Assembly: GCA_948465545.1 (NCBI GenBank)
Contig: CAOJXO010000003.1
Location: 18,936 to 82,935 of the forward strand
Source: an uncultured Bacillota bacterium
GTDB taxonomy: Bacteria > Bacillota > Clostridia > Christensenellales > UBA1242
Direction: 5' to 3'
DNA length: 64,000 bases
The notes under the pieces: model-generated
Seen by the model: only the letters and a program-made list of their open reading frames with translations
The model's database searches: none
Told to the model about the DNA's origin: nothing
Position numbers and translations under genes: made by a program
Shown here: piece after piece, positions 1 through 64,000 of the stretch
Layout: each line of letters begins with the position of its first letter
Numbering within the stretch: the first letter of the stretch is position 1

Positions 1-1487
1 TCTTCTTCATCTTTAGAGTTGTAAGCCTCAACAATTTTAAAGCCTTTCACAACGCCATTTGCAAGTTCAGAGAGTTTTAATCCCTTTTTATCCATTAAAT
101 TGCGATATGTAGAAATAAAACCTTCCAACTTCTTGTATATTGCAGGCTCATTTAAGATATCACTACTAAGCAGTGTTTCAAGCATAGACCTATCGCCAGC
201 AAGGGCTTTTATCTTTGAAATTGCGACCTCGCCAATACTACGCTTAGGGAAATTGATTATTCGCTCTAAAGACACATCATCTTTATGGTTAACAAAAAGG
301 CGAAGATAGGCAAGTACATTTCGTATCTCCACACGCTCATAAAATTTAAATCCACCAAAAATTCTATGCGGAATATTGTATGACAAAAACGCCTCTTCTA
401 GGTTACGTGAAAGTGCGTTAAGACGCATAAGTACTGCAATATCCTTATATTCATACCCTTGAGAAATAAGCCTTTCTATATTCTTAGCAACATAAAGGGC
501 TTCATCACGCTCATCATATGCATTATAAAGCACAGGCTTTTCGCCCTCTGGCTTATCCGTCCACATATTTTTATCAAGGCGAGAAGTGTTATTTTTAATC
601 ACATTGTTAGCAATCGTAAGTATGCCAGCAGTAGAACGATAATTCCTTTCAAGTTTAAACACTTTAACATCTTTATAATCTTTCTTAAAATTAAAGATAT
701 TTTGGAAGTTTGCCCCTCTCCAACTATAAATACACTGGTCTTCATCACCAACAACAAACACATTGCCATGCACCCTTGTCAACATTTTAACAAGTTCATA
801 CTGCACACTATTAGTATCTTGAAACTCATCAACAAGCACATATCTAAACCTGTTTGCATAGTAAGCCAAAACTTCGGGAACGCTGGCAAACAGTTCATAG
901 GTTTTTCTAAGCAAATCATCAAAATCTAAGGCGTTATTTTTTCTTAACTTGTCTTCATAACTAAGAATACAAGAGTATATCTTTCGGATATCCTCTTCCT
1001 CTTCATACATTTTTATATACTCGGCTATCCCAAGTGTACCATTTTTAAAGTTTGAAATGTGAAACTGTAAACGTTTCTTAAACTTATCGTCGCTAATTCC
1101 ACGCTCCTCAAGTACATCTTTTATAACCTTATCAATATCCGTATCAGAGTAGATAGTAAAATCCTTAGTGTAACCACCCAGCAAAGAGATGTCACGGCGT
1201 AGCATACGGGCACACATAGAGTGAAATGTGGAAATCCAAATGCTGTCTGCACCGACAATCATTTCTGCAATACGACTTTTCATCTCGCCTGCTGCCTTAT
1301 TTGTGAAAGTAATAGCAAGGATATTAAAAGGATTTACCCCTAATTCTTCAATTAAATATGCCACCCTATGCGTAAGCAGACGGGTTTTGCCACTGCCTGC
1401 ACCAGCAGTAACAAGCACAGCCCCCTCTGTCTGTTTTAAGGCAAGAATTTGCTCCTGATTAAGTGAGTTTATGTCGTACTTTTCCAT
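1..1487 (-). CDS. pcrA: ATP-dependent DNA helicase, PcrA/UvrD family (N-terminal ~495 aa; C-terminus lies beyond the window start)
   Basis: Absent from the ORF track because it runs off the edge. Manual reverse translation from the ATG at 1485-1487 gives MEKYDINSLNQEQILALKQTEGAVLVTAGAGSGKTRLLTHRVAYLIEE (Walker A), then LVDEFQDTNSVQ and VGDEDQCIYSWRGAN helicase motifs. Plus-strand ORFs 100-309, 459-929 and 1228-1458 are antisense shadows. Confidence 0.9.
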   Translation of the reverse strand, partial: MEKYDINSLNQEQILALKQTEGAVLVTAGAGSGKTRLLTHRVAYLIEELGVNPFNILAITFTNKAAGEMKSRIAEMIVGADSIWISTFHSMCARMLRRDISLLGGYTKDFTIYSDTDIDKVIKDVLEERGISDDKFKKRLQFHISNFKNGTLGIAEYIKMYEEEEDIRKIYSCILSYEDKLRKNNALDFDDLLRKTYELFASVPEVLAYYANRFRYVLVDEFQDTNSVQYELVKMLTRVHGNVFVVGDEDQCIYSWRGANFQNIFNFKKDYKDVKVFKLERNYRSTAGILTIANNVIKNNTSRLDKNMWTDKPEGEKPVLYNAYDERDEALYVAKNIERLISQGYEYKDIAVLMRLNALSRNLEEAFLSYNIPHRIFGGFKFYERVEIRNVLAYLRLFVNHKDDVSLERIINFPKRSIGEVAISKIKALAGDRSMLETLLSSDILNEPAIYKKLEGFISTYRNLMDKKGLKLSELANGVVKGFKIVEAYNSKDEE

Positions 1488-1552
1488 ACTCTATATCATA
1501 GCCGAAAGCCTGAAAAAATCAAAACAAATTCACCTAGTTTTCAGAAAAACCG

Positions 1553-1885
1553 TCACACACTTTCACTTAGTGCTCGTTCACTTTCAATCATTTTTCTGAA
1601 TTTGTGATATTTTTCAACAGTGTCAAGCAAATACTTTTCTCTACCCCGCGGATCTAACCTCATCATTAAATTTTCATCCATAAGTTGCTTGATAGGATTC
1701 ATAATATCTTGATCGTCTTCTAAGAGAGATCGTACCTTACTATAGAACAAATCATCACTACTGCTGATGATTTTAATATGCAAATCATTTCCCTCTAAGC
1801 CTAAACCAAAATTATCATTTTGTGATTTATGTATCATTCTGTTCTTTGCTTTTAATGCAAGACTTTTTAACACCTCTCTCTTCAT
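1553..1885 (-). CDS. hypothetical small protein (110 aa)
   Basis: Intact ORF co-oriented with its neighbours, with an upstream AAAGGAGAGG RBS. No family recognised. Confidence 0.5.
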   Translation of the reverse strand: MKREVLKSLALKAKNRMIHKSQNDNFGLGLEGNDLHIKIISSSDDLFYSKVRSLLEDDQDIMNPIKQLMDENLMMRLDPRGREKYLLDTVEKYHKFRKMIESERALSESV

Positions 1886-2081
1886 ATCAACCTCTCCTTT
1901 ATTTTTATTTTTTTTGCAAAATGCAAGAGCAAGTATATCAGCATGTTAAAAAATTACCAAAGAGAATGAGTGTCGGTTTATCGCGTAATACGTCGATTTT
2001 TAGGAAAAAGGCTCACTTGAATAGTGGTGCATATTTTCATATTTACACCCGTCTAAAATAGTAAGCCTTTTTATTTATTTT

Positions 2082-3029
2082 TTATATATAAGCAATCGAA
2101 AATACAAGATAATATAGTGCGGTTAAGGATAACATTTGCCCGCTTTTGATTTTATAATCGACCTCTTCAAGCAGAGAGTAAATCTTTTTAAGTTGCATTT
2201 TTGAGAAGTTGCCAACCTGCTCTCTCTGCTTTAAAATTGCATATTCTTTAACGCCTAAAAGTGAAGCAAGTTCGCCATTTGACATATCCGCAGATATTGC
2301 AATAAAGAAAAGTCTTCTAAAATGATTTGTGATAAGCCCCAATGTGCTTGGGTCTTTTTCCATTTGTGAAAGCAAGTTTAATGCCTTGTCTAGATTTCGT
2401 TTACCAAGAGCCTCAGTAAGTTCAAACACTGCAAACTCAACATTCTTATTGACAACCGTTTCAACAGTCTTTTTAGTAACTAAACTTTCGTGCATATCAT
2501 AGAAAACAAGCTTGTCAATTTCGTTCATAACATTTGTAAGATATCCATTACAGTAATCAAGCAAAACTTCCACTGCTTCCGCACTTATCTGCTTGCCACG
2601 CTTTGCAAGGTCATTTACAACAATGCTTCTTGCAATGGACTTATCCATACGTTTTGCATCCACAAATTCGCAAAGTTTTTGAATAGAAGCAAACTTATTA
2701 TTAAAATCTAAAATCAACAACACCGTGCTCTTACAGGGGTTTTTTAAGTAATTTTCAAGCAAATTCTTGTCATTTTCATTAATTTTTGTGATATTTTTCA
2801 CAATTACAAGCCTTTTGTTACTTCCCATCGGCAAAATCTCACAGGCATTAAGCACCGTTTGCATAGCAAAATTATCATCATCAAATACCGACTTGTTAAA
2901 GTCTTCAAGTTGAAGATCCATCGCTTTTGTAATCATAGACAAAGCCTTGTCAAAAAGATAGTAATCGTCACCGCTTACAAGATAACAAGGTTCAATTCTA
3001 GATTTTAAACGCGTCTTTAATGTTTTCAA
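2082..3029 (-). CDS. holA: DNA polymerase III delta subunit
   Basis: 315 aa. The N-terminus (CYLVSGDDYYL) and overall pattern are typical of HolA. The start overlaps the comEC stop, giving comEC-holA synteny as in Bacillus. Confidence 0.8.
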   Translation of the reverse strand: MKTLKTRLKSRIEPCYLVSGDDYYLFDKALSMITKAMDLQLEDFNKSVFDDDNFAMQTVLNACEILPMGSNKRLVIVKNITKINENDKNLLENYLKNPCKSTVLLILDFNNKFASIQKLCEFVDAKRMDKSIARSIVVNDLAKRGKQISAEAVEVLLDYCNGYLTNVMNEIDKLVFYDMHESLVTKKTVETVVNKNVEFAVFELTEALGKRNLDKALNLLSQMEKDPSTLGLITNHFRRLFFIAISADMSNGELASLLGVKEYAILKQREQVGNFSKMQLKKIYSLLEEVDYKIKSGQMLSLTALYYLVFSIAYI

Positions 3030-5116
3030 TCAATCCTCCAAACTCGGCAACCATTCTCCCCAAAAGTGAGTTTGATGTTACCATCACTTATATATGTAAG
3101 TTCCTCTATACGACCGCCCGATTTATAGTTTGTATACCCGTTCATATAGACAATATCAAAATCCTTGTAATAAAGATACTGGTTTAATTTGTCAATATCA
3201 TTATAACTCACAAACGAGAAACTAGCAACGAAAATTTGCCTTTGGTTAAAATTAATTTCAAATCCTAAAAACACATTTTCAACTTCAACATAATTAACCG
3301 TAAAATCACCTGCTTGAAGATAGGTGTTGGTTGTGACATTATAAATTAGACTTGTCCCCTCTTCGCTTAAAGCAAGTACACGCTTAACATTATATGTGTT
3401 TAAAAATTCAAGATCATATTCGCTAGGCAAGTCTTTCAAAAATAGATAGTCTATATTGCCAATCTTATTGTTGTAGAAAAAATCCTCCAAAGTATCCGTG
3501 TCAATTTCGTTATATAAAAGTGCCTTCTGCCCCGAGTCGGTTGAAAGCATAACCACCTCCATATTATAATCATTAATAGTGGTAACTGCCGCCTCGTTTT
3601 TAGGCGGAACAACATTGATAATAACTGAAACAATTAAAAGCAAACTCATAACACTTGCAGATACAAATTTTAGCGGACGCTTCATCATCACAAATCTACT
3701 TATCAAGAATATAATAAGGAAAAAGAAAATAATAAAAACAATATCATAAGCATAAAGCGAAATCTGTGAAGCAGAAGAAGAAAAGAAGCGTGCAACAGCG
3801 GTGGTAAAGTCAAAAACCAAATCAAACATCAAAAGCACCTTACCTATTGTAGGAATAAGTAGAAGTATTAAAATGGTAACCATAAGAAGCGGATACACTA
3901 TTGAGAATATCGGTACTATAATTAAGTTGGCAAAAAACGATAATAGATTAAAACTATTTAAAAACATCGCCGTAAATGGCAATATCCCAATCTGTGCCGA
4001 AAAGGTAAGTGCAAGGTAGCCCGCAATCTTATCTGGCATCACCTTTTTAAACACCTTCAAAAGTGGTTGATTTAACATAAAAATTGTTGCCACACATGCA
4101 AAACTCATCAAAAATCCAATGTCAAACGCATAAAGCGGCTTGATTAAAATAATAATGAACCCTGCAAGCCCAAGTGCATTTAATGGGTCATATTCCCTTC
4201 CACTAAGTTTCGCCAGCATCATGACTATTGCCATAAGACTGGCTCGCATAACTGATGGTGCAAAACCACACAGGATATTAAAAAGAAGCAATACAATAGA
4301 AGTAATAATTGTTGTGCTAATTCGCCCCAGTTTCAATTTTCGCAAAACAAAATAAATAAGTGCAATCAAAAATCCCACATGCAATCCAGAAACAGTAAGC
4401 ACATGAATGATACCTGAATTTTGATAATCCTCTTTTATTTCTTTATCAATCCCCGACTTGTCGCCAAACAGTACAGCGTAACATATCCCAGCATTATCCT
4501 CTGACATATTCTCACTAAGCATTTCTTTTACTTTAAGCCTAAATGCTTCGTCAAATTTTAGGTGGTTGTCAATCACTTGCACATTGCTTGTAGATGTGCT
4601 TGCTGTATAGCCAATGTTATTGCGAATATAGTAGGAATTAAATGAACCCAAATTGAAAATTTTAGTATTTTCTAAAACTGTGGTAAATGTAAGTTTATCG
4701 CCAGGATTAATTTCACTTTTGTCATCAATTTTGATGCTAAGACGAATATTTTTTGCACTTTCACCATTAATATAAACATCTTCAAGGGTAAGTGTATAAC
4801 TATTATTGTAATAACTGGTAATATCGTCAGTTACTCTGCCGATAACAAAATTTTGGCCTTCATAATATTTAGCCGAAACTTGTAAGTTGCCTAAAAAATA
4901 GAACCCATTACCTATCAAAAAGAACACAAGCACAATAATAAAACTTTTATAACGCTTGCAAGCAAATAAGGTTATTCCATATATTGCAAAAAGACTTACA
5001 ACAATAACTATTGATAAAATATCGCCAGCAAAAAGTTTTCTTGCCATAACAATCCCAAAAAGCAGGGCAAGAAAGGAATAAAATATGTATCTGAAATGAA
5101 AAAACTTCTTTTGCAT
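3026..5116 (-). CDS. comEC: DNA internalisation competence protein ComEC/Rec2 with a degenerate C-terminal domain
   Basis: 696 aa polytopic membrane protein with the competence-domain motif SGIIHVLTVSGLHVGFL. The C-terminal ~190 aa contain no histidine at all. Confidence 0.8.
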   Translation of the reverse strand: MQKKFFHFRYIFYSFLALLFGIVMARKLFAGDILSIVIVVSLFAIYGITLFACKRYKSFIIVLVFFLIGNGFYFLGNLQVSAKYYEGQNFVIGRVTDDITSYYNNSYTLTLEDVYINGESAKNIRLSIKIDDKSEINPGDKLTFTTVLENTKIFNLGSFNSYYIRNNIGYTASTSTSNVQVIDNHLKFDEAFRLKVKEMLSENMSEDNAGICYAVLFGDKSGIDKEIKEDYQNSGIIHVLTVSGLHVGFLIALIYFVLRKLKLGRISTTIITSIVLLLFNILCGFAPSVMRASLMAIVMMLAKLSGREYDPLNALGLAGFIIILIKPLYAFDIGFLMSFACVATIFMLNQPLLKVFKKVMPDKIAGYLALTFSAQIGILPFTAMFLNSFNLLSFFANLIIVPIFSIVYPLLMVTILILLLIPTIGKVLLMFDLVFDFTTAVARFFSSSASQISLYAYDIVFIIFFFLIIFLISRFVMMKRPLKFVSASVMSLLLIVSVIINVVPPKNEAAVTTINDYNMEVVMLSTDSGQKALLYNEIDTDTLEDFFYNNKIGNIDYLFLKDLPSEYDLEFLNTYNVKRVLALSEEGTSLIYNVTTNTYLQAGDFTVNYVEVENVFLGFEINFNQRQIFVASFSFVSYNDIDKLNQYLYYKDFDIVYMNGYTNYKSGGRIEELTYISDGNIKLTFGENGCRVWRID

Positions 5117-5279
5117 GGTAATATAAAACTTTCTGCATATAGTTTAATTGAAAAGCCCACGAAAAACAAAGAATTTTCGCGAATTAATTATTTTAAATTA
5201 AAAAAAAAATATTTTACCAAAAAACTATTGCAAAACAAGGTAATTTATGATAATATAAATATATACATTGGAGGGAACT

Positions 5280-6419
5280 ATGAGCAAAAAACAACAAGAA
5301 AAAATTAACAAAGCAAATCCAACGCTTAAAAATGGAAGCGAACAAAAGATGACAACAATTAAAACAAAACAATACAACAAACTTAGAAGTTTTAGATTTG
5401 CACGTACTTTTATCACAGCCTTAACAGTATTAACAATGTCTGTTTTTGTTGCCGTTGGCACAACTGCCTGTGATGTTCAAAACAACCCAAATCCAGGTCC
5501 TGGCATTGTAGAACCTGACAAACCAAATCCTCCAGACCCAGACCAGCCTGATAAACCAGACCCAGATCAACCCGATAAACCAGATCCAGACCAACCCGAT
5601 AAACCAGATCCAGACCAACCTGATAAACCAAATCCTCCAGACCCAGACCAGCCTGATAAGCCTGATATTGATTATGACAAACTCACCCCAGCAACCCTTA
5701 CTGCAGAGCAAAAAGCAACCATTGTAAACAATGTAACCACTGCCCTTGCAAAGAACATTCAAAGAAATATTGGTAACACTGGTGTTGTAAACAAAGTTGT
5801 TGCTGTTGACTTTGAAGGAAACTATGTAAAATTATTATTAGACTATCACAACAACTCATATGGTGATATGTACGGATTTTACAAGTATGAAATGAAAACC
5901 GAAATGAATTATAAAAACATATTGACCTCTGACATTTCCCCTGTAAGTAGCAACGGAAGAGGCACTCCTCTACTTGACGATTTCTCTCATACAGGCAATG
6001 ATACCCGTGTTAAAGAAGTTATGGCAAAACTCAATCCTAGCCTTAACATTGAGGAATGTGACTTTACAAGCATTGTCAACAATGGCGGTGCTATTGTTCC
6101 AGGAATAGGTGCTACACATGAAATTACAATTTACACACTTGATAATAATGGTATTATAAAAACCATAACAAATGCAAAAAGTGATGCAAATTATACCGAT
6201 CCTATTGGACAAGGAATTATCAATGGCGAACTTGGTAAAACTTATACAGAGCCAACTATTGAAAGTTTTGAACTCGGCGATTATGCACTGTACGATTTCA
6301 ATGGTCTTGAATCAGAGGTGGGGGCTACAGCACAAACTGCAACTTATGCATTCACAGTTGAAGGCAAAACTGCAGAAAGAATTAAAAATGGTAGATATTA
6401 CCAAGAAGAACAAGAATAA
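5280..6419 (+). CDS. membrane-anchored or secreted protein with a Pro/Asp-rich PDPDQPDK repeat linker
   Basis: GGAGGG RBS before the ATG at 5280 (the track ORF starts at a TTG at 5268). It has a basic N-terminus, then a hydrophobic segment ending VAVGTTAC, then the repeat linker and a beta-rich C-terminal domain. Confidence 0.6.
   Translation: MSKKQQEKINKANPTLKNGSEQKMTTIKTKQYNKLRSFRFARTFITALTVLTMSVFVAVGTTACDVQNNPNPGPGIVEPDKPNPPDPDQPDKPDPDQPDKPDPDQPDKPDPDQPDKPNPPDPDQPDKPDIDYDKLTPATLTAEQKATIVNNVTTALAKNIQRNIGNTGVVNKVVAVDFEGNYVKLLLDYHNNSYGDMYGFYKYEMKTEMNYKNILTSDISPVSSNGRGTPLLDDFSHTGNDTRVKEVMAKLNPSLNIEECDFTSIVNNGGAIVPGIGATHEITIYTLDNNGIIKTITNAKSDANYTDPIGQGIINGELGKTYTEPTIESFELGDYALYDFNGLESEVGATAQTATYAFTVEGKTAERIKNGRYYQEEQE
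5514..5666 (+). repeat. in-frame 24-bp tandem repeat (about 6 units) encoding (P-D-K-P-D/N-P-D/P-Q)n
   Basis: Directly visible: cctgataaaccagacccagatcaa and close variants are repeated head to tail. Confidence 0.9.
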
Positions 6420-6430
6420 TATATAAATTA

Positions 6431-6456
6431 AAAAGCGACCTGAGTGTCGCTTTTTT
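6431..6456 (+). terminator. intrinsic terminator
   Basis: Stem gcgac / gtcgc followed by a T6 run, immediately after the stop codon. Confidence 0.7.
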
Positions 6457-6501
6457 ATCATTTTACTTGATTATTATATTAATTTAGGATAAAATATAAC
6501 T

Positions 6502-8451
6502 ATGAAAAAATTTGCAAGAGTGATATGTGCTTTATTTATTTGCATGTTTGCCTTCCTAAGCGTAGGCTGCTTTGGCATTGGCTCAGACTCTGATTTTCAT
6601 GACATGCTTATAGAAATGTATAAAAATGGAGAAATCACACTTGAAGAACTTCAAGAACAACTTAAAAACTCTATGTCTACACCTATGTACGGGACAAAGG
6701 TACTATACCGCCCAGAGCATTATGATTATGATGGAGCAGTAGGCGAAGGTAATGAGGAATATTTCGGTCAATTTGCTTTTGTCATTTTGGATGCATTAAC
6801 TCGAACCTATGGAACTACTTCTTTAACAGATTATTTATCTCAACAACAACTAGATTTAGACTATTATAACAACACAAGCCAAAAATATTATTACGATTCA
6901 ATTCGTTATAATCTCTACTCGCAAGAAGAATATAATACAAAAATTATCTATGAAGAAGATGTAAATGGAAGCATTACTTATAATGGTAAGAAATATTCCG
7001 AGAAATGGAGCGAAAGCGATTTTGCAACAATCTCCATTAACACTGAAAACGCTTGGAATTGGACTTTTGGAGTTATTGCAAATCCTAACGGATATATAAT
7101 CAATGAAGAAAACAATATTTTGGGGACTTTAACACCTAGCATTAACGATATAACAACATCCACAAGATTGATTCAAAACTCTTATTACATCGATGGAAAT
7201 AGCAACGATTATTTTAACAACTTATCTATACATTATACCCAAAACCAAACTCAATATATCCTTTCATATCTGGGTACAGAATCACAGCAAGAAACTGAAA
7301 ACTATTCTGACTACGTAAAAGCCCTTGAATATGTGATTTACTGTATAACAATGGACTTAACCCCTGCAAACATAGATGTTACCATTAATGCTGACGGCAC
7401 ACCTAATGTAAAAATTGGTAACTTTGCAGATGTTGACTCCGCACTCACCTACATTAAAGAAGTGTTTGACAAAATTGGTACTTATGTTGGTGTGTCTACC
7501 GCTAAGGCTGAGCGAATTAAAGAATACATCCTAACAAATGTTATCGGTGCAAATGCATTAAACAACGATTCTGTTTCAATCACAAAATATGACACTGTGA
7601 AAGTATATCAAAATTCTGACGGCACTCAGCATACTGAAATTGTTGGTTCAACCATTTCAGAGCCTCCACTGCCTATCCATAGGGATTACGAAGGTGTGCT
7701 TAACAACATTTTCGATGCTATTTATAAAGACGTTCATATTGGAAGTGAAAGCGACGATACAATCAACAACCGCTACCCTGCTTCTGAAATTATTGATTAT
7801 TACGGAAACAATTTCTTCATATCTGCTGATAAAGAGTTTGCAAATATCAAGCCTCTTGAATATCAAAGTGCTGTACTGATGTTTAGTGAAGATGTTACCA
7901 TTGACAACCTTATGCTTCACTTTAAATATGATGCAGGGCTTGATGGCGACGACAATTATGACCCTAACGCATCAATCACAATCAATGTCTATGTAAACTT
8001 CTACGATCACAGTGAAAAGCGATATTATGAAAAATTGGTAAAGGAAACCATTGTTGTTAAAGATGGGCCTTTCGATTTTGGTAATGAAAATAATACCATG
8101 TGCTTATTCGGAATTGCACCTGTCAGAGGCGATGGTATTGAAATTGAAGCTTTTGAACCTGAAATAGGCAATGGCGTTATGAAAACAATGGAATATGATG
8201 GGCTCACAAGCATAAGTGACCCTATCCGCTTAATCGGTACTACCCAACTTAAAAACTACTACCAAATTGTAGAACCTAAGGAATCCACCCTCGACCAAAA
8301 TGTTTATTATAGTTACGGCATTCTTAATCCACTTCAATTTGCTGGCACTGACGGCTGTGACTATCTTGAAATTGCCTATGAAGTTATTAAAACTACTGGC
8401 GATGTTGATACAAACTACAAATTCTATACAGGTTTAGGTACGGTGGCATAA
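6502..8451 (+). CDS. lipoprotein of unknown function (649 aa)
   Basis: Signal peptide MKKFARVICALFICMFAFLSVGC with a classic L-S-V-G-C lipobox. The protein is Asn/Tyr/Thr-rich. No family recognised. Confidence 0.65.
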   Translation: MKKFARVICALFICMFAFLSVGCFGIGSDSDFHDMLIEMYKNGEITLEELQEQLKNSMSTPMYGTKVLYRPEHYDYDGAVGEGNEEYFGQFAFVILDALTRTYGTTSLTDYLSQQQLDLDYYNNTSQKYYYDSIRYNLYSQEEYNTKIIYEEDVNGSITYNGKKYSEKWSESDFATISINTENAWNWTFGVIANPNGYIINEENNILGTLTPSINDITTSTRLIQNSYYIDGNSNDYFNNLSIHYTQNQTQYILSYLGTESQQETENYSDYVKALEYVIYCITMDLTPANIDVTINADGTPNVKIGNFADVDSALTYIKEVFDKIGTYVGVSTAKAERIKEYILTNVIGANALNNDSVSITKYDTVKVYQNSDGTQHTEIVGSTISEPPLPIHRDYEGVLNNIFDAIYKDVHIGSESDDTINNRYPASEIIDYYGNNFFISADKEFANIKPLEYQSAVLMFSEDVTIDNLMLHFKYDAGLDGDDNYDPNASITINVYVNFYDHSEKRYYEKLVKETIVVKDGPFDFGNENNTMCLFGIAPVRGDGIEIEAFEPEIGNGVMKTMEYDGLTSISDPIRLIGTTQLKNYYQIVEPKESTLDQNVYYSYGILNPLQFAGTDGCDYLEIAYEVIKTTGDVDTNYKFYTGLGTVA

Positions 8452-8454
8452 TAA

Positions 8455-8488
8455 AAAAAGAAGAGGCAAAATCGCCCCTTCTTTTTTA
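8455..8488. terminator. bidirectional hairpin terminator between convergent genes
   Basis: aaaaaagaagaggc-aaaatc-gccccttctttttt, with A/T runs on both sides. Confidence 0.6.
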
Positions 8489-8761
8489 TTTTTTATCCTC
8501 GTTTTTACTATCATCTTCGATTGGTAATTCTTCACTTTCTTGCTGTTTCTCAGTTTCTTGAGTTTCCTCTTCCTGCTTGTCACCACTAGGCATTGTTACC
8601 ACCCCTAGCACAACAAGCACCCCTGCAACCGCCATTATAACGCCAGAAACAATCTGGTCGTCAATGGTGAAGCCGAAACATTTGCCAAGAGATTGCAAAA
8701 GCACAACCACCGCTCCAGATAATGCAGTCCAAAAACCATAGGATTTAAATCTGTTTTTCAT
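8486..8761 (-). CDS. phage holin (phi-LC3-like pattern)
   Basis: 91 aa. KSYGFWTALSGAVVVLLQSLGKCFGFTIDDQIVSGVIMAVAGVLVVLGVV gives two TM segments followed by an acidic tail. From memory this matches the phi LC3 holin family layout. Confidence 0.65.
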   Translation of the reverse strand: MKNRFKSYGFWTALSGAVVVLLQSLGKCFGFTIDDQIVSGVIMAVAGVLVVLGVVTMPSGDKQEEETQETEKQQESEELPIEDDSKNEDKK

Positions 8762-8978
8762 GGTTATCCTCCTTTAAGATATGTTCTTTAAGTTCAGTAA
8801 CCTCTTCTTTAACATCTTCAATTATCTGCAAATGTTCTGTGAGATTTTCAATAGTATCTTGATAAGCCTTTTCGCGTTTAGCACTATCTTTAAGTTGATA
8901 GAAGAAAAGAAAAACAAATAGTGTGGCAAAGACACCATTACTTACAACCACACTGATTATTTCATTCCAAAATTCCAT
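8745..8978 (-). CDS. BhlA/UviB-family holin-like protein
   Basis: 77 aa with a single N-terminal TM (VVSNGVFATLFVFLFFYQL) followed by KDSAKREKAY and a coiled-coil tail, as in BhlA/UviB. It overlaps the downstream holin start by 17 nt. Confidence 0.55.
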   Translation of the reverse strand: MEFWNEIISVVVSNGVFATLFVFLFFYQLKDSAKREKAYQDTIENLTEHLQIIEDVKEEVTELKEHILKEDNHEKQI

Positions 8979-9030
8979 ACTTAGCCTTATTCACCGAATT
9001 CACTTCTTCGTTTAAGATTGATTTCTTCAT
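8962..9030 (-). CDS. possible 22-aa leader ORF (MKKSILNEEVNSVNKAKYGILE) overlapping the bhlA-like start
   Basis: Very strong RBS AAAGAGGAGAAAATT-ATG. Its stop overlaps the BhlA-like ATG region. Too short for the ORF track. Confidence 0.3.
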   Translation of the reverse strand: MKKSILNEEVNSVNKAKYGILE

Positions 9031-9095
9031 AATTTTCTCCTCTTTAATCAAAACTGTTCTGTTTATAAATTTAATATGATTAAGATTGAAAACTA

Positions 9096-10583
9096 TCATC
9101 TCACGCTCATTGTAATATTGAAATTTGAAATCTTCCCTTCGCTGTCACTTTCGATTGTTACACGAAGTTGTCTTCCACTGATTCCACTTTTAATAACCTG
9201 CTTTTTATCATCTGCTGATATGTTGTACTCACGCATATCTCGCTCGGTTTCTAAAATCACCTTGCACTCTACATTCGCCTTAATTGTAAAAGAGTCTACC
9301 TTCTTAATCTTATCACCATAGCCATAGTCACTAAAAGCACTTTGCCAAATTTTATGAGTCTGCTCACCAAAAATAGAACCATTATGTATAAGTTCGCCAA
9401 TGTGACCGATATTGTCATTATTAAAACAAAGGGCAATCTTGCTTTTATACTCGTTGTTAAGTGCAAGCAACTGGTGGACGTCTACACCGCGTAAAAACTC
9501 CACACTCTTCTTATTGATGTCGTAAATTAAAATTGCATTGTTTATATACCCTTTTTCACTTGACTCACACCCTATTTTGTTGTCATCTTTAAAATCGACC
9601 TTACAAGCAAGGTAATATTTACCTTCAAAACATATCGCATTGCAATTTGTTTTATCTATAATCCTATTAAAGCAATCAAGGTCTAATCGCTTCACAGTAT
9701 TTCCGTTAAAACTATAAAATCCTTCTGTTGTCAAAAAGTAAACATTTTCGCCGTCAGAAGCAATAGAACCTGGATAGATATAACTTGTTGATTGAAAGAT
9801 GTGACTGATGCTGAATTTACCAGATGTTGAATAGGTTGACAGCCTTGTAATACCAAAATCTCTAAATATGTAGAGATAATCGTTAAAAGAAATCACCTTT
9901 GAAAGGTTACCACGCTCATCACTAAAATCAAGATGTTCGGTAACCCTATCATTCCATTCAAGTAGGTTTTGATTATCAGAATAAACAAGGCTTCGCCTTG
10001 CTGTGGCAGTAAGTGCATACATACGCTCATCATGGGTACAACAAGAACTCAATTTTGGTGCGTCAGGAAGATATTTATTATATCCACTTCCGTAAACATA
10101 AACGTCCCCATCAGATGCAGAGAACACCATGTAATCACTGCCATTAATTCGGCAACTCATACCAATAGGTGTTGATGTATAGTTGGACTCTAATATAAGT
10201 GGAACAGGACGCGACCAAAACAAATTGTCAAAAACAATCTGTGACTTATCGTTGAAGTAGAAAATGTAGTAGTTTAATATATTCCCCGCACGGTCAAGCC
10301 AAGAAAAACTCCACATGCTTCGCACTTCGTCGCCCTGCACCTCAATCAGACTTTCGTCATCAAGATTTGTTGTAGACATAGGCATCTGCAAATCACGCAC
10401 ACCATATCCTGTTGACAAACTGTTTCCGTCAAAAGAAAAATTATAAGATGTTACTGCAATATTATAGTCTATCTCTTCATCGTTTGAGTGAGAGTTCTGA
10501 CACTTTTCAAAAAGGTTAAATTTAAAAGTTTTAGTTTCTTTATCAGTGGCTACAATTTTGTTTTCATAAAACATTATAACCAC
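9096..10583 (-). CDS. phage structural protein, beta-rich/propeller-like (tail hub or nozzle candidate)
   Basis: 495 aa with repeated aromatic beta-strand motifs (DGDVYVYGSG, ERMYALTA, NDYLYIFRDFGITRL, GENVYFLTTEGFYSFNG, GKYYLACKV, NAILIYDINK). It sits downstream of the connector-like gene. Confidence 0.45.
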   Translation of the reverse strand: MVIMFYENKIVATDKETKTFKFNLFEKCQNSHSNDEEIDYNIAVTSYNFSFDGNSLSTGYGVRDLQMPMSTTNLDDESLIEVQGDEVRSMWSFSWLDRAGNILNYYIFYFNDKSQIVFDNLFWSRPVPLILESNYTSTPIGMSCRINGSDYMVFSASDGDVYVYGSGYNKYLPDAPKLSSCCTHDERMYALTATARRSLVYSDNQNLLEWNDRVTEHLDFSDERGNLSKVISFNDYLYIFRDFGITRLSTYSTSGKFSISHIFQSTSYIYPGSIASDGENVYFLTTEGFYSFNGNTVKRLDLDCFNRIIDKTNCNAICFEGKYYLACKVDFKDDNKIGCESSEKGYINNAILIYDINKKSVEFLRGVDVHQLLALNNEYKSKIALCFNNDNIGHIGELIHNGSIFGEQTHKIWQSAFSDYGYGDKIKKVDSFTIKANVECKVILETERDMREYNISADDKKQVIKSGISGRQLRVTIESDSEGKISNFNITMSVR

Positions 10584-11143
10584 CTCCTCCTAGAAAGTAT
10601 TGTTTTTGTCTTTTTGCGGAGTACAATCTTTAAACTATCTTTAAATCTATTTTCATAGATATATGCTTCATCAGTAAGCCCTTGCCTTAAATAGTACTCT
10701 CTTGCAACGCCATACGCACAAATTCGCTCTGAAAGATTAATTTCAATATCACCATCAATAGTTGCTTTGTTTGGTTTGTAAGAATATCGCACCCTAGCCT
10801 CATTTGCAAAAACCAAAATGTAGGTTGGAAATACTTTAAATTTCACCTCCCTACCCTTCAAATCGCAGATAGAAATAACTTCCTGCAACGGTTTTGACAA
10901 AGCAGATATATTAAGTTTAAAGTTTTGGATTTTAAACTCCTCTTCATGGATAAGAGGTTTATATTCACAGGCAATCTCATCTTGAACAAAGTTTAAACAG
11001 TCAAGATAAATATCCAGTTTTTTTCTCTCTTTCGCACTAAGGATTTCATCTAAAGTGGAAAGGTTTGCCTCGGTAAGTTTTTCGGCTATTTCATCATTTT
11101 CGCTAAACTGGCAAGCGATCCTGATTATTTCGTATCCTTTCAT
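10574..11143 (-). CDS. phage head-tail connector/adaptor-like protein
   Basis: 189 aa, positioned after the MCP. The C-terminal pattern ERICAYGVAREYYLRQGLTDEAYIYENRF resembles gp6-like connector proteins (from memory). Both ends overlap neighbouring ORFs. Confidence 0.4.
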   Translation of the reverse strand: MKGYEIIRIACQFSENDEIAEKLTEANLSTLDEILSAKERKKLDIYLDCLNFVQDEIACEYKPLIHEEEFKIQNFKLNISALSKPLQEVISICDLKGREVKFKVFPTYILVFANEARVRYSYKPNKATIDGDIEINLSERICAYGVAREYYLRQGLTDEAYIYENRFKDSLKIVLRKKTKTILSRRRWL

Positions 11144-11454
11144 GCGACTACCTCCATAATTTTTTCGGTGGCGGACTTAACAAGTGACCTTTGTAGTTTT
11201 TCGTTTGCTTCATCCATTTCCCTGATACACTCGGCTTGACGCTCTGCCCTAGTGCGACGTGCATAGCCTAGTGTGCGATCATCAAGTGCATCAAACCTTA
11301 CTGTAAAGCAATAACTATCTCCTATTTGCTCGGAAGAATGCACCTCATATTGTCCGCTCTTTTTGTTTAAAAGCACAAAGTATGATTTATCAATCTCTTT
11401 CAGCCTTTGACAAATAAACAAGGGATCATGTTCGATTAAAATATATTTTTTCAT
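11140..11454 (-). CDS. phage hypothetical protein (104 aa)
   Basis: Start set at an internal ATG (MKKYILIEHDP) preceded by a TAGGAGG RBS. The longer track ORF (to 11601) would overlap the capsid gene. Confidence 0.45.
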   Translation of the reverse strand: MKKYILIEHDPLFICQRLKEIDKSYFVLLNKKSGQYEVHSSEQIGDSYCFTVRFDALDDRTLGYARRTRAERQAECIREMDEANEKLQRSLVKSATEKIMEVVA

Positions 11455-11497
11455 GATTAACCTCCTAAAAAGGCAAAAGATTGAAATCTTTTGCCTT

Positions 11498-12703
11498 TTA
11501 AACGTTTTCAGGAATGTAAGTTTTGTAAGGATCTTCAACAGTAAATTTAATGTTAGAGATTTTGCCTTGTCCGAAAGGTTTGTCACACATAAGTTCTGCA
11601 TATTTCACAAGCGTTGCAGAATATGTTGGATAGCCAGGTTTTTGTCTAATCACCTTTCCACCTTCCCCTTCAATCCAGTTCCAGTCAGCAAGTTGATGTA
11701 TTGTGAAGTCATCAGTGTTAAGTAAATACATAGAGTGTTCCTCAATAAATCTATCAGCATATACAGGAATACCGTTGTGAGAGATCGTCTTAATTCCATT
11801 GCCAATGTCAACAATATCAACATTCTTACGGTAGATGTTAAGATATTGTTGATATGCCCTACGAGCAGCCCTTGAAGTTGCAATAAAGTTTACCTGAGAG
11901 TCTGCGTTTTCTTCCAAGAAGTCGATTGCACTTTGGATACGGATATCAGAGATTTCTCCTTCCTCAGAATCCACATAAGCATTAAGCCAGTTGTAATCTT
12001 TCTTGTTAAGTCCATATAACTTGTCGCCAGTAAAGAGTGCCTCAATACCAGTAAGTTCCCTGCCCTTAGAACCTTGAACATACATTTGTCTGTTTGCAGC
12101 AACAAAGTCAGAACCCCAACGTTGATCGTATTTAAACTTGTTATTTACTCTGTCAAGAGAAGTAATTTTAATTGCTGTTTCGCATGCTTTTACATCATTG
12201 TTGTAAAGGTCAACAAGCATACCTTCCATTAAGTTTCTAACGGTATCACAAACAAAGTTGCCATTTACCGTATCAACTGTTGTGATTTTTGCAAGAAGTC
12301 CAGTACCTGTGCCATAAAGCATTCTGTTAAGATTGAAAGTGCAAGATTTTACAAGGTTTTCCATTTCATTTGAAAGTAAGTTTACGAATGCACCTGCATT
12401 GCTTGCAGAAGCCCTTACAGCCTTATCAGATATTTCAAAAACACCATAAAGGTTTTTAAGTGTTGAGCGAAGTTGAACAAAATCACTTGCAGAAGATTCA
12501 GGAAGTGACTCAGTTTCGCTACCAGCGCCAAAACCGCCATTTATACCATAAGGTGCGGCTTTAACAATTTCTTTGCCGAAAATATTGCTTGAAGATTGTT
12601 TAATCTTTGCAAAAAGAGGGCTGGTTGCAACGTTAAGTTGATTTGCAATCACACCAAGATAAACCTCTTTTAAAGCGTTTTCAGCGGTTTGTAATGTAAC
12701 CAT
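11498..12703 (-). CDS. phage major capsid protein (HK97-fold type, no delta domain)
   Basis: 401 aa located directly after a scaffold gene. The N-terminus MVTLQTAENALKEVYLGVIANQLNVATSPLFAKIK and the overall pattern are typical of Firmicutes phage MCPs. Confidence 0.75.
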   Translation of the reverse strand: MVTLQTAENALKEVYLGVIANQLNVATSPLFAKIKQSSSNIFGKEIVKAAPYGINGGFGAGSETESLPESSASDFVQLRSTLKNLYGVFEISDKAVRASASNAGAFVNLLSNEMENLVKSCTFNLNRMLYGTGTGLLAKITTVDTVNGNFVCDTVRNLMEGMLVDLYNNDVKACETAIKITSLDRVNNKFKYDQRWGSDFVAANRQMYVQGSKGRELTGIEALFTGDKLYGLNKKDYNWLNAYVDSEEGEISDIRIQSAIDFLEENADSQVNFIATSRAARRAYQQYLNIYRKNVDIVDIGNGIKTISHNGIPVYADRFIEEHSMYLLNTDDFTIHQLADWNWIEGEGGKVIRQKPGYPTYSATLVKYAELMCDKPFGQGKISNIKFTVEDPYKTYIPENV

Positions 12704-12723
12704 AATTTTCTCCTTTTTTGTTT

Positions 12724-13371
12724 TTAACTAAATAATTTTTCCACCCTAGCCTTTGCTTCTTTTAAAGAAGTAGGAGTGTCAGGCACTGTGCTTGACACTC
12801 TTTCCCCTTTTTGAGAAGAAATGATAATAGGTGAATTTTGCCCTTTAAGAGCATCGAGATAGTTTTCAACTACCTTTTGTTTAATCTCGTCACTTGATAA
12901 AATGTAACGATTTATTATAGGGTCACTAGCCTTTTGCCCTGAAACATGGCTAAGCACAACCTTAGCCCATGCCAAATCAAATGGGCTTGCAACCTTTTGC
13001 AGTGATGGGTCTGACTCAACCAGATCTTTAATCTCATCAGCATACACTGCTGCTTCACCATTTTTAGAAAGGAACTGGGAAAACTGTTCGTCCAGATTTT
13101 GTTCTAACACAGTTTCTTCGGTTTTATCTTTTTCAAGTTGGCTTAGCTTTTGACATTTCTTTGTAAATTCGGCTTGCAAGTTTGTGTATGCTTCCAGCAG
13201 TGCAGAAGCAGACTTAAACTTACCAAACTCACCTTCATCGGGTCTTTCAACTTGTCGATATTCAATGTCGTTATTTTGAGAGCCAGCCTCACTTACAGCA
13301 CTATCCCCCTCTGTTTCAATCGAAACATTTGCCAGTTCCTCTGCTGGTTGTTCTCTAAGTTCGTTATCCAT
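12724..13371 (-). CDS. phage scaffolding protein
   Basis: 215 aa, acidic and helical. The motif GKFKSASALLEAYTNLQAEFTKK resembles those recurring in phage scaffold proteins. It lies between portal and MCP. Confidence 0.65.
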   Translation of the reverse strand: MDNELREQPAEELANVSIETEGDSAVSEAGSQNNDIEYRQVERPDEGEFGKFKSASALLEAYTNLQAEFTKKCQKLSQLEKDKTEETVLEQNLDEQFSQFLSKNGEAAVYADEIKDLVESDPSLQKVASPFDLAWAKVVLSHVSGQKASDPIINRYILSSDEIKQKVVENYLDALKGQNSPIIISSQKGERVSSTVPDTPTSLKEAKARVEKLFS

Positions 13372-13372
13372 A

Positions 13373-15226
13373 TTAATTCTCCTTTTTATATTCGTTCTTA
13401 TGCGTCTTTATATGCTCTAAGAATATTGTTTCAAGTTTAGGATTTTTCACCTTCGCGTTCTCAAAATCCATACCAAGCATAAAAGAAATGTGCTCGTTGA
13501 TATGAAGTTCATGATTATCAATCTCACTCACTTTCACATTCACCCCATCAAGCATTTTAAGATTTTCATTGCCTGCACGCTTGATATGTAGGTCACTTAT
13601 ATCTTGTGAGTTTTCCCAAGTGCCAAGTCCAAGCATTTCAAGAATTTTACTTTTCATACTGGTTGTAAGTTTACCTTCTTCATCTGACAGAACCCCCGCA
13701 TTAAGAAGATTAAATATCATTTCTCTGCGTTGAATTAAAGAATCACCAAGGTCTGACTGAACATCAACAACAACATCATCACTTGAAATGTCGTTTGATG
13801 AAAAGTAGAACATATCAATTTGACCATTCTCACCAATAATTCTGGCAAGTCTAGGGAAAAGAGCATACTGCTTATACAGCCTTAAAATTCGTTTTGCAAT
13901 ATTTAATGATGCTGTTTTTATACTCTCCGATGTAGTATTAAGCCTTGTTTCATCTTGCCCTATCATAAGTTCAAGGGCTGTACCACTCATGTTTGCGTTC
14001 ACATAATCAGTGCCAAGTGTTTCACTTACACCGCTGATTTTGTTAAATTCATTAAGAAGTTTTTCTTCTTCATCAGCAAATCCAGACGGAATAGCCTCCC
14101 CAGAAAGATATTTTGGCTCACTTGCCCCCTGCCTATATACCAGCACCTTACCGGGACAAAGTCCATCTTCTTCCAAATTTTCAAGGTCAACCGAGCCATC
14201 TTCAACACTAAGCACACCAAGTGTAAGGCGATTGATAAACTCATGCTTACGGTTTTTCACTGCATTGTATGCCCTTTGCACGGGTATCAATCTTTCAATT
14301 ACACTACTTCCCCAGAAACTGCCTGGCTCTGACAAACTTACCTGTCTAATGAAAGGAAAATCACGTTTGCCGTCGCTTCCACATTTATATGGAAGTTCGC
14401 CATCATAAACAAGATTGTCCCCAGCAACAATAATAAGTCTGCCGTTTGGGTACTCACTATTTGGACGAATGTATTTTTCAAGGACTAAAACACTGTCATG
14501 TTTTGTTGATTCAATAAGTTTTGTTGCTGTGGCATTATATCCAAGCCCACCTATTCCGCTTACTACATTATCAAGGCTATAACAGTTGATATTTTGCCCC
14601 TCAACATCTATACCATAGATACTTTTAACTTCACCTGCAGAATATGCCCTTGCATGAATAATACTTTCACAATCTTCAAGGCTTTCTCTGGTTGCAGAGT
14701 CAGGGAAGATTTCAAATGGACTAACCACCGTCACTTCCACTTCGCCACTTCTAATCTCACCGCCATCTTCATCTTCAGCGATAAGTTGTCCCTTTTGGCT
14801 ATCCCAGCAAACCTTATAGAATGATGTTCCACACACCTCACTCCACTTGATTGCCTGATTAATCTTGTCATCTATGCCAAGTTTATAGTAAACAGAATCA
14901 ATAATCTTTTTAGATACCTTTGCGGTTTGTTTGTCACGCTCATCCCCAGTTGCAGGAAGAACAGAAAACTTAGGTTTCGTTTTTGACAACTTGGCTGTTC
15001 TTATATCAAATATAGGTGCAACATGATTGAATATTTCACGCTCCTGCCAGAAGTATTGCTTGTCCGCCTCTTCTAAGAGTCCGCCATATCCTATGTTGCA
15101 ATATTGATTTCCCATAAGGAAATTCATATTCACCTGCCAAGATGTTTCAAAAGGCTTTTTAGCCTGTTGCCTTTGTTTAAAATCTTCAATAACTTCTTCT
15201 ACTATTGTTTTCGCTTTACTTTTCAT
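13373..15226 (-). CDS. phage portal protein
   Basis: 617 aa. The N-terminal pattern SWQVNMNFLMGNQY...NHVAPIFDIRTAKL...VLPATGDERDKQTA is characteristic of portal proteins. It sits upstream of the scaffold and MCP genes. Confidence 0.75.
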   Translation of the reverse strand: MKSKAKTIVEEVIEDFKQRQQAKKPFETSWQVNMNFLMGNQYCNIGYGGLLEEADKQYFWQEREIFNHVAPIFDIRTAKLSKTKPKFSVLPATGDERDKQTAKVSKKIIDSVYYKLGIDDKINQAIKWSEVCGTSFYKVCWDSQKGQLIAEDEDGGEIRSGEVEVTVVSPFEIFPDSATRESLEDCESIIHARAYSAGEVKSIYGIDVEGQNINCYSLDNVVSGIGGLGYNATATKLIESTKHDSVLVLEKYIRPNSEYPNGRLIIVAGDNLVYDGELPYKCGSDGKRDFPFIRQVSLSEPGSFWGSSVIERLIPVQRAYNAVKNRKHEFINRLTLGVLSVEDGSVDLENLEEDGLCPGKVLVYRQGASEPKYLSGEAIPSGFADEEEKLLNEFNKISGVSETLGTDYVNANMSGTALELMIGQDETRLNTTSESIKTASLNIAKRILRLYKQYALFPRLARIIGENGQIDMFYFSSNDISSDDVVVDVQSDLGDSLIQRREMIFNLLNAGVLSDEEGKLTTSMKSKILEMLGLGTWENSQDISDLHIKRAGNENLKMLDGVNVKVSEIDNHELHINEHISFMLGMDFENAKVKNPKLETIFLEHIKTHKNEYKKEN

Positions 15227-15440
15227 TTTTCTTCAACCTCTTATTTAATTTAAACGGACTTTCCACCGCTTTTGGCACTCTTATCTTTGCCACACAATCA
15301 TAAATTTCATCTAAACATTCTCGGCACAAACAAATGTCATGGCGAAGTAATCCACGTTTCACAATGGAATAATCCGCAACATTTTTGCAACCTGAAAAGT
15401 CACATTTCACTTTGTGCTTGCACTCATAAATTTCCACCAT
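15216..15440 (-). CDS. small Cys-rich (zinc-ribbon-like) protein
   Basis: 74 aa with clustered cysteines (C7, C13, C18, then CLCRECLDEIYDC). It overlaps both neighbouring ORFs. Confidence 0.45.
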   Translation of the reverse strand: MVEIYECKHKVKCDFSGCKNVADYSIVKRGLLRHDICLCRECLDEIYDCVAKIRVPKAVESPFKLNKRLKKNEK

Positions 15441-15714
15441 CTTCCTCCTTTATAAGTTTTAATAGTCGCGACCGCTCTTTAAGTAATTCTTCATCACTCA
15501 TATTGCGAATCTCATCAGCCATGTCAGAAGAGTATCTTTCCAACAAGACCCTCATGGCACTAATATCAGGGCTTACATGTTTTTTTGTGACCTTCTTTTT
15601 TGCAAGCCTTTGCCCACCATCTTCATCAAGCACATATTCCTCAACAACCTCGTTAGTACGGTAGCCAAGTGCCTTTTTTAATAGAGCCTTTCTAATCTTC
15701 TCCTCCTCTTCCAC
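15424..15714 (-). CDS. terminase small-subunit-like protein
   Basis: Start reassigned to the GTG at 15714, preceded by AGGAGG plus a 5-nt spacer. ALGYRTNEVVEEYVLDEDGGQRLAKKKVTKKHVSPDISAMRVLLERY resembles the common small-terminase motif ALGY..EE......K.tkKh.pPd..a....LkNR (from memory). Confidence 0.45.
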   Translation of the reverse strand: MEEEEKIRKALLKKALGYRTNEVVEEYVLDEDGGQRLAKKKVTKKHVSPDISAMRVLLERYSSDMADEIRNMSDEELLKERSRLLKLIKEEDGGNL

Positions 15715-15741
15715 ATATGCCTCCTGCGACTTTATAGCCAC

Positions 15742-15771
15742 ATTATATTAGCCTGTTAGCAGAATATTCAA
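15742..15771 (-). promoter_or_regulatory. sigma-A-type promoter for the phage-derived cluster
   Basis: Minus strand reads TTGAAT-N18-TATAAT just upstream of the RBS and GTG of the first gene. Confidence 0.5.
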
Positions 15772-15852
15772 TAAACACTGCCAAAAAAAATGACAAACTC
15801 TATCACACTTTTGAAATTAAAATATAGAATGGTATTGTAGAGGTAAACAAAG

Positions 15853-16635
15853 TTGGATAAATTTCTTGAATTTAAAAATGTAACCTATTTTTATCAGACA
15901 AAGACAAGTGAAATACATGCTCTTGATAAACTGACCTTTGCGGTGGATGAATTTCAATTTGCTTCCTTAGTTGGGCCGAGCGGTTGCGGAAAAACAACCG
16001 TACTGTCACTTACGGCAGGACTGCTTGAAGCAAGCGAAGGCGAGATACTGCTTGACCAAAAGCCTATCACAAAAAACGACCCTCGTATCGGCTACATGTT
16101 CCAACGCGACCATTTATTTGAATGGCGAAGCATTTGGCAAAACATAACCCTAGGTCTTGAATTACAACATAAAAATAAGGATCAACAAAAACTTTCACTA
16201 GCAGAAAATCTGCTTAAAAAATACGACCTCTACGGCTTCAAAAACAAAAAACCTCACGAGCTTTCTGGTGGTATGAGGCAACGTGTTGCCCTTATCAGAA
16301 CCCTAGTGCTAGAACCTGCCCTTCTACTTTTAGACGAGCCATTTTCAGCCCTAGATTTCCAAACAAGGCTTAAGGTGTGTGACGATGTGTACGACATTAT
16401 AAAATCCGAAAAAAAGACCGCCCTTCTTGTCACACATGACATATCAGAGGCAATCTCTATGTCGGACAGAATAATAATTCTGACAAAACGTCCAGCACAT
16501 ACCCGCACTATTATTGACCTTAACCTTGAAGGAAACACACCACTTGAAAAACGTGAGGCAAATGATTTTGGCAAGCATTTTGAAATGATATGGAGAAATC
16601 TTTCAAGTGAAGAAACAATTATCAAAAGCCCATGA
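15853..16635 (+). CDS. ABC transporter ATP-binding protein (NitT/TauT-like)
   Basis: Walker A GPSGCGKTT, signature LSGGMRQRVAL and Walker B LLLLDEPFSALD. TTG start. Confidence 0.85.
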   Translation: MDKFLEFKNVTYFYQTKTSEIHALDKLTFAVDEFQFASLVGPSGCGKTTVLSLTAGLLEASEGEILLDQKPITKNDPRIGYMFQRDHLFEWRSIWQNITLGLELQHKNKDQQKLSLAENLLKKYDLYGFKNKKPHELSGGMRQRVALIRTLVLEPALLLLDEPFSALDFQTRLKVCDDVYDIIKSEKKTALLVTHDISEAISMSDRIIILTKRPAHTRTIIDLNLEGNTPLEKREANDFGKHFEMIWRNLSSEETIIKSP

Positions 16636-17401
16636 AAAATACTTAAAAAGGCTTAAAAAAGACAAAATTATCGTTATTTTTTGGCAAATAGCACTTTTCG
16701 TATGTTTTCTAGGCATATGGCAACTTCTAGCGGATACTGGCGTTATCGACCCTTTCTTCTTTTCAAGTCCATCGCGAATAGCCGTCACCATTGTTGACCT
16801 GTTTGCAAATGGCAACCTGCTACTGCATATCTGGACATCATTATATGAAACCATTCTCGGCTTTATCATAGCCGTACTACTTGGCCTTATCATTGCAGTT
16901 ATGCTGTGGTGGAGCGAAAAACTAAGAAAAATCCTCGAGCCCTATCTTATCATCTTAAACAGTTTGCCAAAAATCGCACTCGGACCTATGATTATTTTCT
17001 GGGTAGGCTCGGGCACAAGTGCAACTGTTGTAATGAGTGTGCTTATCTGTATAGTTATAACAATCATCTCCATGCTTAATGCGTTCATTTCTTGCGATAA
17101 GGATAAAATACTTCTCATGAAATCAATGCGTGCAAACAAGTTTCAAATTCTGTTTAAACTTGTTCTGCCAAACGCCCTACCAGAGTTCGTGTCGGTACTC
17201 AAAATTAATGTCGGCATGGCATGGGTAGGCACAGTAATGGGCGAATATTTGTCAAGCAAGGCAGGCCTTGGCTACCTAATAAATTATGGAAGCCAAATGC
17301 TGAAACTTGATATAGTTATGACAAGTATAACCCTACTTTGTGTGCTTGCGGGCGGAATGTATGGACTTGTAAGTCTGCTTGAAAAAAGACAGCAAAAATA
17401 A
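16607..17401 (+). CDS. ABC transporter permease (SsuC/TauC-like)
   Basis: 264 aa with about 6 TM segments. GTG start overlapping the ATPase gene by 29 nt. No substrate-binding protein gene is adjacent. Confidence 0.75.
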   Translation: MKKQLSKAHEKYLKRLKKDKIIVIFWQIALFVCFLGIWQLLADTGVIDPFFFSSPSRIAVTIVDLFANGNLLLHIWTSLYETILGFIIAVLLGLIIAVMLWWSEKLRKILEPYLIILNSLPKIALGPMIIFWVGSGTSATVVMSVLICIVITIISMLNAFISCDKDKILLMKSMRANKFQILFKLVLPNALPEFVSVLKINVGMAWVGTVMGEYLSSKAGLGYLINYGSQMLKLDIVMTSITLLCVLAGGMYGLVSLLEKRQQK

Positions 17402-18337
17402 ATCACAAATGAGGAAAATACCAAGTACACTTGAAATAGGATAAAGGTAGGAAACAATTCTGCCAAAACCTACAGAACTTAAAAAAAGTGGCACTGCAAC
17501 ACTCAAAATATTTGCGACATGCTTTTTCTTAATCAGCCCTCTCAAAGAATTAGACAAGGCAAATATAAGTGAAAACAAAGTCGTCAGACAGCCAAATAAA
17601 ATTACAATTTGCATAATGACCTTTTGCCACCCTTCAAATAAGGAGATTAATGGCATATCCTCGATATAACATTGCGGATTCTTAATCAAAATAATGTTGG
17701 TCATAAGCAAAATCACACTAAGCACGAGTGCACTACAAAAACTCACTCGTGCTTTTTGCTTCTTAGACAATCCCCGTCCCATATGTGCAAGCACCACCCC
17801 CGAGTTGGAGGTGTTAAGAACAACATACATTATAGTATAATATGCACTTGCAAAAGAAAAACTGGAAGAGGAAAAAATAAATTCCCCATTACCAAAAATT
17901 AAAATCTCCCCTATAAATAAAACGAAGATCATAATAGGCACTAATATAAGGTTCGCCTTTTCCAGCGAGCCTAGCCCATTACGAACAATATAAAAGCACA
18001 CCCCTATTATAATAACCATAATAATAAAGCAGATAACATTTCCACCAGAAGAAAGAAGGTCATAAGAACCTGCAAACATAGCAGAAGAAAGAATAATACA
18101 AATAAGAACATTTAAAACATTTGAAAATTTAGACTTTTTTAACTTGTCAACAGCCTTGTCGCCATACCCCAGCATAAACTGAAAAAGTCCCCAAAATAAG
18201 AAAAATGCAATAAAAATGCATGGAAAAGAAATCCACCCAAATCGCGAAAAGAAAACAACAATTTCTTTTCCACTTAAAAATCCAGAGCCAATAACAGTGC
18301 CAACTGTGACAAGAAAGGTTAAAAATGACTTTTTCAT
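17333..18337 (-). CDS. YkvI-family membrane protein
   Basis: 334 aa polytopic protein. The N-terminus GTVIGSGFLSGKEIVVFF is typical of the YkvI family. Its 3' end overlaps the convergent permease gene by 69 nt. Confidence 0.55.
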   Translation of the reverse strand: MKKSFLTFLVTVGTVIGSGFLSGKEIVVFFSRFGWISFPCIFIAFFLFWGLFQFMLGYGDKAVDKLKKSKFSNVLNVLICIILSSAMFAGSYDLLSSGGNVICFIIMVIIIGVCFYIVRNGLGSLEKANLILVPIMIFVLFIGEILIFGNGEFIFSSSSFSFASAYYTIMYVVLNTSNSGVVLAHMGRGLSKKQKARVSFCSALVLSVILLMTNIILIKNPQCYIEDMPLISLFEGWQKVIMQIVILFGCLTTLFSLIFALSNSLRGLIKKKHVANILSVAVPLFLSSVGFGRIVSYLYPISSVLGIFLICDLFLLSFFKQTYKSIHSARKHTK

Positions 18338-18388
18338 TAATATAATCTATTAAAATAAAATCTCGAAAATACGTAAAAGGAGGCATTT

Positions 18389-18667
18389 ATGTTTGACTGT
18401 AATTACGAACCAGGAAAATATGTAGATCTTCACAACTGTTGCAACCCTTGTGGATGGCCACCAAAATTTCTACCACACTGTGATAACTGCTGGCAAAACC
18501 CTTGCTTTGACCTACCAAACAATCCATGGCAAATGCCATGTGGCTGTAATCCATTCCCACAACCACCCTGCAAAGCCCCACAAAACTGTGGCAGTTTCAC
18601 TTTTTCAATCCCATATAGTGCAATATATTTCCTAGCAGGCATGATGCTATCTAGAAACTGCTGTTAA
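18389..18667 (+). CDS. Cys/Pro-rich small protein with a hydrophobic C-terminal segment
   Basis: 92 aa with 13 Cys and many Pro/Asn. AAAGGAGG RBS, with a terminator immediately downstream. Confidence 0.55.
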   Translation: MFDCNYEPGKYVDLHNCCNPCGWPPKFLPHCDNCWQNPCFDLPNNPWQMPCGCNPFPQPPCKAPQNCGSFTFSIPYSAIYFLAGMMLSRNCC

Positions 18668-18675
18668 ACAAAAAA

Positions 18676-18693
18676 AGACGGAAACTTCCGTCT
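18676..18693. terminator. bidirectional terminator hairpin agacggaa-ac-ttccgtct
   Basis: Perfect 8-bp stem flanked by A7 and T6 runs, between convergent genes. Confidence 0.75.
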
Positions 18694-18696
18694 TTT

Positions 18697-20460
18697 TTAT
18701 AAACTTTTATACTCTTTAATATATTCGTTTAAAAGTGAGAATGCTTTGTCATAGGTTGCTTCATCTTCAAGGTCACAACCTGCATCTTTTAAAATTTCAT
18801 TAGGTGTTTTGCTTCCACCTGCTGAAAGATAGGTCTTATATTTTTCAAGTACCCCCTCTTCACCAGCAAGTATTCTACTAGAAAAGTTTAAAGCACAAAT
18901 CATACCAATCGCATACTTGTAAACATAGAACCCCATAAAGAAGTGAGGAATTCTTGCCCATTCATATTTCAGTTCTGGTAAAAGACTTAACTTTGGCATA
19001 TACTTCTTGCCAAGAGCGAAATAGTAATTACACAACTTATCTTTATCAAGTGTGCCACCGTTTTCAATTTCATCAATGGCAAACTTCTCAAATTCAGAAA
19101 ACATCATTTGACGGAAGATAGTGGATTGTGCTCCCACAATTAAATTATCTAAAATATTAAGCCTTTCCTTTTTAGGCAATGTGTTTAAAAGATAATTTGA
19201 AAGTAGCATTTCATTTGTTGTGCTTGCAATCTCTGCAAGAAAGATTGGATAGTCTGCTTTTGCCTCAGGCTGAGTTTTGTTTGAATAATATGACTGCATT
19301 GCGTGCCCAAGTTCATGAGCGACAGTTGATACTGAGTCAAGGTTATCAACATAGTTTATTAAAACAAGAGGTGAATAGCCATAAATTGCACTTTCATAAG
19401 CCCCAGAGCGTTTGTTCTTGCTAGGAAAACAATCAATACGCCTTTCTTTGAAAGTGTTGTCAAGTTCCTTAACATAATCATCACCAAGAACAGCAAGAGC
19501 CTTTTTAATAATATCAAATCCCTCTTCAAAAGTATATTTCTTTGCTACCGCCTTGCCTACTGGCACAAAAAGGTCATAATTATGAAGGGTTTTCACACCC
19601 AATTTTTTCTTTCTAATTGAAAAGAATTGATTGATAAGCGGTATATTTTCATTTACTTTTTTAGTAAGCGTATCATAAATCTTTCGACTTACATCTTCGC
19701 CGTCAAGGTAACTTTGAATAGTGCTGTCATACTTTGCCACCTTAGCACTATACACCTCTTTCTTGACTTCGCAGATATAGTTCTCAGAAAGGAAATCAAT
19801 AAACTGTCCGTAAGCCTTTAATGTGTTAAGCGAAGAACTTTTTCTAAGCACAGGGTCTTTGCTTTCCATATACTTAGAGCGTGTTGAGTCATTCAACTCA
19901 TACTTTTTGCCCTTGCTGTCAACCGCATCTTCATATTTAAGTCCAACATTGCTAAACAGTTCAAAAATATCATCAAAGTTGTCAAAATCTATTCCCGCTA
20001 AAAGACGTGCATCATTTTCAGACAATGCGTGTTTCTTGTGCTTTTTAACCTGCTTAAAATAGTAGTCGTAATCCTTAAATTTAGGGTCAGCAATAAGTTC
20101 ATCTAAATACTTATCTGAAAACTTAGACATCTCTGGATGAATATAACTCATAGCCTGACTATATTTAGTTGAAAAATTGCCACACCTTTTTAACTTTTCT
20201 TGCACTGATGTATCTGACATATCCACATTTGTCATATTGTGATAGAAAAAGTATAAAGGTGAAAAAAGGTTTTCTATTTTTCTTTCAAACTCAAAAAGTT
20301 CCCATAACACCTTTTTGTCTTTAAGTTTTCCTTTAAACTTTTCGCACTGCGGAAGCATCTTTTCTGCCTCAGCAAATTTCTTTTCAAACTCTGCATCGTT
20401 TTTACAAATAAAAGATAAATCCCATTTGTATTTATCTTCAATTTGGTTTCTAGTTTTCAT
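18697..20460 (-). CDS. pepF: oligoendopeptidase F (M3B)
   Basis: 587 aa with the HELGHAMQS zinc motif and a typical PepF N-terminus (KYKWDLS). Confidence 0.9.
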   Translation of the reverse strand: MKTRNQIEDKYKWDLSFICKNDAEFEKKFAEAEKMLPQCEKFKGKLKDKKVLWELFEFERKIENLFSPLYFFYHNMTNVDMSDTSVQEKLKRCGNFSTKYSQAMSYIHPEMSKFSDKYLDELIADPKFKDYDYYFKQVKKHKKHALSENDARLLAGIDFDNFDDIFELFSNVGLKYEDAVDSKGKKYELNDSTRSKYMESKDPVLRKSSSLNTLKAYGQFIDFLSENYICEVKKEVYSAKVAKYDSTIQSYLDGEDVSRKIYDTLTKKVNENIPLINQFFSIRKKKLGVKTLHNYDLFVPVGKAVAKKYTFEEGFDIIKKALAVLGDDYVKELDNTFKERRIDCFPSKNKRSGAYESAIYGYSPLVLINYVDNLDSVSTVAHELGHAMQSYYSNKTQPEAKADYPIFLAEIASTTNEMLLSNYLLNTLPKKERLNILDNLIVGAQSTIFRQMMFSEFEKFAIDEIENGGTLDKDKLCNYYFALGKKYMPKLSLLPELKYEWARIPHFFMGFYVYKYAIGMICALNFSSRILAGEEGVLEKYKTYLSAGGSKTPNEILKDAGCDLEDEATYDKAFSLLNEYIKEYKSL

Positions 20461-20469
20461 AACCTCTCC

Positions 20470-21168
20470 TTATCTAAGAAAATACTTATCCATGTAAAAT
20501 TTATTCCATGGCATAGCACTTGTATCAGGGCTTGCCACAAACACCATCTTTTGTTTGCTTACTGGGTGGATAAATTCAAGCCTGCCCGCCCAAAGCCCTA
20601 AGTTTTTGCTTGCACGGGTCTTGTCTTTTCCATATTTATTGTCACCAAGAAGCGGACAACCAATACCTGCAAATTGTACGCGAATCTGATGACTTCTGCC
20701 AGTCAAGATGTTAACCTCAACCAAACTTTCGGTGTCACTATTCTGTAACACTTTGTATGTTAATTCTGCCTTCTTAACCCCTTGCTCTGATTGAGGTACA
20801 ATTTTAACAATATTTTCTTTCTCATCTTTTTTAAGGTAGTTTACAAGACTGCCACTTTTAATTTGAGGCACTCCTTGGCATACAGCATAATAAGTCTTTT
20901 TCATCTCATGAGAAACAAGTTGTGCCGACAGCCTGCTTGCAGATTTAGAGTTTCTTGCGAAAACCATAATCCCCCCAGTAGGACGGTCAAGCCTGTGAAC
21001 AAGACCAATAAACGCCTCCCCTGGCTTGTTATATTTTTCTTTAACATAAGCCTTAACCATGCTGAGTAAATCCATATCCCCTGACTCATCTGCCTGCGAA
21101 GGGACATTCTGTGGCTTAACCACCACAATCACCTGATTATCTTCATATAAAACATTTAAATTTTCCAT
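20470..21168 (-). CDS. RluA-family pseudouridine synthase
   Basis: HRLDRPTGG catalytic motif plus GRSHQIRVQ. Confidence 0.85.
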   Translation of the reverse strand: MENLNVLYEDNQVIVVVKPQNVPSQADESGDMDLLSMVKAYVKEKYNKPGEAFIGLVHRLDRPTGGIMVFARNSKSASRLSAQLVSHEMKKTYYAVCQGVPQIKSGSLVNYLKKDEKENIVKIVPQSEQGVKKAELTYKVLQNSDTESLVEVNILTGRSHQIRVQFAGIGCPLLGDNKYGKDKTRASKNLGLWAGRLEFIHPVSKQKMVFVASPDTSAMPWNKFYMDKYFLR

Positions 21169-21180
21169 TATATCCTCTTT

Positions 21181-21828
21181 CTATTTTTTGGTTGCTTGAA
21201 ACACCATTAATCCAAAGGCATAAATTGTAGCATTATTATTTTCTGTAATTATTTGTTTGATATCAACTTCAAATCCAGCATCATTAAGCATCTTTTCTAC
21301 CTTGTCTGGGGTTAAATAGTTATAGTATATTTGTAATTTCTCATCAAACTCTTCCGCAAGTATCTGTTCCCCAGGCTCTTTAGGCACTTCCATTAAAATA
21401 CAAATTTTACCATTTTTATTTAGTATTGCATTAAAATTTTTTAAAGCCTTTTTCAAATCATCATCAGGAACATGAAATAATACATTCTTTATAAATATTC
21501 CGTCATATTTATCAGTTGTTTTATAAGTACAAAAATCTTTATTGATAAACCTAATTTTTGGATAGGCTTTATTTGCAATAGTAAGCATTTTTTCTGAAAA
21601 GTCTATTCCATCTGCAATCAACCCATTTTCTGAAAAGTAGTTTGTAAAAAGTCCATGTCCGCAACCTACATCCAAAACTTTTTTACCTTTCAAAGAACTA
21701 ATAAACTTATCTATAAAAGGTTTATAGTAATCAAACTCCGAACAATTTGCAACATATACATCTGCAATTGCGTCATAGTCTATCCTTACCATTTCTCTTT
21801 TTTGTTTATTAGTATACTTCATAATCAC
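21181..21828 (-). CDS. class I SAM-dependent methyltransferase
   Basis: VLDVGCGHG motif I. 215 aa. Confidence 0.75.
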   Translation of the reverse strand: MIMKYTNKQKREMVRIDYDAIADVYVANCSEFDYYKPFIDKFISSLKGKKVLDVGCGHGLFTNYFSENGLIADGIDFSEKMLTIANKAYPKIRFINKDFCTYKTTDKYDGIFIKNVLFHVPDDDLKKALKNFNAILNKNGKICILMEVPKEPGEQILAEEFDEKLQIYYNYLTPDKVEKMLNDAGFEVDIKQIITENNNATIYAFGLMVFQATKK

Positions 21829-21842
21829 TCCATTTAAATTTA

Positions 21843-22265
21843 TTAGCCATCAACTTGAATACATTTTGTGAGTTTTGCCCGAACTATTCCTTTTACAGTC
21901 CAGCCTTCTGGCAAACGCTCAGTTTCTTCAAAATGTTTAACTTCTTCAAAAAGTTTTCCTTTTCTTTCTATTGTTGCAATGGCATTAATTTTATATTGAA
22001 CACTATCGCCATAATATTCTTCATTAACTTTTGTCACATGAATAAAAATCTTGTTGTTTTCTTCAATATTTTTAATTGACTCAACCATTTGAACAATAGG
22101 AATAACAATTTCATTACAATCATATTTGCTAGGTTCTACAATCGTTGCATGCGGTTGACTATCTTTACCACAAGTAACAATATGGCAAACTCCTATCTTT
22201 TGTATATCATTTAATTGTTCTTGGGTTAAAATCCCCCCCCCAACTTTGCGTTTATTCTTTTCCAT
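21843..22265 (-). CDS. hypothetical protein, possibly PNPOx-like FMN-binding fold; contains a G9 tract at codons 9-11
   Basis: Start set at the ATG (MEKNKRKVGGG) preceded by a TAAGGAG RBS. The fold assignment is a weak, pattern-based guess. Confidence 0.4.
   Translation of the reverse strand: MEKNKRKVGGGILTQEQLNDIQKIGVCHIVTCGKDSQPHATIVEPSKYDCNEIVIPIVQMVESIKNIEENNKIFIHVTKVNEEYYGDSVQYKINAIATIERKGKLFEEVKHFEETERLPEGWTVKGIVRAKLTKCIQVDG
22233..22241 (-). repeat. homopolymer C9 (G9 on the coding strand) encoding Gly-Gly-Gly
   Basis: Counted directly: atccccccccc aac. Confidence 0.95.
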
Positions 22266-22276
22266 ATTCAATCTCC

Positions 22277-23122
22277 TTAAAAAACCTTTAACCCTCTTGC
22301 CCCGCATGGAAGCACTATATTTTCACTGGTAGGCAAGCCAACCTCGTCAGCATCAATTCCACCCTTGCCAAATATAAGGGTAAGGATATTTGCAAGCACG
22401 CTTGCTTGCAGTCCTGTGGTGTAAGAATTGATAAGCACAAAAAGTGGTTTATCTGACAACACTTTTTTAGTAAGCGTTACAAAGTCAAAAAGTTTATCTT
22501 CAAGTTTCCACATTTCGCCATTTGGCCCTCTTCCGTAACTTGGCGGGTCCATTATAATCGCATCGTATCTGTTACCCCTGCGAATCTCTCTTTCAATAAA
22601 CTTTTCACAATCGTCAACAATAAAACGAATGTTTGTAATGCCGTTTATCTTTGCGTTCTCTTTTGCACGTTCCACCATACCTTTGCTTGCATCAATATGG
22701 GTAACACTTGCACCAGCCTTAGCACAAGCAACTGATGCCCCACCAGTATAGGCAAAAAGGTTTAAAATTTTGATAGGTCTTTTGGCGTTTTTAATTAACT
22801 TCATCATCTCCGACCAGTTGACTGCCTGCTCTGGGAATAAGCCAGTATGTTTAAAGCCCATAGGTTTTATAATAAACTTTAATCCCTGCCAAGATATAGT
22901 CCACTCTGCTGGAATCTTATTGATATAATCCCAACGTCCACCACCAGTGCTTTCACGGAGGTAATGAGCGTCAAGTCCCTTCACTTTTGCCAAGTTTTTT
23001 TGTGCGTGCCAAATAACCTGAGGGTCAGGGCGAAGCAAGGTAACATTCCCCCACTTTTCAAGTTTTTCGCCGTCGCCAGTGGCAAGCACGGTATAATCAG
23101 TCCAAGTATCTGCGATTTTCAA
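22277..23122 (-). CDS. class I SAM-dependent (rRNA-type, RlmI/YwbD-like) methyltransferase
   Basis: 281 aa with ILNLFAYTGGASVA and IIMDPPSYGRG motifs, typical of the Methyltrans_SAM family. Confidence 0.7.
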   Translation of the reverse strand: MKIADTWTDYTVLATGDGEKLEKWGNVTLLRPDPQVIWHAQKNLAKVKGLDAHYLRESTGGGRWDYINKIPAEWTISWQGLKFIIKPMGFKHTGLFPEQAVNWSEMMKLIKNAKRPIKILNLFAYTGGASVACAKAGASVTHIDASKGMVERAKENAKINGITNIRFIVDDCEKFIEREIRRGNRYDAIIMDPPSYGRGPNGEMWKLEDKLFDFVTLTKKVLSDKPLFVLINSYTTGLQASVLANILTLIFGKGGIDADEVGLPTSENIVLPCGARGLKVF

Positions 23123-23160
23123 ATTTCACCTCTTAATAAATGTATTTTAGCAAGAATATG

Positions 23161-23182
23161 AAAAAAAGGCAACTAAGTTGCC
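23161..23182 (-). terminator. intrinsic terminator after ileS
   Basis: Minus strand reads ggcaac-tta-gttgcc followed by T7. Confidence 0.7.
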
Positions 23183-23196
23183 ATTTTTCTTTATCT

Positions 23197-26100
23197 TTAT
23201 CGTGAAATTTTAGAAATAAATATTTTAAGTGTTTTTCCATTAAATTCTAAGGCACAATCAAACTTTCCGTCGCTTCCCAAAGAAAAACTATCAGCAAGTA
23301 AGGTGCGTGAAATTGTTTCGCTGTTTTTAAGAAGCACACTTTCAATACTATGCTCTCCATTAAATTCCACTTTGATATGGTTTGTCACTTCAAGACCGCT
23401 GTCCTTTCTAAGGTTTTGAACCTTGCTTATAAACTCATTTACAAGTCCCTTATCAAGAAGGTCTTGTGTCAAAGTGGTATCAAGCACAACAGTAAGTTCG
23501 CCATCACTCACAGAAGAATAGCCATCTTTGTTTTTAAGGGTAATAAGAAGGTCTGCTTCAGTTAAAACAATTTCTTCTCCATTAACCGTAAATGTAAGAG
23601 GCTTACCATTTCTTACATCATTCACGGTGGCAACAGGGTCAACAGACGCAAGTTTCTCACGAATTGCACCTAAAAATTTACCATACTTAGGCCCAACCGT
23701 TTTAAGTTGAGGTTTGATTTCATAACTTACATATTCATCAGCATCATGCAAGATTTCAAGGCTCTCAACATTAAGTTCGTCTTTGATAAGGTCACATAAT
23801 TCGCCATCAAGAGTCAAATGCTTAGATGTACATATAATCACCTTTTCAAGTGGTTGACGATTCTTAACTCCACTGCCACTTCGGCAGGCTCTGCCAAGTT
23901 CAACCAGTTGCAATACCTTATTCATACCTTCATTAAGTGAAGTATCAATCATCTTTTCATCAGCCTTTGGATAGTTGCAGAAGTGTACGCTTTCTGGTGC
24001 GTTTACATCAAGACTGCGTACAAGGTTTTGATAGATTTGTTCTGATATAAAAGGCACAAAAGGGGCAACCAATTTTGATAAACCAACAAGCACCTCATAA
24101 AGGGTTTTGTATGCAGCACGCTTGTCATCAGTTTCTTCTTTACCCCAGAATCTTTCACGTGAGCGTCTTACATACCAGTTTGATAACTTATCAACAAAGG
24201 CAGTAATTTCACGTGCAGGCGATAAAATATCGTGTTTTTCAAGATATTTTTCGGTATTTTTGATTAAAGCATTAAATTCTGAAAGAAGCCACTTATCAAT
24301 AAAAGCAAGTTTGCAATCAGAAAGATTATATTTAGTTGGATTAATTTGGTCGATTTCAGCGTAGAGAACATAGAACGCATACACATTCCAAAGTGTACCC
24401 ATAAACTTACGTTGAAGGTCAAGAAGATTGTCCTCATTGAAAGACAGGCTTTGACCTGGATTGCAAGAATAATAGAAATACCAACGAAGGGCATCAGCAC
24501 CCTCTTTATTGAGGATTGCCCAAGGGTCAATACCATTGCCCTTTGACTTAGACATCTTCTGACCGAACTGGTCGTTAACAAGTCCAAGTGCAGTACAACT
24601 TTTATAAGGGGTTTTTCCGAACACAGCACTATTGACAGCCTGCAAAGAATAGAACCAACCACGTGTTTGGTCAATACCCTCACAAATGAAATCAGCAGGG
24701 AAAGACTTTTCAAACATCTCCTTGTTTTCAAATGGATAGTGATATTGTGCGAACGGCATAGACCCACTATCAAACCAGCAGTCCATAACCTCTGGCGTTC
24801 TTACCATTTTCTTACCACAATGAGGGCAAGGGAAAGTAATCTTATCAAGGGTTGGCTTGTGAAGGTCAAGTTCCCCTTTCACGCCTGAAAGTTTACGTAA
24901 CTCTTTTACACTTCCAACAACATGAATATGTCCGTCCTCACACTCCCAGAAAGGAAGCGGTGTACCCCAATAACGGGTACGTGAAATGCCCCAATCAATA
25001 TTGTTTGCAAGGAAGTTACCCATACGCCCGTCTTTAATGAATTCTGGCACCCAGTTTACGGAGGCGTTATTTTTAACAAGGGTATCCTTGATTGCAGTGG
25101 TCTTAATAAACCAAGTGTTCTTAGCGTAGTAAAGAAGTGGGCTGTTACATCTCCAACAGTGAGGATAAGAATGTTCGAATGGGTGAACCTTAAACATCTT
25201 GCCTTCTGATTTAAGTTTTTCAATGATAGGCTTGTCTGCCTCTTTAACAAAAAGTCCAGCAAATTCGGTACTCTCACTCATCTTGCCCGCTTCGTCAACA
25301 TATTGCAAGAAATCAAGTCCGTACTTCTTGCCAACATTGTAGTCGTCTTCACCAAAGGCTGGTGCAATATGAACGATACCAGTACCGTCCTCAGTGGTAA
25401 CATAATCATCAACAACAACAAAGTAGCCCTTCTTAACAGAATCCTTTGCATAGTCGAAAAGAGGCTCATACGCATGATACTCAAACTCTTTACCCTTTTT
25501 GGTGTAAATAGTCTTGTAACTACCCTCTTCAAAAAGAGTATGAATAAGTTTTGTAAGCATGATGTAGTTTTTGCCATTTGCTGAAATCTTTGAGTACTCC
25601 TCTTTCGGATTCATACAAATTGCAATGTTTGAAGGAAGAGTCCAAGGCGTAGTAGTCCAAACAAGGAAATATGTGTTTTCTTCCTGCTTACTTTTCATTT
25701 GAACGAACACGCTGTTTTCTTTTAAGACTTTATAGTTGTCGCCGTTTTCTACTTCCATTTTTGAAAGGCTTGTTCCGCAACGAGGGCAATAAGGAACAAT
25801 CTTGTGACCTTTATACACAAGACCCTTCTTATCCATTTCTTTAAGAGCCCAGAAAATACTTTCAATATAGTTGTTATCGTAAGTGATATAAGGATTGTCA
25901 AGGTCAAGCCAGTATCCAAGGCGGTCAGTCATATCCTCCCAAAGCCCCTTGTATTTCCACACCGACTCTTTGCAAAGAGTGATAAACTTTTCAATGCCGT
26001 ATTTTTCAATGTCCTGCTTGCCGTTAAGTCCAAGTTTCTTTTCAACCTCAACTTCAACAGGAAGCCCGTGAGTATCCCAGCCCGCCTTACGAGGCACAAA

Positions 26101-26334
26101 GTACCCCTTCATTGATTTGTATCGTGGGAAGATGTCTTTCATTGCTCTAGTGAGTGGGTGTCCCATGTGAGGCATACCATTCGCAGTCGGAGGCCCTTCA
26201 TAGAAAGAGAAAACCTTTCCGCTGTTTTCATTAAGGTGTAAGCCTTTTTTGATTATATCGTTCTTTTTCCAAAACTCTAAAACTTCTTTTTCATTTTTAA
26301 CGAAGTCAAGTTTGGTGTCTACTTTCTTATACAT
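23197..26334 (-). CDS. ileS: isoleucine--tRNA ligase (type 2 architecture)
   Basis: PPTANGMPHMGH (HIGH) and KMSKSKGN motifs, about 1045 aa. Start set at the ATG (MYKKVD) preceded by a GGAGA RBS. No T-box leader, because the upstream gene abuts. Confidence 0.93.
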   Translation of the reverse strand: MYKKVDTKLDFVKNEKEVLEFWKKNDIIKKGLHLNENSGKVFSFYEGPPTANGMPHMGHPLTRAMKDIFPRYKSMKGYFVPRKAGWDTHGLPVEVEVEKKLGLNGKQDIEKYGIEKFITLCKESVWKYKGLWEDMTDRLGYWLDLDNPYITYDNNYIESIFWALKEMDKKGLVYKGHKIVPYCPRCGTSLSKMEVENGDNYKVLKENSVFVQMKSKQEENTYFLVWTTTPWTLPSNIAICMNPKEEYSKISANGKNYIMLTKLIHTLFEEGSYKTIYTKKGKEFEYHAYEPLFDYAKDSVKKGYFVVVDDYVTTEDGTGIVHIAPAFGEDDYNVGKKYGLDFLQYVDEAGKMSESTEFAGLFVKEADKPIIEKLKSEGKMFKVHPFEHSYPHCWRCNSPLLYYAKNTWFIKTTAIKDTLVKNNASVNWVPEFIKDGRMGNFLANNIDWGISRTRYWGTPLPFWECEDGHIHVVGSVKELRKLSGVKGELDLHKPTLDKITFPCPHCGKKMVRTPEVMDCWFDSGSMPFAQYHYPFENKEMFEKSFPADFICEGIDQTRGWFYSLQAVNSAVFGKTPYKSCTALGLVNDQFGQKMSKSKGNGIDPWAILNKEGADALRWYFYYSCNPGQSLSFNEDNLLDLQRKFMGTLWNVYAFYVLYAEIDQINPTKYNLSDCKLAFIDKWLLSEFNALIKNTEKYLEKHDILSPAREITAFVDKLSNWYVRRSRERFWGKEETDDKRAAYKTLYEVLVGLSKLVAPFVPFISEQIYQNLVRSLDVNAPESVHFCNYPKADEKMIDTSLNEGMNKVLQLVELGRACRSGSGVKNRQPLEKVIICTSKHLTLDGELCDLIKDELNVESLEILHDADEYVSYEIKPQLKTVGPKYGKFLGAIREKLASVDPVATVNDVRNGKPLTFTVNGEEIVLTEADLLITLKNKDGYSSVSDGELTVVLDTTLTQDLLDKGLVNEFISKVQNLRKDSGLEVTNHIKVEFNGEHSIESVLLKNSETISRTLLADSFSLGSDGKFDCALEFNGKTLKIFISKISR

Positions 26335-26350
26335 TTTTATCTCCAATTAA

Positions 26351-27076
26351 TTAAGTGTACTGGTCTAAAATCTTATTCATCTCCATTGCGTCAGAGCCAG
26401 TGATGATGCCAAGAGGCATTTCCTTGCTACTTCCAGTTTTAGTGATGAGAATGGCAAGAAGTTTAGAATTTTGATGGAAAGCATCTAGTGCAGTTTCCAC
26501 CGTGATGTCAATAGGTGCAACATCATAATAATTGCTGTTTTCAATTCGAGAAAGCATGTCCTCTATTTTTACATTGTTTAAAAATATGTCAGCCTTTCCG
26601 CCAGCAAGCATATACTGCCCTAATGAGTCAAGTATTTTCTGCCCGTTTGCAATCCCGATAAGCCCATCTTTATTGTAAACAGGGATGTTTGAATATTTAG
26701 AGGTTGACATAAGCGTGATAACTTCATACATGGTTTTGTTTGCCTCAACCACAAGCACATCACGGCGGGCATAATCAAGTGCCCTTGGTGGAGCGGTAAT
26801 AAGTTTCTCAATTCGCTCAATGTCTTTAACAACATTGTCATGTGGCTCTGCAATAATAAACTCATCATTATTGTGTACGATTGCATTGCGAAGTCTGCCA
26901 TAGTCAATAAGGGCATCTTCATTTTTTCTTACAATATAGTTTAAACTAACCGTTTTACGTATTACATCAGAAAAGCCCATACTGCGACTGAAATTATAAC
27001 GGCTTTTAAGCGTATAGTCAATACTGTTGTATGCAGATATAAATCTTTGAGAGTTTGTCTTTTTAACCCCTGCCAT
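26351..27076 (-). CDS. CBS-pair protein with an N-terminal HEPN-like (RNxxxH) domain
   Basis: 241 aa. The N-terminal ~95 aa contain DYGRLRNAIVHNN. The C-terminal ~140 aa look like a tandem CBS pair (SNIPVYNKDGLIGIANG and LAILITKTGSSKEMPLGIITGSD). Confidence 0.55.
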   Translation of the reverse strand: MAGVKKTNSQRFISAYNSIDYTLKSRYNFSRSMGFSDVIRKTVSLNYIVRKNEDALIDYGRLRNAIVHNNDEFIIAEPHDNVVKDIERIEKLITAPPRALDYARRDVLVVEANKTMYEVITLMSTSKYSNIPVYNKDGLIGIANGQKILDSLGQYMLAGGKADIFLNNVKIEDMLSRIENSNYYDVAPIDITVETALDAFHQNSKLLAILITKTGSSKEMPLGIITGSDAMEMNKILDQYT

Positions 27077-27176
27077 TTCGTTCTCCTTTGAGATATTTTA
27101 CAACAAAATAACGAAAAAACAAAAAGAAATAAAGAAAATAACAAAATAAATAAAAATGAGTGCATAATGCACCCAC

Positions 27177-27202
27177 CAAAAAACGCAGAATAAACTTCTG
27201 CG
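27177..27202 (-). terminator. terminator after the SRP RNA
   Basis: Minus strand reads acgcagaa-gttta-ttctgcgt followed by T6. Confidence 0.7.
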
Positions 27203-27211
27203 TTGTAATTT

Positions 27212-27481
27212 TCTACCGAGCGGATTTGCTTTGACAAATGAAAACCAACTGCCTCAAAAATTTCTGACTCCACCAAAGTCACCCTATGGCACATCAGGTT
27301 GCTTCCTTAATGATGCTGCCGTCAGGCTCTGACATGGTTCGGAAGGTCTAATTGCATAGGACCTTGATTTCAACGTCACAAACTTTCGCACATATTTGAC
27401 AATCATAAGCCGAGGCAAACGTTTGACCCTACTATAGCGGATTGTAGGTACAGAGCACCGCTAACTCTCCATCTAGCTCGG
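27212..27481 (-). ncRNA. ffs: signal recognition particle RNA, large Bacillus-type (with Alu domain)
   Basis: Minus strand reads GTTAGCGGTGCTCTGTACCTACAATCCGCTATAGTAGGG (Alu-domain consensus as in B. subtilis scRNA) and GAACCATGTCAGAGCCTGACGGCAGCATCATTAAGGAAGCAACCTGATGTGCC (domain IV-like). The terminal helix is CCGAGC...GCTCGG, and the element has its own promoter and terminator. Ends are approximate. Confidence 0.8.
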
Positions 27482-27487
27482 TTTTGC

Positions 27488-27516
27488 TATTATAGCATAA
27501 TAGAATCTATTATGCA
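27488..27516 (-). promoter_or_regulatory. sigma-A-type promoter of the SRP RNA
   Basis: Minus strand reads TTGCAT-N17-TATAAT, about 7 nt before the predicted RNA 5' end. Confidence 0.6.
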
Positions 27517-27537
27517 ACTAAAATTTTTGTCGATAAA

Positions 27538-27735
27538 CTATTTAGTAGCGTTTTTAACAGCTTTTTGAGCCTTTTCGGTAGCTTTTTTAGTTTTTTCCAT
27601 AGCCATATCGATTTCTTTAACAACAGCCTTTTCAGCCTTGTCAACAGTCTTTTTAGTGTTTTGGCTATACTTGTAAAGAAGAACACCAGTAACAAGTCCC
27701 ATACCGAAACCTAAGAGCATACAAACATCTTTCAT
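27538..27735 (-). CDS. YtxH-like small membrane-anchored protein
   Basis: 65 aa: an N-terminal TM (LLGFGMGLVTGVLLY) followed by a Lys/Ala/Glu-rich helix. Confidence 0.55.
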   Translation of the reverse strand: MKDVCMLLGFGMGLVTGVLLYKYSQNTKKTVDKAEKAVVKEIDMAMEKTKKATEKAQKAVKNATK

Positions 27736-27784
27736 GATTTCCCCTCCTTGCCCTTAGTATGTGAAGAAGAGTGTAAAATATACA

Positions 27785-28048
27785 TTATATCATTCTTAAT
27801 GCTTCTGTATATTTCATGCCAATAAAATATAACGCTGCTATGTAATAATCAATTTTTAGATTTTCATCCCCCTGCAAAAGCCTTTTCAGCGTTGGTGCAG
27901 TAATACCACACCCCTTACAGAAATAACATTTTCTGCAACCATACTTTTCTATAAAGTTTGCCACCAACTCCCCGCATTTTTTCTTAATTACTTTCTGACA
28001 TTCATTAACCACTTTATCCTCCTTATAATCAAATATTCGCTTGAGCAT
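27785..28048 (-). CDS. small Cys-containing HTH-like protein (87 aa), divergent from the XRE genes
   Basis: Start set at an internal ATG (MLKRIFDYK); the longer track ORF overlaps the divergent XRE gene. The segment CGITAPTLKRLLQGDENLKIDYYIAALYFIG looks like an XRE-type HTH. Confidence 0.4.
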   Translation of the reverse strand: MLKRIFDYKEDKVVNECQKVIKKKCGELVANFIEKYGCRKCYFCKGCGITAPTLKRLLQGDENLKIDYYIAALYFIGMKYTEALRMI

Positions 28049-28088
28049 ATTAGAATGTAAAATATTCTTATTGTCATAATATAGAGAT

Positions 28089-28304
28089 ATGATGGATATA
28101 AGAAAAAACTTTTCAAAACGCTTAAAAGAATTAAGACTTGATAATAATTTAACGCAAGTACAATTAGGAGAAAAAACAGGTATAAGCCAAACAAGCCTTG
28201 CAAAATGGGAAAACGCAGAAAGATCTCCTAGCATTGAATATGTCGCACAACTTGCTTTATTTTTTAATTGCACTATTGAATATCTAATAGGATTAAGCGA
28301 TTAA
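28089..28304 (+). CDS. XRE-family HTH transcriptional regulator
   Basis: LTQVQLGEKTGISQTSLAKWENAERSPSIEYVAQLA is a canonical HTH_3 pattern. Confidence 0.8.
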   Translation: MMDIRKNFSKRLKELRLDNNLTQVQLGEKTGISQTSLAKWENAERSPSIEYVAQLALFFNCTIEYLIGLSD

Positions 28305-28395
28305 TATTCCAAGACGAATATTTATACAAACTATTATAATGCAACTATAGTTTCAAGTCAATAATAATTGTAACAAAAGTTATAAAATTTTATAT

Positions 28396-28599
28396 ATGAA
28401 TAAATTTGCAGAAAGATTAAAAGAACTTAGAAAAGAAAAGGAACTAACAAAAACTCAACTTGCAAAAGAGATAAATGTTAGCCATACTTGTATTGTGTTT
28501 TGGGAAAATGGCACAAGAACACCTACTATTGATTACATAATACTACTTTGTCATTTCTTTAATGTTTCTTCTGACTACCTAATCGGTCTTACAGACTAA
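28396..28599 (+). CDS. XRE-family HTH transcriptional regulator (tandem paralog)
   Basis: Shares F..RLKELR...LT..QL....S...WEN..R.P.I.Y...L..FFN....YLIGL.D with the preceding gene. Confidence 0.8.
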   Translation: MNKFAERLKELRKEKELTKTQLAKEINVSHTCIVFWENGTRTPTIDYIILLCHFFNVSSDYLIGLTD

Positions 28600-28641
28600 A
28601 AAACGCTTGACTTAAAATTAAGACAAGCGTAATATTTAGTT

Positions 28642-29226
28642 ATGCAATATTTTACAGCGGATATACATTTTTCTGACCCTGACACATTGCTTTACACTAT
28701 GCGTCCATTCAAAAACATTAAGCAATATGACAGGTATATGATTAAACAGATAAACAAAACTGCAAAAAAAGATGATTTAATCTATGTTTGCGGTGACTTT
28801 TTTGATTGTGACGGCCCAGAACTAAAAAGTTATTTACAAGCCTCTCAATATGTTAAAAAGATTAAAGCGAAAATGTTTTTAATAATCGGCAACAATGAAG
28901 AGCGAATAATAAAATATTTCTTTGATAACGATTACGAAAAATTTAGGGAGTATTGCCTTGACCTTGGATTTGTTGACGTGCAAAAATCAGCACATGTAAA
29001 CTTTGGCGGACGTGAATTTTATTTAATTCATGAGCCTATCCAAAACGACCCTAACTATGTAAACTTGTTCGGACATATTCATACTGGTGGCATATATAGA
29101 AGTTATGGCATAAATGTTGGTGTAGACCCAAACCATTATCGCCTTTGGTCGGAAAGCAACATTCTTGACTATCTTGACTGGAAAGAAAAATATATGAATT
29201 ATGATGTAAACATCAATTTAATGTAA
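28642..29226 (+). CDS. metallophosphoesterase (calcineurin-like)
   Basis: Motifs ADIHFSD, VCGDFFD, GNNE and GHIH. Confidence 0.75.
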   Translation: MQYFTADIHFSDPDTLLYTMRPFKNIKQYDRYMIKQINKTAKKDDLIYVCGDFFDCDGPELKSYLQASQYVKKIKAKMFLIIGNNEERIIKYFFDNDYEKFREYCLDLGFVDVQKSAHVNFGGREFYLIHEPIQNDPNYVNLFGHIHTGGIYRSYGINVGVDPNHYRLWSESNILDYLDWKEKYMNYDVNINLM

Positions 29227-29260
29227 TAAAAAAACCTCAAAGTTAGAGGTCTTTTTTTTA

Positions 29261-29665
29261 TTAATCAGCCTTTACAGCCTTTTTGCTTTCTTTTTCTTTT
29301 TTCTTGTAATAATCCTCTACTGCGGAATGGATACTTTCTTCAGCAAGCACAGAGCAGTGAATCTTATTTGCAGGCATTTCGCCAAGTATAGCAAGCACCT
29401 GTTTGTTTGTCACTTTAAGTGCTTCTTCAACACTCTTACCTTTAACAAGGTCACAAGCAACATCGGTGGAAGCAATGGCAGCACAGCAACCGAAAGTTTT
29501 GAATCTTGCGTCTTTAACAACTTCGTTTTCATCAATAAGAAGATACATCTTCATGATGTCGCCACATTTTGCGTTACCAACCTTGCCAATGCCATTTGCA
29601 CCGCGAAGCCCACCAGCATTCTTAGGATTTTTAAATCTATCAATAACTTGTTGACTATATTGCAT
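29261..29665 (-). CDS. nifU: Fe-S cluster assembly scaffold NifU/IscU
   Basis: NAKCGD, FKTFGCCAAIAS and KIHCSVLAEE: three conserved cysteines in IscU context. Confidence 0.9.
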   Translation of the reverse strand: MQYSQQVIDRFKNPKNAGGLRGANGIGKVGNAKCGDIMKMYLLIDENEVVKDARFKTFGCCAAIASTDVACDLVKGKSVEEALKVTNKQVLAILGEMPANKIHCSVLAEESIHSAVEDYYKKKEKESKKAVKAD

Positions 29666-29667
29666 AA

Positions 29668-30840
29668 TTATTTCCTCCCTGCCTTAGTGAGTGGTGAAAT
29701 TGAACGAAGTTGATTTACAGCCTTTTCAAGCACATCAACCACATAATCAACATCACTCTTGGTTATATTTTTACCAAATGAGAATCTGATTGAGCCTTGT
29801 GCAAGTTCGTCAGATATCTTCATTGCTTTAAGCACATGGCTTGGTTCAAGTACCTGTGAAGTGCAAGCAGAACCTGTTGATACTGCCACCCCTTCAAGGT
29901 CAAGAAGCATAAGGATTGACTCCCCTTCAATCATCTCAAAAGAGATGTTTACTGTGCCTTGAATCTTTTGGTGTGGGTGTCCGTTGATTTGAATATATGG
30001 AATACGCTCAGTAACCTTATCAACAAAGTAAGTGCGGATTGCTTTCAATTTTTGTTGATTCATACTTAAATCTCTTACAGCAATTTCGATTGCTTTTCCG
30101 AAACCTGCCACCGCTGGAACGTTGGTTGTACCACCACGTTTGTTACGTTCTTGTGAGCCACCAGAGATTAAGTTTTCAATTCTGATTCCATTTTTAAGAT
30201 ATAATGCACCAACACCCTTTGGTCCATAAATTTTATGTGCTGACATACTCATTGCATCAATTTCCATATCTTGCACGTCAATTCTTAACGCACCGATTGC
30301 TTGAACGCCGTCAGTATGGAAAATAACTCCATATTCGTGTGCTGTCTTTGCGATAGCCTTGATATTTTGAATTGTACCCACTTCGTTATTAACAGCCATG
30401 ATTGAAATAAGGGTTGTTGTTTTTTTGATTGCATGGATAAGGTCTGCAATGTTTACAAGTCCATACTTGTCTACTGGCAAATATGTCACTTCAAACCCCT
30501 CTGACTCAAGTTGTTTGCAGGCATCAAGCACAGCATGATGCTCTATCGCACTTGTAATAATGTGTTTGCCTTTATTTGCATAGGCGTGAGCGATTCCTTT
30601 AATCGCCCAGTTGTCTGCCTCTGAACCACCAGAGGTGAAATATATTTCGTTTGACTTGTTTGCATTGATAGCACGTGCCACTCTGTCCCTTGCACGGTCA
30701 ACGATGTTTGCCGCTTCTCTACCAAAGCCATGGAGGCTGTTTGCATTGCCATAAACAGTATTAAAACAAGGCAACATTTCAGCAAGCACTTCGCTTGAAA
30801 CATAGGTTGTTGCAGCATTATCAAGATAAACCTTTCTCAT
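29668..30840 (-). CDS. nifS: cysteine desulfurase NifS
   Basis: 390 aa with SAHKIYGPKGVGALY (PLP lysine) and GSACTS (active-site Cys). Adjacent to nifU. Confidence 0.9.
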   Translation of the reverse strand: MRKVYLDNAATTYVSSEVLAEMLPCFNTVYGNANSLHGFGREAANIVDRARDRVARAINANKSNEIYFTSGGSEADNWAIKGIAHAYANKGKHIITSAIEHHAVLDACKQLESEGFEVTYLPVDKYGLVNIADLIHAIKKTTTLISIMAVNNEVGTIQNIKAIAKTAHEYGVIFHTDGVQAIGALRIDVQDMEIDAMSMSAHKIYGPKGVGALYLKNGIRIENLISGGSQERNKRGGTTNVPAVAGFGKAIEIAVRDLSMNQQKLKAIRTYFVDKVTERIPYIQINGHPHQKIQGTVNISFEMIEGESILMLLDLEGVAVSTGSACTSQVLEPSHVLKAMKISDELAQGSIRFSFGKNITKSDVDYVVDVLEKAVNQLRSISPLTKAGRK

Positions 30841-30993
30841 AGTCCGCTCCTTTATAGTTAAATTTTATCACTAACCTGCCATAAAGTCAATAATAAAATT
30901 CTTAAAAAATGTTAGATTTTTGATGTTTTTAGTAAATAAGACTATTGACAACTCTTTCATACCATGTTAGAATTTAGATAGAGAGGTAAATAT

Positions 30994-31500
30994 ATGCCAA
31001 ATTTCACACTTATAAAATCACCAGACGAAATCATTAATGCCCTTAACGGTAACGGTTATAGCGTTAGCCTTAGCCCTAACTATGTAACAAAGAAAGGCGA
31101 ATTTAAACCACCAAAGGTTGGCAATATGAATAAAGATGGTTTAAGTCTTGAATATATCAATGAAAAATATCCAGACAAAAAATATATTCTTTTTGTAGAA
31201 AATGAGTTTGAAATTGAAAGCCACAATGTTTTCAATGTAAGACTTATCAAATATATGTTTAAAACTTATGGAAATGAGTATTTAACACATGTAAAGATGC
31301 ATGTACTACAAGCAATAAACGCCACCTGTTCTAATGAAGGAACAGCATATAGAGATCGACGCCTTAAAGATGATATGAAATTTTATAATCAACTTTACGC
31401 AGAAGTTAAGGCAGAAATAGAAAAAGAGGCAAAATTAAAAGAATCTGAAACCGAAGCGGGGGGGGGAGTAAAACCCGAGCAACAGGAAGAAGCAGAATAA
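30994..31500 (+). CDS. hypothetical protein (168 aa) with a G9 tract near the 3' end
   Basis: AGAGAGG RBS and a terminator directly downstream. No family recognised. Confidence 0.5.
   Translation: MPNFTLIKSPDEIINALNGNGYSVSLSPNYVTKKGEFKPPKVGNMNKDGLSLEYINEKYPDKKYILFVENEFEIESHNVFNVRLIKYMFKTYGNEYLTHVKMHVLQAINATCSNEGTAYRDRRLKDDMKFYNQLYAEVKAEIEKEAKLKESETEAGGGVKPEQQEEAE
31458..31466 (+). repeat. homopolymer G9 encoding Gly-Gly-Gly
   Basis: Counted directly: gaagc ggggggggg agta. Confidence 0.95.
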
Positions 31501-31502
31501 AA

Positions 31503-31526
31503 AACAACGCGGTTAACCGCGTTGTT
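31503..31526. terminator. bidirectional terminator aacaacgcgg-ttaa-ccgcgttgtt
   Basis: Perfect 10-bp stem with flanking A/T runs, between convergent genes. Confidence 0.8.
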
Positions 31527-31532
31527 TTTTTG

Positions 31533-31841
31533 TTATAAATATGATTTTATTGTATCAAGGGCATCTTCATATTGCCAAAGTCCGATATGTTTTTGACGCT
31601 CCTCCCCGTTCTCAAAAATGATAATTGTTGGAATACTCATAACGCCAAACTTTCTTGCAAGATTTGGGTCGTTATCAACATCTACCTTGTAAATTTTCAC
31701 CTTATCTTTAAGTTCTTCTGCAATATCATCAAGAATAGGGCTCATCATTCTACAAGGCCCACACCAAGTGGCAAAAAAGTCAACCACAACAATCCCCTCT
31801 TTTATTGCACTTGCAAACTCTTTTTCATTTATTATTTTCAT
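31533..31841 (-). CDS. trxA: thioredoxin
   Basis: WCGPC active site. 102 aa. Confidence 0.92.
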   Translation of the reverse strand: MKIINEKEFASAIKEGIVVVDFFATWCGPCRMMSPILDDIAEELKDKVKIYKVDVDNDPNLARKFGVMSIPTIIIFENGEERQKHIGLWQYEDALDTIKSYL

Positions 31842-32530
31842 ATTCCCTCCTTAGAATTGTTTTCCAAAAACTTATTAATTATTACCGCTGAAATGGTAAT
31901 TCCGCACATTGCTGGGTAATAACTAATACTGCCTACCCTTCTTTCTTTATTTTCAATAGGCTTTGATTCGCAAGTCACAACATCAAGGCTTTTTATCCCC
32001 TCTTCTCTTAACCTCTTGCGTACCACTTTCGCAAGCCCATCATCATGGGTTTTATAGATGTCAGTCAGATAGAATTTTGGAATGTCATATCTGTTGCCTG
32101 CACCCATTGCAGAAATAATTGGAATATTATTCTTCTTACAATAAACAATCAGCGAAACCTTATCTTTAACACTATCAATTGCATCTACGCACATATCACA
32201 ATCTGTTATAAGTGAAGAAACATTCTCCTCACTTATTCTTTCGTTTACAGCATTAACAACAAGGTCTGGATTGATTTCTTTCAGCATATCTTCAAGCACA
32301 GTCACCTTAGACCTGCCTATTGTGTTTACATTTGCGACAATCTGCCTATTAATGTTTGAAGATGACACATTATCAAAATCAATAAGCGTGATTTTGCCAA
32401 TACCTGCACGCACAAGCATCATTGCAGTATATCCACCAACTCCGCCTGTACCAACCACGATTACATGCTTATTTGCAAGGGTTTCAACCCCTTCTCTGCC
32501 TATTAAAAGTTCTGTTCTGCTTGTATCCAT
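31838..32530 (-). CDS. tcdA: tRNA threonylcarbamoyladenosine dehydratase (ThiF/MoeB-like E1 fold)
   Basis: HVIVVGTGGVGG Rossmann motif and TcdA-like length. Start set at MDTSRTELL so that it does not overlap hslU. Confidence 0.75.
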   Translation of the reverse strand: MDTSRTELLIGREGVETLANKHVIVVGTGGVGGYTAMMLVRAGIGKITLIDFDNVSSSNINRQIVANVNTIGRSKVTVLEDMLKEINPDLVVNAVNERISEENVSSLITDCDMCVDAIDSVKDKVSLIVYCKKNNIPIISAMGAGNRYDIPKFYLTDIYKTHDDGLAKVVRKRLREEGIKSLDVVTCESKPIENKERRVGSISYYPAMCGITISAVIINKFLENNSKEGI

Positions 32531-32537
32531 ATTCAGC

Positions 32538-33833
32538 CTACAATACAAACTTTTTAAGGTCGTATTTCTTCTTTGTAGCATTGAAAGCGTTTTGAACATA
32601 GGTTCTGTCAACTACAACTTCAAGCATAGGGTGATTTCCTGACGCATTAAACGAAATATCTTCAAGAAGAGTTTCCATGATGGTGTGAAGACGTCTTGCA
32701 CCAATATTTTCACTTGTTTCATTTTCGGTAACAGCAAGGTCTGCAATTTCATCAATCGCATCTTCTTTAAACTTCAAATCAATGTTATCCACTTTTAATA
32801 TGCTTTGGTATTGAAGAATAACAGAGTTCTTTGTTTCGCTAAGAATACGTTTAAAATCTTCTTTAACAAGGTTTTCAAGTTCCACACGGATAGGAAAACG
32901 ACCTTGAAGTTCTGGAATCATATCTTCAATATTTGAAACATGGAATGCACCTGATGCGATAAACAAAATGAAATCGGTCTTAACATTACCATATTTAGTT
33001 GATACAGTACTGCCTTCAACAATAGGAAGAATATCCCTTTGCACCCCCTCTCTTGAAACATCTTGATTGTTAGAGCCACCTGCTCCACCAATAATCTTAT
33101 CAATTTCGTCAATAAAGATAATCCCCTCTTCTTCGGCACGTCTGATTGCTTCTGCACTAACATTGTCTTTATCAATAATCTTGTCGCACTCTTCAGCAGT
33201 AATAATTTCTCTTGCACGTGCAACGCTCATTTTTCTATAATTGCGTCTTTGAGGAAGCATGCCGTCAAACATAGAGCCAAGACTGATTTCAGGCCCACCA
33301 ACAGCAAGCATAGGTTTTGGCGTATCAAGTACTGAAACCTCAATGGTTTCATTTTCAATCTTGCCAGAACGCAACTCTTCAAGCACGGTGTCCTTGCTTG
33401 TTTGAATATCTACCGCACGCCTTGTATCTGTTATCGCATCAACAAGCCTTGCCTCTACGGTAGGGGCAACCTTTTGTTCCACTTCATGTGCCTGCTCATC
33501 TTTAACCATACGCACAGACACTTCCACAAGGTCACGTATCATACTTTCAACATCACGACCTACATAACCAACCTCAGTGTATTTGGTTGCTTCAATCTTA
33601 ATAAAAGGTGCTTTAACAAGTTTTGCAAGTCGTCTTGCAATCTCTGTTTTACCCACACCAGTAGGCCCACGCATAATGATGTTTTTTGGAGTAATCTCCT
33701 CACGAAGTTCCTTAGGAAGGCGACTTCTTCTATATCTGTTTCTAAGGGCAATAGCCACCGCCCTCTTTGCCTTGTCTTGACCAATGATATATTTGTCAAG
33801 TTCTTCAACAATCTGTCTAGGTGTATAATCCAT
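32538..33833 (-). CDS. hslU: ATP-dependent protease ATPase subunit HslU
   Basis: TPRQIVEELDKYIIGQDKAKRAVAIALRNRYRR, Walker A GPTGVGKTEIARRLA, and IIFIDEIDKI. Confidence 0.92.
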   Translation of the reverse strand: MDYTPRQIVEELDKYIIGQDKAKRAVAIALRNRYRRSRLPKELREEITPKNIIMRGPTGVGKTEIARRLAKLVKAPFIKIEATKYTEVGYVGRDVESMIRDLVEVSVRMVKDEQAHEVEQKVAPTVEARLVDAITDTRRAVDIQTSKDTVLEELRSGKIENETIEVSVLDTPKPMLAVGGPEISLGSMFDGMLPQRRNYRKMSVARAREIITAEECDKIIDKDNVSAEAIRRAEEEGIIFIDEIDKIIGGAGGSNNQDVSREGVQRDILPIVEGSTVSTKYGNVKTDFILFIASGAFHVSNIEDMIPELQGRFPIRVELENLVKEDFKRILSETKNSVILQYQSILKVDNIDLKFKEDAIDEIADLAVTENETSENIGARRLHTIMETLLEDISFNASGNHPMLEVVVDRTYVQNAFNATKKKYDLKKFVL

Positions 33834-33844
33834 ACCTTCCTCCT

Positions 33845-34384
33845 TTAAACCTCTTCAACAATGATGTTGCTGTTTGTATAAACACAAATATCACTTGCAA
33901 TTTTTAACGCTTTAAACGCGATATCCTTTGCTGAAAGTTTAGTGTTTTCCATAAGTGCTTTCGCAGAAGCATAAGCAAAGTTTCCACCAGAGCCAATCGC
34001 ACAAATATCACCGTCTGGTTCAAGCACTTCACCATTGCCCGCAATAAGAAGCATTTTGTTCTTATCAGCAGCAATCATAAGAGCATCAAGTTTACGTGCA
34101 GCCTTATCCTCACGCCAAGTTTTAGCAAGTTCCACAGCACTTCTCATAAGGTTGCCTGAAAATTTATTAAGCATAGCCTCAAACCTTTCACTAAGTGAAA
34201 AAGCATCAGCCACCCCACCAGCAAAGCCAATAACAACAGTATCGTTGTAAATTCGCCTTACCTTTTTTGCTGTACCTTTAAAAATTATGGTTTCACCCAT
34301 GGTGACTTGTCCATCTCCAGCAATAGCAATCTTGCCATCTCTTTTCACGCCACAAATTGTGGTTGCTTTAAACATTTCTTCCAT
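33845..34384 (-). CDS. hslV: ATP-dependent protease subunit HslV
   Basis: [23 protein letters not shown]-terminal threonine-protease signature. Start at MEEMFK, preceded by a GAGGAGG RBS. Confidence 0.9.
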
Positions 34385-35594
34385 TAAAATCCTCCTCAAA
34401 TTTTGTAAGCAAAGAAATTGAATTATCAAATAGTTCTTTTCTATCTTCCTCTTTTATTATATCACAATTTACACTAATGGGGCTAAAATTTAACGGATTT
34501 TGTGAAATTAAATTAGAAGTTAATTGCCATAAACAGGTTTTTTGTGGCAAAATCGGCATTTTTCGCCCCTTGATATAACTAAGCACATTATGTGCCACAA
34601 TAAGTCCGCTTGCCATTCCTTCAATATGGCCAAACACACCTGCAATATTTCCCGCAAAGAAAAGATTTTCCCTCCTTAATGATTGCCAATGTTCATTAAT
34701 AATAAGCGGTGCATTTAAGTAACTGTTATGCTGAGGACTTCCCTCCCGCACAAGATTTATATTTTGCATACCTTTTATTGACTTTAAAATTCGCTCCTGA
34801 CTTTCAACAGGAAGATTGCTACAAAAACCATGCACCAAAAATTTACCTTTGCACCCCGTCAGTTTCAACACTGCATAAGGTCTTTCGCAATTCAAAAGCA
34901 CGGGTTTTAAAACAATATTTTTAAGAGCGTCCTTATTTTTTAAAACAATCTCTTCAACACATTCTACCTCTTGCCCCCGCTTTTTCAAATAGTCAACATA
35001 TTTATTTCGCTCTTCAATAATCTTATTGCAAAGAGAAATATATTCGTCATAACTAAGCGGCAGGTAAAACGCCTTATCACATTCATCTTTTTTCTTCAAT
35101 ACACTCTCATCAATCCCCTCAACAAGCGGATAAATAGGATATGTATTATTACACCTAAGCGACCCAAATTCATTTTTTAGCCATTCATAAAGCCTGCCTT
35201 CAGTGCGATGCCCCGAGGCTATAACATTAACTTCTTTTAAATTGATTTCATGCACGCATATATCAAAATAATCAATATTTGGATGTTTTTTTGCTTTTTC
35301 AAGCCAAACTTCAATAATTTTATCAGAATTAAAATCTTTCTGTTTGTGAAGATGTATTTCATCTTCCACAAGCACACTGCCTATCACTTTAATTTCTTGA
35401 CGCAACTGATCGCCCATTCGAGAGTCACTTTGCGAAAGGTTTTCGTTCTGACAATAGCAAAAGTCAGAACAACTGCTTTTCTTTTGTTTACAATTAAATA
35501 GATGCACGCGAACGCCATGCCTTGCCAAAAACAAAGCACATTCTAAGCCAGCAAATCCTGCACCGATAACATTTACATGAACCGTTTTATCCAT
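34368..35594 (-). CDS. trmFO: divergent TrmFO-like FAD-dependent tRNA (m5U54) methyltransferase
   Basis: [15 protein letters not shown] motif, RPYAVLKL and [21 protein letters not shown] matching TrmFO blocks. Sits in topA-trmFO-hslVU synteny. The central region is divergent. Confidence 0.6.
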
Positions 35595-37653
35595 TCACTT
35601 CCTTGTAGTCACAAGTTTTATTGCTACATTTTATAGTTTTACCCTTTTTGATAAGTGGGCTGTTGCAATTAGGGCATTTGTCGCCAGTTGTAATATCCCA
35701 ACTCATAAAGTTGCAATCTGGATAACGTTCACATGAGTAGAAAAGTTTTCCTTTTTTACTTTTTCTTTCCATCATATTAGCACCACATTCAGGACATTTT
35801 CCAGCAAAATGCTTTTCTTGTTCCATTTGCATAATGTTGTGACATTTTGGAAAGTTGGAGCATCCTAAAAACTTGCCATATCTTCCTTCGCGGATCAGCA
35901 TTTTTCCACCGCATTTATCACAAATAATATCAGTTTCCACAGGTGCTTCTTTCATTGTTACACTACTTGCGTCGGCTTTTGTAAGAAGCCCTTTAAATCC
36001 GTCCCAAAAATTATTTACAACATTGTGCCAATCTTCACCAGTTTCAACAATGTCATCAAGACGTTTTTCCATATTAGCAGTAAACTTAACATTTATAACC
36101 GCATGGAAAAATTGATCTAAATATTCGGTAATATTGCGTCCAAGTTTTGTTGGAACAAGATACTTACCCTCTTTTTCAGCATATTTTCTTGAAGTCAAAA
36201 CATTGATGGTTGGGGTATATGTCGCAGGACGACCAATCCCCTTTTCTTCCATTGCTTTAACAAGGCTTGCTTCGGTAAAGCGCACCGGTGGTTTAGTGAA
36301 CTTTTGTTCTGGCTTAATTTCTTTGCAAGGCAAAGATTCACCTTCTTCTAATGGTGGTAATTTACCAGTGCCCCCCTCTTTATTTTCCTCTTCAACAAAC
36401 TCTTTATATACAGTTGTAAAGCCAGGGAAAAGCATAGTTTTACCAGTTGCTCTAAACATATAGTCGTCTACAGATGCACCAAGTGACACATTTGCAAACT
36501 CAGCCTCTGTCATTTGGCTAGCCAAAAATCTTTCATAGATAAGTTTATATAAACGATACTGGTCACTTGTCACAGTGTCCTTAATACGATCTGGGGTCAT
36601 CTCCATAGAAATAGGTCTGATTGCCTCGTGTGCGTCTTGTGCGTTTGCTTTGGTATGATAGTTGTTTGGTTTTGTTGGCACAAACTTATCGCCATAAACC
36701 TTGGAAATATATTCTCTACAAGCATTTTGAGCGTCAGTAGACACACGAACAGAGTCTGTTCTTATATAAGTAACAAGTGCAATTCTACCCTCACCCTTCA
36801 CCTCAACACCTTCATACAACGCTTGAGCCGCTGATGAAGTGCGTGAAAGAGTCATGCCGAGTTTATTACCAGCATCTTGTTGCATGCTACTTGTTGTAAA
36901 AGGTGCAGGAGCATGCTGTTTTGTATTTGACTTTTTTAGTTCACTTACAACAAAATCTTTACCATTGATTTCTTCAAGAAGGGCGTCCACCTCTTCCTTA
37001 TTCTTAGGCACAAATTTCTTCTTTTTCTTAGTTGCAAGGGTGGTTTTAATTACTGTTTTATCTTTTTCAAGTAAGGCAGAAACAGTCCAGTATTCTTCTG
37101 GTTTAAATGCCTCAATCTCTTTTTCACGGTCAACCACAAGTTTAAGTGCTACAGATTGAACACGTCCCGCACTAAGTTTAGGTGCAATCTTTTTGCAGAT
37201 AATAGGCGATACTTTATAACCCACCATTCGGTCAAGCACACGTCTTGCCTGCTGTGCATCAACAAGTTTTTCATCAATTTCTCTTGGGTTTTCAAGAGCC
37301 TTAGTTACAGCCTTTTTAGAAATTTCGTTAAATTCTATACGGCACTTTTTGTCTTTTGGATAACCAAGTACATGTGCAACATGCCAAGAAATAGCCTCCC
37401 CTTCACGGTCAGGGTCGGTTGCAATCAATACGTCCTCCGCTTTATCGGCTTTCTTTTTAAGTTGAGTTATAAGTTCCTTTTTATCAGGAACTATCTCATA
37501 TTTAGGTTCAAAGTTATCTTTCACATCTAATCCATAACTCTTTGCAGGAAGGTCGCGAATATGACCTTTTGTTGCAAACACCTCATAACCACTGCCAAGA
37601 TATTTGGTAAGTGCTGGTGCTTTTGATGGTGACTCTATAATAACTAATTTCAA
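35587..37653 (-). CDS. topA: DNA topoisomerase I
   Basis: 688 aa with a TOPRIM N-terminus (KLVIIESPSKA; ATDPDREGEAISWH), active-site region YIRTDS, and C-terminal Cys4 zinc ribbons. Confidence 0.95.
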   Translation of the reverse strand: MKLVIIESPSKAPALTKYLGSGYEVFATKGHIRDLPAKSYGLDVKDNFEPKYEIVPDKKELITQLKKKADKAEDVLIATDPDREGEAISWHVAHVLGYPKDKKCRIEFNEISKKAVTKALENPREIDEKLVDAQQARRVLDRMVGYKVSPIICKKIAPKLSAGRVQSVALKLVVDREKEIEAFKPEEYWTVSALLEKDKTVIKTTLATKKKKKFVPKNKEEVDALLEEINGKDFVVSELKKSNTKQHAPAPFTTSSMQQDAGNKLGMTLSRTSSAAQALYEGVEVKGEGRIALVTYIRTDSVRVSTDAQNACREYISKVYGDKFVPTKPNNYHTKANAQDAHEAIRPISMEMTPDRIKDTVTSDQYRLYKLIYERFLASQMTEAEFANVSLGASVDDYMFRATGKTMLFPGFTTVYKEFVEEENKEGGTGKLPPLEEGESLPCKEIKPEQKFTKPPVRFTEASLVKAMEEKGIGRPATYTPTINVLTSRKYAEKEGKYLVPTKLGRNITEYLDQFFHAVINVKFTANMEKRLDDIVETGEDWHNVVNNFWDGFKGLLTKADASSVTMKEAPVETDIICDKCGGKMLIREGRYGKFLGCSNFPKCHNIMQMEQEKHFAGKCPECGANMMERKSKKGKLFYSCERYPDCNFMSWDITTGDKCPNCNSPLIKKGKTIKCSNKTCDYKEVNG

Positions 37654-37673
37654 ATTATATCCTCCATAAATGC

Positions 37674-38747
37674 CTAAGTTAGGCTATAATAACCACCTGG
37701 CATTCTTCTTATTATTCCACTAATTTCCATCGTTGTCAAATAACTATTCAACGAATTTATGTTTAAATTGCAATTTTCTGAGATAAAATCTATATCTTTT
37801 TCGCCATTTTTCAGTATTTCAACAATTTTCCCTTCAATTATTCCAAGTTGAAGCACTTTTTTGGGTTTCTTTGCAAAATCAGAAATTCCCAGTTCTTCCA
37901 ATATATATTTAGGGTCAACAACGCCCTGCCCCTGACCTGAAACTATAATATCGTTGGTAAGGGCACTCATCTCACTTGTGATGTTTCCTGGCACAGCAAA
38001 AACCGTCTTGCCATAATCAAGCGCAAAGTCTTTGGTATGCACCGTACCACTTTTCACACCAGCCTCAGTGATTAAAATCCCATCACTAAGCCCAGCAACA
38101 ATTCTGTTGCGTTGTGGAAAAGTGTACCTTGTTGCTTTTATAGAAGGACAATATTCACTTATAAGCAGTCCCTTTTCAGCAATCTCATTTGCAAGAGCGG
38201 TATGCTCGCTTGGATAAATATAGTTAAACCCACTGCCAAGCACTGCAATAGTTTTACCGCCAACCTCTAACGCTTTACGATGTGCTATGCTGTCAACACC
38301 ATAAGCAAGTCCACTTATTATTGTCACACCCGCTCCTGCAAGTTCACCCGCAAAACGATCAGTAATAATTCTACCATAGTTGGTTGGGGTGCGTGTACCA
38401 ACTATACCAATGCTTTTTGTGTTTAAAAGTGAGAGGTCACCCTTGCAGAAAAGATAGTAAGGTGCATCATCTAAACCCAACAATTTTTCTGGATAATCCT
38501 CACTAAACTTTGTTATTACCTTTATATCCTTTTCTTTAAGATTTGCAAAATATGAAGATACTCTACGATCAGATGCAGACTCTTTCATATGTGCTACATT
38601 TTCATCTTTTAATAAAACATCTAAATTTCTCGCCTTAACAAACCCGTCTATGGAAATCTCATCAAGATTATTCAAAATATCATTAATTTTATTAAGCGAT
38701 AAATTAAATTGTGAAATAAATATTAAAAATCTTTCTTCGTCAGTCAT
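37674..38747 (-). CDS. dprA: DNA processing protein DprA
   Basis: IGIVGTRTPTNYG, GLAYGVDSIAH and FPQRNRIVAGL motifs. An alternative upstream start exists at 38771. Confidence 0.88.
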   Translation of the reverse strand: MTDEERFLIFISQFNLSLNKINDILNNLDEISIDGFVKARNLDVLLKDENVAHMKESASDRRVSSYFANLKEKDIKVITKFSEDYPEKLLGLDDAPYYLFCKGDLSLLNTKSIGIVGTRTPTNYGRIITDRFAGELAGAGVTIISGLAYGVDSIAHRKALEVGGKTIAVLGSGFNYIYPSEHTALANEIAEKGLLISEYCPSIKATRYTFPQRNRIVAGLSDGILITEAGVKSGTVHTKDFALDYGKTVFAVPGNITSEMSALTNDIIVSGQGQGVVDPKYILEELGISDFAKKPKKVLQLGIIEGKIVEILKNGEKDIDFISENCNLNINSLNSYLTTMEISGIIRRMPGGYYSLT

Positions 38748-38748
38748 A

Positions 38749-40281
38749 TTACCCCCAGTATTTTCTGTCAAGCGAACGATAACTTATGGCTTCCGCTATA
38801 TGTTGCGATAGAATATTTTCTTCACCATCAAGGTCGGCAATAGTCCTTGCCACTCGCAAGATTCGGTCATGTGCCCTTGCACTAAGTTTAAGTTTATCAA
38901 AAGCCATTCTAAGTAGACTTTCACCACCCTCATCAAGTTTGCAGAACTTCTTAGTTTGAGGTACACTCATCTTCGCATTTGAATACACCTTTGTGCCAGA
39001 AAATCTATCTAGTTGCAACTGCCTAGCCTTGTCAACACGCTGTTTAATAGCCTTTGAACTTTCCTCCTCTTTCTGACTTTTAAGGTCGTCATAGGTTACA
39101 TTATCCACCTCAATATGGATGTCAATTCTATCCATAATAGGCCCAGATAGTTTAGAAAGATATTTATGTATTTGGGTTGGACTGCAACTGCACTCCTTAC
39201 CCTTGCTTCCATAATTTCCACAAGGACAAGGATTCATGCTTGCAATAAGCATAAAATTTGCAGGATAAGTCACGGTAGCATGTGTCCTAGCCACCGTAAT
39301 AAAGCCGTCCTCAAGAGGCTGACGTAAAGTTTCTATTGTATGACGCGAATACTCTGGCATTTCGTCCAAAAAGAGAACCCCATTATGTGCAAGACTAATC
39401 TCACCAGGCTTGCTGGTACTACTGCCACCAGTAAGGCTTACTGTTGACGCCGTATGATGAGGACTTCTGAAAGGTCTGGTTGAAACGATACCTTTTTTAA
39501 GGTCAAGTTCCCCTGATACAGAGTGAATCTTTGTAACCTCCAACGCCTCTTCAAAAGTCAGGTTTGGAAGTATTGACGGAAAACATTTTGCAAGCATACT
39601 TTTTCCACTTCCAGGAGGGCCTATCATAATCACATTATGCCCGCCTGCTGCGGCAATCTCTAAGGCACGCTTCGCCCTCGCCTGACCTTTTACATTTGAA
39701 AAATCTAAGATATTAGCACCCGCTTCTAACACGGCGGTGTAATCACACACCTGCACTTTTTCAATTTCGGCTTTATCTTGTAAAAACTTAACACACTCTC
39801 TCAGAGTTTTAACAGGATACACCTCTATCCCTTGAATGAAACCCGCTTCGGTTGCATTTTCAAAAGGAATAACAAACTTTTTAATCCCTTCCTTGCGTGC
39901 AGCAATAAGAATAGGAAGCACACCTTTTACTTTTTTTACCGCTCCATCAAGGGAAAGTTCGCCAATATAACAATATTCTTTTAAGTGTTTAATTTCAGTA
40001 TCCCTATTTAACGAAATCATTGATACAGCTATTGCAAGGTCGTATAATGTACCTTCCTTTTTTATATCGGCAGGTGCAAGATTGATTGTGATGCGTTTTG
40101 CAGGATATTCATAACCGCTGTTAAGAATGGCTGAACGAACACGCTCCTTTGCCTCTTTAATAGCGGTGTCAGCAAGTCCAACCACATCAAAATGAGGAAG
40201 CCCATTAGAGATATCAGTTTCTACATCCACCTTATACCCCTCAATTCCCTTTAAACCAAAACTTACAACCTTTGCTAACAT
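38749..40281 (-). CDS. comM: YifB/ComM family Mg-chelatase-like ATPase
   Basis: 510 aa with a Lon-like N-terminal domain, Walker A GPPGSGKSMLAK, and GVLFLDEMPE. Confidence 0.9.
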   Translation of the reverse strand: MLAKVVSFGLKGIEGYKVDVETDISNGLPHFDVVGLADTAIKEAKERVRSAILNSGYEYPAKRITINLAPADIKKEGTLYDLAIAVSMISLNRDTEIKHLKEYCYIGELSLDGAVKKVKGVLPILIAARKEGIKKFVIPFENATEAGFIQGIEVYPVKTLRECVKFLQDKAEIEKVQVCDYTAVLEAGANILDFSNVKGQARAKRALEIAAAGGHNVIMIGPPGSGKSMLAKCFPSILPNLTFEEALEVTKIHSVSGELDLKKGIVSTRPFRSPHHTASTVSLTGGSSTSKPGEISLAHNGVLFLDEMPEYSRHTIETLRQPLEDGFITVARTHATVTYPANFMLIASMNPCPCGNYGSKGKECSCSPTQIHKYLSKLSGPIMDRIDIHIEVDNVTYDDLKSQKEEESSKAIKQRVDKARQLQLDRFSGTKVYSNAKMSVPQTKKFCKLDEGGESLLRMAFDKLKLSARAHDRILRVARTIADLDGEENILSQHIAEAISYRSLDRKYWG

Positions 40282-40282
40282 T

Positions 40283-40942
40283 CTATAACCTCAACTTCTT
40301 TAGTTCAAATTTTTGCTCTTTAGTTATGCGAAATGAATCGCACATTTTTGATATTGATTTGTTTCTCAAAAACTTATCTTCAATTTGTGGCAAAAGATTA
40401 AAAATATATTCAAAATCCCTTATTCCCGCTTCGGCAATAGTCCAAGCCTGTGCCATCTTTACATAATAGTTCTCATCCTTCACAGAGAGAATTTGGTCTA
40501 ACCCATCCCTTGCATTCTTTCTAACAAAGTAGCACATAAGATAAATTATTCCCACCCGCTTTTCAAAAGGATTTTCACGCAAGAGGAGTTTTTCAAAATA
40601 TTCCCTCTCGCTTTCAAGCCCTTTAAGCCTACTTACAATCATATCACAATGTGCCCAATTATCAAAATAAACAATAAGTTTATCTAAATATTTTATCTTG
40701 TCTTGCTTTGACATCTTGCTTCTTGCAAGCACCATTCCAGCAAGTAATACCTCTTCAAAACTATCAAGTGGCAAATCCTCTATATTTACCCCTCGCTTTA
40801 CAAGTTCTTTTGCGTATTCTTCAAGAACCCCAGTTTTAAGTCCATAAACATATTTGTCGGTAACAAGAATTCGCCTTTGAAATATCGCATTTTCCTTATC
40901 TTCATTTTTCCTTAAAAAATCTTTAACTTCATCTGCAAGCAT
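40283..40942 (-). CDS. DNA alkylation repair (AlkD-like HEAT-repeat) protein
   Basis: 219 aa helical repeat protein. The pattern resembles the DNA_alkylation family (from memory). Confidence 0.5.
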   Translation of the reverse strand: MLADEVKDFLRKNEDKENAIFQRRILVTDKYVYGLKTGVLEEYAKELVKRGVNIEDLPLDSFEEVLLAGMVLARSKMSKQDKIKYLDKLIVYFDNWAHCDMIVSRLKGLESEREYFEKLLLRENPFEKRVGIIYLMCYFVRKNARDGLDQILSVKDENYYVKMAQAWTIAEAGIRDFEYIFNLLPQIEDKFLRNKSISKMCDSFRITKEQKFELKKLRL

Positions 40943-41028
40943 ATATATCTCCTTAATTTTATTTTATCATAAAACCCTTTTCAGCCAAAGAAATATTCAA
41001 TCAAAAAAGAATGGTCAAGCCATTCTTT

Positions 41029-42311
41029 TTAACTTTCACTTTCTTCTTCACTACCTTTTAAGATATCTCTAATTTGTTCTACTGTCAAACTTGCTTTAAA
41101 AATTTTATTGTATTGTACTTGCAAACTATATAAACCATTGTATATAGCATTATTTACAGTACTTATGGTCAAGCCTAAAATGTCAGCAACCTCCGCATAT
41201 TTAACCTTCTTAGGTGCATAATACAGCATTAAGAGTATCAATGATTGCCTTTTTGTAAGGTTTGAAACTATAATATTCTTCAATGTTGCTTTTGGTGTTT
41301 CAGCAGAAATAGCAGTTGCCTGAATAGTCTTTTTATCTTTATATTTTTCCAGAATCTCAATAAGCCTATCATTGGTAAGTGGTTTCTTTGGATTTTCTTG
41401 GTTATAAATCTCTAAAAGTTTTTTAAGTCCATTTTGTTTTGTTAAAGAAACTGTATTAAAACTAATTCCCAATTTGTCTGCAATTTGCTTTTGTGTTGTT
41501 TTTTTAGCAGTAAAGTACAACTTTTTCAAAATTTGGGTTTGACGCTTTGAAAGTTTTGCATTTACAATCTTTTTAAGCTTCGGAATTGCAGAAGAAATTG
41601 AAACCTCTCGTGGAGGCTTCTTTTCCACCTCTTTTTTTGCTCTGCCACCTGTGCGTATTTTAAGTTCGCCAGTTTCAATCAAAATCTTTAAGTTTTTAAT
41701 TGCACTCTTCTCTATTCTTGATATATATGATTGTTTTAATCCAAGAATCTTGGCAATTTTTCTTTGATTTACAACCTTATCTCCATCACCCGATAAATAT
41801 CTCAATTTCAATACCTGCGACTGCTTTGGTGGAAGTTTGTCTATATATTTAAACAAATCTCTTAAGATGCTTTCTCTTTCTTCCGTATCAACAACATCCG
41901 CTTCAACATCCACATCACTTGCTAAAACATCTTCTAATTCTAATTCGCTATCGTCTTTACCTTTTGCTAGGGTGGAATTAAGTGATACTACAATTCCCCC
42001 CCCAATTTATTCTCACGTCTAAAATACATTAGTATTTCATTTTCAATACATCTTGCCGCATAAGTGGCAAAAGCCAAGCCTCGGTCTAGTTCAAAACTCT
42101 GAACCGCTTTCATAAGTCCAATCTTACCAGTGGAAATGATATCCTCAAAATCATGCTCATGTCCATTTTTAAACTTTTGTGCAATATATCCAACAAAACG
42201 TTCATTTTTTGAAACAATCTCACCAAATATTCTGCTATATTCTTTTGAACCTTTTTCGTATTTTTTCAACTCTTCAAAAAGTTGTCTATTTTCATCTGTT
42301 GTCATTTTCAT
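41029..42311 (-). pseudogene. sigma-70-family sigma factor split by a frameshift in a G8 tract (ORFs 41988-42311 and 41029-41913); the repaired product has three region-4-like HTH modules
   Basis: The upstream ORF carries region 2 (DIISTGKIGLMKAVQSFELDRGLAFATYAARCIENEILMYFRR) and stops 3 codons after GGGGGGGG. Adding one G reads through as KLGGGIVVSLNSTLAKGKDDSELELEDVLASDVDVEAD, in frame with the downstream ORF. I verified this codon by codon. Confidence 0.8.
41996..42003 (-). repeat. homopolymer C8 (G8 on the coding strand) at the sigma-factor frameshift site
   Basis: Counted directly: caatt cccccccc aattt. Confidence 0.95.
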
Positions 42312-42397
42312 AATTTTTATTATAACCTAAAACCCGTCCAAAGTCAATACTCAACCTTAAACAAAAAAGCAAGGGAATCAATCCTTGCTTTTTAAAA

Positions 42398-42748
42398 TTA
42401 GTTATTATCTTTTGACTTGATTTTAGCAGCCTTACCAGTTAAATCTCTAACGTAGTAAAGTTTAGCACGTCTTGGGCTACCCTTTCTAACAACTTCAACA
42501 CCTGCAACAAGTGGAGAGTGAAGAGGGAAAGTACGCTCAACGCCAACGCCATAAGAATTTTTTCTAACAGTGAAAGTTTCTCTTACACCGCCGTTACGTT
42601 TAGCAATAACAACGCCTTCATAAGCCTGAATTCTTTCTTTATCGCCTTCCTTAATTCTAACATTTACTTTAACAGTATCACCAATGCTAAATTCAGGAAG
42701 AGTATCTTTCATATATTCTTTCTCGATTTGATCAATAACGTTACTCAT
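42398..42748 (-). CDS. rplS: 50S ribosomal protein L19
   Basis: 116 aa. [35 protein letters not shown] is the canonical L19 sequence. Confidence 0.95.
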
Positions 42749-42784
42749 GTTCTTCTCCTTTTAATAGATTTTTGTGGTTAAATC

Positions 42785-42967
42785 TTAGCCTCTTTTTCTT
42801 GCTCTTTTACGGGCAGCCTCACGTTTTTTCTTCTTAGCAACGCTTGGTTTATCGTAGGCTTCTTTCTTTCTAATATCACCAATGATACCGTCTTTTTGGC
42901 ATTTTCTCTTAAATCTTTTTAATGCACTTTCAAGACTTTCGTTTTCGCCAACTTTAACTGTTGTCAA
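42785..42967 (-). CDS. rpsU: 30S ribosomal protein S21
   Basis: [25 protein letters not shown] is the canonical S21 sequence. The likely start is the TTG at 42967, about 10 nt after an AGAAGGTGG RBS; the track ORF begins at a GTG at 42979, inside the RBS. Confidence 0.88.
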
Positions 42968-43037
42968 TCTTCTCACCACCTTCTAATTTTAAGTTCCGTA
43001 ATAGTATATATTAAGCCACCTAAAAAGTCAACCAAAA

Positions 43038-44303
43038 TCACAAAACTTTTTTAACTTTTGCTTTTGCCCCGTCTTTATAAGGTTTGTGGATTTTAACCTC
43101 TACAATCTGATTTTCAAGTTTCTTGTGGCTTCTAATATAGCACTTAATGTAGTTTTCAGTGTAACCTACATAATATAACCCTTCTTTCTCTTCAACCAGC
43201 ACCTTGCCAAACTTGTTTTTCTTAATAAAGTCCACCTGCAATTCTTTCTTAATTTCATTAAGTACTTCAAACCTATGTTGTTTAACTGCTGGTGGCACAT
43301 CTTTCATCTTGCTTGCCACAGTCCCCTCACGATGAGAATATTGAAAGATATGTAAACTTGCAAAATTTACCTTTTTGATAAATTCTACGGTTTCATTAAA
43401 CTCTTCTTCTGTTTCATCAGGGAAGCCAACAATCACATCCGTGGTTATTCCCGCAATAGGGAAAAATTTGCGTATACGCTCCACCGACTCTAAAAACTGC
43501 GATGGCGTATACTTTCTATTCATACGTTTAAGCACGCTTGCACTTCCGCTTTGAAGGGAAAGATGAAAATGCGGACAGAAATTTTTAAGGTTTGCAATTC
43601 CCTCCACAAACTCATCACCAACCAAACTCTCTTCCATTGAAGATAGCCTAAGTCGTTTATCAAACGAATCTAGTTGTTCTAAAAGTGTAAGTAGGCTTGG
43701 CACTCCGTCAATCTTGTAATCGGTTACATTGATACCAGTAAGCACAACTTCTTTAATATCAGCAGGCAGGTCCGCAACCTCTTCAATTATGCTGATAATG
43801 CTTCTTGACCTAGACCTCCCTCTAAGATAAGGAATAATACAATAAGAACAAAAGTTGTTGCAACCATCTTGAATTTTTATATAAGCACGGGTTCTATCTT
43901 GCTCTGCATGCATGTCATCTTCATAAACTTTTGGAAGTGGTGCAACTAAGTCTTTAGAACGCACCTTATCCCTCATCTTTTCTATATAGTCAATAATTTT
44001 AATCTTTGCACCAACACCACTTACATAATCAACACCCTTTTCTAAGAACTGCTTAGGATTATGTTGACTTGCACAACCACACACAAATACTCTCGCGTTT
44101 TTGTTGTATTTCTTACACCTTGCAATCATCTGGCGAGATTTCTTTTCTGCCTCAGCCGTAACCGCACAAGAATTGATGATATAAACATCAGCAGGCATTA
44201 ACTCACTGCTGACTTCAAAGTCTTTTAATTTTAAATAATGTTTTATTGCGTCGCTTTCATATTTGTTGACCTTGCAACCAAGCGTAACGATTACAACCTT
44301 CAT
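43038..44303 (-). CDS. mtaB: tRNA (t6A37) methylthiotransferase MtaB (radical SAM)
   Basis: UPF0004 N-terminal domain (TLGCKVN), radical-SAM CNNFCSYC, and a TRAM-like C-terminus. Sits in rsmE-mtaB synteny. Confidence 0.82.
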   Translation of the reverse strand: MKVVIVTLGCKVNKYESDAIKHYLKLKDFEVSSELMPADVYIINSCAVTAEAEKKSRQMIARCKKYNKNARVFVCGCASQHNPKQFLEKGVDYVSGVGAKIKIIDYIEKMRDKVRSKDLVAPLPKVYEDDMHAEQDRTRAYIKIQDGCNNFCSYCIIPYLRGRSRSRSIISIIEEVADLPADIKEVVLTGINVTDYKIDGVPSLLTLLEQLDSFDKRLRLSSMEESLVGDEFVEGIANLKNFCPHFHLSLQSGSASVLKRMNRKYTPSQFLESVERIRKFFPIAGITTDVIVGFPDETEEEFNETVEFIKKVNFASLHIFQYSHREGTVASKMKDVPPAVKQHRFEVLNEIKKELQVDFIKKNKFGKVLVEEKEGLYYVGYTENYIKCYIRSHKKLENQIVEVKIHKPYKDGAKAKVKKVL

Positions 44304-44311
44304 ATTTCTCC

Positions 44312-45016
44312 TTAGTTTTCAGATAAAATGTCTACCACAGCAAGCAGGGCTACCGACGCCGTATCACAACGAAGAATCCTTGCCCCTAAACTTACCGATT
44401 TTACCTTGTCATTTGTTTTTTTAATTGCCTCTGCCTCTTCCAGCGAAAAACCACCTTCCGCACCAATGATAACAGCAATGCTTCCCTTGCTCTTCAAGTC
44501 TGTTATGTTAAATTTATCAGACGAATGCTCGTTTGCAAATATAACCATATCATAATCTGATAATTCTTTCAATACCTTTTCAAAAGATAAAACATCACTC
44601 ACTGGCACTAACTTGCTTCGTTCACATTGCTTGCAGGCGGTAAGAACAATCTGCTCCACCCTTTCCCGCTTAAAGTCATGATTCACAGAGAACTGACTTG
44701 CAAAAGGACGAATCTCACTTACCCCCAACTCCACAGACTTTGTGACAATGGTTTCAAAATATTCACGCTTAGGCATAGCTTGATAAAGCACAATGTTCTT
44801 TTTAGGAAGTGCCCTGCATTTTTCCACCCTGCCAATCTTTGCAACCACACTTTTCTTGTTGACTTCAATAAGGGTGCAATAATAATCATTTTCATCATTG
44901 AGGGAGGCGATAATTTCCTGCCCCACCTTCATACGTAAAACTTGGGCAATGTGTCCTGCCTCATTGCCCTCAAAAATAATATTTTCTCCAAGTTTTTTGC
45001 CAAAAAATCTTTTCAT
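44312..45016 (-). CDS. rsmE: 16S rRNA (uracil1498-N3)-methyltransferase RsmE
   Basis: 234 aa. The HIAQVLRMKVGQ N-terminus and IGAEGGFS C-terminal motif are typical of RsmE. Confidence 0.82.
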   Translation of the reverse strand: MKRFFGKKLGENIIFEGNEAGHIAQVLRMKVGQEIIASLNDENDYYCTLIEVNKKSVVAKIGRVEKCRALPKKNIVLYQAMPKREYFETIVTKSVELGVSEIRPFASQFSVNHDFKRERVEQIVLTACKQCERSKLVPVSDVLSFEKVLKELSDYDMVIFANEHSSDKFNITDLKSKGSIAVIIGAEGGFSLEEAEAIKKTNDKVKSVSLGARILRCDTASVALLAVVDILSEN

Positions 45017-45052
45017 GAAATTAGTATAACGCTTTTGGGCATCTATTGCAAA

Positions 45053-45640
45053 CTAATTCACAAAATGCTTAATAAAACTTTCTCTGTGTATTTTTGTTTT
45101 ACCGTACTTTTTTAAAACCTCAATATGAGCCTTTGTGCCATAACCTTTGTGTTTTGCAAATCCATACTCGGGATACTTTTCATCAAGGCTCACCATAAGC
45201 CTATCACGGTGCACCTTTGCAAGGATTGAAGCAGACGCAATATTGTAAGAAAGTGCGTCACCTTTAATGATGTTATCTTGTGGCAAGTCGGTGTCAATTT
45301 TAACAGCATCAATAAGAACAATGTCTGGCATAACATCCAAACTTTCAAGAGCCTTTTTCATACCCAGCCTTGTTGCTTGCAAAATATTAATTTCGTCAAT
45401 CTTCTTTTCGTCAATCTCAACAATAGAATAAGCAACAGCAGTGTTAATTATTTTTTTATATAACTCTTCACGCTTTTTTGCAGAAAGTTTTTTGCTGTCA
45501 TTAATGCCATCTATAATTTTGTCAGAGTCTATAGGCATAATAACACAGGCACAAACAACAGGCCCAGCAAGTGGACCTCTTCCCGCCTCATCAATCCCTG
45601 CAATTATCTTACCTTTGTATTTCTTTTCATAATCTAACAT
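45053..45640 (-). CDS. rnhB: ribonuclease HII
   Basis: GIDEAGRGPLAGPVV and DSKKLS motifs. Confidence 0.9.
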   Translation of the reverse strand: MLDYEKKYKGKIIAGIDEAGRGPLAGPVVCACVIMPIDSDKIIDGINDSKKLSAKKREELYKKIINTAVAYSIVEIDEKKIDEINILQATRLGMKKALESLDVMPDIVLIDAVKIDTDLPQDNIIKGDALSYNIASASILAKVHRDRLMVSLDEKYPEYGFAKHKGYGTKAHIEVLKKYGKTKIHRESFIKHFVN

Positions 45641-45729
45641 ATTTACATTTTAACACATCTTCAATAAAATTCAAAATTTAACATTGAAAAACAAAGTTCT
45701 TATGTTATAATAAAAATAAGGAGTGCAAT

Positions 45730-46422
45730 ATGCAAAAAATATCAAAAAGAGCCATATTTAATTTTGAAGAATCAGATAGCACACTAATAAATGAATTAAG
45801 TGACTACTTAGATGATGACAAAAACATCGTACCTATTTACGAATTCTTTGAGGTTGAAGAACCTGATAAAAAAATAAAAATAGAAATCGTACCGACAAAA
45901 AAAGAATATGACGAAAAATTCAAAGTGTTAGGCAATTATCCTCCTGACTATATTGTTCAAGATTGGATGATAGGCTGTTTTAATTCAACGAAGAACAAAA
46001 TTTTGTATTTATCTTTAAATGACTATAAAAACACATCGCATGCCTTCAAACCAGACGATTATGATAAAGCACTTAACCATTTCAAAAAAACAATCGTACA
46101 CGAATACGTACACTACGTCACCGAACTTTTTGCAAAAAAACACAATTGTGGCTGGAGAGCAAAATACATATCAGAAGGTCTTGCAATCTGCCTAAGCCAT
46201 CAAAAAGATGATATGAAACTTAAGTTTAACTATCATCTTGATGAAATTATAAATGGTAATGCACATTACAATGCTTATTATTTACTCACAAAATATCTTA
46301 TAGAAAACTATGACAAATCGTTTACATTTAAACTTATTGAAAGTAACCGAAAAGCACACGAATTTCTAAAAGATGAATTATATGATAAAGTAAATAAATT
46401 GTATAACCAAGAAAATATATAA
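45730..46422 (+). CDS. hypothetical protein with an HExxH motif (putative metallopeptidase-like)
   Basis: 230 aa containing IVHEYVHYVTE. AAGGAG RBS. No signal peptide. Confidence 0.45.
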   Translation: MQKISKRAIFNFEESDSTLINELSDYLDDDKNIVPIYEFFEVEEPDKKIKIEIVPTKKEYDEKFKVLGNYPPDYIVQDWMIGCFNSTKNKILYLSLNDYKNTSHAFKPDDYDKALNHFKKTIVHEYVHYVTELFAKKHNCGWRAKYISEGLAICLSHQKDDMKLKFNYHLDEIINGNAHYNAYYLLTKYLIENYDKSFTFKLIESNRKAHEFLKDELYDKVNKLYNQENI

Positions 46423-46425
46423 AAA

Positions 46426-46446
46426 ATAACGGATTAATCCGTTATT
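46426..46446. terminator. bidirectional terminator aataacgga-tta-tccgttatt
   Basis: Perfect palindrome flanked by A6 and T7 runs, between convergent genes. Confidence 0.8.
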
Positions 46447-46448
46447 TT

Positions 46449-47645
46449 TTATTCACAATACATAAATCCTGAAAATGTTACTTCATCCCAAATATCTTTT
46501 AAGAGCCTACCTTTTATATTTGCGTTGTCAACAAATTCTTCTCTATTATCAAATTCTTGTTGCATACTTTCTGAACAGAAAACAATCTTGTTCTTATCTT
46601 TTCTAAAAACTTCGTACATAATATTTTCATGCTTAAATAACATTTCACTATAAAAAAACAATCCTTTTACAAATTCATCAAAGGTAGCCTTGAATGGCAA
46701 TCCTTTTTTATATTGTTCTCTTGCAGTTGTAGGAGAAACAAGCATAGGATAACTTATTCCAAGTTGCTTTTCAAACAAATCTTCATCTTTACTAAACTTC
46801 CATCCACAATGTGAGCACTCTCCATTCCCATACATATCTTGGCAAGCAGTTTTTCCACAAATTGAACATTTTACTAAATTATCTTTAATATATGGATCTT
46901 CATATTTAAAAAACTTAAAATCTTGTGGATTTAAACCACTAACATTTTTGTTTTGTTTTTCCCACTTAAATTGAACCAAATCTTTCCAATTTAAATTTTT
47001 TGTCCACTCATAAGTCGTTGGTAGAAAAGACTTAATATTACCTTTCATTGATGGAAAAGGTTCATCATAACATAAAACCAAACTAGGTTTTATGCGTTTT
47101 ATCATCTCTTTATATCCAAGCATAAACTCTTCTTCACAATTTTCACGATAGTAAGTACAAACCGCAACAATTGAACCTTCTTCTATTCCATCAAAACAAA
47201 AGTCAAAACTTCTTACATCCCCCCAACTTACCGTTGGAATAACTTTTAACCCTTGACTTTGCCAAAACGCACCACACCATCTATTCTTAAAAACACTCTC
47301 AATTTGTAATGCTAATGGCATATTTGTAAATAATGAAAAATCTGGCGAAAGTATTGCATAATATTGCAATAGTTTTTCAAGTTCATCATTTGCTTTGTCA
47401 TATACTTTTTCAAAAAGCCAATCATATGTAAAAAAATGAATTGTCTTATCTTGATTTTCTATATCATTTAATTTTGTATTAACATAACTTAAAAATTGAA
47501 TTTTATCCACATCAATATCTTGTTTGCGTATTAATGGAAATTCATAAACTCCTTGTGATTGTTTATTATACAAAAATTCATTTCTAACTAATTTCTGTTT
47601 ATTCTTTTGTTTTTGTTCTTCATACTCACTTTGTTTTTTCATCAT
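46449..47645 (-). CDS. DUF4417-like N-terminal domain fused to a CPCC-like Cys-rich module and a C-terminal extension
   Basis: 398 aa. IHFFTYDWLFEKVY...LSPDFSLFTNMPLALQIESVFKNRWCGAFWQSQGLKVIPTVSWGD matches my recollection of DUF4417. CSICGKTACQDMYGNGECSHCGWKF...ARE.YKKG is CPCC-like. Confidence 0.5.
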   Translation of the reverse strand: MMKKQSEYEEQKQKNKQKLVRNEFLYNKQSQGVYEFPLIRKQDIDVDKIQFLSYVNTKLNDIENQDKTIHFFTYDWLFEKVYDKANDELEKLLQYYAILSPDFSLFTNMPLALQIESVFKNRWCGAFWQSQGLKVIPTVSWGDVRSFDFCFDGIEEGSIVAVCTYYRENCEEEFMLGYKEMIKRIKPSLVLCYDEPFPSMKGNIKSFLPTTYEWTKNLNWKDLVQFKWEKQNKNVSGLNPQDFKFFKYEDPYIKDNLVKCSICGKTACQDMYGNGECSHCGWKFSKDEDLFEKQLGISYPMLVSPTTAREQYKKGLPFKATFDEFVKGLFFYSEMLFKHENIMYEVFRKDKNKIVFCSESMQQEFDNREEFVDNANIKGRLLKDIWDEVTFSGFMYCE

Positions 47646-47652
47646 CGTCCCC

Positions 47653-47946
47653 TTAATTGTAATTTATATAATCTGGTGCTACATAATCTGGATTTCTCTC
47701 TGGATAACCTTTATCCCAACTCCATTCATGATCATGTGGAAAATCATGATTGTTATGTGCATCTTGATGATTATAATCTCTATTTCTTATAACATTTCCA
47801 TTTTTATCAAACCAACGGCTCTGAACTTTTATACCATTTTCATATAAATCATAACATGAATTTGGTTTTGCTCCTCTAACTGGCAAATCACCTCGCCTGC
47901 CATCAATCCTTTCTATTGTCCTATTTGGCACTCCTCCTGATCCCAT
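47653..47946 (-). CDS. small His/Asp-rich protein resembling a polymorphic-toxin C-terminal module
   Basis: 97 aa with a GAGGTGG RBS. The stop lies 7 nt before the next gene. The motif YDLYENGIKVQSRWFDKNGNVIRNRDYNHQDAHNNHDFPHDHEW resembles tails seen on RHS/LXG toxins (from memory). Confidence 0.4.
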   Translation of the reverse strand: MGSGGVPNRTIERIDGRRGDLPVRGAKPNSCYDLYENGIKVQSRWFDKNGNVIRNRDYNHQDAHNNHDFPHDHEWSWDKGYPERNPDYVAPDYINYN

Positions 47947-48080
47947 TATACCACCTCAAAATGTATTTTTCTAACAAAATAAAACTTTTTTATTCTGTTT
48001 ATTGAATAATTATTAAACCAAGAATCATGAATTTGCAATAATGTATGTCAAAAATATAAAAATAAGCAAATTTGCAGTAA

Positions 48081-48124
48081 ACAAAAAAAATAACGGAGAT
48101 TAGTCGCTTACTTTTGAAACTAGC
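48081..48124 (+). repeat. left arm of an imperfect inverted repeat (ACAAAAAAAATAACGGA-N15-TTTGAAACTAGC)
   Basis: Its reverse complement recurs at 49204-49246 with identical 15-nt spacing. Confidence 0.75.
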
Positions 48125-48201
48125 AGAAAAACAAAGAGACCTAAACCAAAACAATGGCTTAGGTTTTCTTTTTTGTGTTTACACTCTCTTAACCAGCAAA
48201 A

Positions 48202-48275
48202 AAACGAATACTTCTGCCGTTGTCAAGGTTGCAAACAGCATACACTTTAACCTTGACAACAAAGAATATTCGTTT
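48202..48275. other. long two-tier hairpin (outer aaacgaata/tattcgttt; inner gttgtcaaggtt/aaccttgacaac)
   Basis: Read directly from the sequence: 9-bp plus 12-bp stems and an 18-nt loop. Confidence 0.8.
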
Positions 48276-48308
48276 ACACTAGAAAAATAGAGAGAAGAAA
48301 ACAAAAGC

Positions 48309-48351
48309 AAAAGAGCGGTGTGCGTTATGCTCCGCCAGCAACCGCTCTTTT
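48309..48351. other. hairpin aaagagcggt / accgctcttt with flanking T/A runs (terminator-like on both strands)
   Basis: Read directly from the sequence: 10-bp stem and a ~20-nt loop. Confidence 0.7.
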
Positions 48352-48371
48352 TGCAACAAAATTGAGTTATA

Positions 48372-48428
48372 GGCGTGTGCTTGTATGGCGGAGCGAAGCG
48401 ACGCCACTTGTATAAACAAGCACACGCC
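48372..48428. other. GC-rich 13-bp-stem hairpin ggcgtgtgcttgt / acaagcacacgcc with an inner tggcg/cgcca stem
   Basis: Read directly from the sequence. Its local GC content is unusually high for this window. Confidence 0.8.
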
Positions 48429-48521
48429 AAAATGCCAAATGAAATTTTTATAATTTTTTTAAATTTTTGATACAAATTCGGTGATTTTATGATACAATAT
48501 TTATAAATTTGAGGAGTGCGA

Positions 48522-49166
48522 ATGGAAAAAATAAGAATCTTATGCTATGGAGATAGTAATACATGGGGACAAATACCTGGTGTAGAGCACAGTAGATATG
48601 ACAATCAAACCCGATGGACTGCTCTTCTGCAAAAAATGTTAGGTAAAAATTTTGAAGTTATTAGTGAAGGTTTATGTGCGAGAACTTTAGATTCTGATGA
48701 TGAACGATGGGTTTATGGGAATGCAAATGGTTTAAAATACTTTGGACCTGCGGTTTATTCTCATGACCCTTTAGATTTTATTATAATTATGCTTGGAACA
48801 AATGAACTTAAAGATATGTTTGAACGTTCAGCTGAAAACATTGTAAAATCAATGGAAGATAAATATCTAAAATATTTCAACAGCGAACTTTCAAAAGCTT
48901 TAATTAAACAGCCTAAGATAATTATTATTGCTCCCCCTATTGTAAAGGGAGAACTTTACAATGGGTGTTCTTCATTTTTACTTGCAAATGAGAAATCACA
49001 AAAGTTTAACACTTTATATAAAAAATTAGCAAAGAAACACAAATGTCTTTTTATTGACAATGGTGGACTTGATGTTGGGTGTGATGGCTTACACTTATCA
49101 GAGATTGGTCACAAAAATCTTGCAGAAAAGGTTTATGATTGTATTAGCAATCAACTAAATATCTAA
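48522..49166 (+). CDS. SGNH/GDSL-family hydrolase (esterase/lipase-like)
   Basis: ILCYGDSNTWG block I (catalytic Ser), IIMLGTNE block III, and a C-terminal DGLH. GAGGAG RBS before the ATG at 48522. Confidence 0.8.
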   Translation: MEKIRILCYGDSNTWGQIPGVEHSRYDNQTRWTALLQKMLGKNFEVISEGLCARTLDSDDERWVYGNANGLKYFGPAVYSHDPLDFIIIMLGTNELKDMFERSAENIVKSMEDKYLKYFNSELSKALIKQPKIIIIAPPIVKGELYNGCSSFLLANEKSQKFNTLYKKLAKKHKCLFIDNGGLDVGCDGLHLSEIGHKNLAEKVYDCISNQLNI

Positions 49167-49203
49167 ATAAAAATGAACCGTATTAAATACGATTCATTTT
49201 TTC

Positions 49204-49246
49204 GCTAGTTTCAAAGTTTATAACCCTTGATCCGTTATTTTTTTGT
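49204..49246 (-). repeat. right arm of the inverted repeat; includes the last codons and stop of dnaJ
   Basis: Minus strand reads ACAAAAAAATAACGGA-N15-TTTGAAACTAGC. Confidence 0.75.
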
Positions 49247-50359
49247 TTTCATAAATTTATCATATTTAGGATAGGCGTCTTGACCAAGTTTTGAAGCAAG
49301 ACCTTCAAGGGTCGCTTTAGTATCTTTATCCAGATTCTTTGGCACTTCTGCTTTTAATGTTACAAGCATATCACCATATCCCTCCCTATTTACATGCTTA
49401 ACCCCCTTCTTCTTTAATCGCATCACTGTGCCAGATGGAGTAAGCTCTGGAATTGTCAATGTGAAAGAACCTTTAAGGGTTGGTATATCAATCTTTCCAC
49501 CAAGCAAAGTGGTTGTGAATGGAAGATATAAATCAAGGTAAATATCATCATCTTTTCTTACAAAAAGTTTATGTTTGGATACCGAAATTTTTATATTAAG
49601 GTCGCCCGCTATTCCATCACGAATAGGGTCGTTACCTTCCCCTCTCATACGCAAGGTCTGACCGTCATCAATACCTTCTGGCACTTTAACCTTGATTGTT
49701 TTATTAATTCTTTGATAACCCTTGCCAGAACATTCGCTACATTTTTCACGAATGATTTTGCCAGTACCATTACATTTAGGACACGCCCCCTCACGGATTG
49801 TTGTACCAAACATTGTGTTCTGTTGGAAACGTACCCTTCCACTTCCACGACAGTCAGAACAGGTTGAAAACTCACGCCCATTCTTAGCACCAGTGCCAGA
49901 GCAAGCCGAACATTTTTCAACCTTTGCGATTGTGATATTTTTCTCACAGCCGAAAGCCGCCTCTTCAAAAGAGAGGTTCATTGCAACATTAATATCTTGA
50001 CCACGCTCTTGCACTCTACCACCACTTCCGCCACCGCCAAAAGCAGAGAAGATGTCGGAGAATATATCAGAAAATCCTCCGCCACCGCCACCAAAGAAGT
50101 CGCCAAAGCCACCGCTACCAGAACCACCGCCAAATTGAGGGCCGTCAGCAGAGCCATACTGGTCATAGTTAGCCCTTTTCTTAGGGTCACCTAAAACCTC
50201 ATAGGCTTCGTTAATTTCCTTAAACTTAACCTCTGCTTCTGGCGACTTATTAAGGTCTGGATGGTATTTTTTAGCCATGCGACGATAGGCGGACTTAATT
50301 TCGTCCTCGCTCGCCGCCTTTTCCACACCTAAAATTGAATAATAGTCTTTATTAGCCAT
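49235..50359 (-). CDS. dnaJ: molecular chaperone DnaJ
   Basis: J domain (DYYSILGV...HPD), a G/F-rich region, and four CxxCxGxG zinc-finger repeats. Confidence 0.95.
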
Positions 50360-50380
50360 TTTAAAAATTATCCTTTATAA

Positions 50381-50740
50381 TCAACTATTTTCATTTGAAT
50401 TTGCAAAATAAATCACACTTTCAAACCATTGTTCTTGAAATTTTGTCATTTCACGAATTTGAGTTTCATCAAAATTCTTTTCATGAGAGGTGACAACAAG
50501 TTTATCATCATTGTCATTTGTCCTATGGATAATTGCACGCACTACACCTTTGAATGTTTTTAGAGGTTTATCTTCACCAAGTACATATACATCAAGTTCC
50601 TCTTCATCACCAGATACAGTGCCCGGAATATAGCCATAATTAACAGGATAAACAAATCCATGTTTTGGGTGCTTTGAGCCAAGAGGTCTATCCATAAATA
50701 CTTCAACCTCTTTGCCTAAATAATCTTTTGAATTTAACAT
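50381..50740 (-). CDS. truncated family-I inorganic-pyrophosphatase-like protein (119 aa)
   Basis: YPVNYGYIPGT and GDEEELDVYVLG...GVVRAIIHRTNDNDDKLV align with the PPase core motifs (YPxNYGFIPxT, DGDPxDxLVL, GxxxMxDExxxDxK). It lacks the N-terminal ~50 aa of a normal PPase. Confidence 0.55.
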   Translation of the reverse strand: MLNSKDYLGKEVEVFMDRPLGSKHPKHGFVYPVNYGYIPGTVSGDEEELDVYVLGEDKPLKTFKGVVRAIIHRTNDNDDKLVVTSHEKNFDETQIREMTKFQEQWFESVIYFANSNENS

Positions 50741-50764
50741 AAATTTTCACCTTATATAAAATTT

Positions 50765-52588
50765 TTAATCTACAACTACCTCTGGATCGCCGTCTGTGCC
50801 GCCGTTGTTTCCTCCATTTCCGTTAGGGTCAGTGCCTGCCCCATTTGGATTAGCATTCTGATACATTTTTGTGAAAACTTCGTTTGAAACGTTAGTAAGT
50901 TCTTCAAGCCCTTTCTTAACCACTTCAACATCAGTGCTTTCAAAATCTTTCTTACCTTTCTCAATAGCGTCTTCAAGTTTCTTCTTATCTTCAGCAGAAA
51001 GTTTGTCGCCGTTTTCTTTCAACATTTTCTCTAAACTATAAACCATGTTGTCGGCTTGATTTTTAGTTTCAACAAACTCTTTACGTTTCTTATCTTCTTC
51101 TGCGTGTTCTTCAGCCTCTTTGATAGCCTTTTCGATATCTTCATCTTTAAGGTTTGAAGAAGCAGTGATTGTAATTTTTTGTTCTTTGTTTGTGCCAAGG
51201 TCTTTAGCAGAAACATTTACGATACCATTTGCGTCAATATCGAATGTAACTTCGATTTGAGGTACTCCACGTGGTGCTGGTGGAATATCAGTAAGTTGGA
51301 ATCTTCCAAGAGTCTTGTTTTGAGCAGCAAATTCACGCTCACCTTGAAGAACATGAATGTCAACGCCTGGTTGGTTGTCAACTGCGGTTGAGAATACTTG
51401 AGATTTCTTTGTAGGGATTGTTGTATTTCTTTCGATAAGTTTTGTGAATACTCCGCCAAGAGTTTCAATACCAAGAGAAAGTGGTGTTACGTCAAGAAGA
51501 AGAACGTCTTTAACTTCGCCGCCTAAAACGCCCGCTTGGATAGCCGCACCAACAGCAACACATTCGTCAGGGTTTACGCCCTTATATGGGTCTTTGCCTG
51601 TAAAGTTTTTAACTGCTTCAAAAACAGCAGGAATACGTGTTGAACCACCAACTAAAACAACTTTGTCTATTTGACCTTTATCAAGGCTTGCATCTTTAAG
51701 TGCCCTTACAGTGCAGTCGATAGTTTCTTTAACAAGGTCTTCAGTGATTGCATCAAACTTAGCACGGGTAAGTTCATATTCCATATGTTTAGGGCCTGTT
51801 GCATCAGCAGAGATGAATGGAAGAGATATAGTAGTCTTAGGTGTTGCAGAAAGGTCAATCTTAGCCTTTTCAGCAGCCTCTTTTAATCTTTGCATTGCAA
51901 GGCGGTCTTGTGAAAGGTCGATATTGTTTGTTTTCTTAAACTCTTCAACAAGAAGGTCAATAATTCTGTTATCAAAGTCATCTCCACCAAGGCGAGTGTT
52001 ACCGTTTGTTGAAAGCACTTCAAATACGCCGTCCCCGATTTCAAGGATAGACACGTCGAATGTACCACCACCAAGGTCGTAAACTAAAATCTTTTGGTTA
52101 GAGTTTTCGCCTTTGTCAAGGCCATAAGCAAGGGCGGCTGCAGTAGGCTCATTGATAATTCTAAGCACTTCAAGCCCAGCAATCTTACCAGCGTCCTTAG
52201 TTGCTTGACGTTGGCTGTCGTTAAAGTAAGCAGGAACAGTGATAACCGCTTGTGTTACACTGCCACCAAGATAACTTTCAGCATCAGCCTTTAATTTACC
52301 AAGCACCATTGCAGAAATCTCTTGTGGAGAATAGTCCTTGCCATTTAATTTTGCTTTGTAGTTTGTACCCATCTCTCTTTTGATAGATTGAATAGTGTTG
52401 TCAGCGTTTACGATTGCCTGTCTTTTTGCAACCTTACCAACAAGACGCTCACCCTCTTTGGTGTAAGCGACAACAGAAGGAGTAGTTCTATCCCCCTCTG
52501 CATTAGCGATAACGGTTGGCTTTCCACCTTCCATTACTGCCACACATGAATTTGTAGTTCCTAAGTCAATTCCAATAATCTTTGCCAT
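50765..52588 (-). CDS. dnaK: molecular chaperone DnaK
   Basis: [10 protein letters not shown] and DLGGGTFD motifs. 607 aa. Confidence 0.97.
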
Positions 52589-52591
52589 TTT

Positions 52592-53242
52592 TTAATCCTC
52601 CTTTTTATTGACTATGACTTTCGCATATCTTATTACTTTATCTTTGTATTTATATCCTGCTTGGAATTCGTCCAAGATGATATCATTTTCTTTACTTTCA
52701 TCTTTCATAACCGCAATAACGTTGTGAAGATGTGGGCTATAAACCTGCCCGATAGACTCTATTTTTTCCACTCCAATTTCGGCAAGCGTAGAAAGGATTT
52801 TATTTTCAATCATTTCCACCCCTTGCAATACACTTTCATCAGAGATAGATTTCTTGGCTTCTTTAAATGTGTCAAGGCAAGGTAAAAACGCCTCTATTAC
52901 CGACACTTGCCCTACCATCTTAGCCCTGTCAATTTCCTCACGTGACCGACGTCTAAAATTGTCAAAATCCGCTTGAACCTGCTGAGCCAATGCTAAATAC
53001 CTGTCTTTTTCATCATGACAGGTGCAAACCTCTTCGTCATGACAGCCACATTCGCAATTTTCATCGCAATGACATTCGCCTTCGCAAGTGCATGGCTTTC
53101 CGTCTTGACAACCACAGGTGCAGTTCTCCCCACAGGTACATTTTTCGCCGTGCAAGCAACCGCAGTCATGATTTTCATCACAAGTGCACGCCTCCCCACA
53201 TGAGCATTTGTTCTTTTCTAATTCTTCGTTATTTTCAGTCAC
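52592..53242 (-). CDS. grpE: nucleotide exchange factor GrpE with a Cys-rich metallothionein-like N-terminal domain
   Basis: The C-terminal 140 aa are canonical GrpE (ADFDNFRRRSREE...FLPCLDTF...GYKYKDKVIRYAKVIV). Residues ~12-78 contain 20 Cys arranged in CxC motifs. Confidence 0.85.
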   Translation of the reverse strand: MTENNEELEKNKCSCGEACTCDENHDCGCLHGEKCTCGENCTCGCQDGKPCTCEGECHCDENCECGCHDEEVCTCHDEKDRYLALAQQVQADFDNFRRRSREEIDRAKMVGQVSVIEAFLPCLDTFKEAKKSISDESVLQGVEMIENKILSTLAEIGVEKIESIGQVYSPHLHNVIAVMKDESKENDIILDEFQAGYKYKDKVIRYAKVIVNKKED

Positions 53243-54244
53243 CTATTCATCTCCTTTCATTTCTCTAAGTTGGTCAATAACCACTTTAAGTGCTGAGGCT
53301 ATCCCCGAATAGTCCATTCGTTGAGGGCCAATAACACCGATTGAGGCTAACTGCCTGCCCTGAACTAATATCGGTGCTTTAACCACCGAACATTCACTTC
53401 CCTCTTCCTCAGCAACAGAAACTTCAATTTCACCTTTGCCAGAAAGGGTTAAAGATTCTTCCAACTTTTCCTTATCATCAAGCACTGAAAGCACTTTCTT
53501 TGCTTCTTCCACGCTTTTGCCGTTCTCAAGAAGTTTAACACTACCCTCACGGGAAACATTTATAAGTTTTTGAGAGTTGAGTTTTTTAAGCCCACCTATA
53601 AGCGAATCGACAATGCTTTGGAAAGCCTGAATTTCACCATTCATGCCCTCTTGAAGTTCTGTCATGTTTTCAATCATGAAACCAATGCTTGTGCCTTTAA
53701 AATTTTTTGTGAGATAGTTGGACGCATCTTGACATTCCTGCATACTTGCCGAAATATCCAGCGTGTTTGTAATGTATCCCGCCATAGTGCCAATAAGCAC
53801 CATCACCTTGTTTTCAAGAAGCGGAATGATTTTAAACTCATTTAAAAGCAAATTGTCAACTCCGTCAAGCATAACCACGGTAGGATAGTTCGTTGCATGA
53901 CTGACAATCTTTGCAATGCCAGAGATAATTTCGTTAAGGCTATTCGTCCTTGAAGAGATAAGTGCCCTTACATCTTCCAGTTCCTTATCAGTGGCTTTAA
54001 CCCCAGATAAAAGGTTTTCCACATAGAAGCGATAGCCTTGCACGGTTGGCACTCTGCCCCCAGAAGTATGAAGTTGTTTCAAAAACCCCATGGCCTCTAA
54101 GGCATTAAGTTCGTTGCGAAGGGTCGCAGTCGAACAATCCAGCCCTTTATCTTTTATGCCTCCACTTGTAATAGGTGCAGAATCTTTAATATATTCCTCC
54201 ACCGCCATACATAGGATTTGCTTTTTACGCTCTGATAGTTCCAT
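53243..54244 (-). CDS. hrcA: heat-inducible transcription repressor HrcA
   Basis: LSERKKQILCMAVEEYIKDSAPITSGGI winged-helix N-terminus. Operon position and a CIRCE element upstream. Confidence 0.9.
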   Translation of the reverse strand: MELSERKKQILCMAVEEYIKDSAPITSGGIKDKGLDCSTATLRNELNALEAMGFLKQLHTSGGRVPTVQGYRFYVENLLSGVKATDKELEDVRALISSRTNSLNEIISGIAKIVSHATNYPTVVMLDGVDNLLLNEFKIIPLLENKVMVLIGTMAGYITNTLDISASMQECQDASNYLTKNFKGTSIGFMIENMTELQEGMNGEIQAFQSIVDSLIGGLKKLNSQKLINVSREGSVKLLENGKSVEEAKKVLSVLDDKEKLEESLTLSGKGEIEVSVAEEEGSECSVVKAPILVQGRQLASIGVIGPQRMDYSGIASALKVVIDQLREMKGDE

Positions 54245-54267
54245 ATCTCACATCCCAAATTCGACTT

Positions 54268-54294
54268 TTAGCACTCTTTAACTTTAAGTGCTAG
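54268..54294 (-). promoter_or_regulatory. CIRCE operator (HrcA binding site)
   Basis: Minus strand reads CTAGCACTT-N9-GAGTGCTAA, compared with the consensus TTAGCACTC-N9-GAGTGCTAA. It lies directly downstream of the -10 box. Confidence 0.8.
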
Positions 54295-54298
54295 CACT

Positions 54299-54327
54299 AT
54301 TATATGCTGTTTAAAAAAAATAATCAA
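54299..54327 (-). promoter_or_regulatory. sigma-A-type promoter of the hrcA-grpE-dnaK operon
   Basis: Minus strand reads TTGATT-N17-TATAAT. Confidence 0.65.
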
Positions 54328-54406
54328 CTAAAAATGCCACTTTTTTGAAAATTTTTTGACGTATTGTGACTTTTTTAATAAAAAGTGCCTAAACCACAAA
54401 AAAAAA

Positions 54407-54423
54407 AGACGGAAACTCCGTCT
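54407..54423. terminator. terminator hairpin agacgga-aac-tccgtct
   Basis: Flanked by A10 and T5 runs. Near-identical to the hairpin at 18676-18693. Confidence 0.75.
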
Positions 54424-54428
54424 TTTTA

Positions 54429-55760
54429 TTATTCTTGCTCTTCACTATGGAAAGAGTGTCTATCCATATGAACACGATCCCCTTGTGGGAATTGTTGACG
54501 CTTAAACTTCTTAAGATCTGAAAGCGCAGCCTTTGTTTTTGATGAAGCAGCCCCTCTTGCTTCAGACAACGCTTTGATTTTTGCAAACTCTTCACGTTTT
54601 GCAGTAACAATCTTCTTATATTCTTCCATTATTAGGCGCATATCTTCGTCTATCTTAGCAATCCTATCGTTAGATTCTGCCTCTGCATAGTATTTATCGC
54701 TTTCACTTGCCATAAGTGATGTTATCACTTCAGCAATTATATTCATACTTTCGCTGTCTTTTTCAAATAAGGTTGCATCTAAAACCCCAAGCCTTTTCAC
54801 CTTATCTAATAAACATGCATCACCACTCATGCTTGCTTCAAGTTGTTCTTTAAAATTGGGCTCATTAGTTTCTTCACTAACTTCTTCGCTTACCATTTCT
54901 TCTTCATAGAACATTTCATCAAGAAGTTCTTCTTCAACTTTATGAATGTACGCCTTTGCATAATCATTACCATCAGAAACTTCTTCATTGAATGGCACTT
55001 GATAATATCCCCTTTCTGCAACAGCAAAGATTTCTTTATCTTTTCCATTTCCTTGTGGATTTACTGAAGTTGGAAGATTATCCCAGTTTACGATTTCAAG
55101 CACAAGTGGAACAAGTTTTGCATAAGCGGTATCCCCTGTTTCTACTTTAACCCCATCTATTGTTATTAGTTTGTTGTCTTTAGTTTTAGCAGTAAACTCA
55201 ACATACCTTTCACCATTTGAAATATATACAGGATTTTTGATCATTGTTTTGGCGTCAACATCATATCGACCTGAACATACCTTGTCTGTTTTTTCCAATT
55301 CCTTTGGTTTTGAAACAAGAGTCTGCGGTACTTGTAAGGAGAAAACTTTAATATAATGTTTTCCACCATTCTCAAAAATCTCTACTTTATGATTGCCAAC
55401 CCTAGCCTCCGAAGAGCCGTCTGCACGAGGTGCGGAGAGTTTAGATGGAAGATTGAGGTAAAGCGCAGGACGCACGGCGCGAGAATTGCTAACAGTAGTG
55501 TTGTATATCGACGCACCAAACGGAGTCAGAGAGTACGCAAACGAAGAAATGCCATAAAGGCCAGAACGCAGCCACGAATAGATATTACCATCTCTAAGCA
55601 ATTCACCATTTGCTACCGAATAACCAGAAGCCTTAGTTGCCTGTATTTGGATGGCTTGTATTTCTTCTCTGCTTAATGAGAAGAGGTTTGCTTTGCAGTT
55701 TTTTCCGATGTTGTTTTGGATTGTTTTTGTAATAACCAAATCTTTTAATTTGTTATTCAT
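54429..55760 (-). CDS. hypothetical protein with an N-terminal DUF6273-like module
   Basis: 443 aa. LFSLSREEI...YSWLRSGL...SNSRAVRPALYLN matches the WLRS...VRPAL pattern of DUF6273-type domains (from memory). The C-terminal half is acidic and coiled-coil. Confidence 0.45.
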   Translation of the reverse strand: MNNKLKDLVITKTIQNNIGKNCKANLFSLSREEIQAIQIQATKASGYSVANGELLRDGNIYSWLRSGLYGISSFAYSLTPFGASIYNTTVSNSRAVRPALYLNLPSKLSAPRADGSSEARVGNHKVEIFENGGKHYIKVFSLQVPQTLVSKPKELEKTDKVCSGRYDVDAKTMIKNPVYISNGERYVEFTAKTKDNKLITIDGVKVETGDTAYAKLVPLVLEIVNWDNLPTSVNPQGNGKDKEIFAVAERGYYQVPFNEEVSDGNDYAKAYIHKVEEELLDEMFYEEEMVSEEVSEETNEPNFKEQLEASMSGDACLLDKVKRLGVLDATLFEKDSESMNIIAEVITSLMASESDKYYAEAESNDRIAKIDEDMRLIMEEYKKIVTAKREEFAKIKALSEARGAASSKTKAALSDLKKFKRQQFPQGDRVHMDRHSFHSEEQE

Positions 55761-55874
55761 AATGTTTTCTCCTTTTGTTTATGTGTATATTTTACCACAA
55801 ATTAGGCCATTTTTCAATAGGTTTTATTAAGATGTATACCTAATTTAGGGGTAAATAACATAACAAAAAAGCGG

Positions 55875-57065
55875 TTAAACCGCTCTTCTGAGTATATCTC
55901 CAACCTCAAATGGTAAATCCGACTTAAGTTTTACCCGTTGTTGCACCCCTTTTACGTCAGTAATAACATCACCTTTTTCATCAGTCATATCACCTATTTT
56001 AATCTTTTTATTAAAAATTTTCTTATTAGGACTTAAAATTTCAAGTTCCTCACCTTTGCAAAAGCGATTTCTTTGCTCAAGCACAATACCGCCATCAAAT
56101 GTGTCAACCACAACCGCAACAAACTCATGTGTTTGCACTGGCATAGAGTCCTCCAAGTATTCTTTATCTTTTGCCTCAAGATAGAAGCCTGTGGAATATT
56201 GCCTATGACTGGCTTTTTCAAGTTCGGCTATAAGTTGTTCTGTCGCCTGATAATTAGGATTATCAAGAACCTGCCTATATGCATTAACCACGGTGGCAAC
56301 ATAGTAAGCCGATTTCATTCTTCCCTCAATCTTCAAACTTACAACGCCAGCATCCTCCAGTTCTTTAAGATGAGAAATCATATTCATATCTTTAGAGTTT
56401 AAAATATATGTCCCCCTTTCATCTTCCTCAATAGGATATTCGTCTTTGCGGTTTACCTCACGGATAGCATACTTCCAACGGCAAGCCTGAACGCAAGCCC
56501 CATGATTTGACTCACGCCCTGTCATATAGTTTGAAAGCAGACATCTTCCTGAATATGAAATACACATTGCCCCATGTACGAAGGCTTCAAGTTCCACAGA
56601 AGAGCCAAGTTTTTCATGCATAGCCTTAATTTGCTTTAAGTTCATCTCTCTTGCAAGCACAATGCGGGTTGCCCCCATATCCACAAATACCTTTGCAGAA
56701 TAGTAGTTGTTTACATTTGCTTGTGTAGACACATGAACATTTAGTGCGGGGGCATTCTCTCTAATAAATTTTACCACCCCAAGGTCGCTGACAATAACAC
56801 CATCAACCTTTGCTTTAACAAGAAGGTTTAAATATTCGCCAAGTCCCTCAAAGTCCTCATCATTCGCAACAATATTTAAAGTGATATATCCCTTCTTTCC
56901 ACGTGCATGAAGATACTTCATCGCTTCAACAATTTCATCATCAGAAAAGTTGCCTGCAAAAGCACGCAAGCCAAACCTTTTACCACTAAAATACACTGCG
57001 TCTGCCCCAAAGTGAACAGCCGTAATAAGTTTTTCAAAATTACCCGCAGGTGCTAATAATTCCAT
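55875..57065 (-). CDS. U32-family peptidase-like protein (RlhA/TrhP-type)
   Basis: MELLAPAGN start and the E.FVHGAMC.SYSGRC motif are characteristic of the U32 family. Confidence 0.85.
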   Translation of the reverse strand: MELLAPAGNFEKLITAVHFGADAVYFSGKRFGLRAFAGNFSDDEIVEAMKYLHARGKKGYITLNIVANDEDFEGLGEYLNLLVKAKVDGVIVSDLGVVKFIRENAPALNVHVSTQANVNNYYSAKVFVDMGATRIVLAREMNLKQIKAMHEKLGSSVELEAFVHGAMCISYSGRCLLSNYMTGRESNHGACVQACRWKYAIREVNRKDEYPIEEDERGTYILNSKDMNMISHLKELEDAGVVSLKIEGRMKSAYYVATVVNAYRQVLDNPNYQATEQLIAELEKASHRQYSTGFYLEAKDKEYLEDSMPVQTHEFVAVVVDTFDGGIVLEQRNRFCKGEELEILSPNKKIFNKKIKIGDMTDEKGDVITDVKGVQQRVKLKSDLPFEVGDILRRAV

Positions 57066-57826
57066 TATTTCTCCTTTTGTATGGTGTTTTCTTCTAAATT
57101 TTTATTATTTTGTGTTAATTTTTGTTGTCTTTTCAATTTTAACCAATTCACCATACCATACACATCACTTATCGCAAAAGACAGGAAACATACCGCCATA
57201 GGTATAAAATCCGTACCAAAATCCTTTCCTTCAAACAAAGGTAACAACCACATAACAACAAGCAACACACTATTGATAATATATACAGCAAAGTTGTAAA
57301 AACTACCCCTAAGCATAAGATAATTTGCAATAATAGGTATTACAAAAGTAAAGACACTTAAAACCAAATAGTTTGTATTTAATGCTCTTAAACCAAAATA
57401 GGCAGCCACCCCAACAGCCACAGCCACAGCAAAAATAATCAACCATTCTTTCCATTTTATATCATTAACAATAACAGAAGATGACCTTTCCTCTTTAAGT
57501 TTCTTATGATTTTTAATCCAAGACACAATAGTAAAAATTTGAAGTGGAACAAGGACAAACATATTCAAAATCGCCTCGCCGTATAAACCATTAAGATATG
57601 CTTGTACTGCATATAGCACATATCCACAAATCATCGCATAAGGTGCTATCACAAACCCCTTAGACAAAATAAACACAGCAATCAAAGCGATTATTGAATA
57701 AACAATCGATAACGCATCACATTGAAACACAATAGAAACTATAGTCACCGCAAGTAATGATAGTGGCAAATAAATATAATCAAACAGATTAAATTTCTTA
57801 AAAAAATCATCAACTTTTTGTTTCAT
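57065..57826 (-). CDS. PnuC-like nicotinamide riboside transporter
   Basis: 253 aa with about 7-8 TM segments and conserved Trp-containing segments (SWIKN, VNWLKL) as in PnuC. Low-certainty family call. Confidence 0.5.
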   Translation of the reverse strand: MKQKVDDFFKKFNLFDYIYLPLSLLAVTIVSIVFQCDALSIVYSIIALIAVFILSKGFVIAPYAMICGYVLYAVQAYLNGLYGEAILNMFVLVPLQIFTIVSWIKNHKKLKEERSSSVIVNDIKWKEWLIIFAVAVAVGVAAYFGLRALNTNYLVLSVFTFVIPIIANYLMLRGSFYNFAVYIINSVLLVVMWLLPLFEGKDFGTDFIPMAVCFLSFAISDVYGMVNWLKLKRQQKLTQNNKNLEENTIQKEK

Positions 57827-58892
57827 ATACCGCCCCTAATTCTACATTCGGCTTTGCTGTTAAATCAAGGTCTGCAAGTCCAAGCCCTTTTTTAATCATA
57901 TAGTAGCCCGCAGAGCCTATCATTGCTGCATTATCAGTGCAAAACGAAAGTACTGGTGCATAGAACTCTATCCCCTCTTTTTCGCACATTTCTTTCAGTT
58001 TTTCTTTTAACATATAGTTTGCACCAACACCGCCAGCAACAACAAGTTTTGTTTGACCTACATAATGGCAAGCCCTCACCGCTTTCGAAGTAAGTTCGTC
58101 GGTTACATGCTCCTCAAAAGAGCGTGCCACATCACACTTTTCAAACGCCTCACCCTTTTGCTCGTGATTGTGAACGAAATTCACCACCGCCGTCTTAATA
58201 CCGCTAAAAGAAAAGTTAAAAGTATCTTTAAGGCTGTTTGAAACGGTAAATTTATAAATATCCTTTCCAGTCTTTGCAAGTTTATCTATTTCAGGGCCAC
58301 CAGGGTAAGGAAGTCCTAATACCCTTGCCACCTTGTCAAACGCCTCTCCAACAGCGTCATCGACTGTTGTACCAAGAAGGCGATACTCTTCATAATCCTT
58401 AACCTCCAAAATGGCAGTATGTCCGCCACTTACCATAAGGCAAACAAAAGGAGGCTCTAACTTAGCATGAGATATATAATTTGCAGAAATATGACCATGC
58501 ACGTGACTGACAGCGATAAGAGGAACGTCCAAAGTGTAAGCAAGGCTCTTCGCAAAGTTGACACCAACAAGCAACGCCCCAACAAGCCCTGCACCATAGG
58601 TAACAGCAACAGCGTCAATTTGGTTTTTAGTTACGCCTGCTTTTTGCAGAGCCTCATCAAAGATGTTGGCAATGGCGGTAATATGATTTCTGGATGCAAC
58701 CTCTGGCACAACGCCACCAAAGCGTCTGTGAATTTCAATTTGAGAAGCAATAATGTTTGATAAAACCTCACGACCATTTTTAACAACTGCCACGCTTGTT
58801 TCATCGCAAGAACTTTCAATAGACAATACAATAACGTCTTTTTTGGCTTGCAACTTCTTAAATTTTTCTTTCATCCTTTCAAAATATTTCAT
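57810..58892 (-). CDS. tsaD: tRNA N6-adenosine threonylcarbamoyltransferase TsaD
   Basis: LSIESSCDETSVAVV, HVHGH, and the GVGANY/CTDNAAMIG motifs. Confidence 0.9.
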   Translation of the reverse strand: MKYFERMKEKFKKLQAKKDVIVLSIESSCDETSVAVVKNGREVLSNIIASQIEIHRRFGGVVPEVASRNHITAIANIFDEALQKAGVTKNQIDAVAVTYGAGLVGALLVGVNFAKSLAYTLDVPLIAVSHVHGHISANYISHAKLEPPFVCLMVSGGHTAILEVKDYEEYRLLGTTVDDAVGEAFDKVARVLGLPYPGGPEIDKLAKTGKDIYKFTVSNSLKDTFNFSFSGIKTAVVNFVHNHEQKGEAFEKCDVARSFEEHVTDELTSKAVRACHYVGQTKLVVAGGVGANYMLKEKLKEMCEKEGIEFYAPVLSFCTDNAAMIGSAGYYMIKKGLGLADLDLTAKPNVELGAVYETKS

Positions 58893-58900
58893 TTTGTCAC

Positions 58901-59996
58901 CTAAATCTTCTTTAAATATTCATTGATAAATTCTTGTATATTGCCGTTCATAACCCCGTTCACATCACTATCTTCATAGCCCGTTCTGTGGTCTTTAACA
59001 AGGGTGTAAGGACAAAAAACATAAGAGCGTATCTGGCTTCCCCATTCAATCTTCTTGATTTCACCACGAATCTCAGCAAGTTTTTCCATTTCCTCACTTT
59101 CTTGTTTTTCAACAAGTTTAGAGTAAAGCATACTCATAGCAGTTTCCTTATTCTGCACCTGACTACGCTCTGTCTGGCAAGCCACAACGATGCCTGTTGG
59201 AATATGTGTGATACGCACCGCACTATCAGTTTTATTGATATGTTGTCCGCCTGCACCAGAGGCACGATAGGTATCAATCTTTAAATCTTCCGTCCTAATT
59301 TCAATATCTGGTGCATCTTCAATCTTTGGCATAACCTCCACACTTGCAAAACTTGTATGTCTGCGTGCATTAGAATCAAATGGTGAAATACGAACCAGCC
59401 TATGCACCCCATTTTCTGCTTTCAAATATCCATATGCATTTGTGCCGCTAACCTCAAATGTGATTCCTTTAAGTCCCGCTTCATCACCATCAAGTACATC
59501 AAGCACCTTGATTTTAAAGCCATTCTTCTCACTATACATGCCATACATACGGTAAAGCATATCAGTCCAGTCCTGAGCCTCCGTGCCACCAGCACCAGCA
59601 TGAAGAGTGATAATCGCATCATACGCATCATACTTTCCGCTTAGCAGGTTGTCTATTTTTGCCTTTTCAACCGCCCCCGAAAATGCTTGAAGTGATGCTT
59701 CTAACTCCTTTTCAAATTCGCTGTCGCCACTCTCTTCAATCATTTCGATTAGTGTGTAACAATCATTCATCTGCCCTTCAAGACTTTTTAATAGGTCAAG
59801 TTTACGTTCTTTTTCTTTAATTTCCTTCCCAACTTTAAGGGCAAGTTTGGCATCTTGATAAAATCCCTCCGCCCCCTGCTGAGCCTTTAACGCTTCAAGG
59901 TCAGAATTAAGTTTAGCGGAGTCAAAGACACTCCTTTATAAAATCAAAATCTTCTTTAAGTGCATTTAATTTTTCTTTAACATTATCTAAAATCAT
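58901..59996 (-). CDS. prfB: peptide chain release factor 2 (requires a programmed +1 frameshift at 59924)
   Basis: A 24-codon frame-0 leader (MILDNVKEKLNALKEDFDFIKECL) ends in CTT TGA C, preceded by AAGGAG and a 3-nt spacer. The +1 frame continues as DSAKLNSDLEA into the 289-aa track ORF, which contains SGAGGQHINKTDSAVR (GGQ). Confidence 0.92.
59921..59936 (-). promoter_or_regulatory. prfB autoregulatory +1 frameshift site (SD-like AAGGAG - TGT - CTT TGA C)
   Basis: Frame arithmetic was checked against both ORFs. Confidence 0.9.
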
Positions 59997-60162
59997 AAAA
60001 ACCTCTCTTAGTAATAAAGAGTATACCACAAATTCTGGTTATAACAAAACAAAAGTTAATTCAATGCACAATTTTAAGGGGTAGTTGCATATTTTATGAT
60101 GTATGCAAACTAAAAACTAGGATAACGCCCTAGATAGCAAAAAAGCATAAGGAGGAACTTAA

Positions 60163-60810
60163 ATGTCGTTTTTTATAAACAACACAAACCCTAACAGACC
60201 TGGTCCTATGACAGGCAATCCACTTAATGGAATCTGTGAAAAGGTTTTAATTGAAACAACGAAGGTTTTTGATGCTTGCGTATCACAAACCACCGAAACA
60301 GGAATAATTTTACCAGTAACAGGCTTTAATCCAGAAAACCCAACCCTTCCACTCACATACGTATCTGCACAAAATGCACCTGGCGAAAGCGTAGTGGTAT
60401 CTGATATTGTTATCGATAGAATTGAGTCTTCACCAAACTACGCAAACGTAAGTTTAACGGTAACAATTCCAGTAACAGTTACTTATAGAGATGCAAATGG
60501 AGTGCTTGGCACTGGTTCAAGTTCAATCACTGTGAATAAGAGTGTAATGCTGTTTGTTCCACAACCAGCAATTACTCCTGTAAACATCACAGCAACAGGA
60601 ATCTTCTCAAGCCAAATCGGCACATTCACTGGCGAAAATATATTTACAGTAACAGGCTGTATCCAAATTATGATTAAGGTAACCTCAGTAGTAGACATCT
60701 TAATTCCATCATATGGCTATCCTGTTGTGCCACCATGTCAAGCAGCACCTGAATCAAGCGCTTGCCGTGGCTTACAAAATTTACCACTCTATCCAACGGC
60801 ACAAAACTAA
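60163..60810 (+). CDS. hypothetical beta-rich protein (215 aa)
   Basis: AAGGAGG RBS and a strong terminator. Thr/Val/Ile/Pro-rich with no signal peptide. No family recognised. Confidence 0.5.
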   Translation: MSFFINNTNPNRPGPMTGNPLNGICEKVLIETTKVFDACVSQTTETGIILPVTGFNPENPTLPLTYVSAQNAPGESVVVSDIVIDRIESSPNYANVSLTVTIPVTVTYRDANGVLGTGSSSITVNKSVMLFVPQPAITPVNITATGIFSSQIGTFTGENIFTVTGCIQIMIKVTSVVDILIPSYGYPVVPPCQAAPESSACRGLQNLPLYPTAQN

Positions 60811-60826
60811 AAAATATAGCAAAAAA

Positions 60827-60845
60827 AGGCGGGGCTTACCCGCCT
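60827..60845. terminator. bidirectional terminator aggcggg-gctta-cccgcct
   Basis: Flanked by A7 and T6 runs. It contains the tlyA stop codon. Confidence 0.75.
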
Positions 60846-61615
60846 TTTTTAAATGCACCATCAACCACTTTATCAATATTAACTGACTGCTTTCTCTTTC
60901 CATTCAAGTGAAATAAGTATTCGATATTTCCCTCTTTTCCACGAATCCCAGAACATACTAAACCACTCACCTCAAACCCGAAAACTCTTACATAATCCAA
61001 AAAATCTTTAAGCAGTTTTTTATGTAACTTTTGGTCTAGAACCACACCTTTGTATTTTTTAGCAATCTCTGCCCCACATTCAAATTGAGGTTTAAAAAGC
61101 ATAACAATTTCAATTTTTTCACCAAAAAGTTCACAAATTTTAGGAAAAATATGTTTAAGAGAGATAAAAGATACGTCCCCTATAATCAAATCAACATCTT
61201 TGCATATATCCTTGTTAACACTTCTAAAATCAGTGCCTTCCATATTTACAACACGGGCGTCATTGGCAAGAAGTGGGCTAAGTTCCCCTCTGCCAACATC
61301 TACGGCATAAACCTTTTTTGCACCATTATTAACTGCAAATTGAGTAAACCCACCAGTAGACGCACCTATATCCATAACTAAGCGATTTTCAAAAGAAAAT
61401 TCAAACTCTTCATAGGCACACTTTATTTTATACGCCCCACGTGAAACGAAATTGTCCGCCTTATCCACCTCTACTTTGGCATTTTCAGCCACCTCATATG
61501 CGGGCTTATTTACCACTTTGCCGTCAACAAAAACAGAGCCTGCCTTGATAGCCTCTTTTGCCTTTTCCCTTGACGGCATTAGTCCGTTTCCCATTAAATA
61601 CATATCTAGTCGCAT
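60836..61615 (-). CDS. tlyA: TlyA-family rRNA 2'-O-methyltransferase
   Basis: An S4-like N-terminus (MRLDMYL...SREKAKEAIKAGSVFVDGKVVNKPAYEV) followed by an FtsJ-like domain (DIGASTGGFT). Confidence 0.85.
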   Translation of the reverse strand: MRLDMYLMGNGLMPSREKAKEAIKAGSVFVDGKVVNKPAYEVAENAKVEVDKADNFVSRGAYKIKCAYEEFEFSFENRLVMDIGASTGGFTQFAVNNGAKKVYAVDVGRGELSPLLANDARVVNMEGTDFRSVNKDICKDVDLIIGDVSFISLKHIFPKICELFGEKIEIVMLFKPQFECGAEIAKKYKGVVLDQKLHKKLLKDFLDYVRVFGFEVSGLVCSGIRGKEGNIEYLFHLNGKRKQSVNIDKVVDGAFKKGG

Positions 61616-61669
61616 ACCTATATTTTAACACAAACAAAATAAAAAAGATATTGTTTAAAGCAATATCTT

Positions 61670-62254
61670 TTACCCGTTTTCAGCAAAACTATTTTCAATC
61701 TCCATAATAGCCATTGCATTCTCTTCACTATTAAGAATTTCATATAAAGCCATCAATTCTTTAAGAACATTAAGGTGTTTTTTCATAAGAGGTAAATCAC
61801 CTTTTTCATACGCCTTGCAGGCCTTGATTATACATTTTCTAATTTCTACATAACCATTAATCCTATCTAAATATTCTTCATTATTGATGGTTGAGTAATT
61901 TTTAATACAGTCATCCCCAATATCTTGAAGGTCCTCAGGTAAATAGTCTGATTTTGACCTTTCTAAATAAGGTATAATCAAATTTACACGCTGCAACAAA
62001 GCGTCAGAACTTGATATTTTATTCGAAGCAGCAAACTCAATGTCATGCTTTAAAAGAACACCTGCTTGATTATAAATATTACTCAAATGAATGATAACCA
62101 TCTTATTCTCAACATTATCAAACTTACCAGAAATGTCCTCTTCGCCAATAAGTTTATCTGAGTTTTCTTTTACTTCATATAATTTAACAAGTTCGCGATT
62201 TAATTTCCAGCACACATTTCTAAAATCTCTAATACCTGTCTTTCTCTCTTCCAT
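61670..62254 (-). CDS. hypothetical helical protein (194 aa)
   Basis: Start set at MEERKTG, preceded by an AAAGGAGAAGG RBS. Terminator downstream. No family recognised. Confidence 0.45.
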   Translation of the reverse strand: MEERKTGIRDFRNVCWKLNRELVKLYEVKENSDKLIGEEDISGKFDNVENKMVIIHLSNIYNQAGVLLKHDIEFAASNKISSSDALLQRVNLIIPYLERSKSDYLPEDLQDIGDDCIKNYSTINNEEYLDRINGYVEIRKCIIKACKAYEKGDLPLMKKHLNVLKELMALYEILNSEENAMAIMEIENSFAENG

Positions 62255-62350
62255 ACCTTCTCCTTTGTACTTATTATACCACATAATTTACATAAAGTAA
62301 ACATCAAAATAAAAAAGGTTATTATATAATAACCTTTATATCAATATAAC

Positions 62351-63985
62351 CTATTCAAGAGATACCAAATAATAGTATACTGGTTGTCCGCCATATGCGG
62401 TTGTAATTTCGCAATCTGGGTATTTTGCGGCAAGTTTTTCAGCAAGTGCATTTGCCTCTTCTTCTCTAATATCCTCACCATAGAAAAGGGTTACAGTCAT
62501 AGTTTCTTCTGTCATGAGTTTAGCGATAAGGGCTTCAGTAGTGTCTGAAACAAGTTTGCCTTTTGCTAAGATTGCCTTATCGTTAAGTCCGATAATTTCG
62601 CCTACTCTAAGGTCAAATCCGTCAACATGGGTGTCACGTACTGCGTATGTTACATACGCTGATTTAACGCTCTTAATAGCCTCATTCATGGCATTAGTGT
62701 TTTCTTCTACACTTGCATCAGGATTGAATGCAATAGAGGCAGAAATCCCCTCTGGGACGCTTCTTGTAGGAATGATAATAAGATTTTTATTTGTAAGGTC
62801 GTTTGCTTGATTAGCAGCAAGAATAATGTTTTTATTGTTAGGGAAAACAAGCACATTTCTTGCAGGAACCTTATCAGCAGCAGCAGCGATGTCAGCAGCA
62901 CTAGGGTTCATAGTTTGTCCGCCAACGATAATCTCATCAACGCTTAAATCCTTGAAAATAGCAGAAAGTCCATCGCCAGGGGCAACTGCAACCATACCGA
63001 TTTCCTTAGTTTCTTCAAGAACATTAGCCTTTTTCTTAATTTCACGATTTTGCTCTCTCATGTTCTCAATTTTGATGTTGTAGATTTCGCCAAGTTCAAG
63101 TGCATAACCGATAGCCTTATTTGGTTCGTTAGAATGTACGTGTACCTTTACAAGATTAAGGTCACCGATACAAATAACGCTATCGCCGATTTGCATAAGT
63201 TTTTCACGAAGTTTCTCAATGTCCGCTTCAGTGGTCTTCTTATTCATATGAATAATCATATATTCAGTGCAATATCCAAATTGAATATCGCCAAGATTGT
63301 TGATGTCCGCAATAACATCGTCAACAGTTTGAGGTTTTTGTTCGTCATCAAAAGTGATTTCAAAGTCCTCTTCGCCGATGATAAGTTTATAGAAACCCGT
63401 GAAAATAATGATAATTCCACGTCCACCTGCGTCAACTACCCCCGCTTTTTTAAGAACAGGAAGCATTTCAGGTGTCTGCTTAAGGATTTCTTCACCTGTT
63501 TGAAGCACACTCTTCAAGAATTGCTCAAAGTCATCACACTTCTTTGCAACGTTTACAGCGTTTTCAGCCATAACACGGATAACTGTAAGGATTGTGCCTT
63601 CCTTTGGTTTTGTAACCGCTTTATAGGCAATGTTAGCACCCTCTTGCATAGCCTTAGCAAAAACCTTAGTCGTAATCTCTGACGACTTCTTAATTTCGCT
63701 GGCAAAGCCTTTGAAGATTTGAGAAGTGATAACACCACTGTTTCCTCTTGCACCTTTTAACGCACCTTTTGCAAAAGCATCACTAAGGGCATCGATATCA
63801 TTTGTAATACACTTTGAAACTTCATTTACTGCAGACTTCATAGTGAGGAACATATTTGTACCAGTATCACCATCAGGTACAGGGAAAACGTTGAGCGAAT
63901 CAACGTACTTTTTATTTTTTTCAAGAAGGCTAGCACCAGCCACAATCATCTTACGGAAAGTTGCTCCGTTAATAGTCTTAATCAT
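62351..63985 (-). CDS. yloV: DAK2-domain fusion protein YloV
   Basis: 544 aa. The N-terminal Dak2 pattern (LNVFPVPDGDTGTNM) and a DegV-like C-terminus match YloV. Confidence 0.85.
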   Translation of the reverse strand: MIKTINGATFRKMIVAGASLLEKNKKYVDSLNVFPVPDGDTGTNMFLTMKSAVNEVSKCITNDIDALSDAFAKGALKGARGNSGVITSQIFKGFASEIKKSSEITTKVFAKAMQEGANIAYKAVTKPKEGTILTVIRVMAENAVNVAKKCDDFEQFLKSVLQTGEEILKQTPEMLPVLKKAGVVDAGGRGIIIIFTGFYKLIIGEEDFEITFDDEQKPQTVDDVIADINNLGDIQFGYCTEYMIIHMNKKTTEADIEKLREKLMQIGDSVICIGDLNLVKVHVHSNEPNKAIGYALELGEIYNIKIENMREQNREIKKKANVLEETKEIGMVAVAPGDGLSAIFKDLSVDEIIVGGQTMNPSAADIAAAADKVPARNVLVFPNNKNIILAANQANDLTNKNLIIIPTRSVPEGISASIAFNPDASVEENTNAMNEAIKSVKSAYVTYAVRDTHVDGFDLRVGEIIGLNDKAILAKGKLVSDTTEALIAKLMTEETMTVTLFYGEDIREEEANALAEKLAAKYPDCEITTAYGGQPVYYYLVSLE

Positions 63986-64000
63986 CTTATTTTTCTCCTA

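Follow-up and report, generated by a model that had tools for sequence, protein, structure and literature searches.

A vertically inherited podovirus-derived operon of uncultured gut Clostridia, probably part of a domesticated GTA-like system

The minus-strand block at 8486–15783 of the window, the 64-kb stretch of DNA analyzed here, is a single intact and densely packed operon of 7.3 kb. Judged from its genes, it probably supplies the structural and lysis functions of a podovirus-derived system of the GTA or "viriform" type that has been domesticated and is passed on vertically. The most likely product of this system is predicted to be small DNA-carrying, GTA-like particles, and the system is widespread in a large clade of uncultured gut Clostridia. 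Behind a promoter, the operon encodes, in order, a TerS-like protein, a Zn-ribbon protein, a portal, a probable scaffold, a major capsid protein (MCP), two small proteins, a predicted 492-amino-acid tail nozzle, BhlA, and a holin. A preliminary description had recognized these ten ORFs, and both their coordinates and their freedom from frameshifts are borne out, with all ten on the minus strand; five of the junctions between them overlap, rather than the six first counted. It had also called the block a head module. The head genes are indeed intact, but because the 492-amino-acid protein is a predicted podovirus tail nozzle, the block comprises head, tail stub, and holins and not a head module alone. 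The T7/P22-type podovirus layout proposed at the same time holds, the beta-rich protein of that proposal being the nozzle.

The promoter (15742–15783, minus strand) consists of a TGGCA box followed after 7 nt by TTGAAT (−35) and, after a further 18 nt, by TATAAT (−10). Its TTGAAT-N18-TATAAT core, at 15771–15742, is present as originally reported and is conserved in relatives, and 50 of 57 split-type loci carry a TG[GT]CA-N6/7-TTG motif 66–97 nt ahead of terS, against an average of 0.4 in shuffled controls. The first ORF runs from GTG 15741 (15424–15741), a codon that abuts the −10 hexamer. The most likely true start judged from the sequence is GTG 15714, giving 96 amino acids; it is preceded at a distance of 5 nt by an AGGAGG ribosome-binding site, and gene calls in relatives range from 91 to 96 amino acids. 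The earlier designation of this gene as terS-like finds a counterpart in the terS family phrog_309 (E = 1e-5), in a weak match confined to positions 195–242 of 319, the C-terminal part of the profile, so that the product is weakly indicated to be TerS-like. No DNA-binding domain was detected in this protein, and the dN/dS of its gene is 0.02–0.08. The Zn-ribbon protein that follows (15216–15440; 74 amino acids) was correctly named, with four cysteines (C13, C18, C39, and C42) invariant across 32 homologues, and its dN/dS is 0.01–0.07.

Profile searches agree with the portal and capsid identities assigned previously. The P22-type portal (13373–15226; 617 amino acids) matches PF16510 (1.4e-19) and phrog_156 (3.3e-37) and has a dN/dS of 0.01–0.06. 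The MCP (11498–12703; 401 amino acids; dN/dS 0.01–0.16) matches the NCBIfam model NF033394, capsid_maj_Podo (1.5e-65), and phrog_14242 (1.5e-41), and a low-confidence model of it (pLDDT 61) matches HK97-fold capsids in Foldseek. Between these two genes, and always in that position in the loci of relatives, lies the gene for a 215-amino-acid protein (12724–13371) without a match in Pfam, PHROGs, or NCBIfam scans. Its position suggests that it is probably the scaffold, and it is the fastest-evolving core gene (dN/dS 0.05–0.34).

Two small proteins separate the capsid from the nozzle. The first, a conserved 104-amino-acid protein (11140–11454), is a candidate head-completion or connector protein. 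It has no family or PDB match; its gene occupies the same position in relatives, is intact in 54 of 59 genomes, and shows a dN/dS of 0.03–0.5. The second, of 189 amino acids (10574–11143), has no family match and no sequence similarity to T7 gp11 or any PDB chain. Its gene (dN/dS 0.04–0.26) immediately precedes that of the nozzle in every locus, and by this position the protein is a candidate head-to-tail adaptor, in the slot of P22 gp4 and T7 gp11. The initial labels of scaffold and connector-like protein thus fit the gene positions, while profile searches return no family match for either.

The nozzle ORF (9096–10583) had been described as a beta-rich protein of 495 amino acids, but it most likely starts at ATG 10574, which gives 492. 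An AlphaFold2 model of the protein (pLDDT 86.9, pTM 0.87) matches the Pa223 tail in a Foldseek comparison with the PDB (9nwi_Y; E = 3.5e-20, TM 0.73/0.71), with further matches to VP1, GP4, SU10, P22, and T7 gp12. Matches in BFVD include P22 Gp10-like proteins, and the PHROGs scan returns phrog_3287 (3.7e-7). The confidently predicted fold identifies the protein as a podovirus tail nozzle or hub protein of the P22 gp10 and T7 gp12 class. The last two genes were also named accurately before. A BhlA/UviB-family holin-like protein (8745–8978; 77 amino acids) matches PF10960 (5.7e-18) and phrog_2429 (9.9e-15). A holin of the phi-LC3 or Phage_holin_1 type (8486–8761; 91 amino acids) matches PF04531 above the family cut-off (9.8e-6) and phrog_297 (5.9e-12), and TIGR01598 below it (4.6e-7).

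Relatives of the capsid gene occur in at least 261 species-level (species-representative) genomes. All genomes compared are MAGs or metagenome contigs, and many in the host clade were labelled Christensenella, Christensenellaceae, or Christensenellales by their submitters. Both cluster ends are visible in 59 genomes; the gene order is identical in every one of these, usually at the same chromosomal site. Most have rluA-pepF-u334-ABC transporter flanking one end and (lipoprotein)-comEC-holA flanking the other. The portal and MCP genes are intact in 58 of the 59, and the nozzle, adaptor candidate, and Zn-ribbon genes in all. Pairwise distances of portal, MCP, and nozzle scale with the distances of neighbouring host proteins (r = 0.89, slope 1.09, Mantel p = 0.001), and protein identity drops to about 53% in parallel with host genes. 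In 14 genome pairs, dN/dS is 0.01–0.3 for nearly all genes, similar to the flanking housekeeping genes. The operon is fixed in the chromosome, inherited vertically, and under strong purifying selection. Its fixed synteny, co-divergence with the host, and selective constraint strongly support one of the readings first offered, that of a domesticated, GTA-like capsid-forming element.

Another of those readings was a recently truncated podovirus prophage heading for decay. The P22/T7-like gene order and the absence of lysogeny, replication, and fibre genes are what such a remnant would show, and P22-, Pa223-, SU10-, and T7-type podoviruses share the order terminase, portal, scaffold, capsid, adaptor, nozzle. 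The present portal is likewise of P22 type, and the predicted nozzle fold resembles the nozzle or hub proteins of Pa223, VP1, GP4, SU10, and P22, as well as T7 gp12. However, the replication, lysogeny, ejection-protein, needle, and tailspike modules of P22/T7-type phages are absent from this chromosomally fixed element; with only morphogenesis and holin genes between housekeeping flanks, it is not a complete P22/T7-like prophage. Decay is hard to reconcile with the observations that every gene is intact, that the same order recurs in 59 of 59 species at identities tracking host genes down to about 53%, and that dN/dS lies well under 1. The locus is invariant between genomes and has no integrase, and megablast found no near-identical complete phage; the closest GenBank phage MCP is 27% identical, and even distant MCP relatives proved chromosomal. 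The probability of a truncated prophage is close to negligible.

Scans agree with the preliminary description that genes for a large terminase (TerL), fibre, endolysin, integrase, or replication are absent from the cluster. When cluster and flanks were scanned with Pfam and PHROGs, no integration, replication, or excision functions came up, and the flanks showed only housekeeping genes. The possibility that terL lies just outside the annotated region was also followed up: no TerL, activator, or fibre-like gene was found in the 64-kb window or, in other assemblies carrying the window's last gene, within 10 kb beyond its right end. An own set of capsid genes at a locus where TerL and fibres are absent could point to a helper-dependent satellite, a PICI-like capsid-forming island taking TerL and tails from a helper phage. 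Like cf-PICIs, the element is chromosomal and tail-less, with its own capsid genes. However, cf-PICIs are mobile and helper-dependent, and their gene content includes an integrase, regulatory genes, replication genes, and terminase genes of their own; none of these features is seen here. The window holds no integrase, excisionase, primase or replication gene, att-like repeats, or tRNA gene. The fixed site, invariant between genomes, and the host-matched divergence are unexpected for a mobile island, and relatives encode a cognate TerL chromosomally. A satellite, also among the readings first offered, is therefore very improbable.

The terminase of this system is found in relatives. Deeper-branching lineages have TerL next to the operon, and the two are contiguous in L061, L063, L069, L070, L099, L108, and L122. 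In L082, L086, and L121, TerL sits near groESL at a locus of its own, where no head gene lies within 10 kb, and such loci are found in related low-GC genomes. The split architecture is assembled from different genomes, the operon being seen in some and the TerL locus in others. TerL in these relatives is preceded by a RinA/ArpU-like sigma-region-4 activator (Sigma70_r4_2, 1.1e-6; transcriptional-activator families phrog_36 and phrog_248) and a divergently transcribed protein of 228–285 amino acids. After it usually comes a variable receptor-binding-like protein, which is a DUF285/LRR protein in L086 (1.3e-138) and carries M26_N and InlB repeats in L061. In relatives, TerL, the activator, and usually the receptor-binding-like protein thus belong to the same system, whether they adjoin the operon or occupy a second chromosomal locus. 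Because relatives hold them in this way, the "missing" functions look like an effect of viewing a single locus. The preliminary description was right that packaging and adsorption genes are absent here and overstated the case in calling them missing.

An operon orphaned by loss of TerL, and kept for a packaging-free role or using the terminases of infecting phages, would also account for the absence of TerL from the window and, in other assemblies with the window's last gene, from the next 10 kb on the right, for the 50 species whose operon has no TerL within 10 kb, and for reduced variants such as L120 and L121. It is nonetheless improbable. In split-type genomes, few genes are as constrained as those for the TerS-like protein and the portal (dN/dS 0.01–0.08), a pattern hard to explain if no cognate terminase existed. 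Isolated groESL-site TerL loci exist in related low-GC genomes, and homologues of TerL and MCP are similar in number (at least 5015 and at least 5473, respectively).

In the preferred reading of a domesticated GTA-like system, the terminase, activator, and fibre genes of the present genome would map to other parts of the chromosome. Induction would lead the activator to turn on the late genes, and procapsids would assemble on portal and scaffold. TerL, together with the TerS-like protein that has no recognizable DNA-binding domain, would package host DNA, for the most part non-specifically, into the heads by the headful, and the portal would be closed by the adaptor and nozzle. BhlA and the holin, aided by a lysin that is either supplied by the host or yet to be recognized, would release the particles from a lysing subpopulation.

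A domesticated particle without gene transfer, whether a PBSX-like killer or interference particle, a means of programmed lysis and release, or a phage decoy, would fit the synteny, co-divergence, dN/dS, and intactness of the genes equally well, and any packaged DNA would be incidental. DNA delivery is unproven, given that Pfam and PHROGs searches recognized no ejection, internal-core, or plug proteins; no endolysin or needle protein was recognized in the system either. The authors who described FpGTA voice the same caveat for that system (PMC12946183). Several points nonetheless make this alternative rather unlikely. The particle would be a podovirus stub without the contractile or membrane-puncturing apparatus of tailocins and PBSX. 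No component is more conserved than TerL, at a plateau of 70–95% identity, and this speaks for DNA packaging as a core part of the function. Moreover, host-DNA packaging of the GTA type has been reported in the same bacterial order: Christensenellales MAGs from the human gut package host DNA in fragments of about 4.1 and 6.3 kb, and the gene cluster responsible was not identified by the authors (PMC12946183). The present operon, together with the detached terminase, activator, and fibre locus, may tentatively be put forward as the genetic basis of this ~4–6-kb packaging, a link that is circumstantial. If true, it would mean that Gram-positive gut bacteria possess an ancient, order-wide, vertically inherited podovirus-derived GTA, domesticated independently of FpGTA and with a phage-type late activator still in charge.

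By analogy, the closest known system is FpGTA of Faecalibacterium prausnitzii, which has a capsid of another family. FpGTA is a podovirus-like GTA split over two operons; it encodes TerL, a portal, an HK97 capsid, a tail nozzle, and a TerS in which a DNA-binding domain is lacking, and replication genes are absent (PMC12946183, Nat Commun 2026). Its particles, of about 40 nm, contain roughly 8.5–9 kb of host DNA and are released by lysis (PMC12946183). Both are chromosomal podovirus-type GTA-like systems of gut Clostridia, the present one known from its genes, and both place a tail nozzle in the head operon (annotated as such in RCH50846.1 of FpGTA). By annotation, the capsids are set apart: that of FpGTA (RCH50849.1) is assigned to the N4-gp56 family, whereas the present MCP matches NF033394 and has no match to the N4-gp56 model at E ≤ 0.1 in the NCBIfam scan. 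A Prp-like protein lies between the portal and capsid genes of FpGTA, in place of the 215-amino-acid scaffold candidate. In FpGTA, moreover, TerL belongs to operon I, and operon II groups the holin and endolysin with the fibres, whereas in the present system the holins are the last genes of the head operon and it is TerL that is separated from it.

RcGTA and the other alphaproteobacterial GTAs are likewise vertically inherited under purifying selection. They also have a multi-locus architecture under cellular control, a TerS without DNA-binding specificity, and holin-dependent lysis of a subpopulation, features that are predicted for the present system. RcGTA differs in being siphovirus-like, with a tail tube and tape measure, in belonging to another phylum, and in its protein families; it is regulated by CtrA/GafA, whereas relatives of the present system carry a phage-type late activator. 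PBSX of Bacillus subtilis is another Gram-positive particle derived from a defective phage. It packages about 13 kb of host DNA and leaves the cell through a lysis system of the holin/XhlA type, to which the BhlA-family genes are related. In contrast to the present system, PBSX is a myovirus-like killer particle with a contractile tail that does not deliver DNA, and its late operon is complete and contiguous, including TerL and endolysin.

Two smaller elements complete the operon. Directly 3′ of the capsid gene, a hairpin with a 12-bp stem, a 6-nt loop, and a T run can be read from the sequence (11467–11498, minus strand). The consensus scan did not call it, and it is regarded as terminator-like, with a function inferred from its likeness to T7 Tphi. 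The gap between the nozzle and bhlA genes is filled by an earlier overlooked ORF of 45 amino acids (8962–9099, minus strand), which shares an ATGA overlap with the nozzle stop and overlaps the bhlA start by 17 nt. Homologous ORFs of 35–46 amino acids (MKIIYxNHIxLI...) span this gap in 50 of 58 loci, and in some lineages a DUF7934 protein is encoded between the nozzle and BhlA genes.

The head operon, a 7.3-kb block on the minus strand of the window (8486-15783), has phage particle genes as its components, is fixed in the chromosome and is under selection, and it very probably represents a selected, vertically inherited, phage-derived particle system. As the preliminary description stated, ten co-oriented ORFs are present, none of them frameshifted, with junctions that overlap or almost abut; all lie on the minus strand. 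The six overlapping junctions counted there become five among the ten ORFs, or seven when a 45-aa ORF missing from that gene list is included. Transcription is predicted from a promoter found by sequence scan at 15783-15742 (minus), with the layout TGGCA-N7-TTGAAT-N18-TATAAT. The first gene, TerS-like, forms an ORF from a GTG at 15741, and its real start is almost certainly the GTG at 15714 (96 aa), since the former abuts the -10 hexamer and an AGGAGG site precedes the latter; gene calls in relatives are 91–96 aa long. Its product matches a TerS profile in PHROGs in the C-terminal part only, and a profile search shows no DNA-binding domain.

The second gene encodes a 74-aa Zn-ribbon protein with four invariant cysteines, the third a P22-type portal (PF16510, 1.4e-19; phrog_156, 3.3e-37) and the fifth an HK97-type capsid protein, MCP (phrog_14242, 1.5e-41; NCBIfam NF033394 'capsid_maj_Podo', 1.5e-65), so that profile searches uphold the portal and MCP identities first proposed. 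Between portal and MCP lies a 215-aa protein without a family match, a scaffold candidate by position. A 104-aa and then a 189-aa protein, also without family matches, are encoded 3' of MCP, followed by a beta-rich protein of 492/495 aa, BhlA (PF10960, 5.7e-18) and, at the operon end at 8486, a holin assigned by family search to Phage_holin_1. The overlooked 45-aa ORF (MIVFNLNHIKFINRTVLIKEEK..., 8962-9099, minus) fills the gap between nozzle gene and bhlA, starting on an ATGA overlap with the stop of the beta-rich (nozzle) gene and ending 17 nt inside bhlA; a homologous ORF of 35–46 aa bridges this gap in 50 of 58 related loci. Directly 3' of the capsid stop and before the 104-aa gene, a terminator-like hairpin with a 12-bp stem and a T run (11467-11498, minus) resembles the partial terminator downstream of T7 gene 10; a consensus terminator scan does not call it. 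In one species sampled as several strains (loci L109-L118), the holin is either a 98-aa protein overlapping bhlA or a displaced 79-aa ORF, which points to strain-level variation or truncation of the holin; the remaining operon is identical.

Structure prediction extends the cluster beyond the head. The AlphaFold2 model of the beta-rich protein, built on an alignment of 67 homologues (pLDDT 86.9, pTM 0.87), has the Pa223 tail as its best Foldseek match (9nwi_Y, E 3.5e-20, TM 0.73/0.71), followed at lower ranks by VP1, GP4, SU10, the P22 tail complex and T7 gp12, and its BFVD matches carry the annotation 'P22 Gp10'. By the fold of this model, the protein is a podovirus tail nozzle, and the block therefore comprises a head, a tail stub and holins in the P22/T7 order. 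The T7-type podovirus layout noted earlier thus agrees with the gene order, nozzle fold included; the label 'head module' holds for the head genes but not as a limit, since the tail nozzle is encoded too. The 189-aa protein occupies the adaptor slot and is an adaptor candidate by position; its family profile has no similarity to T7 gp11 (hhalign) or to PDB sequences, and the profile of the 104-aa family has no PDB match. The AlphaFold model of MCP derives from a shallow alignment and reaches a pLDDT of only 61. Its Foldseek matches, HK97-fold capsids of Mic1, SU10, A-1(L) and Pa223, support the HK97 fold only and not a particular lineage or T number.

Public data contain more than 5,400 MCP homologues, many on contigs longer than 100 kb, and in a scan with one genome per species, capsid relatives turn up in no fewer than 261 species-level genomes. 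These are without exception uncultured Clostridia from gut samples, for many of which the submitters chose the label Christensenella, Christensenellaceae or Christensenellales. Close MAGs sharing the window's proteins or its cluster include GCA_949488875.1 and those with contigs CAOJZM010000004.1 and CANBAL010000005.1. Among the best 80 loci, 59 genomes have both cluster ends visible, each with the full set of ten genes in an identical order (59/59); portal and MCP are intact in 58/59, and nozzle, adaptor candidate and Zn-ribbon in 59/59. Most of these genomes also share the neighbours seen in the window, with rluA-pepF-u334-ABC transporter on one side and (lipoprotein)-comEC-holA on the other. 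Distances computed from portal, MCP and nozzle track those of adjacent host proteins across 50 genomes (r = 0.89, slope 1.09, intercept about 0, Mantel p = 0.001), and element distances also correlate with those of comEC and holA on the opposite flank (r = 0.87). In 14 genome pairs (Nei-Gojobori), dN/dS is 0.01–0.16 for MCP, 0.01–0.06 for the portal, 0.02–0.08 for the TerS-like gene and 0.05–0.11 for the nozzle; no gene exceeds 0.5, and flanking housekeeping genes behave alike.

These patterns decide between the origins considered in the preliminary description. A recently truncated podovirus prophage, suggested by the missing functions, is excluded by intact genes, an order kept in all 59 genomes and low dN/dS. 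A mobile satellite is likewise rejected, as the chromosomal site is fixed in most genomes and divergence follows the host. Complete phage relatives are wanting as well: megablast of the block against GenBank phages returns nothing, tblastn with MCP finds only actinophage and environmental capsids at 22–27% identity, and GenBank holds no related complete phage (best MCP identity 27%), let alone complete podoviruses of near-identical sequence as the cluster's only carriers. Fixed order, host-tracking divergence and purifying selection instead support the domesticated, GTA-like alternative. Recurrent contigs of ~16 kb with a distant MCP suggested a small free phage; in fact they are chromosomal and carry the cluster in a minimal contiguous form. 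MCP relatives also occur on nine IMG/VR 'viral' contigs, which have the cluster's gene order wherever flanks suffice, an example of virus-prediction tools flagging a chromosomal block as viral.

A scan of the window finds no tRNA gene, integrase, replication gene, endolysin or TerL. Related loci supply several of the missing functions. In the contiguous type, TerL adjoins the operon: a 181–197-aa activator, a divergently transcribed 228–285-aa protein, TerL (476–489 aa; Terminase_6N and Terminase_6C domains) and often a 750–830-aa variable protein are followed by TerS-like, Zn-ribbon, portal, scaffold, MCP, small protein, adaptor candidate and nozzle, then sometimes a 380-aa protein, and finally DUF7934, BhlA and holin. 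This arrangement is found in the deeper-branching loci L061, L063, L069, L070, L099 and L108, with housekeeping genes on both sides. Its minimal form, L122, consists of TerL, an 81-aa protein, portal, scaffold, MCP, two small proteins, nozzle and BhlA, and a reduced form (L120, GCA_965329145.1) of TerL, portal, a 143-aa protein, MCP, proteins of 186 and 421 aa and a DUF7934-like protein, with TerS-like, Zn-ribbon and holin genes not called.

In three other loci (L082, L086 and L121), TerL, the activator and its divergent partner occupy a locus of their own beside groES-groEL, usually with the variable protein next in line, and no head genes lie within 10 kb; L121 (GCA_054298215.1) is without the fibre-like gene. 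Conversely, in 50 species the head operon adjoins the ABC transporter and no TerL lies within 10 kb (the split type). TerL, with more than 5,000 homologues and an identity plateau of 70–95%, is conserved more strongly than any other component. The activator has a sigma-70 region-4 domain (1.1e-6), matches phrog_36 and phrog_248 ('transcriptional activator') and weakly matches DUF1492, a Pfam family that corresponds to RinA-type activators. In Firmicute phages, late-gene activators of this kind stand ahead of the packaging genes. The protein after TerL varies in its domains, with a DUF285/BspA-type LRR in L086 (1.3e-138) and M26_N-like and InlB B-repeat domains in L061, a variability that would suit a receptor-binding protein. 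Together, these traits of the additional components are consistent with a functional system.

None of these components has a counterpart in the window, since tblastn with two TerL variants, the activator, the divergent partner, fibre-like proteins and DUF7934 gives no match there. The 10 kb past its right end, known from further assemblies that include the last gene of the window, likewise contain no TerL, only housekeeping and sporulation genes, so that on this side none lies just outside the annotation. Overlapping dnaK sequences of TerL loci and head loci are only about 75% identical, so the two sets come from different species. The most economical reading, pieced together from different genomes, is an inferred ancestor with all genes in one block, whose descendant in the window's lineage came to be spread over two or more loci, a layout also known from GTAs. 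The window does lack TerL and fibre-like genes, but relatives encode TerL, the activator and the variable protein, and the absence of packaging and adsorption functions claimed for the element as a whole is probably an effect of viewing one locus.

By analogy with P22-type assembly and GTAs, the activator would switch on the late genes, capsid and scaffold would assemble on the portal, and TerL with the TerS-like protein would package DNA headfuls. A TerS without a DNA-binding domain is also reported for RcGTA and for FpGTA, the podovirus-like gene transfer agent of Faecalibacterium, there alongside non-specific packaging (PMC12946183). Adaptor and nozzle would then seal the portal, the variable protein could provide adsorption, and BhlA and holin may lyse the producer cell; with no endolysin found, one has to come from the host or from a gene elsewhere. 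Plug, needle and ejection proteins go unrecognised in profile searches of the cluster proteins. Taken as a whole, a GTA-type explanation that includes packaging of host DNA is more likely than not.

To our knowledge, GTAs were long known almost exclusively from Alphaproteobacteria. FpGTA, reported in 2026 as the first podovirus-like GTA of gut Firmicutes, has two operons 125 kb apart, 40-nm capsids and DNA of ~8.5–9 kb (PMC12946183). It is the closest described system, and the present one, known here from its genes, may work like it. The FpGTA capsid carries the annotation 'N4-gp56 family', but NF033394 is the only match of the capsid here; a Prp-like protein in FpGTA takes the place of the scaffold candidate, and the genes are partitioned differently between loci. 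Judged by the FpGTA annotation, the two do not appear to be the same family, and the present capsid appears to be a second, independent lineage. The same study reports GTA-type packaging in Christensenellales MAGs (QANA01 sp019420265, scaffold 928T_NODE_10_length_189893, ~6.3 kb; HGM11616, 928_concoct.122, ~4.1 kb); the cluster it identifies, FpGTA, is from Faecalibacterium, and none is named for these MAGs (PMC12946183). Literature searches find no description of the present cluster, which is conserved, under selection and widespread, and is a concrete candidate for the Christensenellales packaging genes. Should this be borne out, a heritable, health-associated gut clade would possess capsid-mediated exchange of chromosomal DNA as an ancient, inbuilt trait, and a compact set of about 12–15 genes with a dedicated activator would be available for testing induction, cargo and DNA delivery.

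The head-operon promoter is conserved: 50 of the 57 loci of the split type have the TGGCA box 7 nt 5' of the -35 hexamer. A sigma-54 reading of it is rejected, as the spacing to TTG is 7 nt rather than 6 and a canonical TATAAT follows 17–18 nt past the -35 hexamer. Within the window alone, the motif has 4 matches against 1.2 expected, a number reached in 8 of 100 shuffles and not significant. The hrcA-grpE-dnaK promoter (54299-54339, minus), with a CIRCE element 3' of it, is built like the head-operon promoter in its upstream part: A/T-rich sequence, TGGCA, 7 nt, TTGA, ~18–21 nt and TATAAT. This layout recurs in L082 (17598-17638) and L086 (17491-17531), with TAGAAT as the last element, and a TGTCA variant lies 5' of the activator gene in both. 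A regulator common to these promoters could explain the likeness, as could a form that strong promoters in the clade usually take.

Both flanks of the cluster are ordinary chromosomal sequence. One of them carries holA, comEC, a 383-aa protein (5268-6419, plus) and a 649-aa lipoprotein-like protein (6502-8451, plus), the latter two between holin and comEC and without a family match; on the other lie an ABC transporter, PepF, a pseudouridine synthase, methyltransferases and IleRS. The lipoprotein-like gene stands beside the cluster in most genomes and evolves faster (30–58% identity); it is missing in several and variable in orientation, and is thus probably a neighbour rather than a component. 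The pair comEC-holA (3026-5116, minus, in the window) adjoins the operon in most genomes. Recipients require ComEC for DNA uptake from RcGTA; the adjacency may be coincidental, and the species represented by L109-L118 has no comEC at the cluster site.

The remaining window holds housekeeping genes, including hrcA-grpE-dnaK-dnaJ, with the sole exception of a DUF4417/phrog_940 nuclease-like ORF (46449-47645, minus). It lies in a low-GC patch (45000-49000; GC 0.29–0.31 versus about 0.36 elsewhere) with small ORFs without an assigned family alongside, which may be a separate mobile or defence islet; a PADLOC search for defence systems gives no matches. Past the right end, other assemblies (L104 and L105) encode SpoIVA and sporulation-type sigma factors within 10 kb. 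The der-plsY-spoIVA surroundings are reordered between the window's genome and relatives (L101), which indicates a large rearrangement near the cluster.

Follow-up and report, generated by a model that had tools for sequence, protein, structure and literature searches.

A candidate phase-variable sigma factor gene with a poly-G tract and putative extra region 4-like modules in an uncultured Bacillota-like bacterium

Textbook sigma factors are modular and carry one region 4 per molecule. C-terminal extensions are found in ECF41, ECF42 and Clostridium thermocellum SigI, as SnoaL-like, TPR or SigI_C domains, and those of the ECF41/42-type factors act as regulatory domains. Known contingency loci include the poly-G tracts of Campylobacter jejuni and Helicobacter, the mod genes of Haemophilus and Neisseria and the poly-A tract of Bacillus subtilis swrA. 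In Staphylococcus aureus, a reversible genetic change allows SigH, a cryptic competence sigma factor, to be expressed in a subpopulation of cells only (Morikawa et al., 2012, cited in PMC7911514). The mechanism consists of a reversible tandem duplication and a control through the 5'-UTR (PMC7911514). Literature searches, including one with 'phase-variable sigma factor' and variants of this term, found no case described in which a contingency locus switches a sigma factor.

The gene studied here lies on the minus strand of the window (the whole 64-kb stretch of DNA that was analysed), in the context rplS / DNA-alkylation-repair-comM-dprA, and its orthologues and a paralogue were found at the same locus. 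Its 5' part (ORF 42311..41988, minus strand) encodes 107 aa, namely a region 2 (Pfam Sigma70_r2) followed by a three-residue out-of-frame tail, and ends with ...RRENKLGGEL*. The frame is broken at a poly-G tract (G8; C8 on the plus strand) at 41996..42003 (minus strand). The 3' part (41029..41995, minus strand, -1 frame) encodes a linker, region 4a and two extra modules. It runs without a stop from the tract down to the TAA codon at 41029-41031 and had been listed as ORF 41913..41029 (294 aa) with an internal GTG start. The C-terminal frame is stop-free from 42006 to 41032, i.e. across the G8 tract, and the addition of one G restores a 427-aa fusion reading ...KLGGGIVVSLNSTLAKGKDDSELELEDVLASD... 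The two ORFs are confirmed to be a single sigma-70-family gene split by the G8 tract. The original prediction had given these ORF coordinates and this break, which were re-read from the sequence and agreed, and its nine-G reading joined the two ORFs as proposed (its estimate was about 428 aa). On inspection of the sequence, no Shine-Dalgarno motif was seen upstream of the internal GTG, so that independent translation of the 3' part is unlikely.

A near-consensus sigma-A-type promoter (TTGACT-17 nt-TATAAT, 11 of 12 positions matching in a scan) was located at 42319..42347 (minus strand) and ends 7 nt before the ATG. The orthologues and the paralogue on contigs L024, L025, L026 and L027 showed the same layout, TTGAC(T/A)-17-TATAAT-6/7 nt-ATG. 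Because only 6-7 nt separate this predicted promoter from the ATG, the mRNA is probably leaderless; its transcription would be constitutive. Directly after the stop codon, an intrinsic-terminator-like hairpin (AAGAATGG-CTTGA-CCATTCTT, then a T run) was seen by inspection at 41003..41027 (minus strand); it was missed by a terminator scan requiring at least three G-C pairs. Given this position, the sigma gene is considered to be a monocistronic unit. The upstream gene rplS ends with a terminator (AAGCAAGG..CCTTGCTT, then a T run; 42363..42390, minus strand, by inspection), which is predicted to insulate the sigma gene from ribosomal-protein transcription. Another terminator-like hairpin, at 41620..41600 inside the coding sequence, was judged to be a chance match. 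Nothing else at the locus looks regulatory besides the promoter and the tract. No further module copies or other sigma-like ORFs were found in the 64-kb window.

The fusion protein was scanned against domain models. Sigma70_r2 matched residues 33-101 (window 42009-42215) with 51.9 bits (cut-off 24), Sigma70_r4 matched three separate stretches with 87.1 bits in total (cut-off 24.1) and TIGR02937 (sigma70-ECF superfamily) scored 142 bits against a cut-off of 42.9. Regions 2 and 4 are both above the curated thresholds and place the protein in the sigma-70 family. The best Sigma70_r4 stretch, residues 157-209 (41686..41844, minus strand; ..LPPKQSQVLKLRYL..GLKQSYISRIEKSAIKNLK), corresponds to the one canonical region 4 that had been predicted (r4a). 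It is SigE/SigK-like, the NCBIfam SigK/SigE models extending over residues 14-209. Extra module 1 (r4b, residues 238-327; 41332..41601, minus strand; ..YNQENPKKPLTNDRLIEILE..) was delimited by Pfam, profile and AlphaFold as a sigma-4-like unit of four helices, followed by a further helix at its C-terminus. Extra module 2 (r4c, residues 334-422; 41047..41313, minus strand) was delimited by Pfam, alignment and AlphaFold. The two share 39% identity over 87 aa and r4c is a tandem duplicate of the unit of about 90 aa. When scanned alone, r4b reached 29.9 bits with Sigma70_r4 (cut-off 24.1). For r4c, the score was marginal with Sigma70_r4_2 (26.2 bits, cut-off 25.7) and just below the cut-off with Sigma70_r4 (22.5 bits). 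A profile of the extra modules compared with solved structures gave region 4 of RpoD and FliA as top matches.

In the AlphaFold model, the fusion folds into four confident helical domains (r4b helices at 239-253, 256-266, 274-281, 285-306 and 314-334; pLDDT about 85-90), and Foldseek with this model retrieved sigma factors as the only matches. The domains are not confidently packed against each other (pTM 0.30). The tract encodes Gly-Gly-Gly in a linker that is disordered in the model (pLDDT below 50 for residues 104-111), a position at which changes in length can be tolerated. The two further region 4-like copies of the original prediction are thus borne out by Pfam, by the RpoD/FliA profile matches and by the modelled domains, and both pass sigma-4 profiles, r4c marginally. 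The domain matches and the model support a member of the sigma-70 family in which one canonical region 4 is followed by two putative region 4-like modules. This protein would act as a sigma factor.

The tract was compared among about 33 contigs. G8, G9 and G10 forms and all three reading frames were recorded, about one third of the contigs being ON (such a share is also the outcome of random tract drift). The commonest OFF state is the ON state minus one base. A copy in an ENA assembly (P0132/L009) has G9 and is intact; it shows 0 differences in 1271 nt and encodes the exact fusion protein of the window. In three isogenic pairs, the tract is the sole difference over 1271 nt: G8 in the window and G9 in L009, G8 in L010/L011 and G9 in L012-L018, G8 in L004-L006 and G9 in L021/L022. 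Different tract states also occur inside the same consecutive SRR run blocks (SRR220499xx/500xx and SRR298556xx-7xx). One strain set of 13 contigs is OFF only (nine G9+ATT, four G8+ATT). In some OFF forms, the flanking A/T bases and not the G run could be what has changed. The start of contig L016 falls exactly 31 nt ahead of where the G9 run ends; if the Logan assembler used k = 31, this start would be the signature of a within-sample branch. The ON/OFF variation that had been anticipated is therefore seen as a length polymorphism between otherwise identical copies, intact ON versions included. A functional stand-alone sigma-2 fragment had also been proposed. This found no support: the OFF tails differ between frames (..GGEL*, ..GGGL*, ..GGDCSTA*) and the stub bears no mark of selection.

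Three G/C runs of at least 8 were seen in the window (36.5% G+C) versus 0.33 expected under a first-order model, and the G8 tract exceeds the chance expectation. GGG is the rarest Gly codon in the long ORFs of the window. A second G9 tract (31458-31466) is also length-polymorphic, with 168-aa and 158-aa forms; poly-G tracts therefore vary in length across the assemblies of this organism. The sigma gene shows sequence features of a contingency gene: an in-ORF homopolymer of hypermutable length, a length polymorphism that toggles the frame, and a tract kept independently of the peptide that it encodes.

This last feature was seen in the relatives of the gene, which persist at the rplS / comM-dprA locus in at least five lineages. 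In a related species, both the positional orthologue (7431-8423) and the paralogue (5001-5972) on contig L024 carry a homopolymer at the site of the window tract: G9 in another codon phase (R-G-G-V) in the former, A9 (L-K-K-N) in the latter. A G9 or A9 homopolymer thus occupies one site in three genes, with differing codon phases and amino acids. In L026, a more distant orthologue, G9 lies elsewhere, at codons ~55-58; its cluster-mate P0290 starts with MRGGGIF.., as expected from truncation at the tract. The recurrence of tracts at two positions and in a paralogue indicates selection for mutability. Of the two traits for which conservation among orthologues was in question, the homopolymer is found at the same site, except in the distant orthologue, and the triple module is not constant, the number of extra modules being 1, 2, 4 or more.

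Two deep alleles of the gene differ by 320 nt without any further stop or frameshift. The dN/dS between them is about 0.35 overall and below 1 in every segment (N-terminal fragment 0.21, linker and r4a 0.27, r4b 0.53, r4c 0.35); as estimated from these ratios, purifying selection acts on both halves of the gene. The sigma gene is a divergence island, with 66-83% nucleotide identity between flanks of 93-100%. Between the two alleles, the r4a recognition helix is 82% conserved. Those of r4b and r4c are 35-41% conserved, have few basic residues and are less basic than region 4.2, so that '-35 recognition' is not established for these two modules. Such helices are a poor fit to a fixed DNA element. 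The canonical promoter-reading parts are conserved and the putative recognition helices of the extra modules are not. The recurrent homopolymer tracts and the sharp divergence island point to strong, fluctuating selection on the targets of the factor.

These data are best accommodated by an intact, phase-variable chromosomal gene for an alternative sigma factor that can be switched stochastically, a reading which we consider likely. The control point would be the poly-G tract, which lies in the linker immediately downstream of region 2.4. Slipped-strand mispairing at replication would alter its length (G8, G9, G10), presumably at high and reversible rates. The ON state would give the full 427-aa factor and the OFF state a region-2 stub of 107/108 aa; the genome of the window would be OFF (G8), one base short of ON. 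The whole regulon of the factor would thereby be switched in a stochastic, heritable and reversible manner, i.e. would be a phase-variable regulon. With such a homopolymer switch on a sigma factor, this low-G+C bacterium, uncultured and apparently associated with a host, would bet-hedge a whole transcriptional programme.

Other origins of the frame difference were weighed against a phase-variable gene. A sequencing or assembly artefact, with a true G9 and a constitutively intact gene, has to be considered since runs of 8-10 identical bases are prone to errors, the G8 call of the window rests on probably single-sample assemblies and the identical ON copy L009 has a coverage of about 3x; at the low coverage of this and some other contigs, single cases could be homopolymer errors. 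An assembly error is possible for the genome of the window itself, and one such error would leave the overall picture unchanged. However, OFF recurs in the independent samples L004, L005 and L006, and ON in L021, L022, L019, L020, L001 and L002, the contigs being 10-23 kb long. In one strain, G9+ATT is the common call of nine contigs and G8+ATT that of four; random errors would not produce such consistency, and the other poly-G tract shows the same two-state pattern. An artefact is therefore very unlikely. The gene could instead be dispensable and decaying, the frameshift being its first lesion: an out-of-frame gene is found in about two thirds of the copies sampled, one strain set is OFF only and the dN/dS of 0.35-0.5 exceeds what is usual for a regulator. 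Decay is extremely improbable in view of the 320 differences accumulated between the deep alleles with no other lesion, of dN/dS values that stay below 1 throughout, of the persistence of the locus across lineages and of tracts that arose at two positions and in the paralogue. Moreover, stops or frameshifts other than at the tract junction were absent from the ~33 contigs, and the unrelated disruptions named in the original prediction as a mark of a pseudogene were accordingly not encountered. Programmed recoding was the other candidate. The G8 allele would then be expressed through RNA polymerase slippage or -1 frameshifting on G_GGG_GGG, with a fixed ratio of stub to full-length protein. TTG GGG GGG formally fits X_XXY_YYZ and the shift needed here is -1; the prevalence of an OFF state one base short of ON and the A9 of the paralogue, a run type prone to transcriptional slippage, are also in its favour. 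Transcriptional slippage is well documented on A runs, but its efficient cases are documented mainly for A/T and not for G runs. Recoding sites normally retain one arrangement, whereas the arrangement is not fixed here, ON and both OFF frames being found in isogenic backgrounds. No frameshift-stimulating RNA structure was found in the 96 nt downstream of the tract, which fold at -11.4 kcal/mol versus a mean of -13.2 for shuffled sequences (z = +0.71; in 152 of 200 shuffles the fold was as stable or more so). Recoding as the sole explanation is thus unlikely; it could also accompany switching at the DNA level.

What the extra modules do is a separate matter. As a speculation to which we give somewhat less than even weight, r4b and r4c may be DNA-binding heads that contact extra upstream elements or replace r4a at the beta-flap, with an allele-specific extended or alternative specificity. 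They could rather be protein-interaction or regulatory domains, i.e. an auto-inhibitory mimic (of region 2 or of the beta-flap site) or the target or decoy of an anti-sigma factor. This would explain their fast evolution, and across the family the scaffold positions are conserved while the recognition-helix positions are not. Region 2.1-2.2, normally core-binding and the most conserved part of sigma factors, is also just 45% identical between the alleles, and the extensions of ECF41/42-type factors provide a precedent. This proposal is nevertheless rather doubtful, since the model gives no confident inter-domain packing and the modules still have the geometry of a helix-turn-helix and a recognition helix that begins with S/T-x-x-(T/A)-(V/I). 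In addition, no partner gene conserved beside the locus was found, and PADLOC reported no defence context, its sole match being a generic sigma-2 similarity to MzaA. A broader model, in which we have low confidence, is that of a 'multi-headed' sigma factor. One region 2 that reads the -10 element would be joined by flexible linkers to three different sigma-4 heads, which bind extended elements upstream in the promoter in tandem or alternate on the beta-flap. The sequences of the heads and their number (from two to at least five, region 4 included) would evolve fast, deep alleles would be maintained inside a species and the factor would be gated by selected, recurrent homopolymer tracts. If true, one protein would read several -35 types, and this would be a hitherto undescribed means by which promoter specificity is built, diversified and deployed stochastically.

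Extra region-4 modules are a very rare trait among sigma factors, with 17 representatives found among 1.84 billion. JGI metagenome scans for the family gave no matches, nor did a protein homologue search with the alignment of the extra modules. In a scan of genome contigs (three-allele alignment, poorly chosen patterns), all matches were to unrelated sigma genes (Desulfobulbus, Anaerolineales). In the databases, the N-terminal half is most similar to SigE/SigK-like proteins of 234-250 aa (37-44% identity). A phage origin of the multi-module architecture found no support; phage genomes hold only ordinary sigma factors, which match the N-terminal half only (coverage of at most 50%). The original prediction regarded a triplicated -35-recognition domain as undescribed. 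Indeed, the literature searches found no sigma factor with extra region-4 modules described. The architecture is however not unique, as it belongs to a rare family carrying 1 to 4 or more extra modules, and the function implied by the name goes beyond what is established for r4b and r4c. Gene callers split this gene into two ORFs or truncate it, so that too few members of the family are annotated in the catalogues of metagenomes. A tandemly multiplied region 4 of variable copy number raises a testable question on the reading of promoter architecture, and the family is a natural scaffold for promoter-specificity engineering.

Among known families, the sporulation factors SigE and SigK of Bacillota (TIGR02835, TIGR02846, NF004471, NF006158) scored best for residues 3-210 (E 1e-42 to 2e-47). 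The region 2.3/2.4 motif FATYAARCIENEILM and a SQSYISRIEK-like region 4.2 helix are shared with them. However, the 146-161 bits of the window protein are far under the curated cut-offs of 252-349 (SigK models, 161.4 bits versus 252 and 152.8 versus 298.65; SigE models, 151.7 versus 339 and 146.2 versus 348.6). The window protein also differs in lacking an N-terminal pro-sequence: model positions 35-41 are the first to align, to query residues 3-15, and a pro-peptide of 20-27 residues has no room there. It has about 215 additional C-terminal residues, and its gene lies in a housekeeping cassette with a sigma-A-type promoter and not in a sporulation context. With ECF41, ECF42 and SigI, it shares an extra C-terminal domain past region 4, expected to modify activity or promoter recognition. 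It differs from these in that the extension consists of tandem sigma-4-derived modules whose number varies between orthologues; the protein is not of the ECF type, its best families being SigK/SigE and group 3, and the modules are of the Sigma70_r4 type.

The adjacent comM-dprA genes and comEC in the window hint at competence. A ComX/SigH-like role was rejected as more than a positional lead: dprA-topA synteny is ancestral in Bacillota, and no SigH or ComX model was among the best 25 of 93 NCBIfam matches. S. aureus SigH resembles the window factor as an alternative sigma factor encoded in a conserved housekeeping gene cassette (PMC7911514), and the window gene is likewise a divergence island in conserved flanks next to comM-dprA. 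SigH differs in its switching, which involves no homopolymer tract, in its sequence family and in carrying no extra region-4 modules. In mechanism, the window gene resembles contingency loci and phasevarions, in which an intragenic homopolymer varies in length between isogenic copies and toggles the frame of a global regulator. The window tract is kept across alleles and species despite a changed peptide. Unlike in phasevarions, the switched regulator is here a sigma factor, and its host is no classical pathogen but an uncultured low-G+C Bacillota-like bacterium.

The original prediction described a sigma factor gene split by a poly-G tract and encoding three region-4-like modules, and both parts were borne out. 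On the minus strand, a 107-aa ORF (42311..41988) stopped three codons past a G8 run located near its 3' end (window 41996-42003), and a second frame was open from 42006 down to a TAA at 41029-41031. Addition of one G joined both frames into a 427-aa protein. Pfam detected Sigma70_r2 at residues 33-101 of this fusion and Sigma70_r4 in three separate stretches. Taken alone, the second region-4 module scored 29.9 bits, above the Sigma70_r4 cut-off of 24.1, and the third passed the Sigma70_r4_2 cut-off marginally (26.2 versus 25.7 bits). In the NCBIfam comparison, SigK and SigE were nearest to residues 1-210, with scores far under their cut-offs, and a pro-sequence of the SigK/SigE type was absent. 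As judged from these matches, the product is a sigma-70 family member and not a SigE/SigK equivalog. The sigma gene has a near-consensus promoter of its own (TTGACT-17-TATAAT, 3' end 7 nt before the ATG); as read from sequence, the terminator of rplS precedes the gene and a separate terminator hairpin follows it.

Tract length was then compared among database copies, with ON denoting lengths that give the intact frame and OFF those that give the region-2 stub. The 90%-identity protein cluster of the gene, drawn from many assemblies, contained intact forms (425/427 aa), N-terminal fragments (105-108 aa, ending ..GGEL*, ..GGGL* or ..GGDCSTA*) and C-terminal ORFs (293-329 aa). The ENA protein P0132 matched the window's +1G fusion exactly, and its contig (L009) carried G9 with no other difference from the window over 1271 nt. 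Two further isogenic comparisons likewise differed solely at the tract: G8 in L010/L011 versus G9 in L012-L018, and G8 in L004-L006 versus G9 in L021/L022. The TCG(n)ATTTG-junction lineage included both G9 (ON) and G10 (OFF) copies. Over all contigs, approximately 11 were ON and 22 OFF. The first base of contig L016 lies exactly 31 nt ahead of the last G of the run; if the Logan assembler used k = 31, a branch inside that sample would look like this. These comparisons indicate that the predicted ON/OFF tract is polymorphic and not a lesion, and the recurrence of the same states across independent samples argues against random homopolymer error.

Orthologues were searched exhaustively with HMMER, using the C-terminal 213 residues as query against 1.84 billion representatives; only 17 matches were obtained. 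They included SigE/SigK-like sigma factors with one extra module (P0283, P0284, P0286, P0287), two (P0277, P0290) or four (P0279), and a 987-aa protein (P0282) in which eight stretches match the module profile. A few matches were tandem sigma-4 modules without region 2: P0278, P0280, P0285 and P0291 (285-374 aa) have 3-4 near-identical modules, and some of them have a hydrophobic N-terminus resembling a signal peptide or membrane anchor. Separately, proteins of Clostridium magnum DSM 2767 and relatives (P0003-P0005, 613-630 aa), which carry the plain annotation 'RNA polymerase sigma-F factor', have the appearance of two fused sigma factors: first a SigE/SigK-like unit, next a SigF-like one comprising regions 2, 3 and 4, and finally two additional short HTH motifs plus a C-terminal domain.

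The genes of P0283, P0277, P0284 and P0297 occupy the same locus, with rplS on one side and DNA-alkylation-repair-comM-dprA on the other, and share the promoter-to-ATG layout of the window gene. In the window gene, the L024-L027 orthologues and the paralogue, TTGAC(T/A)-17-TATAAT ends 6-7 nt ahead of the ATG and a Shine-Dalgarno sequence is lacking, so these mRNAs are probably leaderless. L024 comes from a related species. Its positional orthologue (7431-8423) has G9 at the window gene's tract site in another codon phase (R-G-G-V); 1.5 kb upstream, in a paralogue (5001-5972), the site is occupied by A9 (L-K-K-N), and genes for MarR and DegV lie between the two. The L026 orthologue carries G9 at codons ~55-58; its called start is probably wrong (the true one would be Met7), and P0290, a JGI cluster-mate, begins MRGGGIF.., as though truncated at the tract. 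Homopolymer tracts were absent from the L025 and L027 orthologues. The homopolymer has thus been kept or invented anew in genes whose encoded peptide differs there, a hallmark of selection for mutability. Locus structure is also variable, as seen in the L024 paralogue pair and in strain L023, where the first 103 codons of the sigma gene are mosaic and an additional 140-aa ORF (707-1129) separates it from rplS.

A second allele (L003-L006, L021/L022) shares just 65% protein identity with the window allele, in a genome where TopA is 99% identical and flanking DNA 93-100% identical. Compared with L003/L004, nucleotide identity drops to 66-83% exactly across the sigma gene (window ~42250-41050) and rises again through the next gene; this downstream DNA-alkylation-repair gene is likewise lowered (84-90%). 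Such an island suggests deep alleles that are maintained, or allele replacement by recombination. Unrelated disruptions, proposed earlier as the mark of a decaying pseudogene, were not found: across the 320 nt differences between the two alleles there was no further stop or frameshift. The dN/dS ratio was 0.35 overall, 0.21 in the N-terminal fragment, 0.27 in the linker and canonical region 4 (r4a), and 0.53 and 0.35 in the extra modules r4b and r4c. Between the two alleles, the parts that read a promoter in canonical sigma factors, region 2.3-2.4 (84%) and the r4a recognition helix (82%), were conserved, and region 2.1-2.2 (45%) and the r4b (41%) and r4c (35%) recognition helices were not. 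The gene is under selection.

An AlphaFold model (P0001, 34-sequence alignment) gave four confident helical domains (sigma-2, r4a, r4b and r4c; pLDDT about 85-93) with disordered linkers between them at residues 104-111 (where the tract encodes GGG), 131-141, 220-234 and 331-337; since pTM was 0.30, no fixed inter-domain arrangement is predicted. Modules r4b and r4c share 39% identity across 87 residues, and each carries a C-terminal helix beyond the sigma-4 fold (YN....LT.E..R.IL). The module profile matched region 4 of RpoD and FliA best among solved structures, and Foldseek retrieved sigma factors only. We tentatively favour additional or alternative DNA-reading heads for r4b and r4c, the main rival being a putative role in protein interaction or regulation.

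For the switch itself, the best-supported reading is that an alternative sigma factor undergoes SSR-mediated phase variation. With a promoter that looks constitutive and an mRNA that looks leaderless, the tract would be the main control; the window genome is OFF and lacks a single base to be ON. Recoding, by transcriptional slippage or a -1 frameshift, may allow some leaky expression besides; as an organising principle, it is disfavoured because reading frames are not fixed among copies and a stimulatory RNA structure was not found downstream of the tract. A second G9 tract (window 31458-31466, plus strand) is near the 3' end of ORF 30994-31500 (168 aa, no Pfam family) and is two-state like the sigma tract: the G8 form from other assemblies is 158 aa and ends ..EAGGE*, the proteins being otherwise identical (P0300 versus P0305). 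As this tract varies between assemblies, poly-G lengths vary generally in the organism. A third (window 22233-22241, C9 on the plus and G9 on the minus strand) covers codons 9-11 of ORF 22307..21843, a PNPOx-like gene of 154 aa (MEKNKRKVGGGILTQ..), in frame in the window; this position near the 5' end is typical of ON/OFF contingency. In the related genome L025, a G12 tract (9304-9315) is located ~170 nt ahead of a gene that starts at 9485, possibly a contingency tract in a promoter or leader.

Elsewhere in the window, a phage head module lies among housekeeping genes (9096-15226, minus strand), with a portal (phrog_156), a major head protein (NF033394 podovirus-type; phrog_14242) and a virion structural protein; either a prophage remnant or a domesticated capsid element might account for the module. 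A large, Bacillus-type SRP RNA (27216-27481), a ComEC homologue (3026-5116) whose third-ranked match is to a ComEC family of Mycoplasma type, and a MupA/eukaryote-like IleRS (23197-26346), all on the minus strand, together with compact gene spacing, hint at a reduced-genome host, of the Bacilli or related to Mollicutes, with genetic code 11.

Neither a sigma factor with repeated copies of region 4 nor a homopolymer-switched sigma factor was found described in the literature searched, coverage of which was incomplete, so that absence is not proof. The switch would work like classical contingency loci and 'phasevarions'. The nearest biological analogy is S. aureus SigH, described in PMC7911514 as cryptic, hypervariable and switched on in a subpopulation.

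Follow-up and report, generated by a model that had tools for sequence, protein, structure and literature searches.

The GrpE protein encoded in the DNA analysed here (a stretch of 64,000 nucleotides from an uncultured Bacillota bacterium, hereafter the window) bears, ahead of a canonical core, an N-terminal tail with 20 cysteines and a metallothionein-like composition. The CxCG[DE]xCxC module by which we traced such tails is not specific to GrpE, an observation that is new here: in related genomes it occurs on other proteins, and the GrpE is then usually Cys-poor, which argues, from the sequences compared, that the host protein is interchangeable. We propose, with a probability of roughly 0.55, that the module is a portable metallothionein-like tail on abundant proteins that would serve in buffering, sequestration or storage of cytosolic metal.

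The grpE gene and its cysteine-rich tail

The gene lies between hrcA and dnaK (Table 1). Its start codon adjoins the stop codon of hrcA, with GGAG, a good Shine-Dalgarno sequence, 8 nt 5' of the GTG, and dnaK begins 4 nt past the grpE stop. The CIRCE pattern was matched once, against 0.03 matches expected, and the hrcA-grpE-dnaK order together with this operator marks the product as the partner of the adjacent DnaK. It is the sole GrpE of the genome across the whole assembly (996,514 bp in 15 contigs, 35% G+C, 97% complete).

Table 1. Features of the grpE region, in window coordinates
Feature	Position	Strand	Basis or detail
dnaK, 607 aa	50765..52588	-	Pfam HSP70, E = 3e-252
grpE, 216 aa, GTG start	52592..53242	-	ORF list and sequence
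GrpE core (stalk helix from about residue 75, four-helix bundle, beta domain)	52592..53020	-	AF2 and alignments
Cys-rich metallothionein-like module, residues 13-75, 20 Cys	53018..53206	-	Sequence
hrcA, heat-shock repressor gene	53243..54244	-	Pfam HrcA and HrcA_DNA-bdg
CIRCE operator 5' of hrcA	54268..54294	+	TTAGCACTC-N9-AAGTGCTAG, 2 mismatches to the consensus
443-aa ORF upstream of the hrcA operon	54429..55760	-	No family evident from the sequence

Beyond the tail, the protein is a canonical GrpE, as the first-pass annotation had stated. The Pfam GrpE domain (PF01025) covers residues 68-213 with 114.9 bits against a cut-off of 25.8 (E = 3.8e-33). The best relative of solved structure is the GrpE of G. 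kaustophilus (4ANI, E = 1.4e-23, aligned from residue 81), and the alignments to 4ANI, 3A6M (T. thermophilus) and 1DKG (E. coli) begin at residues 79-88. The AF2 model of the core comprises helices at 75-132 and 136-156 and six C-terminal strands (pLDDT 84-95). The part of the stalk helix that is N-terminal to DxxNxRRR appears to be about 11-17 residues shorter than in E. coli. In comparison with these three canonical GrpEs, the core aligns and folds alike from residue 75-80 onward, and the gene is embedded in the same hrcA-grpE-dnaK operon with CIRCE; the difference is that the acidic, apparently disordered N-terminal tail of the window protein holds 20 Cys.

The sequence reported in the first-pass annotation for residues 12-78 or so, with 20 Cys in nine clusters, is matched exactly at 53209..53009 of the minus strand. 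The nine clusters are seven CxC and two CxCxC, separated by spacers of D, E, H, G, N and K; Cys accounts for 20 of 63 residues, Asp and Glu together for 30%, and aromatic residues are absent. Given the 1.4% Cys background of the ORFs of at least 200 aa in this genome, the binomial probability of 20 or more Cys in 63 residues is 6e-22. The tail has no Pfam or NCBIfam match at E <= 1, the metallothionein families (Metallothio_* and SmtA, PF02069) included. In the AF2 model, built from a 67-sequence alignment, residues 1-70 have pLDDT below 50 and no secondary structure next to the confidently predicted GrpE fold of the core; such predicted disorder is as expected for an apo-metallothionein.

A six-frame scan of the whole assembly revealed no comparable ORF save one of 99 aa on contig C7 (14383-14679, plus strand, outside the window). 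This ORF has an Asn/Tyr-rich N-terminal half and a basic, Cys-rich C-terminal end (NCCEQSKHECNCHRPKCNCNCNCHKEQRRCCCFKIFRCC); its chemistry, basic and with CC pairs, is unlike that of the acidic GrpE tail, and it could represent a small structural protein or one of spore-coat type.

Among relatives, the Cys span retains this character. Family-wide, it consists of 29% Cys, 17.5% Glu and 12.7% Asp, with Gly, Lys, His and Asn at about 7.5% each, aliphatic and aromatic residues below 1% and aromatic residues below 0.3%. The spacing between Cys is mostly CxC (i+2, 556 cases) and CxxxC (i+4, 286 cases), so that the repeat takes the form of a (CxC-xxx)n hexad, often CxCG[DE]x. This spacing, the Cys content and the predicted disorder bear out the metallothionein-like chemistry that had been read from the window sequence, at the level of composition. 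In the five closest orthologues, Cys is conserved at 75 of 80 positions (94%), compared with 90 of 218 (41%) for the other tail positions, and the alignment gaps drop entire CxC units. The proposed survey of orthologues likewise recovered the extension: in nearly all of the best 120 of 2110 GrpE homologues, 6-26 Cys precede the conserved 'YLxLAxQxQADFDNFRR' helix. At more than 130 loci, the frame is open and the Cys codons are conserved despite changes in length. Judged by this pattern of conservation, the Cys of the tail are under selection. A recent origin of the window tail by slippage was considered and rejected, since its DNA contains no clean repeat (Tandem Repeats Finder reports one weak 12-nt array, score 36).

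The idea that the Cys-rich segment is an artefact, namely a mis-called start or non-coding low-complexity DNA in front of a shorter GrpE, is extremely improbable. The single alternative in-frame start in the window gene is a TTG near residue 84, the one point in favour of this idea, but it falls within the region matched by Pfam GrpE. Among 80 orthologous loci, taken from genomes that represent species, the reading frame mostly opens right at the start codon; at least 12 of them (for example L003, L005, L009, L021-23, L034, L043, L044, L065, L073 and L077) lack any further ATG, GTG or TTG ahead of the GrpE core, so that the Cys region must be translated there. A start downstream of the Cys region, which the first-pass annotation had named as fatal to its reading, is excluded by these orthologues, and the open frame with conserved Cys codons at the more than 130 loci also speaks against an artefact. 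On the evidence of the reading frames, the Cys tail of the window GrpE is translated.

Distribution among relatives and exchange of carriers

The relatives of the source organism are Clostridia, all uncultured, from the gut of human, deer, rabbit, chicken and mouse; they go by the labels Christensenella-like, Catabacter-like or Candidatus Caccovivens, and their genomes measure about 0.8-1.4 Mb. Searching genomes for the tail by a BLAST-type method was too insensitive (matches in 9 of 151 family genomes, with misses within the same genus), and a DNA scan for the strict CxCG[DE]xCxC pattern, with the reversed pattern as control, was used instead. Of 301 genomes in the window's family, 81 contain the pattern, and these represent 32 of 58 genera; the reversed control is matched in about 5 genomes. 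Beyond the family, the class yielded matches in 18 of 245 genomes, mostly a single one in a 2-4-Mb genome and about at control level, and there were no matches in four genomes of the same order. Some matches within the scan are false: one locus (L087, G307:C7, about 20543-20617) is a microsatellite of the hexanucleotides TGTGGT/TGCGGC; one of its frames reads (CG)n, and it is probably either non-coding DNA or an artefact of Gly/Cys low complexity.

The strict motif undercounts Cys-rich GrpE tails. In a sample of 30 motif-negative family genomes, the GrpEs of which were located by phmmer, the tail has at least 6 Cys in all eight genomes of the window's genus and in 9 of 22 other genera. About half of the genera in this sample have neither the strict motif nor a Cys-rich GrpE, and the module is thus not indispensable.

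In a tree of 79 GrpE cores (67 Cys-rich, 12 Cys-poor), the Cys-poor proteins require 3-4 changes and are nested inside Cys-rich groups, which makes the tail ancestral on GrpE in this family, with 3-4 losses. In the Cys-poor relatives, the same position is occupied by a disordered tail of similar length, rich in Asp, Glu and Asn, next to the same short stalk helix, which indicates that the Cys are embedded in the usual GrpE N-terminal tail and that no helix has been replaced. The earlier statement that the module replaces the usual unstructured or helical N-terminus is therefore to be corrected as regards a helix. The number of Cys is highly variable: it ranges from 6 to 45 among GrpE tails and differs even on identical cores (16 versus 22 and 18 versus 25).

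His-rich variants are found at the same GrpE position, one with 22 His and 11 Cys (L202, G031) and another with 12 His and 9 Cys, including HYHHHHNHHHNHHPH (L173, G085). His-rich and Cys-rich tails thus appear to be interchangeable at this position, which hints at ligands of the Ni/Zn type. A second Cys-tail architecture is present in the GrpEs of one genus, g22 (L199 of G135, L196 of G203 and L218 of G021; 316-403 aa), where the N-terminus is composed of units of about 13 aa, 'LCDSDCDCGCVD', with hydrophobic spacers and up to 45 Cys, followed by an HHKHHHKHH run.

The module is by no means confined to GrpE. Carriers were catalogued from the sequence around 80 strict-motif matches in the 301 family genomes (about 1.4 kb to either side), with families assigned by Pfam, the sample thus being chosen by the motif; 43 of these loci have the module at the N-terminus of GrpE, 28 on other proteins, and 9 are spurious. 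It forms the C-terminus of trigger factor at 6 loci (genera g5 and g19), of a DUF1858/ScdA_N-like protein of about 110 aa at 11 loci (mainly g49), of an unassigned protein of about 190 aa at 2 loci and of an oxidoreductase similar to DapB/2,4-diaminopentanoate dehydrogenase (Ord-like) at one locus (g22). Another unassigned protein, of about 200 aa (5 loci in g35, the same protein as P0133), carries it at both ends. The remaining carriers, each at one locus, are KhpB/Jag, in which the module is in a linker (g55), a CobW/COG0523 GTPase (L164), in which it is embedded in the His-rich insert (g31), and the L151 protein, which has it near the N-terminus. In the g35 family (L129, L131, L133-L135 and P0133), which has no Pfam match, the core ENDLNVAIIKNNKDLLLNEDCCTCINIMLSNDGRILTSFLGCHNPYIVEQLEKAQ is flanked by the Cys module on both sides and there is a Lys-rich end.

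Where the module is on another protein, GrpE tends to lack it. Of 26 genomes whose module is on another protein, 23 have a GrpE tail with 0-5 Cys; in the other three (G085, G291 and G203) this tail has 9-20 Cys, so that the module is on two proteins. Compared with the motif-negative sample, where 17 of 30 GrpE tails are Cys-rich, this difference reaches significance when genomes are counted (Fisher p = 6e-4) and loses it on collapsing to genera (2/10 versus 10/23, p = 0.26); exclusivity is thus a strong tendency, clearly structured by phylogeny, and falls short of a proven rule. Among the genomes scanned for having a Cys-poor GrpE, six (L031, L035, L053, L056, L063 and L070), all of one Cys-poor clade, have the tail on the Ord-like oxidoreductase; the orthologue of this enzyme in the window genome (C4:43856-44995, 67% identical) ends ahead of the tail. 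The new elements of this work are the catalogue of carriers within one family, the move of the tail to the Ord-like enzyme in a clade whose GrpE has lost it, and the lack of HMA and CDF domains described below.

A search of the tail alone (80 aa) against a representative library of 1.84 billion proteins yielded 10 matches, few because of composition correction, and a word-based search limited to residues 1-80 yielded 5; the tail-alone search is informative on contexts and useless for distribution. Two of its matches (P0125 and P0128) are free peptides of 34-49 aa that consist of the module only, with no metal genes found beside P0125. Others are an ArsR/SmtB metalloregulator with the module as its C-terminal tail (P0130), a secreted repeat protein, and DUF4298 and DUF1904 proteins with C-terminal modules, one of which (P0129, Erysipelotrichaceae) scores 31 bits with Metallothio_5 against a cut-off of 25. 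The module is also present in GrpEs of other lineages (P0124, P0131 and P0132, with P0131 in its own hrcA-grpE-dnaK operon), that is, in at least two distant GrpE lineages. In another family of the class (L241, G452), a secreted subtilisin-like protease has CQCGDTCHCGDACECGDVC repeats in its pro-region or linker, and the module thus also occurs on an apparently extracytoplasmic protein.

Proposed metal buffering and the competing interpretations

We hypothesize that the N-terminal 75 residues would most likely bind soft or borderline metal ions, namely Zn(II), Cu(I), Cd(II) and possibly Ni or Co, through putative thiolate clusters with a partial contribution of His and carboxylate ligands. In this gut family with genomes of about 1 Mb, the module would be a portable appendage of one, occasionally two, abundant cytosolic carriers per genome, with GrpE as the commonest and ancestral one. 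Portability across carriers suggests that the main job is to buffer, sequester or store metal in the cytosol. On GrpE, the acidic disordered N-terminal tail would offer a permissive seat, and an effect on the DnaK cycle, if any, would be secondary. Control by CIRCE and HrcA could provide for induction: thiophilic metals would misfold proteins, the operon would be derepressed, and more tail would be made. Although metal binding itself is read from composition, the fusion to an ArsR/SmtB regulator and the placement inside the His-rich insert of a CobW GTPase point to metals as well, and the free peptides and the His-rich variants of the GrpE tail add to this context; against this, classical metallothioneins are far less acidic than the module.

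The metal hardware of the genome is consistent with such a role. Domain searches detected no HMA and no CDF (Cation_efflux) domain in this MAG, 97% complete, with the controls positive in 13-14 of 14 genomes. The two P-type ATPases have IPESMP and IPAGM where the CPC-type motif is expected and so are not P1B heavy-metal pumps, and the matches to CobW-like P-loop proteins are marginal only. With the commonest export and chaperone hardware for thiophilic metals seemingly lacking, a cytosolic thiolate buffer would make sense.

The first-pass annotation had suggested regulation, in which the module could couple nucleotide exchange on DnaK to metal or redox state. Under such a mechanism, the metal- or thiol-oxidation state of the tail would gate exchange or client release, by altering the short stalk in its conformation or its contacts within the dimer, or through a pseudo-substrate contact with the DnaK substrate-binding domain. 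The location is suitable: the tail ends where the helix begins, at residue 75, in the region of the GrpE N-tail and stalk end that faces the substrate-binding domain of DnaK in 1DKG and 4ANI, and GrpE stalks are known as thermosensors and mitochondrial Mge1 as an oxidation sensor. That the module is on GrpE in at least two distant lineages, and that trigger factor, a second carrier, is likewise a chaperone, adds to the case. Nevertheless, this coupling is weakened by the swapping of carriers, among them non-chaperones (the Ord-like dehydrogenase, DUF1858, KhpB and unassigned proteins) in genomes where GrpE is then Cys-poor; the variation in Cys number, on identical cores and overall, would be odd for a tuned switch, and the core and stalk are unchanged in Cys-poor relatives. 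We consider a regulatory role unlikely. Much the same applies to a metal-free function, in which the tail of these strict anaerobes with tiny genomes would be a thiol/redox buffer or sacrificial sink that scavenges oxygen, ROS, electrophiles or sulfide species or forms reversible disulfides. The very high thiol density would suit such a sink, as would the frequent association with the DUF1858/ScdA_N-like protein, a redox-disulfide-associated domain with its own CxxC, and the lack of any Hsp33-type motif in the window genome (ORFs of at least 200 aa). However, CxC/CxxxC spacing with Gly, Asp/Glu and His is typical of metal-thiolate clusters and not of redox CxxC motifs, His-rich substitutes occupy the same position, and the ArsR/SmtB and CobW contexts indicate metals, all of which makes a metal-free sink improbable. 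Fe-S cluster binding was also set aside as the main reading, as the CxC-xxx spacing and the His-rich substitutes would fit metal-thiolate binding better than a ferredoxin-type CxxCxxC site.

That GrpE and trigger factor are both chaperones, and that GrpE bears the module in distant lineages, hints at a chaperone-specific benefit. The tail could then act as a metallochaperone instead of a passive store and pass Zn (or Ni/Fe) on to clients that are folding or nascent, or strip mis-bound metal from clients of DnaK and trigger factor. The carriers GrpE, trigger factor and CobW/COG0523 GTPase would fit this function, for which the Ni-delivering tails of H. pylori HspA (GroES) and of SlyD are precedents (PMC8779794, PMC7840056). 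Given that non-chaperone carriers occur and that delivery and storage fit the present evidence equally, we regard it as quite unlikely on its own. Some of its elements enter a broader scheme that we entertain only tentatively, a 'distributed metallothionein' that hops among abundant carriers instead of a metallothionein gene with HMA/CDF proteins, works at the interface of chaperone and client and has CIRCE/HrcA as its metal-stress regulator. Over evolutionary time, the module would have left GrpE for trigger factor, DUF1858 or the Ord-like enzyme. Its preference for the two chaperones GrpE and trigger factor would have a functional basis, with the tail stripping mis-bound thiophilic metal from misfolded clients or metalating nascent chains.

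If the tail binds metal, as the buffering hypothesis requires, an uncultured but abundant gut family would handle Zn, Cu or Cd, or store a scarce metal, by means of a fused module in place of the textbook efflux pumps and metallochaperones. Its GrpE and trigger factor would be the first of their kind known to have a metal-binding domain (we found no paper on a Cys-rich or metallothionein-like version of either), and the principle of chaperones as metal carriers, typified by HspA and SlyD, would reach the Hsp70 system. The swapping of carriers is a natural experiment on the placement of a disordered, putatively metal-binding tail, and the tail offers a simple recombinant test system. For annotation, the module could serve to recognize tails that are now unannotated or called 'hypothetical'.

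Comparison with known systems

The switch of Hsp33 is a single defined Zn site, CxCx(27-32)CxxC, which governs the folding of the domain it belongs to. Like Hsp33 and Mge1, the protein described here is a component of a chaperone system, and in those two the chemistry of Cys (or Met) senses stress. The CxCx27-32CxxC pattern, however, occurs neither in the GrpE nor in any ORF of at least 200 aa of the window genome, and the tail is a long array of repeats, variable in length, that gives no sign of a switch; it is not a switch of the Hsp33 type, to which the first-pass annotation had drawn a loose analogy.

With metallothioneins (Metallothio_5 of Diptera, the CxC-type proteins of plants and fungi, SmtA/BmtA), the tail shares about 30% Cys, CxC and CxxxC spacing, hardly any aromatic or aliphatic residues and, as predicted, disorder without metal. 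By the compositional part of the operational definition of these proteins, its Cys content (about 15-35% is usual) in CxC, CxxC or CC arrangements and its lack of aromatic residues place it among them; on the other hand, it is not a free-standing protein of low molecular weight but is fused to a 141-aa GrpE core. It also differs from them in its strong acidity and in having no homology to SmtA. The His-rich stretches of COG0523/CobW, HypB and UreE are likewise low-complexity runs of metal ligands appended to or inserted in carriers, but those are tied to a dedicated metal-delivery enzyme, whereas the carriers here are mostly unrelated housekeeping proteins.

The closest functional parallels, beside these His-rich stretches, are HspA, a GroES with a His/Cys-rich, Ni-binding C-terminal extension, and the tail of SlyD, both of which serve in metal sequestration or delivery and not in folding as such (PMC8779794, PMC5116745, PMC7840056, PMC4671568). 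In both cases, as here, a terminal extension of low complexity that is rich in metal ligands is attached to a housekeeping co-chaperone and expression is under heat-shock control. The GrpE tail is, like theirs, a lineage-conserved low-complexity His/Cys tail on a chaperone terminus, and so are the trigger-factor versions. It differs in that it occupies the N-terminus of GrpE and not the C-terminus of GroES or SlyD, is dominated by Cys in (CxC-xxx)n form and not by His, and is far longer (63 aa with 20 Cys, and up to 45 Cys in relatives); finally, in contrast to HspA and SlyD, the module moves among carrier proteins within one bacterial family.
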